In this document: positions 1 through 64,000 of the stretch, in pieces
How the letters are laid out: each line of letters starts with the position of its first letter
Numbering within the stretch: position 1 is the first letter of the stretch
Source of the DNA: Balanoglossus misakiensis
Lineage: Eukaryota; Animalia; Hemichordata
DNA length: 64,000 bases
Direction: 5' to 3'
Assembly (NCBI GenBank): GCA_040954595.2
Contig: CM082592.2
Span: 4,294,735 to 4,358,734, forward strand
Made by a program: the position numbers and the translations under genes
Notes under the pieces: generated by a model
Database searches by the model: none
What the model saw: the letters and a program-made list of their open reading frames with translations, nothing else
Told to the model about the DNA's origin: nothing

Positions 1-219
1 GTTTATTTTAATATTAAATATGCAGTATTATATTTTCATCAATATCTGTGACATCATCAGATACAGTGTACATGGGTTATGTGTAACATGTACATACTTT
101 GGAAAGGACTTGACAGGTTTCACCTTTTCAGCTTTTAATGTTTAAGTCTACACGCAAAAAGAGTTGCCTGAACAACTTGAGTGAACTTCACCAATAGACT
201 TCCAATATTTTGATTGCAG

Positions 220-452
220 CAGAGGAGTTCCTATGAGTGGTACATACCAAAGGGAATTCTCAAGACAGGTTGGATGAATAAGCATTTGAATTTAGTGCCA
301 GCACTGGTGGTCATCTTCTTTGATCTTGACTGGGACGAAGCGCTGTGGAAGGAGAAACAGATGGAGTGTGCATCCAGAGTTGAGGTGGTCAGGTAAGATG
401 TGCTTGATTAAGGTGATTACGTTGATGTTGTTGTTGTTGGTGGTGGTGGTGG

Positions 453-505
<53 letters not shown>

Positions 506-518
506 TTGGTGGTGGTGG

Positions 519-567
<49 letters not shown>

Positions 568-3500
568 GATAGCATGATTCTTCAGACAATGGTCACTCTG
601 TCGTCTGTGATCATCATCCAGTGAGATATGAAATATGAAATCAAATATGGAAAACTCAGACATACATATTAGTGTACATTTTATACGAATGTAAATTTAC
701 TCCCCCACATCTTGCAAACATGTTTAACGAGAGTTTTGATTGATGTTGTTCTGTATTTCAGACATAGCCTGTCGGCAAGAGGCACCAAAGTAGCTGTTGT
801 GCTCATACAGAAAAATGCACCACTCCCACCAGGTGACTGTGCAATTTATTTGACAAATATATCTACCAGTACCACTGTGCTAAATTCAGGAGAAATCTAC
901 AGTAAAATGTAGAAACAGACTTGTGTTATCTGAGAACACATACTCAAGCATGCGAGTGGCTGGTGTGGTACTGTAAAACGGGTTATATTCCCGAGCAATA
1001 AATTTTCGAGAAATATGCGAGAGCCAAGAAAATGTGAAAATAAAATGTCACGTAAAATGTTTTTCGCGAAAATTTCCTGTTGCGAAAATAACCCGTTTTA
1101 CAGTATAGAGTACCATCAGGAAACTTTTTGCAACGCCGTTCCTTGCATGGGACATCCTGAGTCCGTGCTCTCCAGAAACAGGTGTATTCTTGTGTGGCAC
1201 CCCACTCAGCTTTGAGAGAGTACCGTATGTTCTGACTTAGACTTACTCTGCTACCATGTTTACAATCATGTACTATTGTGTTGCATCTCCACATCCCAGG
1301 TGAAGATATGGTGGCAGCAGAAAGAGCAGCAGCTCTCTGCAGTGCCTGTGACCTCTCTGCCAAGTCGCTGTTTGTCTTGCCGCACACTGATCATCTGTTT
1401 GGCTATACGATCAGGTAAAGTTCAGTTGTCACATCCTTGTCTTTGCTGTATCGAGTAACAATAGTGTGGATTCTATGACGCACTCTTTCGTGTTCATGTA
1501 ACAAGTTTGTTTTTACACTATGATCAATCTTTGAAAATGTGAAAAAAATATTTGTATTGCAATTTATATAACCAGGAATGTCAACCAACCAGAGGAATAC
1601 ATCTGTTTTGCAGACGTGTTTTAATTTATATTTTTTGAAAAATGCATATTTATGAACAGATGAATTTTTAAAAATGTTAAGTGTATTTCTATTTTATCAT
1701 CTTTTGGCCATTGACTTCTTGACTGGGAAATAAGATGGAAGAGTTAATCTCAAATCTTGCGAAAATGGATTTTTTTCCACTTCAGGTTAGAGAATGCATT
1801 TTATGAGTTGGCACAGAGCTACTACCACACCGAAGCAAGGAGAGTAAAAGCACACAAAGAATTCCTGAATAAAACAACTCACCAGGTAAATATGATCACT
1901 TGGCAGTCTGAAAACTCGCCAACTATAAGTGTGCTGTCAGTCTATGTGTATGTGTGTGAGGAAAAATCTGAACATACTTACTGGTGACCAGTCGGGTATA
2001 CAATGTAGATTTTCTGTGCATGCATATACACTCATGTACAAGGTATTAGGCTGATAGGGTTACGAGAAGACTCATTAAAGATACACGGTAACCTATGGAA
2101 ATTAAACAAAAACTACATTGAGATCGAGCCAATGACAGATTTGATACTGTAATCCTATATAATATTGTCATTGTTTCAGTTACTGTTTGTGAGACATGCG
2201 TTCAAGATAGCCTTTTTCAATGAACTCAAACAGGATACCCACACAGCGTTGAAGTAAGTCAAATTTAATTTGGCACGTGTCCATGAAACTTTGATTGACC
2301 TGTAATTTATACTGTGAAATTGTGTCAGCGAGTTTTCTGATCTAACTATTAAGATTAGTTCTGACACAAGTTCTGTACATGATGAATGATTCTGCTCAAG
2401 TCCTCTCATGTGAATGAATACTCAAGTGACCATATGTATAGTATATACACTATACATACTTCGTAGCATTGGTACCTTCTGTGTTGTGGGTTTTGCACAC
2501 CACGCTTTATTTCTGACCTCACACATGTTCTTGTACTGTCAGTACTAATGGCAGATTAGCTACAAATCTCTCATATGTTGTTCATACGTTGAATTGTAGA
2601 GGGTACAAGGCGGCCTATGCGTACATCAGCGAACTGCGAACCCATGACACCAACATGCTGGAAATCAAGACCATTTCTGGCTTCATTAACTACAAGGTAA
2701 GTACTGTTAAAAAAAGACTAGTAACTGTAACGTAAAAACAAATCTCTCCCCTCAGTTGTCTGATTATCATGCATTGCTTTGCATTTAGAAAAAGCTTGTA
2801 ATACACCACATTTTCTGGTACATGTCCTTGCATCAAGTTGTGTATGTATCTTCTAGTATATCACATTGTTAATTCTGGTTTCTGGTTTTTCTGTAAGATA
2901 CAACAGCATTCCCATTCAAGAGGAAACATACACCTAAACAGAATGCAGGTTTAGAAAAGTGCAAAACTATGAGATATTAGCCTTTCACCCCCAGTTCTCT
3001 CTTTAGAGGTCCTACCTTACCATTGAAAACAATGGATTTGGACTGAACCATGGCGGTGAAAGGGATCAAAGCCAGTGATCTGTACTCATAGATTGTCTGA
3101 ATGACATCATTGTCTCTCTTTCAGATTTGTAAGCTCTCATTCCAACACAACGCACCACTGGATGCCATCTCTCAGTTCAGAAAGCACGTGGATTACTACA
3201 AGAACAAGACAGGCTGTGCTGAGTTGGCTTTTGAACATTCGGCGTGGATGTGTAAACAGTAAGTGCTTTTAAATTCACAGGCTAAATTTCTTTTTTTTCA
3301 GGAAAAGATGTAGTAATAATTGATGATATACAAAAGGACGTATGGATGTCTCAAAACCTGTTCTGCCTCTGTAAATTGTATTGGCACTCTGACCAAAATG
3401 TTGACATTGGCTATATTACTTATTTTTTATATAAACAAAGACTTTTCCATGTAACGTGTGTTAACAAGGGAGTGTATGACATCTTCCTCTCTTTAATTTC

Positions 3501-6500
3501 TAGTAGCTTTTTCTCAGTTTGCCATTTTGACAGGTTTCTTATTCAGGACAAATCATTTTACATGTATACGAATTAATCTTCACGTCAAAACTTCTTATGC
3601 TGCTATTGTTATATGGGCCGATGGCCTTGGAACCAACCAACCAACCACATATACCAAAAATAATTATTCAGGACAGAAAACAAGTCAGTTATTTACAGGA
3701 AAAGTGATTCAATCCCAAGACACTCCTGTTTGTATGTTTTCACTTAATATGCAAATCATTCAACTGTTCCACACACAATAACTTGAATCAATACCTGAAA
3801 TATTGATTCACTTCACAATTTGATACATCTCGTACATGATTCAGATTTCAGATATTTGGTGATCTCTTTGACGAGGCGATCCGAGTCGGCCTGAATGCCA
3901 TCCAAACACAACATCCTGGATTCTACTACCAACAAGCGGCGAATCACGCCATCAACAGGAAACAGCTGTGTAGAGGATTATGTCATGTAAGATACTCTTA
4001 GATAATAACACAGGGTTCTCCACCTGAAATTTCTGATGCAGTATTGGATAATTCCAACAATAATACACGTACAATTAATTATTTTGATAATTGGTTTACA
4101 TAATTGTTTATTAAAATTGAAAAAAATGGTCAGTACTCTCTTTAATTGATTTTAGGTGAAAACTGACAAAATCATAAATGTTACGTTTTGCATAAAGGAC
4201 TTTGACTATGCAAACTGCTCAAATATAAAGTAATGTTGTATTTGATCTTGTGTCATGAAATGGTCCAAAGTTTATTGGCTAGTGAATGGGTGGAAAATAT
4301 GAAAGCAATAGAATAGTAGGAAATATACTTTGCTGTATTTCTGTACTTGCACATGTAGCAAACAACAAAATTTTAAATAAAATTATTGATTTTACACAGT
4401 AATGTTACTCTTACTGATTTCACATGATGAGATAGGGTTGATGTGATATTGTAATTGATTTGATTTGATAGTGACAATGAAATGATTCTCCCCACAGTCG
4501 GCTACCAGCATGCCCGATCCAAATCCTTTGGAAGATGCAGACAAGTTGGAGTATTTTGGGCAACGACCTTGGCGTCAAGGTCACCAGAGCATCGATCCTC
4601 CTGACCCGGCCAAGGAGAAGGAAGGGATTCAGGCACTGCAGCATCAAGAGGTCAAAGTTGATCACTCGGTGAGTATTAAAGATATAATCATTGATGCGGT
4701 GTGTGGGTTTCCAGTCACTTTCATACACATTGGGTTCCTCCGAACTCACCATATCACCACCATGTGCTTGAACTTGTACATACTGATTGGCTTAATTGAC
4801 CAGTTGCTGGAAAAAAAACACTTCTTGGCTATCACAGCAAGAACAGTTGACTGTTGGTAGGCCATGTTTACCAATAATAATATGTTATGAAACCAGGCAT
4901 CTTATTCCTTTTCATTTCAGTGGATCATTATTCCATTGCTCAGCAGTGCGGTGGCCCAGTTCAAGAAATACAAGTCGGCCAGAATGAAGAGATATCTGAG
5001 TGAGTATGCAGCAATGGATTTGTGTGAATGTAGCATTTGGTTTATTGCTGGCATTGGCCCATTAGGTGTTGAATGATGCTCGGCCCATACAACAGCAATG
5101 AGGAAATATCACAAAAATGCAAACACTGTTGATTTATGAGATAGAAGAGAATTTTTTTTTTACTTTGTTTGCAGTGGTTCAGATGGGAGAGGAATATTAC
5201 CACGCGAAGGACTACAACAAAGGGCTGACGTGAGTTTTTCTGTCTCATTCATTATAGATTCCTATGATTTGTCGACATTGAAATCTTGTGAAAAAAATAT
5301 GCACTTTGAATGTCAGTTTGTTCTATTTTTGGTCAACATTTTATAAAAACTTTCTTTCAAACCTCACATACAGTAGTCAACTGATGTTGTCACGTGCCGA
5401 CAGTGCATTCATTGTGTTCTTATGTCGGGACAGATTTTGTGGGTCTAAATTATTGCGTGAATCTCAGATCGACAATAAAAAAATAAATAAGTGAAAACCC
5501 ATTGATTGGCATTTTTAAAGCAATTACAAATTTTATTCATCATAGGTGTGAAATATTTCAAACCATTCTTCGTCTGACCTCATTTTCATTCTGACTCACA
5601 GGTTATTAGATCGTGTTACCTGGGACTACAGAAACGAAAGATGGTGGGCTCTGCTGACGTCGATACTCACACTGTCACTCAGGTAATCCCATGTCAAAGT
5701 TCAAAGGTCATGAATTCTGTAGTGTCCACTGTCAAGATACTTTGCATCATAACTTGAACTCAACATAGTTTTAATGTGATAATAAGTTACATGTACTAGT
5801 AAACACAACAAGAACAACATGAATGGTAGTACAGCGTTGTTTGTTCGTATGAATTTATTTACGCTATTAAACACAAAATAAAATGTCTTTGTCATTTTCT
5901 AAGCTTTGAAGTCCAAGCCACCACTATACTGGTTTCACTTTGCTGTAAATCTGTATTCACTGTTAGTTTCTGTGATATTAATATTTCAATGTTATCTTGT
6001 TTATTACAGATGTGCTTACCTCGTTGCCAGTATTCAAGAATACGTGACCATCTCTTTGGAGCTCATCGGCAGGTGTATCCTTTGTCAATGCCAGGTGCAT
6101 TTATAATTTACTATGCAGATGGGTTTGGGTATCTGAGTATGTATCAAAGTCTAATGGCATGATTTGTTAATATAGGAGAAAATTCAATACAGCTAAATTA
6201 TTGCTGTAGCCATGCAATAGTTGACTTTAACCAAACACTTAGATGCCAGAATTTCAGCAGAGGACAAAACTCACATACAGATGAACCTGATCAGAGTCAT
6301 GTCTGTAAGTTATTATTTAAAATTATGCTATCTTTTTTACAAAGCATTATGTATTTGGCATCAAGTTGATATTGATTACTGTTTTAAAAAATATTTTGAT
6401 AGTACATTTGTACATGTATACATCAAAATTCTCAATGGTAAATCTTTTTTTCACTTTATCCTTTTAAATTCCCAGCTTTCATCATGTGTCCTTATTGTTA

Positions 6501-9500
6501 AAAATAACTAGCAACAGTTGCTCTATTTCATTGAAATGTCTCTTTATTCAGATGAGCTTTACAAGTCCCCAAAAATTACATTTTAAGAAAAAACAAACAC
6601 AACCAAATCAGCTCTAGTAAATATGAACAAGTGCGCACTTTTTTAAATCCAACCATCTTTATTCCTTTGTTGCCAGAGTAACTCTCCGGAACCTGAGGCT
6701 GGTTGTCCTGCCGACAGTGTTGAGCAAGCCAAACATCATTGGAAGGAGAGAATGGCCAATGAGGACCCAGTGATATTTACTGTACAGATGCAAAACATAG
6801 TTCCATTTGGTAAGTCTGATGTACAGTGTGTTAGTATTGTTGTTGTCCCGTCAGTGCAAGAAAGTTTACCTTCGCCCTGCATAGAAAACAAGGGTGATGT
6901 CAATGTTTACATTGGATTGATTGATTGATTAATTAATTAATAAATTCATTCATTTCAGTGGAATGCAAGGCAAGATTCTCAAGTTCAAAGTCAACGGCAG
7001 ATTCACCAGTGGTGCTGGAGGTCTATCTCAGGTATCTTGCTTCAATTCCAGTGGAATTTTTTATCATTTCATTTAAAGATAACATCATGGTGTGCTGATG
7101 CATAGTGTGCTGATGGATCTTGTTGACTCTCGCTGTCATGTTTTTTCATCGCAGAGCCCTCTGCCAGTTCCCCATACGTTTCTCCAAACTGTCGGCGTTG
7201 CTCAGCAACACCACGTACAACGAATACTGCACGCTGAGTGACGGCAAAGGAAGCAGCAACCTGTCGGCTCCGTTATCGCCGACTGAACATCACGGGGATC
7301 TGTACCTAACGCCCGGGCAAGTCCGGATCTACACTTTCCAGTTCGTCCCGCTGCCGGAAGATGTGGGAAAGAAAATAGAGGCAAGTAGTAAACTAAAAAT
7401 AACTAAAAATTTGCTCAGTTGATTATTCTATACCATGAAAAGTTAAAATGAAGTCAGTTCAAATTTTGATAAGACATGTAAATTTTCATGAGCAATATAA
7501 CCTCATTGAAATTAGCCAATCACTAATCGTTTCTTGAAGTATCTACATTACAGTGCCTATGTACTATATGACAGCTAGCTGTAACACATTACTCATTAAC
7601 AGTGTTATGAGACACCCTTTCTGATTGGCTCTATAGCATTTTTACTGAAACTGTACATAAACCCCAGGATGTTACCCAGAAAGTCTGCTAAATCAACCAC
7701 AGCTTGTTATCAATAATGCACAAAGCAGTTGATGCAGGAAAGACTGTAGTTTATGACGATGTACATGTAAATCAGTGTAAAATAATTGTATGTTGTCACA
7801 GGTGAAATCTGTAGCACTCACCCTTGGTAATGAAGACAGCTGCTGTGCCATCTTGCACTGGTCGGGCGCGGGTGGTGACGCTGCGTCTCTTACCAACATC
7901 CAAGAGCACGTGACGAAACGTAGAGGTCAACCTAAGCATGGAGAATTGGATTGGAATTTCATCAATATGGACCCTTCCATCAGGTGAGGAGTTTGTTTGT
8001 ATGATTATTTTTTTCATCTTCCATTCTAGGAGTTCGATGAATCATGGGCAGAAATGTTAGTTTTTTCAGTAATGTCTCCACCATTTTTATCTGCGCAGAA
8101 TTAATCATGGGAAATGCGGTTTGACCCTATGACCTAATATTAAAGTAATATGAAATAATCTTCACCAAGGATTTTAATCTCCAATGGAAGTCACAGGGTC
8201 AAACATTTTCGTTCCTATGAGTCAAATAAAGTGATTTCAAAGAAGCCTTTCAAAGGCTTTTCAACAGATTTTGAAAGGTCATGCAGTGGATAGTTGCTAA
8301 AAATGACCATCCCCAGCTGACACAGTTGAAATTTCTTGCATGTCACGATCAGTATTCTGCAGTTACTAATAGTGCTTTGGTAAGGTTTGCTATAAAATTG
8401 GCATTGAATTTGGAAATCATTTACTAGATTGCTGGGGAAGAGTATCGGGGAAATCCAGTGAAATTAAAAAGTGACTGGCAATTGCGGATTGTATTAACCA
8501 GCTTTAATACCACCCTTGAAAACACTTCTCCCCTTGTTAAATCATGTTTTTCTATGTGCAATGTCTTCTGCAGTATCATACCCAGACAGAGTAAGATGGA
8601 CATACAACTGTACCACAATCCACCCACCCTGATGAACGAATTCTACTGCATCAATGTGGTTGTCACAAACAATGAAGACTCTGCCATAGACAATGTCAGG
8701 TGAGTTGATCAGGGAGGGAAATTAGACATCCGAAAATTGAGTTTATCAAGCTCACTTGTTTGAAAAATATAGTGTAGCTACCTTGTGTATTGATAAGAAG
8801 CAGTTTCTTAAAAGTCTCAAGATTTTGGTTACTGGTTTATACTATACTATCTGTCAGTATAATAATCTCTCTTATCATTATTCAAATGGAACTATATAAT
8901 ACAAGGAATAAAAGCAGTCTGATTGATAACATCACATTATATACTGATTGAAAAACCACAAAATGATACCATTCCTTTAGTAATTTCCAGAGATATTTAG
9001 GAACACTGGTGTGCCAAGTGTTAACACTGTCTTGGTAATTCGTGAGAGCTGTTCTCATTGAAACTGTGGTTAAATTTATTTTGATTTTTTTCAGTATTTC
9101 ATGTGGACTCAAAGAAGGCCAGGATATGTTAGAATCATCCAGTAAGTAAAAAACTACCTGTACATGTACTTTATTCCTAATACCAGAACTTGTACCATTG
9201 TAACCTGTGCTGTACAGCTTTGAAGCGATATTATTATTAGCCAGTTTTGTGCATATGCTGCCATCCTATCACACCGGCTTAGTTTCAACTCCATGAGCTC
9301 CTCTTAATTTCTCTGTGGAGAATCGATATACAATCCCTGAAAAAAAGAATAGCAGTGAACCCCTCCCCAAACCCTAGTTCTTCTCTGTAGTCATTTCTAT
9401 TTTCCTTGTCTGGCGCTTCAGCTCAAGTCTACCTTGGAGAGGATTCGCTGGGAGTGACTGGGCCACCAAGGATTAGAAATGTCAGTCTTGGAACTTTGGA

Positions 9501-12500
9501 AGCCAAAGGAAAGGTAAATGTGAATGAGCTGTACCAGTGCTTTGTCAGATGTTACCTTAAAAGGAGCAGTGTCACTTTGCCATGGGTTTTGTTAAATGTG
9601 GGATATACATGTACAGTGTACAATCTTAGATACATGAATGATCACCATTGATAATTAGTCATCATCATTAAATTTCAATACATACATATAACAAGACTAA
9701 TTAATAATATTTCTGTTTGGATTTGAAACAGGTGGAGAAGAAATTGTACATAAGAGCCCTGCAGACAGGAAACCGTCTGATGTCAATAAGAACCATCTAC
9801 CAGGTCAAGATCAATGTCAGGCACAACCAGCAAGTTTCACCTGTTCTCTGTACTTGCTTCAAGGTTAGCAGAAAAGGGACTTATTCTTTATGTAATTGAT
9901 TCGTACACTACTTTGACAAGAGATGGATTTCTTACGACAATGGTTTGGTCCAGTTCCATTGTGTTTGAATAGGGAATGGGGGAGAGCACTGGGGGTAGTT
10001 GGGGGTAACCTGTGTCATGTCTTTGAACATTTGTGTCTTGTGCTTTTTGTTCTTTGTTCTACTTCCTAAAGCATGTTGTTTTTTGTGATACTGTCAGCCG
10101 TAGTCGAAAAAGGGACAGCATGTCTCTGATGCATCGAATTACATTTCTGAAAATATTATTCTCAAAATCATTTGTTGCCCCTTTAATCATCAGGAAGTGA
10201 TTGTAACATTTTAAACAAGTATGCATCAAGTTTGAGTTGTTTTTGCACATTTTACTTCAATCATTTGAGTGATCAAATTTAAACCCATCAGAATTTTGTC
10301 TTTTGTATATTGTAAATTGAATTAAATGAAAGTAAATTTAATGATTTTTTTGTATCTTTTTTCGCAGGAAGAAACCATTCAGGTGGAGACTGTAATGCCA
10401 TATGATGTCTCTATCAAACTTGCATCACTGAAGGTACATATTGATCTTGATTTTGTCTTCTGTTTCCTTTCCTGAAATATTTTCCAGTGTGCGCATAGAA
10501 TATGCCTCTCACTCACCTTGTGCACTGGATGCCTTGTGGTAACCAATAAAAATCAGCACTTGTCACTAACTGTTATTTTTTCTTCTCCGCTTTTTGTTTC
10601 GTCATCAGTTTGAGACAATAGAGCATGTGCACTCAGACGAGCCATTCCTGCTGATGACGGACATCAAGTGTACGTCGCCATGGCCAATCACCATAGAAAC
10701 CAGTCATCTGTCCCTGGTCAGTATTCCATGTTTTTGCCAGTCTTGCGTGTGGTCGTCTGGTTGTGAGTGTTTGTGTGTCTGATAGATTGATTTATTACAG
10801 GCATGGATGGATGGGCAGCCAGACTGGTGTGTAGGTTGGTGTTGGACGGATGGTTGGACGGATGGTTGGATGGATGGATGAATGAATGAATGAATGAATG
10901 AATGAATGAATGGATGGATGGATGGATGGATGGATGGATGGATGGATGGATGGATGGATGATAAAAATGAAAAAAAATTAAATATATTTATGAGAATTAA
11001 AAAGAAAGTCTATGTAAATTGTAATATTTAATTGGAAAAAAATATTTATTGACTCAAAGTCAATTGATAGGTGTCATTGTCAAGACAATTTTATTCAGTT
11101 ATTATATACCAGATATAGGACTAATTTACAGAAATTTTAGCAATATGAAAACTGTTTATCATTGAACCACATTAAGCTCCTTTTGAGTTTCTGATGTCAT
11201 TAATAGGTAATGATTTTGCTATATATTCGAGAAAATGATTCTAAAATTGGTCAAGTTCAGACAATGAATGGGCATAACTGTTCATTTCATATCAATGTTG
11301 TTATCAACAGTGCAAAAAATAATACATGAAAATAAAAATACAACACACTAAAAAGATACAATGTAATAATATGAAAATTTACATTAAGCTTTATATGATA
11401 TAACTGAATAATTTCTGATTTGAATACACTGAACAAGTTTGCATTAAAGAAGAATAATTCTCTGAAATACATTCAAACATGGTTTATACAGTTTTATGCT
11501 CTCATGAATGCTATCATGTGATTATTATTTTAATGGACATTTTTTTTTTTAACTTTTAAATTTTCTGGTCAAACTCATTCTTGAATACCTCTAAATATAT
11601 GTCCTGGATATTGTCTGGATTATAAGAGAGTTAGTTAACATTAATCTGGTGTGTATAAAACTATGAAATACTGAATACAAACAATAGCTATACAACTTAA
11701 ACCACTAGCTACCTGAAATACAAATTGAAACCACTATAACTGAAAAACAAATTTCCCATGTAAAAAATCTTCAGTAAAAATGGAAAAAACTGAAATACAA
11801 AATGATGGTATTTAATTTGAAGAGGGAAAATAATGCAAAAGATACAGTTACTGAGGATAACAGTGGTGTTAATTTTTTTTTTACGATAAAATTCATCTTT
11901 CATAAATTTAAATCTATAGTTTTTCATTTAGTGAAAACTAAAGAATAATTGAATACACTACCAATAAATGAAAAGTGTTTTAATATTTACATCGAAGTGG
12001 GTTAGTAGACCAATAACAGAACAGCATCTGGTGTGAATTCATCAAAACAAAAACACAAGTCACTATTGGTTCAGTGTTGGGACACACTCAACCAATGGCA
12101 AACAAGCAACTGAAATTTTTGTTGCAGTAAAGAAAATTCTCATAAATGTTAACAGTGCATAAAAAATACAGTTATATTTCTGTTGCTTAGACTTGCTGAA
12201 ATTTAGATTTTACATTTATGAAAATCTTGGGCGAAATGTCAAAAAAACATGAAGTGTTAAAGATAGATAATGAATACTTTGAATCTGTATCACTAATTCA
12301 TATGCACCATTGGATTGTAAAACATCAAATCTCAAGTTGTGAGTTATTTTAACCACAGTGCAATTTTGAGTCACCTAAACACCAAATAATGTATAACAGG
12401 TTGTGTGAAATTACTCGGTAACTCTGTGAGTACGCCAGTTTTGGGAGTGACTCATGGAAAGGAATTCCAATCCAAAGTTGGTCATGTTTGGGATCATAGT

Positions 12501-15500
12501 CTGATTCACCTTGTGATGTTTTCAGTTTCACTGTACAAACACTTTGATGCAGTGGTTGTCTCTATCAGCTACAACCACCCTGCAAGGTACATCATCTGTC
12601 AGTGCCAAACCAATGGCATAGAACAGACTTTCACCATATGTATTTACACAACAAACAAACTTGCCTCCACTCTCAAACTTCAGTATGCTGCCACCAGCAC
12701 TAACATACACATATTTATCATTTCCAATGCCTATTCCCCTGGGGTTATTCTTCTGACCACCCTCACCCTGACAATCAAAGGAATACAAATACTGGTCGTC
12801 TGAATTGAAGACCTGGATACGCTGGTTTGAGAAGTCTGCAACAAATACCATCCCATCATTTCCCACTTGTATTCCCCAGGGCAAACGGAATTCCCCCTGA
12901 CCTTTACCATGTGACCCAAATGACCTTATGTACCTGCCCTGCTGTGTGTAAATCCTCACACAATACCCACTGAAGACGTACTCTGTCACATAGACATTAC
13001 CATTGACAGGGCTGATAGATATCCCATATGGATTCTTGAGCTCCTTTTGACCAAAGCACCTGATGACATGTCCGTTCTCATCACTAACAACCACTTGCTT
13101 ATTCTTATCATCTAAACTATGGTATTCATTGTTCTTTGAAATGGCTATGTCACATGGAGTGAAAGGCTCCTCAAAGCCTGTAAATGTTAAGACTTTCTTG
13201 AGCCTGCCCTCTATGGTGGTTACTTGTAATCTGTTATTGTCAGTGTCAGCAGTGACAATGTCTTTGTCTTTGTTTATGGCCACGCTGTGGGGTTTATTGT
13301 ACTGTCCCTCATCACTTCCTTGTTTGCCGATGGTTCTCAGCAATCCTTTTTTAAAAGGTATGCTGACAGGAGACCCTGGTATTGCCTGATCTCCTATTGT
13401 CAAGGAAACTTGATATTTACCGTCCATTTGTCCGGTCACTGTCAATCTGTGTGTGCCATCTCCGTTGTCAGATACTTTGATGTCTTCCTGTGAAGCATCA
13501 GGTTTTCTTACCTTGGCTTTCACCGGTTGTTTGGGGATGACTTGTTTTCCTGTGAGGTCTCGGGTTGTGACCAGTAGGTCTACAGAATCACCTTTGATTT
13601 GTTGTTCTGGAACATTTCCAACCGTGCACTTTGAGATACATATGTCAGATTTCAGTAATCCCAGAATTCCCTGCTCACTGAAGTCGCTCTTTGGTTCAAA
13701 TACAACTTCTTCATACTCTGCCTGTGGTTTAGTCGCCATGGTGATAAGTCGACTGATATGAGATTCTGTGTCACTTTTGGTGGAGAGAAGTTGTGCAGCG
13801 TTCCCATGATGCATCAGTGTTTCCACATAACTGCAAGTGCTTTTGATGTTGCCAACTTTTAATTCCAACTCGTCGATGTCTGCAGCTGCTGTTTTTATTT
13901 TTACTTTGTAGTTTCCATTCAACTCATCTACCAATCTCTGCTCTTCTCTCTTGATTTTGTTGATGATTTTCTCTGCGTGCATTCTCACCTTCCTTTCTTC
14001 TTTCTTACAATGCTCTGTAAGATCACTGTGTATCTGCTTGGCTAGGCTTTTGTTCTTTTCAGCTTCCTGTTCTTTCACTTTCAGTTTGTCAACCATGGCT
14101 TTCAAATTCTTACGATACTCATCTGCTGCGTCTTTCAAGTCTCTGTGCACATGTTCTGGTATGCGGTGTTTGACTATTGTACAGTTTGAACAGACAGGCA
14201 CCTGGCAGGTTTCACAGTAGAATTCAATTTTGTTCTCATTATGAACACTGCAGTATTCCACCGCTTGTAGTGTAACAGGACTGGTTGACTGTGCTGTCTT
14301 GAATTCTTCAATGGTCATAAGCTTGTGTGTCCGTGTGGCCGGTAGAATTCCGTGTGCCTTGACACAAACGTTGCAGAGATGTCTGCATTCCACGCACCAG
14401 TGAGTGGATGCATTCTCTCCACATGCTTGGCACTTGATCTCAGCCCCCTTCTCAGCATCCAGTCGTTGCTTGAACAAGTCCGTCAAATTTGACATGAAGA
14501 AATTGGACTTGATTCCGCGAACTCCGCCTTCGGGAAGTGAGTATCGCTGTCTGCATTCCGGACAGGTGACGGATCTCGCCTTCCCAGCCAGAGTGACCAA
14601 ACACGGCTCACAGAATGTGTGCAGACATGGTAGAACTTTCGGAGATTTGAACAGCTCCAGACAGATGGTACAAGAGAGGAATTCCTCACTGACTTTCTGT
14701 ACGAGTTTACCTTCAGTGGCAGCCGCCATTCTGTACGTCTATCCTCACAGAGAGAAAACAGAAAATGTTGGTAGTGTGGCTCCTTAGCTTGCCTTTGTTT
14801 AGACACATGATGTCATGTGCTTGTATGTGTTCTGTAGATCAGTGTGTATGATATGCAAATAGTGTGACAATTCTGACTGATGTAGGGAGTACACATTTGA
14901 CCACTGAGTGCCTGGGTACACGATTGTGGGTGTGTGTTTGATGTCCGCTCACCTGATCTGAGGTCAGAGAAAGGTTATCTCCAAAACAATAGACTAAATA
15001 TAATAAATTGCCTGCATGGGTGTGGGACTATTTGCCCTGTCAACTATTATGTTGATAACAATTTTGTTGCTATCAACTGAAATGTTGATAACAATTGTCA
15101 CATGTAAAAATTATAAATCTGTACCGTAAATTCTATATTTATTTGAAGTGGAGTCTGGTTTTGGTGAAGGCTGGCAAACAGTGGTCTCAATTGTTTCAAA
15201 CAATGAACAAAAATATGATTTGTGCTACCGTGTAGTTCTGCTTACTTGAACAGGATGAATGTGTGTGTAAGGTTCAAAGTGTACATAGAGAGAAAAAAAC
15301 TTTGTTTGACCAATTTAACTAAATTGAAACTAATTTTTTGTGGAATACAGTTTTGTAGGAAGAAAACTTGTACTCTATATAAAATTCCCCACGCCTGGTA
15401 TAATCGGCATTAAAATCGTGTTTCTTCTCAATATAAATTTCTGTACTGAGATTTCTGTCAAATGATCAAAGAATTTTGTTTATTCTAGTGGTTTCTGAGA

Positions 15501-18500
15501 ATATAGTAAAATTGACTTGAATACCCATGTAATACAATTAGTAGTATGGTTTTTTTTTAAAGTATGAATACTTTTAAATTAGCAACATATTTAAATCGAT
15601 ATTTTGAATTTTCCAATATGCATTTTGAGTGCTCTATTAAAAATTAATACCTCCCATTTTTGGACTTAACAGTCGAGAAAAAATAATTTTTAAGTCTTCC
15701 CTCCAGCTAATATGTTATTGTTAGCAAAACACTTGAAGTTTTCTGAGTTTTGACATTTGTTTCTTTGACTTTAAATATAATAATGACTGGTTCTTGATCT
15801 TGAGTGGCTTGGTGCGATTGTGGGTGTGTTTGATATGTCAACTCACCTGATCTGAGGTCAGAGAAAGGTTATCTCCACAACAATAGTATAAAATACCTGC
15901 ATGGGTGAGGAACTGTTTGCTCTGTCATGTTGATAACGATTTGTATACGTGAAAATTTATGAACTAGATTATAATTTCCATACTTAATTGAAATACAGTC
16001 TGGTTTGGTAAGGCAGGCAAACACCTGTAGTCTCAATCGTCCCACAATATCGAAATGAGACCATAGGTTTTATGTGAAGGGGTGCTTGGAGGGTTTCTTC
16101 TGTTGCAGAATATCTGTTCAACCAGTGACTACTCACTGTGTTTTTGTTCAAACCAGAATTAGCCATCTTGGATTTCAAATATAGGAACCATCTCAGCCAA
16201 ATTACTATCAGAAGTGGACAGCGATATTAACCCAAATCTGTCACAGGCTTTGCTGTGCAAATGAGTATGGTCCAGTATTCACCAACCACCATACTGCCTC
16301 AGTAGATTTGGTGCAAAATGGCCGCTGTGTGACATCACTACAAAGAATTCAGGACTGCCACTGAGAAAATAATGCAGATTTGATAGACATTTCTGACGAT
16401 ACGCTAGTTTTATGTCTTTTGATTATCACACAAAAGAAACTTTAATACTATATTCACCGATGAGAATACTCAATACTTTGTTTGGTCAATAACACTCATG
16501 TATGGTGCACATCCAAACTTTTAACATGAGCCTAGTGGCAGTGTTAGGCCAGGGAACCAGACTAAGTACAATTCCCAGTACACCAGTAAATCCCTGTTGG
16601 GATCATGCTAACACAGTGCTGACTCTAGACTTGCATGTTGCTAGTACCACATTGGCTCTGACGTAAACTGTTAAGATGTTAACACTGGGCTAGCCCAGTG
16701 CTAAGAACTCATTCAGTCTGGCTTTAGGCTTTTGGACCTATTGCAGTGTTACTGGTGTTAATGCCTGGCGTGCTACATGTAGGCTGGCTTTAATTTGCTC
16801 TGTAGGCTGTGTTCGTACTGGTCCATTTGGTCTAAGTCATGGCCCTGGCTATCTTCATTGCTGGGTGGATGGATGGATGGATGGATGGACTGATGGATGG
16901 ATGGATGGATAGGGAAAATAGTTGAATATTTGATAAGAAATGAAATTAAGGAAGTCTATGTAAGATTAAATTGGGAAAAAAAAATCAAGTCAACTGAAAC
17001 TCCATTGATGTCAAGGCAATTTTTTCTGTAATTATATGTCAGATATAGGACATATTTAAAGAAATTTTAGCAATTCATAATTTCACAAACAATTGTAAAT
17101 TTAATTTAAAAAATACCACACACTAAAAAGATAATATGAAAAATGTACATTAAGCTTTATATGATAGAACTGAATATTATCTCATTTGAATACACTGAAA
17201 AACTTTGCATTCAAGAAGAAGAATTCTCTTAAATACATTCTGACATAGTTAATATATACAGTTTTAAAAAAATCCTGAAAAAAATATTTTAAAATCAATT
17301 TACAGGCAAGGTTTTAAAATATTTTCTTGACCTCTGTATGACCTCATATTCTGGGATTTTCAGTGGAAGTTTAGCTTGAAAATAAGAACAGATATACCAG
17401 GATTTATTTTAGAAAGGTCATGTGGAGGTCACGATAATGGTAAATTTTGTTCAGGAAAATTAATGTCTGCTCAATATGCTCTCATGAATGCTATCATGTG
17501 ATTATTATTTCAATAGACATTTGTTTTTAATTTTTAAATTTTCTGGTCAAATTCATTCTTGAATACCTCTAAATATATGTCCTGGATATTTTCTGGATTA
17601 TAAGAGAGTTAGTTAACATTAATCTGGTGTGTATAAAACTATGAAATACTGAATACAAACAATAGCTATTCAACTTAAACCACTAGCTACCTGAAATACA
17701 AATTGAAACCACTATAACTGAAATACAAATTTCCCATGTAAAAAAATCTTCAGTAAAAATGAATAATAAATGAAATGCAAAATGATGGTATTTGAAGAGA
17801 GAAAATAATGCAAAAGATACAGTTACTTAGGATTACAGTGGTGTTAATTTTTGTTTACAAAAAAATTTAATCTTCTTTCTTAAATTTGAATCCATTATTT
17901 TTCATTTAGTGAAAACTAATGGATATTGTTAGATGCTACCAATATATGAAAAGTGTTTAATTTTTACGTTGAAGTGGGTTAGTGGACCAATAACAGAACA
18001 ACATCTGGTGTGAATTCATCAAAACAAAAACACAAGTCACTATTGGTTCAGTGTTAGGACACACTCAACCAATGGCAAACAAGCAACTGAAATTTTTGTT
18101 GCAGTTAAAAGGAAACTCCAATAAATGTTAAAAATGCATAAAAAATACAGTTATATTACTGTTGCTAATAGACTTGCTCAAAGTTAGATTTTACATTTAT
18201 GAAAATCTTGGGTGAAATTTATATGTCAAAAAAACATGAAGTGTTAAAGATAGATAATGAATACTTTGAATCTGTATCACTAATTCATATGCACCATTGG
18301 ATTGTAAAACATCACATCTTAAGTTGTGAGTGATTTTAACCACAGTGCAATTTTGAGTTACCTGAACACTAAATAATGTACTAACAGGTTATGTGAAATT
18401 ACTCATTAACTCTACGAGTATGCCAGTTTTGGGAGTGACTCATGGAAAGGAATTCCAATCCAAAGTTGGTCATGTTTGGGATCATAGTCTGATTCATCTT

Positions 18501-21500
18501 GTGATGTTTTCAGTTTCACTGTACAAACACTTTGATGCAGTGGCTGTTAGTATTAGCTACAACCACCCTGCAAGGTACATCATCTGTGAGTGCCAAACCA
18601 TTGGGAGAGGACAGCCATTCACCATATGTATTTACACAACAAACAAACTTGCCTCCACTCTCAAACTTCAGTATGTCATGAAAGGTACTAACATACACAT
18701 ATTTATCATTTCCAATGCCTATTCCCCTGGGCCTATTCTTCTGACCACCCTCACTCTGACAATTAAAGGAATACAAATACTGGTCGTCTGAATTGAAGAC
18801 CTGGATACGCTTGTTGCTGCGGTCTGCAACAAATACCATCCCATCACTTCCCACTTGTATTCCCCAGGGCCAATCGAATTCCCCGTGACCTTTACCATGT
18901 GACCCAAATGACCTGATGTACCTGCCCTGCTGTGTGTAAATCCTCACACAACTCCCACTATAGTCTGTAACATAGACATTACCATTGACAGGGTTAATAG
19001 ATATCCCATATGGATCCTTGAGCTCCTTTTGACCAAAGCACCTGATGACACGTCCGTTCTCATCACTAACAACCACTTGCTTATTCTTATTATCTAAACT
19101 ATGGTATTCATTGTTCTTTGAAATGGCTATGTCACATGGAGTGAAAGGCTTCTCAAAGCCTGTAAATGTTAAGACTTTCTTGAGCCTGCCCTCTACGGTG
19201 GTTACTTGTAATCTGTTATTGTCAGTGTCAGCAGTGACAATGTCTTTGTCTTTGTTTATGGCCACACTGTGGGGTTGATTGTACTGTCCCTCATCACTTC
19301 CTTTACTGCCGATGGTTCTCTTGTTGATGACAGATATGCTGACCGGAGACCCTGGTATTGCCTGATTTCCTATTGTCAAGGAAACTTGATATTTACCGTC
19401 CATTTGTCCGGTCACTGTCACTCTGTGTGTGCCATCTCCGTTGTCAGATACTTTGATGTCTTCCTGTGAAGCATCAGGTTTTCTTACCTTGGCTTTCACC
19501 GGTTGTTTAGGGATGACCTGTTTTCCTGTGAGGTCTCGGGTTGTGACCAGTAGGTCTACAGAATCACCTTTGAAGAGTTGTTTTGGAATATTTCCAACCG
19601 TGCACTTTGAGATACAGATGTCAGATTTCAGTAATCCCAGAACTCCCTGCTCACTGAAGTCGCTCTTTGGTTCAAATACAACTTCTTCATACTCTGCCTG
19701 TGGTTTAGTCGCCATGGTGATAAGTCGAGTGATATGAGATTCTGTGTCGCTTTTGGTGGAGAGAAGTTGTGCAGCGTTCCCATGATGCATCAGTGTTTCC
19801 ACATAACTGCAAGTGCTTTTGATGTTGCCAACTTTTAATTCCAACTCGTCAATGTCTGCAGCTGCTGTTTTTATTTTTACTTTGTAGTTTCCATTCAACT
19901 CATCTACCAATCTCTGCTCTTCCCTCTTGATCATGTCAATGATTGCCTCTGCGTGCATTCTCACCTTCCTTTCTTCTTTCTTACAATGCTCTGTAAGATC
20001 AGTGTGTATCTGCTTGGCCTGGGTTTTGTTCTTTTCAGCTTCCTGTTCTTTCACTTTCAGTTTGTCAACCATGGCTTTCAAATTCTTACGATACTCATCT
20101 GCTGCGTCTTTCAAGTCTCTGTGCACATGTTCTGGTATGCGGTGTTTGACTATTGTACAGTTTGAACAGACAGGCACCCGGCAGGTTTCACAGTAGAATT
20201 CAATTTCGTTTTTGGTGTGAACACTGCAATATTCTACCGCTTGTAGTGTAACAGGACTGGTTGACTGTGCTGTCTTGAATTCTTCAATGGTCATAAGCTT
20301 GTGTGTCCGTGTGGACGGTAGAATTCCGTGTGCTTTGACACAAACGTTGCAGAGATGTCTGCATTCCACGCACCAGTGAGTGGATGCATTCTCTCCACAT
20401 GCCTGGCACTTGATCTCAGCCCCCTTCGCAGCATCCAGTCGTTGCCTGAACAAGTCCGTCAAGTTTGACATGAAGAAATTGGACTTGATTCCGGGAACTC
20501 CGCCTTCGGGAAGTGAGTATCGCTGTCTGCATTCCGGACAGGTGACGGATCTCGCCTTCCCAGCCAGAGTGACCAAACACGGCTCACAGAAAGTGTGCAG
20601 ACATGGTAGAACTTTCGGAGATTTGAACAGCTCCAGACAGATGGTACAAGAGAGGAATTCCTCGCTGACTTTCTGTAGAAGTTTACCTTCAGTGGCAGCC
20701 GCCATTCTGTACGTCTATCCTCACAGAGAGACACAGAAAATGTTGGTAGTGTGGCTCCTTAGCTTGCCCTCGATTAGACGCTTGACGTCATCTGCATATA
20801 TGTGTTCTGTAGATCAGGGTGTATGATATGCAAATAGCGTGACAATTCTGACTGATGTAGGGAGTACACTTTTGACCACTGAGTGCCTGGGTACACGATT
20901 GTGGGTGTGTGTTTGATGTCCACTCATCTGATCTGAGGTCAAAGTAAGGTTATCTCCAAAACAATGGACTAAGTATAATAAATTGCCTGCGTGGATGTGC
21001 AGACTATTTGTTTTGTCAACTATTATGTTGATAACGATTTTGTTACTATCAACTGAAATGTTGATAACAATTTGATACGTGTAAAATGTTTGTATTTATT
21101 TGAAGTGGAGTCTGGTTTGGTGAAGGCTGGCAAACAGTGGTCTCAATTGTTCCAAATGATGCAATAAAATATGATATGACAACCGCTGTTGAACATATTT
21201 TTGTGAGCAGAGCAACATAAAATAAACCATCAGAAAAAACCCTGAAATAAATAAAACATCAGAAGCAGCTTTTTTTCTTTGAAATAAGCCTTTTTTTCTG
21301 TTAATTTTTTTTATTGATACAATACAAGACAGACATAGAAACACAGACGATAACTGACATAAAAACAATATATTACAAATTCAGCAGTTCGTTCAATGAG
21401 CCTCATTTGGTTCGAAACCTGGTTGACTAAGCCTTTGTTCAGTTCTTATCTGTAAAGTATTGATCGGTGTCAAAAAACTTTATTAATGACCTAGATTTAG

Positions 21501-24500
21501 AGATAAATGACACACTCAGCTGTTTAACGATGTCAGAGATTTCTGATAGCACACACAAGCTTCAAATAGGTTTGATATAATGTTGGGCCTCTTTCGTTTT
21601 GTTTAAGAATTTTTTTTTTCAATATGCCCTGCTGACTTATTGGTGTCCTGTGTGATCAAAATATGTGTGTGTCTGTGTATGTACATGTATGTGTGTGTGT
21701 CTGTCTATCTGCCTATGTTTCTGCCTGTGTGTCTGTTTGCTTATTCAATAAACACTACATGTATGTTTTATTTTTTTTTTTTTTTGCAGTGTACATGAAT
21801 CAATACAAAAGTTGTGTTTCTAATTCTCAGAATTCATATTCAGTAGTAATTATCTGAATATATTGCAACAGAAAATTAGTATCATAGGGCATCTAGGAGT
21901 GATTGGATGATTAATATTGGAACAAGCCTAATCGTGACCTGGTTGTTTTATAGTGGTGTTATTAATTTGAAGAATTTGACTAGAATTGACTTGAAAGGAT
22001 GTCCAACATAAAGCTAGACAAAAATTGAAAATGGATTATTGTACAAAATTTGCCTGTCCAGTGTGAAAGTTAAAAAACATAAAAATATCGTATCGTAAAT
22101 TTGCAATTCAAAATTCTGCAAGAATGTTTTCTTTAAAAACAAGCTCAGTCAGATGTCATAGAAAATGAGACACTAACATACATGCTAAAATTTTAATAGC
22201 ATGTTGTTTCCTCAATGTGGACGTCGTATGTAAGTGGTAAGTGAAGCCTCACTGACTAAAGCACAACTTTGTTTTGTCATTTTTTTCTCCCAACTAGTCA
22301 AATGAAGTCAATGCAACAGATGAGGACCTGGAGTCGCAGGTTACTTCAGGTAAACTCAAGTTAGCTTTGAATACTTGCGAAGGATCAACGGTCAAAATGC
22401 TTTGTAAACAAGGAAATGGTAGATTTGCTCATGCAGGCAAGGCAACAAGCCCTGTGCATTGAATCCATCGTTATTACCTTGAAGTTCCTAAATAAGGAAG
22501 TGAAGTCAAATGGAATGTTATAATTAAAGGACAGTTTACACATTCTGACTGGTATCTCCAAGATCTGTTATATTTTGCACAGCATTTGCATAATGCAGCT
22601 GAACACCTGTCGGGAGACTGTGAGCTTGGATACGGGCCATTCTGTTTGAGAAGCCACTATTTAGTTTAACAGTATCCAACTGAACAGAGAGTTGCGTTTC
22701 TTCAAAAAGAAGTCGAGTATATGTACATGAATGTTCTCAATGTTTGTATTACACAGTCTCACTCAAGCAGAACGAAGGAGCCAGCGAGTGCTTCTGTCTG
22801 GTAGCACCGGCCAATCACCAGCAAGCTACCGTTCCCATTGGTCACTACTCCATCAAATGGAAACGGTAGGTCCTGCTATTTGCATACTGTCATGTGACCT
22901 TGTGGTTCAACAGATCGAGATTTGTCTAACGTGTTGACTGTTAAGTCTACCAGTTTTATATAACCCTTTCACCATGGTTCAGTCCAAACCCATTGTTTTC
23001 TATGGTAAGGTTGGATCTCTAACGAGGGAACTGGGGGTGAAATGGTTAAAACGGCACTCCTGTGATTTTAGCTCCTGTTTGCCATATATGGTACATCAAT
23101 TGGAGCTTATCTTACAGGGTGAAAAAAAAGTTTATATATGTAAGTGATTGTTGAAATATTTTTGCTCTTGTTCTGACACAGCCCCTAAAGATGGCTCTGA
23201 AATGTTCTAGGTCTGAAACTGGCATAAAATAAAAATCCAAGTAGATTTTGAAAAGAAAAAAAGTCTCCCAGTGATGTACAGTACTGTACATCATCTTCCG
23301 TGCAGAATGTGAACTTTGATCTTTGACCCCCGATCCATCATGCAGTGTGTTCTCCTTTCCTTTTCCAGGACTTCCTGTGGTGACAGCCTTCCGACTGTAC
23401 AGACCGTGCTGGCATTGCCCAGCGTCATGGTGGAAAACATCCCACTCTTCATAGAGACCAACATGCCGTCCCATGGCATGGTCCGCGACTCCCTGCCGGT
23501 CGAATACGTCATCTACAACCGAACGGCGATCGTCCAGGAAATCGAAGCCGGCATGGAGCCCAGTGAAGCTTTCATGTTTTCTGGACACAAGCAGGTAGCT
23601 CAAACTTCTATGCGTTTCTGACTTTATCTGTCATGAAATATTACACAATGGGAAAAGATTGTGGACCACTATAGTGGGAACAGGGGGTGAAAGGGTTAAA
23701 GGGACAAAGTCTCTCTCTTCTTCCCCTTTTTCCATTAATTATGTTTGATACAGGACACGGTTTATGTGATTCTACATGTGGATATATACTGAAATCAACG
23801 TTCGACCACACACAACTTCCGTCCCGTTAGAAAACGATTATTCATTTTGGGGAGTTTTTCACTCGTGTCTACAAGTGGGATGGCAGTTGTGTAAGGGCAG
23901 TGAGAGAGAGTCTTTGTCCCTTTAAGGTAGTACATGTACGTGCTTAAGGGATAGATTTTCAGAAAAATGGTTGTCCCCCAAAAATGTCAAATTCTGTGCT
24001 ATATTATCAATTTGTGTGAGGAGGATTTTTAAAAACAGTGTTCACCATCTTGTTTTCTCAAAAAATCACTACCCCTATTACTTTAATTTTTCTCCGTAGA
24101 CTTGACATGGAGATTGACACACATTTTGAATTTCAACTTTGAGTCAATTTGGCGCTGTCATTTTAAATTTTTACATGTTGATCCCTATTTTTGAATTAAA
24201 GAGAGAATAATCTCAATTTTCCTTGAGCAAATAGGCGAAAAAGTTTAAGACTGATTTTTGAGGTGTGCATACTACCTTAATGGTACCATCAGTGATTAAT
24301 TCAATCATGACTGTTTCTTCCAATCCTATCAATAACAGAGATTTTCCGGTCTTCCTCTCAAATCAGGTCTGTTTTAGAATGTTGCCAGGCAACAACCAGA
24401 AGCTGACGTACAACCTGTATCCCTTAGTTCCTGGTTATGTGAAGTTGCCGCGGTTACACATCAGTATGCCCCGTTACCCCGGAGTGGCGGATGATCTCGG

Positions 24501-24815
24501 GGGACGGATGCTTCCAACTCATGTCTTTATCAAGGTGAGTCCAGCCTCACTGGGTGATACCATTCTCAGGATGGGGATGTCCAATCACTCAATGTTGACA
24601 TTATTGAATTTCTTCTGAATACCACAATGGAACAATATTTGGTACTTACCAAAAATTAAATAATGGAAGTGTTCATATGTAATGTTCATGTACAGGGTGT
24701 GAGCTGAGTTGTAACTTGCCGTGTTAATGCTTTAAGGCTGAATTTCTTCAATGTGATTTCTCTTCTTTTCCAGCCACAAGGCCGAGAAGGGGTTCAGGAG
24801 ACGGTCAAAGGGTGA
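220..24815 (+). CDS. TRAPPC11: Trafficking protein particle complex subunit 11 (TRAPPIII), multi-exon, 5' end outside the window
   Basis: Exons spliced by hand give one open frame that follows TRAPPC11 as I recall it ([81 protein letters not shown], stop at 24813-24815). Exons: 220(or 223)-392, 762-832, 1300-1414, 1786-1885, 2180-2253, 2600-2696, 3125-3258, 3845-3986, 4498-4668, 4921-4999, 5175-5229, 5602-5682, 6010-6074, 6243-6304, 6677-6809, 6959-7031, 7155-7380, 7802-7983, 8574-8699, 9095-9141, 9422-9513, 9732-9863, 10368-10433, 10609-10716, 22298-22349, 22757-22865, 23369-23594, 24367-24534, 24774-24815. Splice phases are compatible throughout. Confidence 0.96.
421..566. repeat. Compound (GTT/GGT/GAT)n microsatellite, intronic
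   Basis: Directly visible; explains the poly-M, poly-H and poly-I ORFs. Confidence 0.97.
969..1105. mobile_element. TA-flanked MITE (Tc1/mariner-like)
   Basis: Terminal inverted repeats TACTGTAAAACGGGTTAT ... ATAACCCGTTTTACAGTA. Confidence 0.75.
2977..3069. mobile_element. Short MITE with CCCTTTCACC/GGTGAAAGGG ends (piggyBac-like, TTAA-associated)
   Basis: An inverted copy of the same ~90-bp sequence lies at 22960-23049 and a partial copy at about 23645-23699. Confidence 0.7.
6075..6242 (+). other. U12-type (minor spliceosome) GT-AG intron of TRAPPC11
   Basis: Donor GTATCCTTT at 6075, branch-like CTTTAAC at 6225-6231 about 11 nt before the AG, and no polypyrimidine tract. Only this donor keeps the frame (IGR-Y-ARIS). 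Confidence 0.88.
7381..7801 (+). other. GC-AG intron of TRAPPC11
   Basis: Donor GAG|GCAAGT joins KKIE to VKSVALTLG in frame. The nearby GT dinucleotides at 7385 and 7388 would cause frameshifts. Confidence 0.85.
10843..10962. repeat. (GGAT)n/(GAAT)n microsatellite
   Basis: Directly visible. Confidence 0.95.
12528..14729 (-). CDS. TRIM-NHL E3 ubiquitin ligase (TRIM2/3/71-like architecture), copy 1, intronless CDS nested antisense in a TRAPPC11 intron
   Basis: 733-aa ORF with a C3HC4 RING (CTIC...CLHTFCEPC...CPEC), B-box1 (CQAC...CVEC...CNVCVKAH), B-box2 (CSVH...YCETC...CSNC...H), a coiled coil, a filamin Ig-like domain (VSDNGDGT...IPGSP) and six NHL repeats (e.g. [11 protein letters not shown]...[12 protein letters not shown]). 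Confidence 0.93.
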   Translation of the reverse strand: MAAATEGKLVQKVSEEFLSCTICLELFKSPKVLPCLHTFCEPCLVTLAGKARSVTCPECRQRYSLPEGGVRGIKSNFFMSNLTDLFKQRLDAEKGAEIKCQACGENASTHWCVECRHLCNVCVKAHGILPATRTHKLMTIEEFKTAQSTSPVTLQAVEYCSVHNENKIEFYCETCQVPVCSNCTIVKHRIPEHVHRDLKDAADEYRKNLKAMVDKLKVKEQEAEKNKSLAKQIHSDLTEHCKKEERKVRMHAEKIINKIKREEQRLVDELNGNYKVKIKTAAADIDELELKVGNIKSTCSYVETLMHHGNAAQLLSTKSDTESHISRLITMATKPQAEYEEVVFEPKSDFSEQGILGLLKSDICISKCTVGNVPEQQIKGDSVDLLVTTRDLTGKQVIPKQPVKAKVRKPDASQEDIKVSDNGDGTHRLTVTGQMDGKYQVSLTIGDQAIPGSPVSIPFKKGLLRTIGKQGSDEGQYNKPHSVAINKDKDIVTADTDNNRLQVTTIEGRLKKVLTFTGFEEPFTPCDIAISKNNEYHSLDDKNKQVVVSDENGHVIRCFGQKELKNPYGISISPVNGNVYVTEYVFSGYCVRIYTQQGRYIRSFGSHGKGQGEFRLPWGIQVGNDGMVFVADFSNQRIQVFNSDDQYLYSFDCQGEGGQKNNPRGIGIGNDKYVYVSAGGSILKFESGGKFVCCVNTYGESLFYAIGLALTDDVPCRVVVADRDNHCIKVFVQ
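14731..14952 (-). other. Putative 5'UTR intron of TRIM copy 1
   Basis: On the minus strand: donor CAG|GTGAG at 14952, then a pyrimidine-rich tract and TACAG acceptor one nucleotide before the ATG. Confidence 0.55.
15810..16045 (-). repeat. Third copy of the TRIM upstream (UTR-exon-like) segment
   Basis: Aligns with 14915-15200 and 20890-21155 (ctcacctgatctgaggtcagagaaaggttatctcc...). Confidence 0.8.
16866..16910. repeat. (GGAT)n microsatellite
   Basis: Directly visible; lies at the start of the second duplicated unit. Confidence 0.93.
17266..17474. mobile_element. Insertion present only in the 3' flank of TRIM copy 2, MITE-like
   Basis: Absent at the equivalent site of copy 1 (about 11495). 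Imperfect inverted ends TCCTGAAAAAAAT / ATTTTGTTCAGGA, and internal TGACCTC / GAGGTCA. Confidence 0.55.
18516..20705 (-). CDS. TRIM-NHL E3 ubiquitin ligase, copy 2 (tandem paralogue of 12528-14729)
   Basis: Intact 729-aa ORF with the same domain order, about 90% identical to copy 1 by hand alignment. Confidence 0.93.
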   Translation of the reverse strand: MAAATEGKLLQKVSEEFLSCTICLELFKSPKVLPCLHTFCEPCLVTLAGKARSVTCPECRQRYSLPEGGVPGIKSNFFMSNLTDLFRQRLDAAKGAEIKCQACGENASTHWCVECRHLCNVCVKAHGILPSTRTHKLMTIEEFKTAQSTSPVTLQAVEYCSVHTKNEIEFYCETCRVPVCSNCTIVKHRIPEHVHRDLKDAADEYRKNLKAMVDKLKVKEQEAEKNKTQAKQIHTDLTEHCKKEERKVRMHAEAIIDMIKREEQRLVDELNGNYKVKIKTAAADIDELELKVGNIKSTCSYVETLMHHGNAAQLLSTKSDTESHITRLITMATKPQAEYEEVVFEPKSDFSEQGVLGLLKSDICISKCTVGNIPKQLFKGDSVDLLVTTRDLTGKQVIPKQPVKAKVRKPDASQEDIKVSDNGDGTHRVTVTGQMDGKYQVSLTIGNQAIPGSPVSISVINKRTIGSKGSDEGQYNQPHSVAINKDKDIVTADTDNNRLQVTTVEGRLKKVLTFTGFEKPFTPCDIAISKNNEYHSLDNKNKQVVVSDENGRVIRCFGQKELKDPYGISINPVNGNVYVTDYSGSCVRIYTQQGRYIRSFGSHGKGHGEFDWPWGIQVGSDGMVFVADRSNKRIQVFNSDDQYLYSFNCQSEGGQKNRPRGIGIGNDKYVYVSTFHDILKFESGGKFVCCVNTYGEWLSSPNGLALTDDVPCRVVVANTNSHCIKVFVQ
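22960..23049. mobile_element. Second copy of the short piggyBac-like MITE
   Basis: Reverse complement aligns with 2977-3069; ends TAACCCTTTCACC ... GGTGAAATGGTTAA. Confidence 0.7.
23700..23921. mobile_element. TTAA-flanked MITE (Kolobok-like)
   Basis: TTAA|AGGGACAAAGTCTCTCTC ... GAGAGAGTCTTTGTCCCT|TTAA. Confidence 0.72.
23926..24276. mobile_element. TTAA-flanked MITE (Kolobok-like)
   Basis: TTAA|GGTAGTA ... TACTACC|TTAA; shares its left TTAA with the preceding element. Confidence 0.65.
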
Positions 24816-25644
24816 TCGCGCAAGAAAACCACCGCAATTCGGAACACTTCTGGAGAAAATGAGGTTTTGGTGTAATTGCCAGGAATGTGCACCAAATGGA
24901 GTTGTCAATTGTAGTTGTATCGGTGCGAATGCTGGACTACACAGCTTTGTCCGATACCTGGTTCCATGTGTGTGATTATGTTGGCAACGGTGCCTCAGGC
25001 GATTAGCTTACATCACCAAAGATGAATTTTTATCGAAATTCCACGTTACCTATTCTGTATATACACAAGTTAATGAAATCAAATTAAGCTTTTTTTCTTT
25101 CACAAAAACTGAGCTACTCAGTTTTCATGCGTAGAAAGTTGAAAGTAAAAGTAAAAATATGACAGTCAGAGAAAATTGCAAATGTCTTGGGTTTGGTTTA
25201 AGTCCCCTGTAAAATTGGGGGGTCTTCTTGAATCTTCAATTTGTGATAATTGGGAAGGTGCTTGTATTATTGTTAAATCAGCTCAAAAAGATTTAGAGTA
25301 GAATTATAACGATATTGGCATTTGAAGTTTGAAACTCGGTGAGTTGTTTTAGCTTAACATTGTTAAGACATAGAACTTTTATAGTATTTGCAGAATGCTT
25401 CAAAATTAAAATTCTCAATGTAATGAATTTGGGACTCTATATTGGGCATCTTGTACTATTGTGGTGTGAAGAACAGATGGTCTAGACATCTCTGCATTAG
25501 TTTTCACTAATTCTCCATGTCAAATCTTTGCAGGTGTGTCATCGGCCAGTTACAGATCAAGAAATATTGTGCAATATTCAGTCAGCAAAGCGCGATGAAA
25601 TGCAACTTCATCAAGCAACCTGAGAGGTTATCGGTGCCGATTGT

Positions 25645-25650
25645 AATAAA
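25645..25650 (+). terminator. Candidate TRAPPC11 polyadenylation signal
   Basis: First AATAAA I found after the stop codon, close to where CpG frequency rises. Confidence 0.35.
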
Positions 25651-26504
25651 GATTCTTTATCTCAGAGCGATATGTGCAAAGACCATTATTGCATTCTGTA
25701 CAGTGTATGCAAATGCCATGGTGAGTCTGGATCTAGTCTAGCTCGAAGCTGTTCAGCAAACAACCACTGGCTGTGAGGTCAGGCTGGTACAAAATACTTA
25801 TGGAACAAGCAAGCTCATGTCATCAGGGTCAAACTAAGTTTTCTCTAAATTCTACAAGGCAAGAAGACGACTTGAAGAGCGCCCTCTATCGGCGTCGATT
25901 GTCAACACATCATTCACAGTGGTCAGCGAATGCAATCTGTTTGGCAGTGTTGCGTCTGTAAGCTTTGACAGGATGTCGTGGCATAAGGGTGTACCGGGTA
26001 CTAGACAAAATATTTGACAAAAAAAGGGATTTCTTTTAGTCAATGATGCTGCATGATATAAGCACACGATGACAGGGCTTGGCACGACACTATTTCGGAC
26101 ACAGCGTTATTTTGTCCGTTTTTTTTTTCAGTCAAGAAGAACTTTTCTAGATGTTAAGAGATAGGAGACTAGTTCGTTTCCCACATCAAGATTAACATTC
26201 ATTCAGATGCTGGCAACATTAACATATGACCCGAAATTCGACCTGTGTGCCGTACCACCTGTTGGAATGTGAAGTGATACGATTCTTCGGTTTTAAATAA
26301 TTCTGTTGGGTCAAACGGGGATTTTTCTGTTGTCATCTTATCAAATCAGCTTATGGCATTGGCTATATGCAATTTCTGTAACCAGAGTCTCTGGTTTGGC
26401 GCATGCGCATAAGACGCTCGTCGCCCTTTAAAGTCAAACTCAACTAAATGGAATCGAATTTACGTTTATTCCCACTGCCGTTTCTTCATCACTGCGTGTC
26501 TATC

Positions 26505-26567
26505 AGCCTGGTCTCCATACCCAGTGTGTTTTAGATAGACTCACACACTGGGTATGGAGTCCAGGCT
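26505..26567. repeat. 25-bp inverted repeat (hairpin or miniature element) between GTGTCTATC direct repeats
   Basis: AGCCTGGTCTCCATACCCAGTGTGT / ACACACTGGGTATGGAGTCCAGGCT with one mismatch; direct repeat at 26496-26504 and 26570-26578. Confidence 0.85.
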
Positions 26568-29500
26568 TAGTGTCTATCGACTCACCTAAATAGAAAGATA
26601 GAAAAAAAAATGCCAATACAAAACATAGAGCTAACATCACTTGAACGTCCTGGTCGACGCCAACCGGACATTTTATATTTCCTTCTTTGGCCCTGTCCGT
26701 GCAATGACATCGGGCGTTTCCATCTAAATGTCAAATTCCGTCATTTCATAGAAAACGTCATCCCACGCTTTCGTTTCATTTCTGTTTTTTCCAACCATAA
26801 CACTCTATACGCGTGCTTGTCGCTGAAAACACAATGGTCAGCTTTATCATTCTCACATACCACTCGATGTTGAGAGTTCCTCTATTTTGAGTCACGCCCA
26901 ATAAATTACCCGTACACTGAAACGATTGACAGAGTGCCCTTTTATCACGTCATTGTGTAAGCAGACATACGACCTCGTCTGTCCATCAAACCCAGAAAAA
27001 AAATAAAAAGTAGAAATAAGATGATCAGGTGCCAACCGATCGAGATCGCTAGCAACAATTGTCTTTGGAGTGTAAATTCATCCTTAATGTGATATTTGAA
27101 TCATTTTTCATCTTGAAACACTCCGTGAAATGACTTCGGATTAGAATAAAATAAGCCATGCATTAAATAGGTCTATATAGGTAAACCGTGTCAACGACCT
27201 CCCATATAATTAGTACATTCAGACATTGGCATCGCCAGTATATTGTGCTACTCGTCGCGTCCGATTGAAAAATATCGCGCGTCAGTGCATGGGCTTTATA
27301 AGCGTTCCTGTAAATGGATAGCGCGTGGTGATCTGGCTTAGACCTATAGATTTTTTTGGTGGAGAATTGTTGCTATGTGCGTCAGTAAAACGTCGACACG
27401 TTGACAAATGGTATATATCGGACAACGAGATTCCTGAAATACTAGCAAGCCCGCGATGCCACAATAACGCCCGGCCGACAGATGCGTTCAGTCGCACAGC
27501 AACAGACGGTATAATCCACATGTACAGAAGCGACCGTCCCTGTCAGATGCGCGTCGCTATTTCTGTATCCAGGAGACGCGGACGTCACTTGCCAACAAGT
27601 CAATCATATCCGCGCGGAACGTGGGAATGTAAACCAGGTGAAGGCCGTCGTTCCCGACTTGCACGTTCATATATATCGTGCGTATGTAGGCCTAGGCCTA
27701 TATCAATTTTGGAGTCAAGCCGGACGCGGTGAAGGTCATTCCCCCTATCGTCAGGCAGCGGAGGTCATGTGCGGTCAGGGTACTGTGCATGCGTTCGTGT
27801 ATGTAAAACAAGCTTAAGAATCCTTCTGTTTGATTCTCGTCGTCTTATTCGATTCGAGAATGACTCAGCGCACATCTTTTTCCTGGATGAAGTCACGTAA
27901 TTATTCATCAACTGGTCGCCGTGTTTCCCCGGTATACGTGAGCGTACACGGCTGCCACGCAGGCGCTGGAGAACATATCTATCCCAGATGATGTTTATAT
28001 ATTCGATTACAAATCGGGCGTATATAAGCGAATATGAAAATCGATTGCGTATGGCCTACCCAGCCTCGGAAATTGTTGAACTTGACACCACACCTTGAAA
28101 GTTCAGAAAAATTGACTAGGCCAATCAGGCAAATATTAAGTAATGGTGATTAACGTGGAAGTACCAGGAAGTCTAGGAAAATAAGATTTTGCCCCCCTCC
28201 CCCCCCCCCCCCCGCCCAAACTGCCTGAAAATCGCAGGAAAAAGCTGAACAAAGCATCATAAGCCCGAATTTAAATTATTTTGAGGATGTGATCTCTGAT
28301 GTATAAATAAAGAAACGCGGGTAGATGGCAATGCATTTAAAGTGGTGCTCTATATTATTTTTCACAATTATACAATTTTGAACTTCAAAATATCATTGAA
28401 TAGACAACATACAGTAATTTAACAAAACCAAGAGCAACAGTGTATTTAATACAAATAAAATAACATGGTGAAACTCAATACGTGTCTATATCAGAACAAC
28501 AACTGCATGAGGTCGGGACAACCTGACACACAGTACGCCGTAATAGAAGGGCTGTCTGTAGATTCCTCCACAATTATTAAAATAGCCACGCCCTCTCGAA
28601 AGAACACAGGCCTATACAACAAGGCCTGGAACGAGACGCATGACAAATCAAAAACAAAAACACGACCGGAAAGGGGCGGGGGCGACTGATGACAAACCAT
28701 ACTGCAGCAGATCGCAGCACGACCAAGTTTTGTGGCAAGAGAAATCGCAATAAGCGAGCCACATTGAACAATACAGCAATTCGTCCTTGTCTCGTGTGTC
28801 TAGCACGCCGAGTGTATTAGCAGTACTTTTGGCACTGTTCCATTCGCTTGACGTCATCTGAGCCTCGCTAGCTGATCTGCTGCATGCATGTATGTATGCA
28901 GCTCGTCAACATCTTCATCAAAAGCTGATTTGGCCAATACGCGTTCAACCTTTTACTTTATCCTTGACGATCTAAATAGACTATAAAGCGAGGCCTTAAT
29001 TTCTCTCCTGGCTTGAAAACGTGCGAAAGGGCGCGGATGGCGAAACAGGAAAAACAAGAGAATCGAAGAAAGGGCTCGTTGGGGGACCGACTTGTAATGA
29101 CCAACCTCCGGTAAAGCACACGGCAGTCACACACTTGATTCTATTTCGAACGAAATAATTTAACTTGAATAAATAAATAAATAAACAAATACATTGTGGA
29201 CATTCTGAAAGTGAGTTATCCCTTTCTCTTAATTAACCCGCCATTTGGTTTCTTCGGAGATTAACTTCTCTGCGTTTTATTCGTCAAAATATATTTGTCA
29301 TTTGTAAAAATAACACTGACCAGCAATATGATAATAATTATTCGCTTATATATTACACTGAATGAAATACCATGAATGTCCCGACCCGTTGACTTTACCA
29401 GTGAACAGAGGGGGGGGGGAGACAAAACTGCAGAGGTCAGGGGTCAGAACTCACGCAAACAGCTCTGAGGAGACTTACTGTGCCAGACACAACTGTATCA

Positions 29501-29958
29501 ATACGCGGGTACAATGTCCTATGATATTCATCGTTGTGCGCATGTCATTTAAAGTGTCGATGCGTGACACAATTTCAAGGGCGAAGCGATATATGACACA
29601 CCGTAAATAGGAAAGGGGGCCATTGTCCGAGTTGATCTATAATTATTAGTAAAACATGTACAATGAAAGTGGGTGGGTATGGTTTAGTGGTAGCCATATT
29701 TGCGATTTCCTGAGTGTCTTTGCTCCTTTGTTTTCTGAACTATCAATTTCATATATTTGTTTACATGGACAGTTTCTTTCTTTCTGTCGATCGAGCGAAT
29801 CGCTTCTGATATGAATGGATCATAAGAGCAGACGGCGACGTTCACACGGGACTTCTGTCACTGTCCAATGATTGTACCGTATCCTGTTGTCTGAAATCTC
29901 TTTGGATTTTAGCTTCTGCCATAAAAATTCTAATAATCTAATATTCTAAAATTGCTCA

Positions 29959-29959
<1 letters not shown>

Positions 29960-30003
<44 letters not shown>

Positions 30004-30064
30004 CCAACCAACCAACCAACCAAACAAACAAACAAACAAACAATAAAATAATTAATAAATAAAT
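29960..30064. repeat. Compound (TAAG)n-(AACC)n-(AAAC)n-(AAAT)n microsatellite
   Basis: Directly visible. Confidence 0.93.
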
Positions 30065-33000
30065 ATATATAGCCACTGATTATCATGAAGATGCTGCGCC
30101 TCTGGTGTGGGGTACTTTAAGTTATGAATATATTCGATCAAAATTCAAAACAGTTGCCAAACTACGAGTCAACTCTCAATAGAAAATATAATGTAACAGT
30201 GGTTAACAATCAAATTTTGACATTCAAAGTTGCTGCTTAGTAAACGTGACTACGTGTTAAAATTAATTGTTTCAAAATTTTTAATATGTTTCTGTCAAAA
30301 TTCAAACATTACTTCTACACCGCACTACGTATCAATTCTTGTTGGGGAATTTGTTGGAAATGCAACTTGATTCAAAAATTCAAAACTGTTGCCAAGGTAC
30401 GTTAGTGGCGAGTTTTGAATGTGGTTAAGTCAGAATTTGAAGTGTAAAATGGCAGCAACCACTACGCGTTAACTCAATGGGATAGTTTTGGATGGTTGAT
30501 TTTACAACAAGCTGAAAGCCGGCGTGGAATCTTCGTTTCTCGTTCGAAGTCGTTCATTACATACTAAAAAATAACGTTGAGTTGAAACATTCCGGCCTAA
30601 CGTTCTTCTTGAATTCGTTTCCAGTGCAATCATATTTTTACATTACAGTACAGCATATAAGAGCGATGGTATGATTAAAAAATCAATGTCCTGCTCAAAG
30701 CGAAATGCAACTATAATCTTATGTACATAGCATCATAGCATAGTGTAGTGTGGCATACTTTATGTATATAGCACAGCATAGCATATTATCATAATAGGCG
30801 TGATTTCAAAAATTACAAAAGTTATGTTTATCGAAGCATTCTTTTCTTTATAAGAAACGATTATTTGAAACCCAGCCAGCTATTCTTATTACAAAATGAA
30901 AACCACCTCAAAATATTGTATACTTACCTCGTTCAAGGTTGTGTCACCGCCTGACTGTCCATCATTCCTCCTACAAGGATATCTCTTTTCACATAATCGA
31001 TCCAATTACACAAAATACCATTGGAAAGAGCGCGGTGTTGGCGACAAATACGCGCGGGTTTCCATACCAACCACGGGTTTGCTTTACATCGGAACTTGCT
31101 GTCTAATTACACCACGCACCATTAGATATTAGCGGGACTGGGGGGAAATGTTCGCGCTAGATTTTCTTCAATCTGAGCCCATTTAAAGGGGATCATCCAC
31201 TGACAAGTACCTCTGTGTATAAATTGACGGATTTCGTGGCATAAATTGCCCGTTTCCGTTTCGTAACGTCAGCGTGGATGTTTTTGTTGCAGTTCTAATC
31301 ATGACGTAATCGTTCGCTACTAAATTTGAGGTGATTTTTTTATGGGTTCCGTTGTCTGTTTCCTTCAAAAACGAATGAATACGTCACACACTACGAGGTA
31401 ACATCCCTGGCCTATTGCATCTGCATAAATGAAACTATTTTTGTCCACGCAAAAAAAAATGAAAAAAACACCAAGATCACAGTGTCAGTGTTTTCTCACG
31501 TTAATCCGATCCACATTTTATTTCGGATTTGGGGGGAAAAAAGAATTTCACCACAAAAACTTGCTTTGATGTCAGTGTATCGATTTGATTTCTGACTTTT
31601 TCCTGTCTGTCAAAGATCAACGCGGCGACCTATTTAGGACGCTTGCTTCCGTGCGGCCTGATGACTCAATGCAAGGTTACGGCCGCTTGTTTTGAAGAAA
31701 CGTCGCGAGCGAGTCACGTTTTCGGTGTCAGTGATAAATCTGTCAATCAGTCGAGACCTTGGAATTCAGGATGGTAGCATTTTTACAGTACTTGTACTAA
31801 ATTATATATAATCATCATTATATATGATTCTATAATTTTATATATTATTCTTTTAAATGTTATTTTAAATTACCAAGTAATGTATCGTGTATTATTTTCT
31901 ATCATGACGAAATATCATTTCTGGTCTAATATTAGTGCCATTCACGCAACACAGATAGAAAAAGCACACTGTACATTATAGATTTTAAAACTCTCGATGA
32001 ATGTAGAAAGATCGGATCATTAAAATGTTGTTTTTTCACTTTCATTCAACACCCATTGTGCATTCCCCAAAAAATGTATACACTACATGGAAAACAAAAT
32101 CTGAGGTTGATTTAGTATTCATTTATGCAAAGTTCATTAAACTTAATCGTTGAAATCCAATGATAATAACTCATAATTAAGAGTGAATATTCATTTACGT
32201 ATCAGGGACCGTGCCGTGTATATAATACGATGTATCTCCCAAATGTTGTATTTCACTGGAAATTGCAGCGACAGGTAGCAGGCGGCTAACTTGACAATTG
32301 TGAAACTTAAAAAAATCATATTCATCAAAATGATGAGACTGGTCATACTGTTGATGTATGGGTGTGGTGCAGGGACGAGGTTCAATGGCCATTTCGAAAT
32401 CGAGATCGGAATAAAACGTGGGATTTGACCTATACACTGAGGGTATACTAACTTAACCCTTTCTTAACCTTACTAACACGCAGCTACACAATTTGGCCGT
32501 GACGAAATGATGCAACTTTTTTTGCTCCACGTGGTGTTGACCGGAGAAACAAAACCCCGGACGCACTCTGACAAAGTCAAATCAGCTTTTTTTGCAGCGG
32601 AACACAATTAACACATATAAGCTTATTCCCTTCCTCTGTTTTGAGGAGCTTCTTTCTGTTTTTCTTAGTGAAAGTGCGCGATAGCTAGCTGATGATAACG
32701 TCGTCAACTCGCTCAAAGTCCCGTGTATTCGTGTTTACACACACACGAGTTCTCAGGGGCCACTTGATACGGCGATGACAACGGGGAGGTAATTTCCCCT
32801 CGCTGGGAAAGGCATCGGCCAACGACATGAGGTCACTTTGACATTTTAGTAACAGTTGTGGTTCTAGACATGATTTAATTGCACTACAAATCTCCACGTC
32901 TTCTTGGGAGTAACGTGGAAACGACGCTAAAATGTGCAATGCTTTTTCGCCTGAACGGGTGTAACACCCGTACCATGTACTTAAACCATAGTCAGTAGAC

Positions 33001-35817
33001 TGTCTATGCTTAAACCACCATGCGTTTTGCCATGAATAATCTAAGCTTACTGTTTATTTCCATTTTTAAATATAAAGGCATATTTTGTATTAAATTGCAA
33101 CTAAAATGCGCTGCACAGGAATCATATTTCAGAAAGTAATAATCGTCGACATCCGATGTTAGGCAGAGGAAAAAGCGGACATTTACAATAAAAAAAAGTA
33201 ATACAGTCTGCAGTTAGGTTAATAAAACAACAGGTGATGTCACCCAGGAAAAACAAACGAGACCATATAAATAGGCTGCGCACAGACTTTGAAACCTGTC
33301 CATCACTCCACGAGGGGTGAATGACCTGATAGATAACGATCGCTTTGACTTCCAAGGTGTTGAATGGCGATGACCTACTTACAACTCGCTCGGTGTAGGC
33401 GCAGGCGTTGCCAACAACGAAACGAAGGTGCATGCTCTCACCGGCGGCGTTATGCGAACGTGACGAGCGCCGCTGATAACAATACCTGCGCGACCTTGTC
33501 CCGATCTATCATCCGGGTCACACGCACAAAGGACTGTGGGTAATATTCATATTCCATTCACTTTCCAGACTTCAAATACAATACACTTTCCATATTGGAC
33601 TTGTATGTGTGTGTTTTCTGGAGTTATCATTCCGTGCCCCGTTTTGATTATTCGTGTATGTTTTCTGTCTCCCTGTGCAGTTTTTTTGTGACACCATTCC
33701 GTATTTTAACAAAACTTCACCGGTGATGCGACTTGTGCGAGTTCTTGCGAGCTGGCCAACAATTGGCGCCATTTTAAGCAGGCCACATGCGCTGTAAACT
33801 CGCGCCAACACGTCCACAATGATAATGTTAACATGCGAAGTCGCGTATCAGTATACGTATGTGCAGACCTGTATCTTGAGAGAGGTACGTGTTCCTTCTA
33901 AAGTCGATTTCGCCGCCGCTCTTCATGTCGGAAAATTCCGGCTGTGGGTGATGATATCAACGTGCGTCGCGGAAGAGGTTAATACCCGAGCCGGCGAAGA
34001 CGAGAAGATGTTTGCCTGTTAAGGTCGTTCCCGCTTCTCTCAACAACGTTTCCCACCGACAAGTTCACCCAAGTATGAACATGACAGCGAACATGACAGA
34101 ACACCACAAATTCTGATGTACACATGATTGTGGACGACACCATGAGCCCTGATGATGTACGGTACACCGGGCGATGAAAACGGAATATACTGATAGGCTG
34201 GAGGTAACGCGCACAATCCAGAGCGGGCGGACATCGACATCTACACCAAAACATCTAGCCTCAGCAAGAGGCGGAGTCCTATATGTCGGGCACTACAAAC
34301 TTTGAGATGCGATGTTTTAGTCTCACCGCCACGCCCGTCACTTTTAAGACCACTACAATTAAAGCGCTTCATATCTTCACAAGGCTAGGCTTAGTGGAAT
34401 TCTCGATTGTCCAGAACCACTGACGACAGCACTAGATTCGATAAAAAGTACGACCGATGATTTTTTTTACATCTTTTGAGGATATCTGGAAAAAAATGAT
34501 ATTTGCTCTACCATGCGACGAAAAAATTGCAAAAATTCGGTTGGTGCGTCGTCCGAATTTTTTTTTGGGTGATTTCGGTCGAATCCTTCACCGATCGCAT
34601 TGTTTCTAGCACATTCCAAACCATGATTGTCCAATGGTAAGTTTTTTTCTCGTTTATCATAATGCAGTGTGTTTGACAAAATACTGTTACACTTTTCATT
34701 ACACCTACCCTCCCCCTTACCCCCCCCCAAAAAAAAACAACAACCACCAAAACAACAACAGACCAGACTGAGACCAATGTGCCCGGGAATGTATATACAT
34801 ATACTCAGGTAGGACAAATAATGTTTTCTCTGTGTTCACCTGTTCTGTTGACGTTGTTATTGGCTGTCCTGATCTGTTATAATCGCAGTTCTATGTTACA
34901 GAGCGCCGGAAAGGCATGTGACTGGTCGATTGGAGGAAACGCTGTTGGTGCCTTAAGAAACTCGATGAGCTCTCTCGCACAAAAGCAGGGAGGTGGAGAC
35001 AGGCTTTTTTTGTGTTCCTGAAGATGCGGTCGCCGCGGCTTTCATTCCAACTGTACACACAGTACAACAGGGTCAGCCTCTCAACCGTTGTATTACAAAA
35101 CCGCTATATTCGGCGCTGACTACGACGAAACCACTGACTTCATTCACTGGAGGTCTTTCTTTCTTTTTCCGTCGGCGTCTCGTTTGCCGCAGAGAAGTTG
35201 CATTTTCAGCTCGACTGCCATGCTTACCCATCATATCGTCGCCAGAAATGCGGCCTGCCAGTGCCAGCACAGCAAATCGCCGGTGGATTTACATCGAGGA
35301 AATGATTCTGATCAAGCAGGGAGGGTGACGCATATGCGAGGAGGTGAGACAGAGCGATGAGTCGTCGTCAACTGGTGATTGACTCACGCAGCGATATCAG
35401 TGAAGCCTCGCATTTTTTGGGCAGAATTTTGCCTCGTCCGAAAACACGCCCTGAAGTCCAATCCCCACGACTTTCGCCAATGACCACTCGAACAGCATCC
35501 ATCATAGGTTTCTCATTCTCAAGCGCGAATTTCTCCATGCAGGGGGAAAGGTCGTGACCCAAGGTCACAGTAGTGTCATACCAAAAGCCAGAATATCATG
35601 AAAATTTGCCTGTGATTGGACTGTTCAACGGTGTCCATTTCACCTGTGGTATGCTAGTGTTTGTACAGAACTATGTTTCAACGGTTGCCCGCTAAGTCAC
35701 AGACTGGATATTTACGTTTGATTAAGTGTGTTTGTTTCACCCGTCAATACAGTAACACCGTGACATTCAAAAATGGCATGGCAACTGTCACTCAAAGAAA
35801 TCATAGCTGAAAGATAG

Positions 35818-35818
<1 letters not shown>

Positions 35819-35848
<30 letters not shown>

Positions 35849-36145
35849 TGTATGTATGTATGTATGTATGTATGTATGTATGTATGTATGTATGTATGTA
35901 TGTATGTATGTATGTATGTATGTATGTATGTGTATGTATGTATGTATGTATTTATGTATGTATGTATGTATGTATGTATGTATGTGTGTGTGTGTGTGTA
36001 TGTATGTGTGTATGTATGTATGTATGTATGTATGTATGTATGTATGTATGTATGTATGTATGTATGTATGTATGTATGTATGTATGTATGTATGTATGTA
36101 TGTATGTATGTATGTATGTATGTATGTATGTATGTATGTATGTAT
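35819..36145. repeat. (ATGT)n microsatellite
   Basis: Directly visible; explains the YIHT and MYVC ORFs. Confidence 0.97.
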
Positions 36146-39100
36146 TGGGGAGACAGTTGCATACAAGCAAATTGTGTAAACGAACGAGCGAACGAACAGT
36201 ATTTGAGGGCAATGTCCTAATTTTGCCATTGTTTGAACATAAAGGCGTTGTGCATGTACTCTATTGAGTCTGTAACACATTTTATCCCAATGCAGTAATC
36301 CAAATATAGTTCCAGTCGTGTTTATTGTACAACTTTTGCAACGAATCACAGATTTTCACTGGAAGGCCAAGCGAAAAAAAAGCGCACCATCACATCATTC
36401 ATTTATGTAAATTCAGATTTATGTATCCTTCAGTCTTGTCATTTGTGCAATGAAGGATTGTCGGGGGATTTTTTTTTGTCACTTGCCTTAACGTTGACAT
36501 CTCACATAGATTCAACTGTCAAGCAACATTCATCGTATCATACTATCTGGGCATGGTGATGTATTTCAAGTTGAGATCCACAGTTATTCTGAAAAATTAC
36601 TAGTATTCCGTTGTGTTACCTTCGGAAGACATGGTTTGTCAACGTGTCTGCTGCAAGTAATGTACACTGAGATGGCGCAGTTTCTAGTCGCCTGGACAGT
36701 ATAGGGAATTTGTCATCCACAACCAGGTGCATATTCGAAAAAAACAATCCAATTTGCATACTATAAATACTTGCACCTTTCATACACTGTACAGATATGG
36801 TTTTATCGGTGATTGTCTTGCCCGGACTTCAACATTTCGTCGTGGAAATTGCCATGATAAATAAGTTCAGTGCAAAGACATGGAGGACAGTTGACATTTC
36901 TGTGGTCTAACTCGACGGTGGCCACAAATTGGTGGCGAGGTCAGAAAGCTGTACGGGGCAAACGACTCCTTGGAACGGACTCAGTGGTGACGGCTGTCTG
37001 GTATGCGCTTCAGCGGTCCGTGCAGTGACAGTTTTCAATTGAGGCCATGGCGTTCGGAACTGACAGACAGGACATCCCCGCTGTCTGTGTTTAGAATTAG
37101 CGGAAGCTGCAGTCCGGCGAGCAGTGAAATGAAGCAAATATTGAGTTCAGATCGACGCTGAGAGGTGCCATGCCCGCCGACGCTGTCCAACCACGTCGCG
37201 ATTCCGATACAGAAGGTCATTCATTCGGGTCAACAAACTGTCATTTTTACCTTGGCGATTATGTCAGCGGAGAACGCTTACAACTACATTTACAGTTGTA
37301 ATAGATGGAACTGAACCAGTTGAATGTGCTGCCTTCAAAAGGCTCCTACACTCGTGGTCACGTGTACTTTTGGATCTGAAACGGTCGGTCGCGTCGCTCT
37401 ACTATCAAATCACCAGGTGAAATGAAAATACGCGCCAGTAGGCCTATACATCGTGCACACACACCAATTATGGGGGAAGATCGGTCAAAAAGGTCACTTC
37501 TAAGTTGCTATAGAAACAGAAGAGTCTGTTTTATAGGATTATGTTAGTTGATATTTTGAAACTTTGATGTATAGTTCGAATTCTGCGAGTGTGGTGCATG
37601 TTGGTTTTGGCTGTTGTTTATCTGATTTTTTTTTAAATTCTACTTCCAGGTTGTCTGGTCACATCGAGCTGATGATGACGCGCCAGTGGACAGGTAATGT
37701 GCGTCATCATTCCACGGAAACCAATCAAATCCGTCGTTTATTCTGTTCTCGGCTGATTATCCGTTTCTGACGTCTTACGTACCATACCTGTACGTCCCTC
37801 TTCCTTCACCAAAAGATCTATTTCCATTTACTGTTTCACTCTTCCCAACGTTTCCATCTTTTCCCCTCTGAGCCCCCTTTATTCATGGTGTTGTGACAAA
37901 CTCCTTGGCCCTGTTATATCTATGGGAGACATAGTATAAGATATACTATTGTACTGTACATCTCTTTTACTGTCTCTGTCTGCCTGTCTCTCGTGGTACT
38001 TTAGTGACTTTCTGTCTGATGGTACAATGACCCCTGTCTCTCCCCCCCCCCCCATCAGCAGTCAACGATATTCTGGAAATTCACAGTGCTTAAAAATCAT
38101 GTATCGTGATTAGCCAATGAGAGTTCGTACGTAATTTACATGTACGATCATACACCGAGTCTAGGCAAGTGTGTATTCATCTCTCATTTTTCCTCTTCCC
38201 TGTTTAGAATACGTTTTGTACCTGTTTGATGACAAGCTGGTCCTCTGACTTTGGTTGCCCTTTCACCGTTTCATGTCTGACACCTGGGCCTGTTACGTTC
38301 TTGCATAACTCACGTCTGTCATCACACGTGGTGTAAATTTGTCCCACAAGACAAATATTAAATCTTTTCATCTTGACGAAATCGGCCTTTTTGTTTGGTG
38401 AGTTTTCATCAAGTTGCATTTCTGGATCCAAGTTCTCCATTACGAACAAGTATTTCGATATTTTGGTATTGCGATTTTTTTTTTCAAAGATGATCCCATG
38501 TATACCTCTTGAGAAGCGTGTGACACTTATCACTAGAGGTGTATTTGGAAGTCGAATGATTTTTTCTCGGAGAGCAATCCGTTTTGTGACAAATCAGATC
38601 TGTCAATTACCTCGCTTCACCTGTATAAACTCTAATCCATAACCCGGTGCTGGCAGAGCAACTGTGCAAGTCACTAGACGCGCTGCTTCCAAAGTATTGA
38701 ACGACCACAAACTAAACAACAACCCATCCGAAATCGAAATCCGCCGAGAAGCGGGTCCGCTCGCGGATGCCGGTCACGTCTGCCGAGCAAACAGTTAGTT
38801 TAGTCCACACACCGTCTTGAGATCACCTTGGGGGCTAATACATTTCACCTCGGGACATTGGGGGGGGGGGGGGAAGTTGGGAAATGCCCAGACACCGTGT
38901 CAGAGGGCCGACCGCTAGGCCAGCCAGCAGATTGAACCCCGTTGTGGAGTGCAGCGTGCATGCCACTCCTGGAAAATGTATGGCGGTTTATTTTCCGTAT
39001 CATGTAATGACAACTATCCATAGGGTAGAGTGGTATTGAATCTCACTTCTCCAATCAAAACATAGTTGTCTCGATTCGCAATTGTGTCCGTGTTTATCTT

Positions 39101-41561
39101 GGCGGCGTACTTAGCGGTGTTCATAGAGCGCCGATACAAAAAGACGGAAAATAGAAACGGCTATATCGCCAGTAGGCGTTTTTCGCTAAATATAATTGCC
39201 AGCTCCAAAATTTGTATGAGCCTTTAGAAAGGCCCGTTTTGATAAAGGTTTGGTTTAGTTTGCTACGGACAGCAAATGAATCGACGCTAATAAAATTAGA
39301 GCACAGAGAAGTGTCTGGCTTCATTGTGGGAGCCAATTTCAGCGGAGGGTATCGCTTCTCATGAAATAGTTGGTTAGTTCTTTTGGTGACCACGATCTCC
39401 CCGTCTATATTGACAGCTGGCAGGGAAGACCGCGGCGGACCATCAAGAATGTCGGTCGTTATATAAAGTTTTTTTTTTCATCTCAGTCCCAGCACAAAAG
39501 GGACTTTTTCACGGGACCCTAAATGGGGAGGGTGTATTCAGAGAGGGTAGTGCTACCCCCACAGTGTATTGAAGTAGCAATTCAGAGGTGTTTTTTCCCA
39601 TTACAATGGGGGGTCTCATGTAGCTTGTTGCAGATTGTACCGAAAGTGGCCACGAAGCCCGTCTTTAAGTGAGTCTGGTGGTCCCTGTCCGGTCATGTAG
39701 GTGGACCACCCTCTGACGTCGGACTTTTCACCGCTGTGAAAGCGACACAAGGGTGAAAAAGAATTCGGAGTAAAAACAAATTTCAATGGTGATATCTAGT
39801 TCAGTTAACGTCCCGCTGAGAGACATTGTACGTGCACCTGTCAATCATCCGCCAAACGACTCTCGTTTCGCGCGCATGGGTAGTAGACGCGTCGGGGTCA
39901 CTCCTCACGACGGCTTTGCGGCGTGCCGTATCGCACGGGTAATTAGTAACAATCGCAACTTCTCCTCCCAGAACATTTCGAGTTTTCTCCAAGATGGCCC
40001 AATAATTTCTTCAACAGCTGCAAGATTAGAATAACAATGTGTTAGAAGAGGGTTTGATGGGGGTAATAAAGGAGGGAAGCAAGTGAAAGGGGGCCAGCCG
40101 GTTACAATGGGACCAATAAGCAAATGTGTCCAGTACGGTGAGCCGTGTAGTGTACCGGGCATTGTTCCCCCAATGTACCTATACAAATCTATGTACAAAA
40201 CGAGCGATTTATATGTAAAGCCGTGTCTCCGTGAATACACACCGTCTTAATTGAACAAGACATTGCTTGACACATGCATTGCTCTCGTTAGTGGACGTAG
40301 CGGCCGCATGCGGTGCAATTTGAACTGTTCAACCAACCGACGTATCCCAGCCGCCATCTCTATACACACGCCAGGCAAGGATTGCCCCCCGAAATTGGAC
40401 AAAACGGTCTGCGATTGTGCTGTGTGCTGTGCTGCGAGGGTTTCGCCGAACACCGAGATGGCGGGAGAAGAACTTTCTTCGGTGACTGTCCTGCTCCAAG
40501 GTATCCGCCGTCCAGGTCGGATGAGGAATTGCCTAGCAATTGGGGTAAACCCTCTTACAAAAGTTTACTTTCTACTTAAGGATGCTTATGTTTGTTCACC
40601 GTGGCTAATGTGTGTGAAATCTGTTTGTTTAGTCCGCACTTGAAAGCTATGTTCGCACCTACCCGTATATACTAGTAGCTCGCACTCAAGATTTGCTTCG
40701 TCAGAAAAAAACACACAAACAGAATCAATCAACGTGCTCATCCCAACATGCGGTTTTCACGACTTCCGAAACAAAAAAAAATAACTAGCGAGTTTGAAAA
40801 GAGAGGGTGTCTACGACCGCCATTCATTGGTTTATTCGTTCATTCATTTACTTGTGTGACTGTATATATAATGCCGTCATCGGTCGACACCACGTTATAA
40901 CTGTTCTAGCTTGCTCCACGCGTATCCACTCAGGATGATGCACTGTGGAAATGCCTCCACTAGACGGCCATATGTCTACCGCCATCTTCTCCGCTTGAGC
41001 TTTACTGCTGGTGGGTGTACTTAAACATTTCGATCGTATGCTTTTCGTACTTCTATCGGTTTTCTTTTTTTTCAATTTCTCCTTTCTTTGTGAACTGTCT
41101 GTTTAAATTTGCACCGTGTCCTTCAGATGGTGTCGAACAAAGCACGTCAGCGCGATTGAAGTGCTATTGGACACAAGGTGAGATAGCGATAATTTCCTCG
41201 ACAGATTATTATTGTGGTCAGTAGAAATTCCATCATTCCACGATTTTTTTTGGTACACCTGTTATGTCGCTGTGACCCCCCGAAGCCACCGGAAAATTAC
41301 TGGGAAGGAGTGTCTGAGCAAATTCTTGTGTTTGATTTCCAAATGATTTCAGCTCGAGGTGGCTTGGACAATGATGGTGTTTGTGCCCATTCTCTTTGGA
41401 CAATTTGGGCGGTCTATTGTGTGAGCGACATGTGAAGTCTGCCGTAGAACCACCACGCAGGCTATAATGTGCACCAGCCCGTTCACATCCACGCACACGC
41501 AGACACAGCCTACATATACACTGCCGCCTCTCATGCACACTCACACACACAGTGTAAATTG

Positions 41562-41644
41562 CGTCCCTTCTGTTGGAACGGAAATCTCGCCTAATCGTGA
41601 TCAAATCTCAGATCGGTGGGACTTTCGTTCGTTTGGAAGGGACG
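41562..41644 (+). ncRNA. mir-278: miR-278 precursor hairpin; mature 3p arm 41613-41634 TCGGTGGGACTTTCGTTCGTTT
   Basis: The 22-mer matches miR-278 as I recall it (Drosophila UCGGUGGGACUUUCGUCCGUUU, one difference). It lies in the 3' arm of a long fold-back (CGTCCCTTC pairs with GAAGGGACG; GAACGGAAATCTCGCC pairs with GGTGGGACTTTCGTTC). Basal UG at 41560, apical GUG at 41597, and CNNC at 41651 (17 nt after the 3' end). Confidence 0.93.
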
Positions 41645-44600
41645 ACTCCACGGCCAAAACGTCGCAGCGGATTGTTTGATCCGCCGCCGCCTTCACAAGT
41701 TCCAAAAAAAGCCTCATCGAAGATCTGTAGACAGTTAGAGAATAGTCGATGGCATATACACGTGTAAGGGATATGTCGCTTATCGACCTACGATGCAGAT
41801 GGCGCCGGGATCTTTTCGGGCGTCCTCTGATTCCCGCCCCTTTTTTTACCCCGGTCAGCAGAGAGGTGCAGATTCCGTCGGCCCTTAAAATCTTAGCCGT
41901 GGTGCTCCTCGGTGGCCAGAATCGGAGTCCATGAGTGCCGAGCGAAGGAGGCAGAACCGAGCGAGGGTGACATTTTCCAAGGAAAATGGCGGCACCCCTA
42001 TTCAGCAGACGGTGTGATAGAGACGAGACGCGGTCAGTATAGTCAAAATACTTGCAGATTCAATAGGAGGGGGGTAATTATAGCATGGAGACAGAAAAAT
42101 CCAACAGCAAAAAACTCTCAAAATTGTTTCAATATTCTCGTGGAAAGAAATTATGCGTAAAGAAATTCGCGTTATAAATTGTGCTTAGTCGTTTTAGACC
42201 TGAAATCTTTTTTCCGTGTTTTAACTGTTTTTAAAGTTTTCGATGTATTGATATGTGTGTGTTTTGGCCAAAATATAATATCAGAAAGGCAAAATCTGTT
42301 ACGACCATTCAGTATTTTCCTACTTCAAATTAACTGCGCAAAATATTTCTGTGGTAGGGAGAAATAACAGCCTTAAAAACGACGGAGTTGATACAATGGC
42401 CGAAAATTTAGTTTTATCCTCTGATTTTACCCAGGGACATTTTTCTTATCGTTTTTTTTTTCTCCCAGAGAGTTATATCCGTACTATGATGAGTTTACCA
42501 GAAGATAATGAGCTTACATTTGAAACCAGGGGTTTTGACTCGGGTCAGAAAATTACAATGGAATATAAAATTCAGATGGAATTATGTAGGATTGCCGTGG
42601 AAGTAATTCCTCGGCTAGACACTTACAAATCTTATTCATTCAAAGATGCAGACTTACTCGACACGTTTTTCAAATTCGAACATTTTGAATCCTCACAACT
42701 GCACTGGTTCATAATTTCAATATATTGTAGAAAACATCGCCAAAATTGTTAATAAAAGCGTTCAGTTGTTATTGATGACGCTAATTTTTCGTCACCATTG
42801 CCAAGTTTTTGTCTATTTTGAACATAAATCCGTATGATATTGGCGTATGATAGATGGAATTATCGTGTAATCATTTCTTTTAATTCACTAATTTTCTAGC
42901 ATCAGTTTTTGTTATTATTATGTTAAAACTATGGTGGTGTATGTTCCAGCTTGCAAATGATTATGTGCGGTGTTGGTATGTAGACTAGCAGGATATTTTT
43001 TCTCTCTCTCGTTTTGAAGGTGGGTTACTTGGTCATCATTCCCGGGGTGAGACGGGCAACCGCAAACAATCGTACTAATTTGTTTTGTTGCTGGGACAAT
43101 TGCTTCTCATTAACTCCCAGACACTTTCTTTAATTATGCCCTCCGTGAACGCGAAGGCGAAGAACCCATGCTTGTCAGCGAAAGATCCGCTCTATACCCA
43201 GTTGAAGCGTCGCACACAAGGCTGTGTCTCAGTCTGGCCGTGCTATTGGAATGCCGACGAGTTGTAATTATTCAAACCTTAAAAGAAAAGACAGAAGGAA
43301 CTACTGAGAGAAATTAGCGGCAATACTAAATTATAGACGTACCGGGGAGACGTTTTTTTTTTCAAGATTGCGGCGATAAAGGTCTCCACACAGCTACTTG
43401 TGTTTCTTAAGGCGAGCAAGCCGAGAATAATACACGTATATTTGTTCGGATTAATTACTTTTTCTTTTCTATGTTTTGTCGCTATTCATGTCCGGGTCTC
43501 TTACAGTGACCGTCTTCTTGTGTTTATGGTGTTTCTTTCACTCCCGTTTTTTTTTCCTTTAAAAATGACCTTATTCCGCTGGTACTTTTTGTTTTGCTAC
43601 AGTGGAGGGGTTCTAAGACTCGCCATCAAAAGGGGATAAACCCTGCAGTGTTCAATGGAGCTCCGTCCAGCTCTGAAGATAAAAAAAAAGCGCCAAGCAG
43701 CAATCACATCCCATGTTTTGATAGTGTGCCCAATATCAAAAGGTCGAATGCGCGGGTTTTATGTGTTTCGTCCATCCGTCCAGAAGGATAAAAAAGACCC
43801 TGCTCTCGTAAGGTCGGTGTATCATAGTGCGACAGGCATGTTGTTGTAAATATAGCGCAATGCCCGAAATCCGCGTCGACGGCGTTTCCCGACAGTGAGA
43901 TGGCATTACCAGAATTCCAAATTTAGCGGATTTTTCTTCACATTTGTAAAAAAATTCTGTCGGCTAGGTGTCATTGGGCTAACAGGAATCGGTACCGACG
44001 CAACAGAACCCCGAATTGGGCGCCAGGTCGACGGAGAAATGAGTGTTAAAAATCAAAATCAGACAGTCACAAGCCATCACCGAAGCAAAAAAACATGTCT
44101 TTAATGTACAGAATTGTGGTTTACCACCCGGCCACATTTATAGGAGTACGTCACTCTCGCTTCCCAGCGCAGGGGGGCTTACTGGCGGCCAGTTCACGGA
44201 ATAGGTGTAATTTATTCATGGCTTTCAATGTCGACTTCAGTCTCGACATATATTTTTGGAGTTGAACTATACGGATGCCTTGTGCATTTGCAGAGCGTTC
44301 ATATAATGTCGAGCTTATGCGCCACCGACCGCCATTTTGAAAACAGAAATAAGGTTTGTAACATTTGACCGAGAGCAGTGCTGTCTATTTTTTGTAAAAC
44401 ACTGTCAAGATTTGTCGTTCACCGAATTCATATTTGACCGGGGAGTTTCTCGTTTTACAGCTCAGTGTTTTATCGTAAATACGCCACTGATTCAATGCAA
44501 AAAAGCGGGTCCATTTCGATTTCAAGACACGGAGTTCACACGCACATGAGAGCGTATACAGATGCATGGTGATAGTGGCCTGTGCGACGCGTTCTAGACC

Positions 44601-47600
44601 CACGCTTGGCGTGCGACAATGCGCGCTAACGAGATCTTCTTCGACTTATTGCTTCATGTTAATTAGCGTCTCTATCTTTGCAGATTTTTCAATGTGTTGT
44701 ATACTCTCTAGCCACGTTGTCACCTGTTACGACACACCTCGTGGTCGGAGGTCCGTTCCCCGCGTGTGAAAACATCAAATGAAGAGAGTGGACTCCGCGG
44801 CTATACTCGCGAGGAGCGTGAAGGGAAAGCTAGCGTCATCATCACATGCATGCCGTCGTTTTTCTCTCTCACCTGTTAAATCTCCCCATTACCATGTGTG
44901 ACAGAATCTAGTGTCAGAATCGTGAATTTATGAAGGCGAAATCCCCCGCCGGCTTTCTTTCATCAGCCATATATAGCCACCAAGTAAACACCAACCAGTA
45001 ACGGTGTTTGATTGCATTTATAGTCACGGGTAATCCTTGAATTCGGTTTGTGTCGAACTATACATATATCGACCTCCGATTTTGTGATATTGCCAAGTTT
45101 CCTGTAATCAAGGAAAGAGAAAACAAAGCACGGATCGCAAATCTTAGTAAATATTCTTAAAAAAGCATAATGACTGTATGTGGCTGAATAGATGGCCGTA
45201 GAGGTTTGCTTGAATGTTTCGGATTGAGCGTCCATATTGTGGTCGTCCAGACGACGAATTGAGAGATTGCCGCGCCGCCTAGCGCCTTCTGTCGGCCACT
45301 GAAGTTAGATACCTAAAGTGGATGACAGCATTTTATTATATAATGTACATACAGATATCAAGACGGAAACACCAAAAAAATATTATTATAGTTTCCAAGA
45401 CAAGACCTTCGTCGGTTGACCTAATTTCATAGCCGTGTTCAAGCTTAGAGGTATAGCATATGTTTTGATCGACTGCTCCCAAAATTTGTTCATAATGTTA
45501 TTTTCGCACGGCGTTGATTTTTCGTTTATAATTCATGTGAATGTTATAAACGAAATCTTTCTTCAATATCCGAAACGCAGACACATGAATCCTTGTTGAG
45601 TGTGTTTACGACCTGGACACAAATTTTCGGTCATTCAACATCAGTGCTAGACAATCCAATCGCTCAAATTCCAGTAATCGTGTATCCGTCAACAAAACAG
45701 CAGAATATGGTAGGGATTATCCGGTAACTAGAAGCAATGCTCGCCATCTAGTGTAATTTCTCAAGAGCTAGTCTCTATCGTCGTCTCGACCTTTGCCAAC
45801 CATGATGTTGCATATTGTTTTGCTATCGTATCTTTGCTCTCTGGACTGTTTTGATAAAAATGAATGGCGGTAAACGGAGTAGTGATTCAGCTTTTGTCGA
45901 ACAAAATAACTGTATATAAGAATGACTCAAAACTGCGGGGATTGAGTCGCCAAGCTAGCGCCCCAAAATTTGGTAGAGGGTCTAAAACGAATCCACCGGT
46001 ACAAGCAGTGGATCCCATTCGTATAATATTGTACAATAATTGGCACATCTAAATTGTGCTCATCAAACTCTCAGAATTGTGGACGGCCGTCAAAAATTCT
46101 TTAATCGTTGTCTACCCGTGGACATGTCGTGTCGTATACAAGTCGTTTGGTAGCTTTGAATGATTTGCATACTCTGTCTCGTCTTCGTCGGTTTATATTG
46201 TCGCCATCTTTTCTGTAATATACCAGACCGGTTCCATCCCGCGGAGAGGCACAAAAGTCCGGCGACAAAGGCTGTTGGGTCGGTCGAACTGTCCCTTTTA
46301 TATGAACGATACACGTGCAATAGAAGGTGTTGTATAAAACGCTCAGAAATCCTCGCTCTGCTATCGCATTCGCAAATATTTCTCCGTGTGTATATATTTT
46401 GTCGATATGCAATCACGGACTAGGAGATGATATATTTTTTTAAACAAGGAAATAATCTGTTCACGTAAAAATGATTGAAACCCGCGTCTGTTTGCGGTGT
46501 AACAGTTGTACAGGTCCCGGCAGCGTGTATTCGGCACCGCCTGTACACACCGTGGAGCGCCGCCGCATTCATCAGTGATTCCGCCACGTGGGGATGAGCG
46601 GTCGTGACTTTTTGGACACTACAAGACATTTGCGCGCTCTCTGGAGATGGCGCGCTTTGAAACCGGGCAGCTTCGGTTCCTTTGGCGCGTTCGACTTTTG
46701 ATAATCGCCGATGTTTAGGTTTACATTGTGACACAGAGCCCGGCTAAATTGGGGCCTGGCACCCTAGGGGAAGCGCGGAGTCGACACACCAAAGGCGAAA
46801 AGAAAAGGCGGCCGAATTCCTACTGGGAAGCCGGCAGCTGTGGACCTGTGCTTCTCCTATACCTCAACCCCTCCCCAATGTTTTTCTTCTACCCCCCCCC
46901 CCCTTTCTGTGACAGCTGCTCTCGGCCATGCAAATTGACATTATTTCAACGCCACCCGAGAAAAAAAGTGTGTTGTTTTAATTTTTATTCCAGAAAGTAA
47001 AGCCCATTTGGATATTCATTTTTAACTAACACAAAATCCTGATATTTCCCTGATGTGAAAAGACAGCTCGTCATGAATTCTATCAAGTTGAATTCAACCC
47101 AACCCAAGTAAACACCACATGCGTTACAATTATGGATTTTAAAATAATTTCAAGAAGTTAATTGCACGTTGAACTTACTATTTCGTCGACAAAAAAAAAT
47201 CAGAACGAAAATATCCAGTTCTGAACAAAATATATGAGGCCCAAATGTGATACTTACCTGTTCGTTCCACCTTTACTATTTCTAGTTTACTACACGAATC
47301 GTTCGAAAATCGGATCTTAGTCTGTAAGAAATTGTGATTTTTCACATAAACTTTACTTCGATCAGTATTTTTTGCAATATTTGAGTAGACAAGGTATATA
47401 AACTGGACACCAAACCAGAAAGCAAAACACCGGAACAAACAAATTGTTGGCACCCTTGTATGGATGGGTGATGTATTATTCAGGGTAATTTAAATTCAGT
47501 TGTCTGGGTTGAACTTCATACTATCATTCAACGATCCAGACTTTTATAACAACAGTGCTAAAACTGCAGTCGGGGAGTGGATAAGAATATATCAGTTAAT

Positions 47601-49244
47601 AATGTTTTTGTCTTCCTGGTCGATTAGTTATAAGATTATGCCTACGAAATGGATAAAATTCGTGATTTTTTTCCTGGGAGTGTCAGATTAATACTGTTCT
47701 GCTATGACATTCTTAGTATGGAAAAAACAACCTGGCTTTTCTGTAAGCTTATGCCATAAACAGCAAACTAGTCCACTTTATGAGCCTTTTTGGACATGAC
47801 AAAAAATTCAAAAATTCGTTCAGGGTAGGTCCCACGCGTCTCTAAGATGTCGGTCGCATTCCTGACCCACTTATTTGCAGTACGTGTATGTTCCCCTCAC
47901 AATATGCAAATGTCGAGCTCATTCGCAGCGCAGCTTTGGATAGAAACCATAGTAATTACGCGATAATCAAACGCATTAGTTGCAACGAGACTTGCAGCTG
48001 AAGCCCCCAAGTGCCACGGGAAATAATCTACAAAAATTGAAACGGCGCGTAGTTCGCGGAAAATACCGGGTCACGTTCAATTACCAGGCACAAGAAACCT
48101 TAAAAGTATTTACACGAATTTATATCTTCTTTTTTCATATTATATGGATTTTTTTTTGAAAAAAATCAAACAATTGATGTGTTATACTTTGAATCAGGAC
48201 GTCAACATGTCTGCTTGCCTATCATCTATCTTGGATTACGTTAGAATTAATTTCTAACCGGGCATAATACGCGGCGTGCATTATCCAGTTTGTGATTCAT
48301 ATATGTCAATTTCATCATCACATCCCCGGTGCGTCACCCATACCTAATCGCCAGAGATTCTCTGCCTTCTAATTAAACCCCTGGAAACAATAATCATTAA
48401 TGTGTATCTCTTCACACTTCTGTTAATTATAGGCAGGGTCGGATAATTATTTCTATTGTCTGCGGATGAATGCACTTATTGTTGTACTGGAGACGCGGGT
48501 TTTTTGTTTTAAGGACTCCACTTCGGGTTTCCACGCCTATTTTGTTTGTAACGGCTTCTTGGGGTTTAATGCCTTTCAACGTCGCGTCTTCGGTCCGCCG
48601 ACTTCTGCCTGTCAAACTATTCGGGCAGACTGAGAGTGTCTTAAAGGGCACTTAGACAAAAAAGAGACATTTTATGATTTATTTTCTTCACGAAAGGCGA
48701 TTCCACTCCAGTGAATATGCAGTGTTATATCAAAATGAACTTTCGTCTACAAGCATATTATTGTATCGCAAACCGAGTTTTCAATACGAAGCTCCATGCT
48801 CACCGTAATCCTGGAAATGGTATGATTTGGAGTAACCGTCACTGCTTCCAAAGTAAATCAAAATGGGAGAGTTCGTTGACTTTTGATATTTACGCGATAG
48901 TCCATCTTAAAATTAAACCACAGAAGGCCGCGTACATACAGGGCTTTGCTTCGGCTTGATATGTTGGGAACGTTTTTTCCCCCCATCTACCTATATAGCC
49001 GCTCACTTCTGATGACTTTGACTCGAGGAAAAATTCCGATGTGAACTTAAATAATGGTCGCTATTCAAACACCACAAAATGTCTTAAATATTTCAAAGCG
49101 ATTTAAAGTGTTCTTAACCCGTTTCCCCAAAAAACACCATCACCTATCTGAAGCCAAGGCCGATGCCTGAATGATCAATGAGCAAATTTCAGTCGGTATA
49201 CCTGCATAACGCTCGAACTCAGGCGTCTAGCAAAGATAGCCACG

Positions 49245-49553
49245 TGTAATTTCTGAAACCATGGCCAAAACGAATTCATTGCTTCGCGTTCGTTATAGAT
49301 GAGGGTTTTTTCAAAGGTCATTGATGCTGGGTTGAATGATATGCCATGAGTGTGGCATGGCGAGTTTTGCGGGTCCTCACTGAGGGTCAAATAAAGATAC
49401 CTCTAAATATACCGTTTATTACCACAGTAATGCATTCTGTGCTGTAATTTCTGAAAACATGGCCAAAATTAATTCACAGTATTCGTGTTCCTGTGTTCGT
49501 TAAGATGAGGTTTTTCCAACGGTTATTGGAGCCAGTTTGAATAACACACCATG
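49245..49553. repeat. Diverged ~105-bp direct duplication (49245-49348 and 49443-49553)
   Basis: TGTAATTTCTGAAA(C/A)CATGGCCAAAA...GATGAGG...TTGAAT...CCATG occurs twice. Confidence 0.75.
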
Positions 49554-52479
49554 TACGAATGTGGTCATATTTTGGTGGTCATTATGTATGTTCAGATGCA
49601 GAGTCCATCCTTAAGTATACCGTTGCCGAAGTCCTGCACATGCTGATAGAAACTACTCGGTGATGAACTAGGGCTGGAGAGCTGGTCCACAAATTGCGGT
49701 AGTTGTGTCAATTCCGCGCGAGTCTTTCCCGAAATGGCGACTACTATAGTTAAATTTGTAAAAATCGGAAAAAACATTGCATGGCTGTATAAAAAAAAGA
49801 GTATTTCAATCTTTTAAAACATGGCGCCTTTACTTCTAGCCTGTGGATACTCGCACCATGTATCTAACGAAATGTTAAAAATAATATCGTGTGAAATAGT
49901 TATTTTTAAAAATTCCGGTATGGATGCTTTGTGTTGTTGTAGATAGGATCAATAGCTGTTTTCATGTAAAATTTTCCCGAGAAATCTAGCTTTGCAAACT
50001 CCATATGCCTCCGAGATGATTGCATACTTTAGGGGCGATTTTTCCTGCCATGGAAGAAAGACGTGTCCGTGGACAGGCTTCTTCACAATCGGTATATTTG
50101 TCACACTGACGTCTTTTCAGATTCCGAAGGTGAATTCAACAGTTAAGACAACTACATGCCCGAGATTTCAATCACGACGTTGAATAGAACCGTGTCGGAT
50201 TTACTGGAAGTTCAAGGTAGTGTGAACACCTCCAAATAATGCCAGTTGGCACTCCCCTTAATTTTGAGAATAGTTTCGTTACAGGGGATAGACGTTTCAT
50301 TTTGTGGCTGGGTGGGAAAAAAAACGACGCGTTCGGGAACGGAGACGTCATCGCATTCACCGAGAGAGAGAGAGAAGGTCCGCAGCGATACGCAAGCCAG
50401 GTTTTGACGCGGTCATGGAGCGAAATAATTGAGCATGTGTCAGCCCATACTAAAGTCCAGCCCCTTAACTTGTAGTAAGACAAACGCGTGACAGACTGTA
50501 ATGAGAAAGGCGGATCTCGTCAATAAACGGATTTCTATGGATGCACACAGTTTCCCCCCTCTCAAAAAAAAAACTGAGCCGTCTTTGTAATTTAGGGCCG
50601 CCTTCGAGTTACCCCTCACACCATATTGTGTCCCCGGCACAATTGCGGTCCTTCCGATTTCTGCAAAAACAGCGAAGCGTGAATAATGCGACAACAGTGG
50701 AGTTTCACGCTAGTTTTGGCGCATCCAAAAACTTAGATTAGAGGATTACCACGTCGTGTCCTGGGTCGTGGCGCATTCGTAAGTACTATCACGAAAAAGC
50801 TGTGTGTGTGAAAATGTCGTTTAAAACCCCCCAAGAATCGAGACAGTAAAAATGTCCCAAAAGTGAACAAAATGGCGTCCGTCTATTACTGACTGAATTC
50901 ATGACCAGCTCGAAATTCTCACACAAATCTTCTAAAATATTTGGTCAGGCAAGGCAGATACTACAGAAGTCCCTACCGTAACAATAATTGTAGATTTTAC
51001 AAGATGGTCAACATTATGTTTCATGGCGAAAACAGACAACCGTACAAATCCGCCACTGTTTGAGTCAAAATTCGATGTAATGACCGACTGTTCGATGCAA
51101 CATTCGATGTATGGAATTTAATGAGAAAGCTCGTTATCTGTCGAGGCGATTTCGAAAAGTGCGAGAGTCGCATTGATTTCTTTTTCTCCAGACTTGGAAG
51201 AAATTAAAACACGATTGCCAAAATGTTGCAAATGCTGTCGGTGAAACGATTAAGTTGGAGTTAAAGTTTCGACAATAGTGATTCCCTAAGAAGTTGCCTA
51301 CAAAGATTTTCCTTCACGTCTCTCTCTTCTAAACTCTTTCCCCCTCTCTGTGTTTCTGTCTCTCTTTCTGTGTCCCTGTCTCTCTTTCTGTCTCTCTCAT
51401 GAACTTTCCTAGCGACCTATACTTACATTATTTGTCCGCAAATAATCGCCTAAAATATGCCATGAATTTTCAATATTTGCTTTTGACTTTCACAGAAATG
51501 CCACGTCGATGCCTGGGCAAGTATAACAATAACACCGGCCAGATACCTTAACCCCAAAGTGTATCTCGATTACTCAGTTGAAAATTAACTTACATTTCTT
51601 TTCCACCTCGTGACAAAAAAGCAGATCGTAGAATACCGCGATATGGGAGTTTTATACGAAATAATATACGGTTTCATCTGCTTAAAGCCATCCGAATGCT
51701 TTAATCCTCAGGATTAACGAGAGAAATTCACATAATAAGCCATATTTCTCAGTTCTCATTTGCTTTATACCGAAATCAATCTATTTGCTACTTGCATTGT
51801 TTTTTTTATTTCAAACCACAAATTTTAGACTGAAAAGCCTGTTCCAAATTTTTATCGGGGATCTGAATACGGTCATATAAATCTTTGTTGTGGAATCTTC
51901 AAACAGTGAAAATTGGTAAATATCATTTTAGACCTGGCGGTTTTCCCAATTAATTAGGAAAACGTTCTCGAATTCCACACATTAATCTGTATTGTATTGT
52001 TTACTCTTTGGCCCCCGGCAAAATGTTAAATTGTTAACGACACCGTGTTTGTTAAACACCAGAACGGACCGAAGCGTTGGACCGTCCGGGCATCGTCGTG
52101 AACGTTCCGCCGGACGTATATACCCACACCTTTCGTTGTTTTGATTTTCCCGCCTTTGCAATTTTCAGAAATGCTTAAACAAAAAAACAAAATGCGACCA
52201 CACACGCAGATACTGACAAGAACTGTGCAGGTTTTTTGGTCACAGAAAACAAAGGATGTTACAGTGTCTGGACGGGTTTGTTATACATGTATCGTCATCC
52301 CAGTCTGTTTTCACTAATTGCTCATATACAGAAGAAAATTATTTCACAGCGATACATTTTGTTTAAAATTGAAGCTTCCAGAAGAAACCCAAATATTGCT
52401 TACATCCAAGGTTTCGTTTTAAACGATGCTTGACACAATTTTTCAAGGACATGTACAACTACAAGAAGTAGAAATCTTA

Positions 52480-52978
52480 GGGTGCAACTGAGAATTTCAA
52501 AATGTATATTTTTTCTACCTTTGATGAATTTCTAACAATTCGTGTATCACATTGTACGATGCTTCGTACCGTTCGATACTTCTTCGAGGTAAAACTTGTC
52601 GATGCAGGTAGAAAAATCGCAACGTGCTGGCGACAGATATTAGTAGACGCTCGCGAAGGTCATAGACATTTTTATATTTTGTTTCAAAGCCTTCTCCATG
52701 CAGTCAACGGCCTTGCATCTAATTCATTGTGGGCATGCAGACGGCAAACGACCACGCCGTGGGGGTTCATTGTGCAGGTATTTCAGAAACCCAGTCAAAG
52801 CAAAACAAAACATAAGAAAAAGAAAGAACGAAATCACCGAGGGTGCCACTGAGAATTGGCAAAATGTATAATATATTTTTACTTCTGATGAATTTTAAAA
52901 ATATATCGCATTGAACGATGCTTTGTATACCGTTCCATACTTTTTCGTACGGTGGTAAAATCTTGTCGATGTAGGTAG
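52480..52978. repeat. Diverged ~135-bp direct duplication (52480-52611 and 52841-52978)
   Basis: GGGTGC.ACTGAGAATT...TGATGAATTT...CGATGCTT...CTTGTCGATG.AGGTAG occurs twice. Confidence 0.75.
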
Positions 52979-55900
52979 TGATTCAATAAAAGTAATCTAT
53001 TATTTTGATGTAGCGGAAACCTTTTATTTATTACTTTCCATGTTGTGGTGTCTATGATAATAATATCGAAAAATCAGGGTCCATTCTTTATAAATCCATA
53101 AATACAAAGGATAATATGCACCGAAATGTATTTTAACCACACTTTCAAAAAGTTTCCGAATTCCTTTTACGCAAAGATCACTGCTTTCGTTATGAGCGCG
53201 TGTAATGAAATGGAAGTAATATGCTTGAAGAAGACCTACAGAAAAAAAGTCTTATATGAATCAATTCTATATTTTGAGGAAGTATATATTTCAGAAATAT
53301 TTATATGTCGAAAGCTGGGATAAGTCAGAACACATTTGGGGGGGGGGGGGTATATGGAGAAAAGAATAACCACTCCCGTCGTTCTTGATTTGCATTTTAA
53401 TAATTTTTGCATTTCAATACTTTATTCAAATATGTGAAAACCCTGACGTTTTTTTCTCACTGTTGTTAAAGTTTAGGACATAGAAATGTAAATAGTTTGT
53501 ATCTGAATGTGTTCATCGGTTCGTATTGGGTCGAATAAATCATCGATTCGAGAGAAGACTGTGTCATCCTTGTACTTCTTCGCAACAGTATATTGGGTGT
53601 TTTTTTCGTTTCTACTCCCCTCCCAGCGGTAGCACCAGCCGAGGAAGATACTGCCAAATATCACAAATGTTTCGACTTCACGACAATTGGAAACTTCCAC
53701 GGCGATTGTGAGATGCTACAATTCGCTCAATGGGCTGGCTTGCTTGATTTGATCATTTCTAATGCGATTTGACCCACTAACGATCTCAAACTCACGTAAA
53801 CAGCTAGTGACATCCTCGGAATTCGTCATCTGACAATTTTTTACCGAAATCAATTATGGAATTGATAGACGACGAATTTTCGCAATTTAGAAATTATACG
53901 GACGCGGGAAATAGACGATATCGGGCACAAATGTCATATGTTGTCGCTTGGCATGTTATAATCATTCCGGCAAAAAAAACTATTTTCAACGTGTAGGGCA
54001 AACGTCCCTCCGCCATCGTCCCTGCTCGGTTGCTGGCACTGATGGTTACCTTCAAGTTTTCATTTGCTGTATTTCGACACATCCGTCCAGTACAACTGAA
54101 ATAACTTTGAACCCTTTTGTAAATGCACTGAAGTTTTCGTAGAAATATTGTTTCTGCAAATTTCGGTTCCGTTTCCTTAAAGAAACAGTGAACGAAAGTA
54201 ATTATTGTACAACATTCCCTCATCTTCTGACAGATCTAGAAAATGAAAAAATGCCGCCATTTTTTTCGAATCGGCTGCTGTTCGTTCTACAACAAGAACT
54301 AGACATAACCTAATGATGTCAACCTTCAGAAATTTCCTTTTTATCGAAGTTTTAGATTTTGTTCTTGTGTTAAATAAATAAATTAAAAGAAAACAAGGGG
54401 TGCTCCTTGCTTTCGAAAAGAAAAAGCCCCACGACCCCAAAAAGATACAATGGACTTTGGAATGACCGATCGCGACTGGAAGCGTCTCGACATCATTGTC
54501 CGTGATCATTCAGGTTGTACTAAAACTCTAATCTTCTTCAAGGCGGACTGTCTAAGCTAAAGGAATTTTTACCACCACGCAGAGGATTAAAAACCAAGAC
54601 CCATTTAATTGTTAAATATCCAAATTTAAATATTCTTAGAACGCGAGACTAATCTTTTTAGGGGTATTTTGCGACCAAAATGCAGTTAAGAATCTCCATT
54701 TAAAAAGAGTAGCGGATCGTGATGGTAAAATGGATTTGGCACGATTTTGACAAACAGTTTCGATGCTGGTTTATTTGGGGCAATAATATCACAGGGAATC
54801 GATTGTGATTTACTGATAGAAATTGAAATATAGAAATTCGAATCAATGCTTATAATTTGTAACTTGCGGTGCAGTTGCGATTTTATGAACCAACCAAGTA
54901 TCGGATAGCTTGGTCTAACTGCATCCTACATCATTTAAAACATGGCCGACAAAATGTCGCTATCTCCCATATTCTGTGCATGTTCTGTCCGTTTATTAGA
55001 TTTCTTTATCAAGCGATTCGGAGAAATTCGGCGTTCAATAATCAAATAAAACATGACCACAATTGGAGCCACGACCATGTCTTCCCTCAAGCGTCAGCGC
55101 CGAATGTGTCCTTACAGTTTGCCGTTCCAATAAAAGTTTCAGCCGCGCACTACAAGAGTTTCCCGCCAAACAAATAATGCAGCCATCATGGAAATTTTGA
55201 TAAACGACGAAATCCTCTTTCGTATTTCAAGCACGGAAGACTACTAGAAACCACGCCTCGTTGTAAAAATGGCCGCCGGGTCACTTTTTTGGAGAGAAGT
55301 TGTCGTGTCAACAAGAATGAAATAGTCTAGCCACCATTCACTTTCAGATGGCGTTTTTCCAAAATGACATACATTTTCTAAATGCTTGGCTACGTGTATT
55401 CCGTCAAAGTTTAATGACAAAAACAAATATGACAGACAACTGTCACTTTTTCGACGTATTTGACATAAGTACTTACATCAAACGTGATTTTTTCGATGTA
55501 GTTATATCAAACGTGGAGATATAATCTAGGTGTTGAGTCTTTTAAAGTGTCTAGATCTGGGCGTGAAAGGAATACATTTCGCGTGATTTCTCATTTTTGT
55601 GTGAGTCATACGTCTCGAAATGGAAGAGGATCAAACAGAACAAACAAACAAAGTCAAAATAGAGGAAGATAAAAGGGAAGGCGAATCACAAATACTCTTA
55701 AGTCCATGATAGTCATACACGTGTAGTCAAAGAGATTGAACAGTTGCAGAAAAATAGGCGGGAAAAAGTCAACGGCAAATGTAGTCGAATTCATATCCAA
55801 AAATAACTGAAACTGTGACGTGGATTCTTTTTTAACGAAATCGGTTCTACGAATTGTAAACTCAATAATCCTAATCCCCGGCACACTGCCCGGATTGAAA

Positions 55901-58089
55901 TGTCTGACAAAAAAATGATGTGACATTTAATGTTGAGCCAGACGATGTCCCATGATTCTTTGCTGGCAGACTTGCTGACACTATTCTCTAAAAGGTCGCG
56001 CGTCTCGTCGGTTTTCGACGCACTATTTGGTCTAAAAATATCGCGGTGGACTCCCACAGTCGGAAAGCCGTCAGTTGCCGTGGGCACAACCGTTGAATTT
56101 TTACCCGAAATGTTTGAATGCGCAGTGATATGGGTATAGAAAGTGCCGAGGAACGCTTAATGGCGGTTGAATAATTGAACGGGCAAATATGAACAAGGGC
56201 GACGGCGAAATTCTCACTGCTTTGACCAAATATTGATAGTTTGGTTATCGAATAAATGATCTCTCATTTTTGCCATCAGAGGGCGTAACGGCGTCTGGTG
56301 TGCACATCCAAATGTGATGAGAGATCGAGATGAGAGACTCCCTTGGATGTGGTACCTAGATGTGTCAGTTTAGCATAATATATGATTTGGTTTAACCCTA
56401 GGACGAGTCGAGTTTTGAATGGGAAACAATTAAAAAGGAATTTATATGTAAACTTTGCCTGCATCTGAACCGATTTGATGACAATAATTACAGCCCAATA
56501 CAAATACAACGCATTTAAATTGAATTTGAATATACCATACGTCACCAATATTTACGACAATGTACAACATCTGACAGTACTTCCTCAGACAATTATTATA
56601 GTCTGCCCAATTTTTGCACTCCCCCTTTCTTAAAAATTAAAAAAATGCCAAAAATCGAAATAATGGAGGTACCAGACGACCTTGTCGCGTAGGTGAAAAA
56701 AATAATGGCCCGGCAAGGCCTGCAGCAAAGTGTGAAAAGCACATATTTGTTTTGTCCATATATGGACAGAGAAAGGGTCCGATGTTTCCATTTACCATGA
56801 TCCAATGACCTGCTTCTAGAGCGCCTCTCTCATTCAAGTGAAAACGCAGGCCTCCTCACAAATCGATTTCCGTTATTTGAAATCAAACTAATTGTGCGTG
56901 TGAGTGCGTGTTCTCAGGTTTTTCAGGCCAGGTATTTTAGAGCCACGACGGTGTATATTTTTGTGGGTGTGAATTTATAACAAACAATTAAACACGAAAA
57001 TTCGTTGTCACGTCACGTGCACGCTGTCATATATATCTCATTAGAAGATAATTGTTTGAGATGATCACGTGATTTTGTTTTAATTCACTGTCTGCCGACT
57101 GCCCTACGCCAGCAGGAGAGAAAGCACCGAAAAATGTCGTTGAAACGTGTTCATTTGAAAAAAAGAATGAAATATAATACAGCTTCCCTGGCCTGGCCTC
57201 AATGTCCATTACATCAAATCAGAGTCGACCAATTAACCCGATAGCTGTGAGCGAAGATCAATACGAATTCGCGGTTGATAGGAACAGACTTGATTCTGCT
57301 CTATTTGCGCGCGACCTTGGATTCACATTTTGTCGTTCAGTCTTATTACTTTGGACAGCCCTGCTTTAATGGCGTTGACGGTGTGCTACATCGAATCCCA
57401 CGCTATAAATAGCACTGTACGATCCAATGTCGCGCTCAAAAAACGCGGACATCTATCAGACATGTTTGGTAATGACGTGCATTTAATTTGGTGATCTGGG
57501 TGTTCTTCCCAGGACCATGGCAATAGTGCCCACTTTGAGTCCGAGGAATCATGCAAACGTATGCGACACGTGAACAACACTGATCAATGTATGCGTTCGT
57601 CAATTGTTCCAGAATTACCACACCAAATCATTTCTCTTTCCCGGCCAACTTTACCGTCAACACATTACTAGTCCATTGTCTGGACAAACACACAAATTAT
57701 TACTGCAGTCCAATTCGCCTCCACTGAGTCAAAATCACAGGCCAGGTAAACACAAACTGTTTTGATCGGAAGAATTTCGGTGTTGCGATATCTTTCCAGT
57801 TGTCCACCAATTAGACGATCATCTCATTCCAACAATGCGATAACAGTGCAGGCAAGGCAGAAGATTACTCGGTTAACATGGGCGACGTCGAAAGATCGAT
57901 GTACGCAAAAAAACTTAATTGCTTAAGTTTGGGAGTGGGGGGTATTTGGCCAAATTAATTTCTGTGCAGTCAAAAACGATTTAAGGTCTTTTTGGCAAAA
58001 CTAGATCTTCAAAACAACTTTTTATGCCATGTACGCTAATATCGATCGGCCATCCGGGTCAGCGTACGAGATCGGAAATATGCGCTACA

Positions 58090-61000
58090 AAAACATTGTC
58101 ATTTTTTGATGATTTTCATGGGCTATAACCCATGATTTTTTTCAAAAAATTAAGAAATTTTGAAAATTCGAAAAGTCGAAAAATTGCCATGTTTTGATGA
58201 TTTTCATGGGCAAAATTCGCAAAGTCGAAAAATTGTCATTTTTTGATGATTTTCATGGGCTATAAACCATGATTTTTTTCAAAAAATCAAGAAATTTTGA
58301 TATTTCGGAAAGTCGAAAAATTGTCATTTTTGGATGATTTTCATGAGCTATAACCCATGATTTTTTTCAAAAAATCAAGAAATTTTGATATTTCGGAAAG
58401 TCGAAAAATTGTCATTTTTGGATGATTTTCATGAGCTATAACCCATGATTTTTTTAAAAAATGAAGAAAATTTTAAAATTCGCAAAGTCGAAAAATTGTC
58501 ATTTTTTGATGATTTTCATGGGCTATAACCCATGATTTTTTTCAAAAAATCAAGAAATTTTGAAAATTCGCAAAGTCGAAAAATTGTCATTTTTTGATGA
58601 TTTTCATGGGCTATAACCCATGATTTTTGTCAAAAAATGAAGAAATTTTGATATTTCGGAAAGTCGAAAAATTGTCATTTTTGGATGATTTTCATGAGCT
58701 ATAACCCATGATTTTTTTAAAAAATGAAGAAAATTTTAAAATTCGCAAAGTCGAAAAATTGTCATTTTTTGATGATTTTCATGGGCTATAACCCATGATT
58801 TTTTTCAAAAAATCAAGAAATTTTGAAAATTCGCAAAGTCGAAAAATTGTCATTTTTGGATGATTTTCATGAGCTATAACCCATGATTTTTGTCAAAATA
58901 TCAAGAAATTTTGAAAATTCGCAAAGTCGAAAAATTGTCATTTTTGGATGATTTTCATGGGCTATAACCCATGATTTTTTTCAAAAAATGAAGAAATTTT
59001 GATATTTCGGAAAGTCGAAAAATTGTCATTTTTGGATGATTTTCATGAGCTATAACCCATGATTTATTTAAAAAATCAAGAAATTTTGATATTTCGGAAA
59101 GTCGAAAAATTGTCATTTTTGGATGATTTTCATGAGCTATAACCCATGATTTTTTTAAAAATTGAAGAAAATTTTAAAATTCGCAAAGTCGAAAAATTGT
59201 CATTTTTTGATGATTTTCATGGGCTATAACCCATGATTTTTTTCAAAAAATCAAGAAATTTTGAAAATTCGAAAAGTCGAAAAATTGTCATTTTTTGATG
59301 ATTTTCATGGGCTATAACCCATGATTTTTTTTCAAAAAATCAAGAAATTTTGAAAATTCGCAAAGTCGAAAAATTGTCATTTTTTGATGATTTTCATGGG
59401 CTATAACCCATGATTTTTGTCAAAAAATGAAGAAATTTTGATATTTCGGAAAGTCGAAAAATTGTCATTTTTGGATGATTTTCATGGGCTATAACCCATG
59501 ATTTTTTTCAAAAAATGAAGAAATTTTGATATTTCGGAAAGTCGAAAAATTGTCAATTTTGGATGATTTTCATGAGCTATAACCCATAATTTTTGTCAAA
59601 AAATGAAGAAATTTTGATATTTCGGAAAGTCGAAAAAATTGTCATTTTTTGATGATTTTCATGAGCTATAACCCATGATTTTTGTCAAAAAATCAAGAAA
59701 TTTTGATATTTCGGAAAGTCGAAAAATTGTCATTTTTGGATGATTTTCATGAGCTATAACCCATAATTTTTGTCAAAAAATCAAGAAATTTTGATATTTC
59801 GGAAAGTCGAAAAACTTTCATTTTTTGATGATTTTCATGGGCTTATTATAACCCTTGATTTTATTCAAAAAATCAAGAAATTTTGATATTTCGGAAAGTC
59901 GAAAAAATTGTCATTTTTTGATGATTTTCATGAGCTATAACCCATGATTTTTGTCAAAAAATCAAGAAATTTTGATATTTCGGAAAGTCGAAAAATTGTC
60001 ATTTTTGGATGATTTTCATGAGCTATAACCCATGATTTTTTTTAAAAATGAAGAAAATTTTAAAATTCGCAAAGTCGAAAAATTGTCATTTTTTGATGAT
60101 TTTCATGGGCTATAACCCATGATTTTTTTCAAAAAATCAAGAAATTTTGAAAATTCGCAAAGTCGAAAAATTGTCATTTTTTGATGATTTTCATGGGCTA
60201 TAACCCATGATTTTTGTCAAAAAATGAAGAAATTTTGATATTTCGGAAAGTCGAAAAATTGTCATTTTTGGATGATTTTCATGAGCTATAACCCATGATT
60301 TTTGTCAAAATATCAAGAAATTTTGAAAATTCGCAAAGTCGAAAAATTGTCATTTTTGGATGATTTTCATGGGCTATAACCCATGATTTTTTTCAAAAAA
60401 TGAAGAAATTTTGATATTTCGGAAAGTCGAAAAATTGTCATTTTTGGATGATTTTCATGAGCTATAACCCATGATTTTTTTCAAAATATCAAGAAATTTT
60501 GAAAATTCGCAAAGTCGAAAAATTGTCATTTTTTGATGATTTTCATGGGCTATAACCCATGATTTATTTAAAAAATCAAGAAATTTTGATATTTCGGAAA
60601 GTCGAAAAATTGTCATTTTTGGATGATTTTCATGAGCTATAACCCATGATTTTTTTAAAAAATGAAGAAAATTTTAAAATTCGCAAAGTCGAAAAATTGT
60701 CATTTTTTGATGATTTTCATGGGCTATAACCCATGATTTTTTTCAAAAAATCAAGAAATTTTGAAAATTCGAAAAGTCGAAAAATTGTCATTTTTTGATG
60801 ATTTTCATGGGCTATAACCCATGATTTTTTTCAAAAAATCAAGAAATTTTGAAAATTCGCAAAGTCGAAAAATTGTCATTTTTTGATGATTTTCATGGGC
60901 TATAACCCATGATTTTTGTCAAAAAATGAAGAAATTTTGATATTTCGGAAAGTCGAAAAATTGTCATTTTTGGATGATTTTCATGGGCTATAACCCATGA

Positions 61001-64000
61001 TTTTTTTCAAAAAATGAAGAAATTTTGATATTTCGGAAAGTCGAAAAATTGTCAATTTTGGATGATTTTCATGAGCTATAACCCATAATTTTTGTCAAAA
61101 AATGAAGAAATTTTGATATTTCGGAAAGTCGAAAAAATTGTCATTTTTTGATGATTTTCATGAGCTATAACCCATGATTTTTGTCAAAAAATCAAGAAAT
61201 TTTGATATTTCGGAAAGTCGAAAAATTGTCATTTTTGGATGATTTTCATGAGCTATAACCCATAATTTTTGTCAAAAAATCAAGAAATTTTGATATTTCG
61301 GAAAGTCGAAAAACTTTCATTTTTTGATGATTTTCATGGGCTTATTATAACCCTTGATTTTATTCAAAAAATCAAGAAATTTTGATATTTCGGAGAGTCG
61401 AAAAAATTGTCATTTTTTGATGATTTTCATGAGCTATAACCCATGATTTTTGTCAAAAAATCAAGAAATTTTGATATTTCGGAAAGTCGAAAAATTGTCA
61501 TTTTTGGATGATTTTCATGAGCTATAACCCATGATTTTTTTTAAAAATGAAGAAAATTTTAAAATTCGCAAAGTCGAAAAATTGTCATTTTTTGATGATT
61601 TTCATGGGCTATAACCCATGATTTTTTTCAAAAAATCAAGAAATTTTGAAAATTCGCAAAGTCGAAAAATTGTCATTTTTTGATGATTTTCATGGGCTAT
61701 AACCCATGATTTTTGTCAAAAAATGAAGAAATTTTGATATTTCGGAAAGTCGAAAAATTGTCATTTTTGGATGATTTTCATGAGCTATAACCCATGATTT
61801 TTGTCAAAATATCAAGAAATTTTGAAAATTCGCAAAGTCGAAAAATTGTCATTTTTGGATGATTTTCATGGGCTATAACCCATGATTTTTTTCAAAAAAT
61901 GAAGAAATTTTGATATTTCGGAAAGTCGAAAAATTGTCATTTTTGGATGATTTTCATGAGCTATAACCCATGATTTTTTTCAAAATATCAAGAAATTTTG
62001 AAAATTCGCTAAGTCGAAAAATTGTCATTTTTTGATGATTTTCATGGGCTATAACCCATGATTTATTTAAAAAATCAAGAAATTTTGATATTTCGGAAAG
62101 TCGAAAAATTGTCATTTTTGGATGATTTTCATGAGCTATAACCCATGATTTTTTTAAAAAATGAAGAAAATTTTAAAATTCGCAAAGTCGAAAAATTGTC
62201 ATTTTTTGATTTTTTTCATGGGCTATAACCCATGATTTTTTTCAAAAAATCAAGAAATTTTGAAAATTCGAAAAGTCGAAAAATTGTCATTTTTTGATGA
62301 TTTTCATGGGCTATAACCCATGATTTTTTTCAAAAAATCAAGAAATTTTGAAAATTCGCAAAGTCGAAAAATTGTCATTTTTTGATGATTTTCATGGGCT
62401 ATAACCCATGATTTTTGTCAAAAAATGAAGAAATTTTGATATTTCGGAAAGTCGAAAAATTGTCATTTTTGGATGATTTTCATGAGCTATAACCCATGAT
62501 TTTTGTCAAAATATCAAGAAATTTTGAAAATTCGCAAAGTCGAAAAATTGTCATTTTTGGATGATTTTCATGGGCTATAACCCATGATTTTTTTCAAAAA
62601 ATGAAGAAATTTTGATATTTCGGAAAGTCGAAAAATTGTCAATTTTGGATGATTTTCATGAGCTATAACCCATAATTTTTGTCAAAAAATGAAGAAATTT
62701 TGATATTTCGGAAAGTCGAAAAAATTGTCATTTTTTGATGATTTTCATGAGCTATAACCCATGATTTTTGTCAAAAAATCAAGAAATTTTGATATTTCGG
62801 AAAGTCGAAAAATTGTCATTTTTGGATGATTTTCATGAGCTATAACCCATAATTTTTGTCAAAAAATCAAGAAATTTTGATATTTCGGAAAGTCGAAAAA
62901 CTTTCATTTTTTGATGATTTTCATGGGCTTATTATAACCCTTGATTTTATTCAAAAAATCAAGAAATTTTGATATTTCGGAAAGTCGAAAAAATTGTCAT
63001 TTTTTGATGATTTTCATGAGCTATAACCCATGATTTTTGTCAAAAAATCAAGAAATTTTGATATTTCGGAAAGTCGAAAAATTGTCATTTTTGGATGATT
63101 TTCATGAGCTATAACCCATAATTTTTGTCAAAAAATCAAGAAATTTTGATATTTTGGAAAGTCGAAAAACTTCCATTTTTTGATGATTTTCATGGGCTAT
63201 AACCCTTGATTTTATTCAAAAAATCAAGAAATTTTGATATTTCGATAAGTCGAAAAATTGTCATTTTTGGATGATTTTCATGAGCTATAACCCATGATTT
63301 TTGTCAAAAAATGAAGAAATTTTGATATTTCGGAAAGTCGAAAAATTGTCATTTTTGGATGATTTTCATGAGCTATAACCCATGATTTTTGTCAAAAAAT
63401 CAAGAAATTTTGATATTTCGGAAAGTCGAAAAATTATCATTTTTTGATGATTTTCATGGGCTATAACCCATGATTTTTTTAAAAAATGAAGAAAAATTTA
63501 AAAATTCGCAAAGTCGAAAAATTGTCATTTTGGATTATTTTCATGAGCAATAACCCATGATTTTTTTCAAAAAATCAAGAAATTTTTATATTTCGGAAAG
63601 TCGAAAAATTGTCATTTTGGATTATTTTCATGAGCTATAACCCATGATTTTTGTCAAAAAATGAAGAAAATTTAAAAATTCGCAAAGTCGAAAAATTGTC
63701 ATTTTTTGATGATTTTCATGGGCTATAACCCATGATTTTTTTCAAAAAATGAAGAAATTTTGATATTTCGGAAAGTCGAAAAATTGTCAATTTTGGATGA
63801 TTTTCATGAGCTATAACCCGTAATTTTTGTCAAAAAATGAAGAAATTTTGATATTTCGGAAAGTCGAAAAAATTGTCATTTTTTGATGATTTTCATGAGC
63901 TATAACCCATAATTTTTGTCAAAAAATCAAGAAATTTTGATATTTCGGAAAGTCGAAAAACTTTCATGTTTTGATGATTTTCATGGGCTATAACCCTTGA
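58090..64000. repeat. 88-bp AT-rich tandem satellite, about 67 monomers, running off the window end
   Basis: Monomer TTGTCATTTTTTGATGATTTTCATGGGCTATAACCCATGATTTTTTTCAAAAAATCAAGAAATTTTGAAAATTCGCAAAGTCGAAAAA. Successive starts at 58321, 58409, 58496 and 58584. Confidence 0.98.

Follow-up and report, generated by a model that had tools for sequence, protein, structure and literature searches.

Genes A and B, two neighbouring genes in the window (the whole 64,000-nucleotide stretch of Balanoglossus misakiensis DNA that was analysed), have the architecture of TRIM-NHL proteins and are tandem duplicates within an intron of TRAPPC11. Their amino acid differences are in excess on one face of the NHL domain, and the N-terminal part and the propeller framework are under purifying selection; the NHL fold and the assignment of its faces come from a predicted model. 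Our preferred, moderately probable explanation is that A and B are tandem paralogues in a large acorn-worm TRIM-NHL family whose top face is under diversifying selection and whose members serve as inherited intracellular sensors of differing foreign targets coupled to ubiquitination. Of its parts, diversifying selection on the predicted top face is likely, and by analogy A and B are likely to be members of an inherited intracellular repertoire that would sense foreign molecules. The best reading is thus of diversifying recognition ligases resembling finTRIMs and TRIM5, in which NHL would replace SPRY.

The host gene TRAPPC11 occupies 217..24534 on the forward strand, where residues 73-1126 of the Ptychodera flava protein were matched in order and each exon was found once. 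Its 11.6-kb GT-AG intron between codons ~941 and 942 (10717..22297, forward strand) contains both genes, each antisense to the host. The duplicated units, copy A (11495..15222; the gene with ~1 kb of 3' flank and 0.5 kb of 5' flank) and its counterpart copy B (17475..21178), are 92.7% identical. The repeat unit also has an outer stretch of greater divergence (10911..11496), which shares 74-83% identity with 16862-17266, and a TGGA microsatellite marks the start of this outer part in both copies (10843-10960 and 16862-16910). Within the unique spacer separating the units lies a third, degraded copy consisting of the upstream element only (15801..16044, reverse strand), with 71-78% identity to the regions upstream of A and B. 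Read from its sequence, the upstream element of gene A (14905..15064, reverse strand) is a candidate non-coding first exon with a CAG/GTGAG splice-donor-like site; upstream of gene B, AT replaces GT at this site, and both genes alike carry a pyrimidine-rich acceptor-like AG 14 bases upstream of the ATG. Pattern scans gave no match above background for ISRE or kappa-B directly upstream of either gene and nothing useful for AP-1 or TATA.

Each coding sequence is a single, uninterrupted exon on the reverse strand, with gene A (12528..14729) encoding 733 aa and gene B (18516..20705) encoding 729 aa, and each comprises RING, B-box 1, B-box 2, coiled coil, filamin and six-blade NHL. Pfam detected RING, B-box, filamin and NHL in both proteins. 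The RING finger of gene A (residues 20-59; 14553..14672, reverse strand) has 8/8 zinc ligands, and that of gene B (20529-20648) is identical in amino acid sequence, with Pfam C3HC4 above cut-off in both; this intact RING suggests that A and B may act as E3 ubiquitin ligases. B-box 2 is a Pfam match (residues 158-195), while the B-box 1 pattern (residues 100-135) was recognised by eye from its Cys/His spacing, Pfam scoring B-box 2 only, and the coiled coil corresponds to a helix at residues 198-308 in the predicted model. The NHL propeller of gene A (residues 462-733; 12528..13346, reverse strand) is predicted to contain 24 strands forming six blades, with an N-terminal strand closing the ring, and that of gene B (residues 460-729; 18516..19328, reverse strand) was placed by Pfam and by alignment to gene A. 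In Foldseek searches the NHL model matched the NHL domains of TRIM2, TRIM3, Thin and Brat with TM-scores of 0.83-0.91; the TRIM2 NHL structure 7qrv gave a TM-score of 0.91 (by target length) with an rmsd of 2.0-2.4 A. Among solved structures the NHL is nearest to TRIM2 (E 3e-55). The Pfam scan of A and B found no SPRY (B30.2/PRY-SPRY) domain, NHL standing in that place, and neither protein has a membrane segment (maximum 19-residue hydropathy 1.37 and 1.12). By their RING, B-box/coiled coil and filamin-NHL, genes A and B belong to the TRIM-NHL group (class VII, subfamily C).

The two proteins are 92% identical. An initial annotation had counted by hand ~23 differences in the N-terminal ~457 aa and ~33 substitutions plus a 2-aa indel in the ~266-aa NHL region, and alignment gave exactly these numbers for residues 1-457 and 468-733; the difference in density between the N-terminal part (23/457) and NHL residues 471-733 (31/261) was significant (Fisher P = 0.001). 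The reported grouping in blades 3-6 also held, with all seven listed patches present and 20/22 narrow-top-face differences in these blades. The alignment, together with the model, places one variable patch in the blade 3 b-c loop (residues 583-589, including a 2-residue indel; 12963..12983, this and all following patches on the reverse strand), where contigs of the sequenced sample carry more length variants. Alignment and site-set analysis identify R615D and L616W before blade 4 strand a (12882..12887), residues 701-706 before and at blade 6 strand a (12612..12629), residues 722-725 in the blade 6 b-c loop (12555..12566) and, with added evidence from the sample contigs, residues 678-681 in the blade 5 b-c loop (12687..12698). 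Alignment and the LIN41 register mark N662R before blade 5 strand a (12744..12746) and F633R and Q636K in the blade 4 b-c loop (12822..12833), within which the two genes use different codons for Ser634, TCA in A and AGC in B. A further 2-residue indel and 5 substitutions make up an additional patch, missed before, at the filamin-NHL junction (residues 458-464). The 3' flank, described earlier as better conserved, is so relative to the patches but not clearly relative to the whole NHL region (58/1022 aligned bases differing, or 5.7%, versus 51/783, or 6.5%). Similarly, multi-nucleotide patches are present in the NHL loops but are not special to them, because flank differences cluster as well (23/51 substitution clusters in the non-coding flanks contain at least 2 changes).

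The proposal that the variable residues lie on one propeller face was borne out, since they map to the top (d-a, b-c loop) face of the predicted six-blade model and to the LIN41 RNA-contact register. On the model, codons with amino acid changes numbered 22/83 in top loops, 4/54 in bottom loops and 7/126 in strands, and dN/dS was ~2.7, 0.46 and 0.42, respectively; top-loop dN was 0.185 compared with a dS of 0.068 outside the top loops (Fisher P = 1e-4). When each codon was counted once, 22 top-loop changes were observed where flank divergence predicts 12.3 (P = 0.004, or P = 0.04 with the neutral rate raised by 25%), and when neighbouring differences were merged to events the top loops changed at 1.3-1.8x the neutral event rate (P 0.03-0.14). 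Top-loop substitutions were also more radical, with negative BLOSUM62 scores in 10/22 versus 0/4 in bottom loops. Over larger regions dN/dS was not significantly above 1, neither for the whole NHL (1.28, bootstrap P = 0.21) nor for blades 3-6 (1.32), but change exceeded the neutral level at top-face sites chosen independently. Among sites chosen from 36 other-species paralogues, with the A/B pair excluded, 14/20 differ between A and B, and 9/13 site groups changed compared with 2.8 expected (P = 2e-4; P = 0.004 at 1.5x the neutral rate). In the LIN41 RNA-contact register, a set chosen after family variability was visible but from other species and LIN41, 12/23 sites differ versus 3.4 expected and 21/240 in the rest of the domain; by groups, 9/12 changed, with P = 0.047 even at twice the neutral rate. 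The N-terminal part has a dN/dS of 0.34, the purifying selection anticipated for a constant effector part. Taken together, pairwise and site-set tests, and more weakly the event-level test, point to likely positive selection in the predicted ligand-facing loops; these selection estimates derive from two DNA sequences (A and B), and the family tests from protein only.

In disjoint paralogue pairs from Ptychodera, Glandiceps and Saccoglossus, top loops had diverged more than bottom loops in 25/25 cases, with pooled changes of 567/2004 (28%) in top loops, 143/1327 (11%) in bottom loops, 12% in strands and 11% in the N-terminal part. In 10 clusters examined for close relatives, three of the member pairs compared proved to be identical re-annotations and were removed, and P0039, an incomplete sequence, was omitted from the pooled count. 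Among the 120 matches listed, 83 are named acorn-worm TRIMs, of which P0039, P0045, P0057, P0102, P0105 and P0114 (NHL coverage 52-88%) were omitted from the family alignment; on a quick-method tree of acorn-worm sequences only, without an outgroup, they group by species (9 label changes versus 38 when shuffled), a lineage-specific clustered expansion. The database names of these relatives are inconsistent (TRIM2-, 71-, 45- and 56-like). Every register signature differs among 79 family members, and entropy per blade position is 2.4-2.9 bits at P-1, P+1, D+1 and D+2, 0.3 at P and 0.6 at D, variability being limited to four positions per blade that are interleaved with near-invariant ones. The variable register is enriched in Arg, Tyr, Asn, Cys, Trp and His. 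A and B are two members of this large family, across which all six blades vary, and are not a special pair. Our literature search found no report of diversifying TRIM-NHL recognition ligases of this kind; an oyster immune-gene paper (PMC4346834) has no TRIM or NHL passage, and PMC12330192 places TRIM55/TRIM56-named genes within a sea-star sweep window, without domain analysis.

We considered whether A and B could be two haplotypes of one gene placed in tandem by assembler error, using three sequencing runs, each consisting of DNA contigs from one sample. These contigs differ from the window by up to ~5% in non-duplicated parts (21/410 bases in 16048-16439), so the 6-7% separating A and B is not far above a possible allelic distance, and among the contigs listed none spans both genes. 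However, the host exons on either side are single and in order, the DNA past unit A (15223-16856) and past unit B (21179-22297) is not alignable as alleles, the outer unit part is far more diverged than the inner part, and the spacer holds the third, degraded upstream element. The sample also contains many more variant contigs (234 records over 861 bases in one run, 126 of them <95% alike). Mis-assembly, which the initial annotation had named as fatal to its proposal, is very improbable, and if A and B were alleles the divergence of the face would reflect balancing selection rather than an artefact of pattern. A join of 11488 to 17321, present in both main runs, was separately considered as a haplotype without gene A and rejected, its short side spanning 28 bases only.

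It is improbable, too, that the pattern arose without positive selection, from unconstrained top loops in which patches were produced by clustered mutation or by short conversion tracts from other copies, even though the modest event-level excess and the clustered flank changes fit this account. The 74-83% identity of the outer unit part beside 93% in the inner part would likewise fit an older duplication followed by conversion, and none of the 5 silent NHL differences counted is more than 5 codons away from an amino acid change (5/154 versus 0/67, not significant). Nevertheless, silent differences within 3 codons of NHL changes (4/106) are not above the gene average (16/417 in the N-terminal part), the grouped independent-site tests (9/13 and 9/12) remain significant, variable positions alternate with near-invariant ones at four per blade, and bottom loops, which are equally exposed, are conserved. 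A Sawyer-like silent-site test detected no long conversion tract between A and B (P = 0.56 for the longest run and 0.34 for the sum of squares), and donors with like framework but unlike loops would themselves need selection. Selection could instead be real and its targets non-pathogen, with the proteins acting as regulators or ligases adapted to rapidly changing endogenous targets such as mRNAs, transposon products or germline/allorecognition proteins. Brat and LIN41 are described as binding host RNA by the same face (PMC4015489, PMC5908797), Arg is the commonest residue in the variable register (11.6%), and the tests run do not separate pathogen from other conflict. We nonetheless regard endogenous targets as unlikely, given that such TRIM-NHL genes are described as kept one-to-one (PMC2533329) and that human TRIM71 and zebrafish LIN41 are 88% identical in NHL (PMC9634614), whereas the acorn-worm family turns over by species with 79/79 signatures differing.

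An RNA ligand of the Brat/LIN41 kind, as had been suggested, is weakly contradicted. Net face charge is +2 in both copies and ranges from -5 to +5 across 79 members, each copy has Lys or Arg at 4 of its 23 register sites (across the family, a mean of 3.8 and a range of 0-9), and the basic pocket of zebrafish LIN41 (Arg564, Arg581, Arg611, Lys628, Arg676, Arg707, Arg752, Arg770), whose positions were transferred by hand, is not conserved in A or B. As the face lacks a basic character, there is no support for RNA as the ligand, and because it has no conserved basic pocket we consider a pathogen protein the more likely ligand, although this is the weakest step of our interpretation. Under the foreign-sensor explanation, extrapolating from the biology of finTRIMs, TRIM5, TRIM32 and TRIM56, the protein would dimerise via its coiled coil, the two propellers would bind a target through P-1, P+1, D+1 and D+2 of each blade, and the conserved RING would recruit an E2, so that the bound target is tagged to be destroyed or to start signalling. 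Duplication, point changes at ~24 positions and loop indels, probably together with inter-copy conversion, would generate new specificities.

More tentatively, acorn worms may carry in their germline a repertoire of ligases for intracellular recognition, with ~24 NHL positions (four per blade, those that contact RNA in LIN41) forming a hypervariable paratope joined to an intact RING, the single-exon genes entering housekeeping introns and amplifying there. PMC2533329 describes NHL-type TRIMs as few and conserved and attributes fast species-specific TRIM expansion to vertebrates and the SPRY domain. If our reading is true, NHL would be an invertebrate counterpart, possibly a forerunner, of SPRY in vertebrate antiviral TRIM arrays, and a hemichordate TRIM-NHL family with dozens of RING-bearing genes would carry the TRIM5/finTRIM strategy over to a different fold and into the sister group of chordates. 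Because the proteins are so similar and differ on one face, the A/B pair is a handy test case for ligand class by loop swaps or pull-downs.

The nearest non-hemichordate relatives of the RING/B-box/coiled-coil part are amphioxus subfamily C TRIMs (~30% identity). For one of them a short ORF without introns is described, comparable to single-exon A and B, but many have MATH or other C-terminal domains rather than filamin-NHL, and selection on a binding face is unmentioned in the available parts of PMC3503706. TRIM71/LIN-41, TRIM2, TRIM3, Brat, Mei-P26 and Thin share the domain string and NHL fold with A and B (PMC3503706, PMC2533329). The NHL of A and B is nearest TRIM2 by solved structure, yet A and B have two B-boxes as TRIM71 does. 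The variable positions of A and B coincide with the RNA-contact register of LIN41 (PMC5908797, PMC9634614), but A and B have not retained the basic pocket of LIN41, and each is encoded in one exon. Most known TRIM-NHL proteins regulate development, and divergence between the NHL faces of paralogues is already on record (PMC5908797, PMC9634614); these genes are few (four to five in mammals) and keep their face among orthologues, whereas acorn worms have dozens of differing paralogues per species. NHL-type TRIM ligases can restrict viruses according to PMC11284085, in which TRIM32 directs a subunit of the influenza polymerase to degradation and the anti-flavivirus action of TRIM56 requires its RING and C-terminal part, although TRIM32 and TRIM56 are single genes and A and B belong to an expanded hypervariable family. 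A close parallel is with teleost finTRIMs and primate TRIM5alpha, described in PMC2657112 as clustered multigene TRIM families with species-specific expansion, a near-identical RING/B-box part and diversifying selection on C-terminal ligand-facing loops. They differ from A and B in that their variable domain is B30.2/PRY-SPRY instead of a six-bladed NHL after filamin, in that finTRIMs were found as virus-induced transcripts (PMC2657112), and in that they are vertebrate, whereas the host of A and B is a non-vertebrate deuterostome.

The tandem TRIM-NHL genes A and B, predicted ubiquitin ligases, both lie on the minus strand as open reading frames free of introns, encoding 733 residues (12528-14729) and 729 residues (18516-20705), respectively. 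RING, B-box, filamin and NHL domains all scored above Pfam cut-offs in both, an additional first B-box was recognisable from its Cys/His spacing, and residues 198-308 (gene A numbering throughout) formed one long helix in the structure model; we consider this architecture established. The pair lies antisense within a single GT-AG intron (10717-22297, 11.6 kb) of TRAPPC11, whose exons were found by tblastn with Ptychodera flava and Glandiceps talaboti TRAPPC11 queries on the plus strand (217-24534), each once and in order. The remaining gaps between TRAPPC11 matches were <800 bases, the introns being otherwise small, and the best match of this TRAPPC11 was that of P. flava. Since no TRIM match lay on the TRAPPC11-bearing contig of P. 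flava or G. talaboti among the matches listed, these matches give a weak hint that the insertion is particular to the lineage of the window. Two other TRAPPC11 introns carry an inverted pair of ~80 bases (2983-3064 and 22964-23042, 89-92% complementary), probably a small dispersed repeat. An AT-rich satellite (~88-base units, at least 64 copies, 58048-64000) reaches the window end, and long simple repeats at 35770-36280 and 387-580 (TATG/CATA type; GAT/GGT triplets) produce spurious ORFs.

Genes A and B are carried by a direct repeat (11495-15222 and 17475-21178, 92.7% identity) whose unit opens with a TGGA microsatellite in both copies. They could conceivably be two haplotypes falsely joined, and no contig covered both genes among those listed for the sequenced sample. 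However, the outer 600 bases of the unit are only 74-83% identical between copies, and the unique spacer between units carries a third, degraded copy of an upstream element, a structure that appears to fit a genuine, repeated duplication better than a false join. The duplication is possibly older than its 7% divergence implies, with partial homogenisation. The three upstream elements (14905-15064, 15801-15942 and 20880-21045, minus strand) bear a splice-donor-like CAG/GTGAG, in which gene B's element has AT where the others have GT; splicing of the 5' untranslated region may differ between the genes. A contig in X1 and X2, sequencing runs of one sample, joined 11488 to 17321, omitting gene A, with a short side of only 28 bases; it could be a one-copy haplotype or the flank of another paralogue.

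For residues 1-457 the initial annotation had counted 23 differences, and for the NHL region (468-733) 33 substitutions plus a 2-residue indel; both counts were exact, and the NHL divergence it described is confirmed. An AlphaFold2 model built from the acorn-worm family alignment (79 sequences; mean pLDDT 86.9, propeller mostly >90) had six blades and 24 strands; its best NHL matches by Foldseek were TRIM2, TRIM3, Thin and Brat, with TM-scores, normalised to target length, of 0.83-0.91. Following a published description of the RNA-binding top face of NHL domains (PMC4015489), we classed b-c and d-a loops as top loops, and all classes were set from the model's secondary structure, coordinates unused. 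Amino-acid differences fell on 22 of 83 top-loop, 4 of 54 bottom-loop (P = 0.007, top versus bottom) and 7 of 126 strand residues, the strand changes being in the majority at strand ends adjoining top loops. This distribution agrees with the proposal that the variable residues occupy the ligand-binding face, the face itself being predicted from the model. Blades 3-6, where clustering had been reported, were the main location of the A/B differences, but the family was variable on all six blades.

A divergent patch at the filamin-NHL junction (residues 458-464; 13337-13357, minus strand), with a 2-residue indel, had been overlooked; here both genes deviate from the usual family sequence. Both genes have Ser634 but use different codons for it, TCA in gene A (12828-12830) and AGC at the matching position of gene B, and therefore amino-acid-changing steps or a multi-base event were needed. 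Residues 633-634 differ further in sample contigs.

Synonymous divergence was uniform along the gene (dS 0.071 N-terminal, 0.056 NHL) and similar to flank divergence (5.7% and 8.1%). While dN/dS was 0.34 in the N-terminal part, 0.46 in bottom loops and 0.42 in strands, top-loop dN (0.185) was 2.7 times the dS outside top loops (P = 1e-4). A per-codon count gave 22 top-loop changes versus 12.3 expected (P = 0.004; P = 0.04 with the neutral rate raised by 25%). The anticipated dN/dS above 1 thus held for the top loops but not for the entire NHL region, where the ratio of 1.28 was not significantly higher than 1, and the top-loop excess weakened when neighbouring differences were merged into single events: relative to the flanks, the top-loop rate was then no more than 1.3-1.8-fold (P = 0.03-0.14 across four merging distances). 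Clustered changes were also present in the flanks, and we counted both observations against faster-than-neutral change.

Two site sets selected without genes A and B answer this objection. Among the 20 most variable sites in 36 other-species paralogues, 14 differed between A and B; grouped, 9 of 13 had changed versus 2.8 expected (P = 2e-4; P = 0.004 with the neutral rate multiplied by 1.5). The other set derives from zebrafish LIN41, in which 14 residues are named as contacting RNA (PMC5908797). Of these, 13 fell, by hand mapping on TRIM71 chains, on four positions per blade: the two immediate neighbours of the Pro at the start of strand a, and the two residues following the Asp at the end of strand b. 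These register positions are the most variable of the acorn-worm family (2.4-2.9 bits, versus 0.3 for the Pro and 0.6 for the Asp), and the set was defined after this variability was known. Register sites differed between A and B at 12 of 23 versus 3.4 expected (21 of 240 in the rest of the domain); 9 of 12 groups had changed versus 3.2 expected (P = 0.047 at twice the neutral rate). The patches might alternatively be old islands spared by conversion, but silent sites close to them, although few, were no more diverged than the gene average, which argues against such an origin. We regard the pattern of excess amino-acid change on one predicted face as shown, with diversifying selection as its likely cause.

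In three other acorn worms, compared at the protein level only, top loops exceeded bottom loops in 25 of 25 disjoint, nearest pairs of <25% divergence (pooled: top 28%, bottom 11%, strands 12%, N-terminal part 11%). All 12 listed of the 16 sample indels lay in the b-c loop of either blade 3 or blade 5. When the 40 listed of 133 sample substitutions were each read singly against gene A, amino-acid changes numbered 18 in top loops, against 7 in strands and 2 in bottom loops. An 861-base NHL stretch retrieved 234 contig records from X1, 126 with <95% identity; the sample contains many more variants beyond genes A and B.

The top 44 NHL matches were all from acorn worms (best, P. flava, 64-69% identity), and named acorn-worm TRIMs made up 83 of the best 120 of 364 matches (P. 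flava 44, G. talaboti 18, Saccoglossus kowalevskii 21). Together with the TRAPPC11 match, these matches point to an acorn worm probably close to Ptychodera as the source of the window. A quick tree without outgroup, covering 86 NHL regions, placed A and B as sisters (support 100) nested among paralogues from P. flava and G. talaboti; sequences clustered by species (9 label changes versus 38 in shuffles). Many P. flava family models (P0003-P0007, P0010, P0011, P0016, P0020, P0022), all on one 29-Mb contig, were ~430-525 aa without RING/B-box matches, being truncated forms or faulty models. Among the matches listed, the closest non-hemichordate relatives of the N-terminal part were amphioxus TRIMs (~30% identity). 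Because such relatives (P0148, P0173-P0207) have a common N-terminal part with C-terminal MATH, NHL or other domains, they suggest that a shared scaffold has exchanged its recognition domain.

RNA binding by LIN41 and TRIM71 is described as using a strongly basic pocket (PMC5908797; PMC9634614). The face of A and B has a net charge of +2 in each (-5 to +5 across the 79 sequences), with a mean of 3.8 Lys/Arg at the 23 register sites and no LIN41-type pocket, which speaks weakly against an RNA ligand of the Brat/LIN41 kind, one of the possibilities raised initially. Relative to bottom loops, the register was enriched in Arg, Tyr, Asn, Cys, Trp and His, and all 79 register signatures were distinct. 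This make-up may resemble that of antibody binding loops. We infer that the constant part would act as a dimeric RING ligase coupled to a variable face, which would select what is ubiquitinated, most likely foreign proteins. The recognition reading of the initial annotation thus keeps its selection pattern and predicted top face, an RNA-type ligand becomes less likely, and an immune role would be presumptive.

By each structural criterion examined, genes A and B are TRIM-NHL genes. According to one survey, conservation of NHL-type TRIMs is one-to-one, the only expansion noted being a small one in worm and fly (PMC2533329), and subfamily C genes specific to amphioxus have been reported (PMC3503706). 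NHL face divergence has been published for ancient paralogues (PMC5908797), and antiviral NHL-type TRIMs include TRIM32 and TRIM56 (PMC11284085). In the literature, mainly open-access main texts, we found no TRIM-NHL expansion with a face under selection in hemichordates or other invertebrates, although the expansion itself may already be tabulated in genome papers. Genes A and B differ from LIN41 in the basic pocket and, having no SPRY domain, are neither finTRIM nor TRIM5. In finTRIMs, the RING/B-box part is near-identical and the C-terminal-domain loops are under selection (PMC2657112); by analogy, genes A and B may act in the manner of finTRIM and TRIM5.
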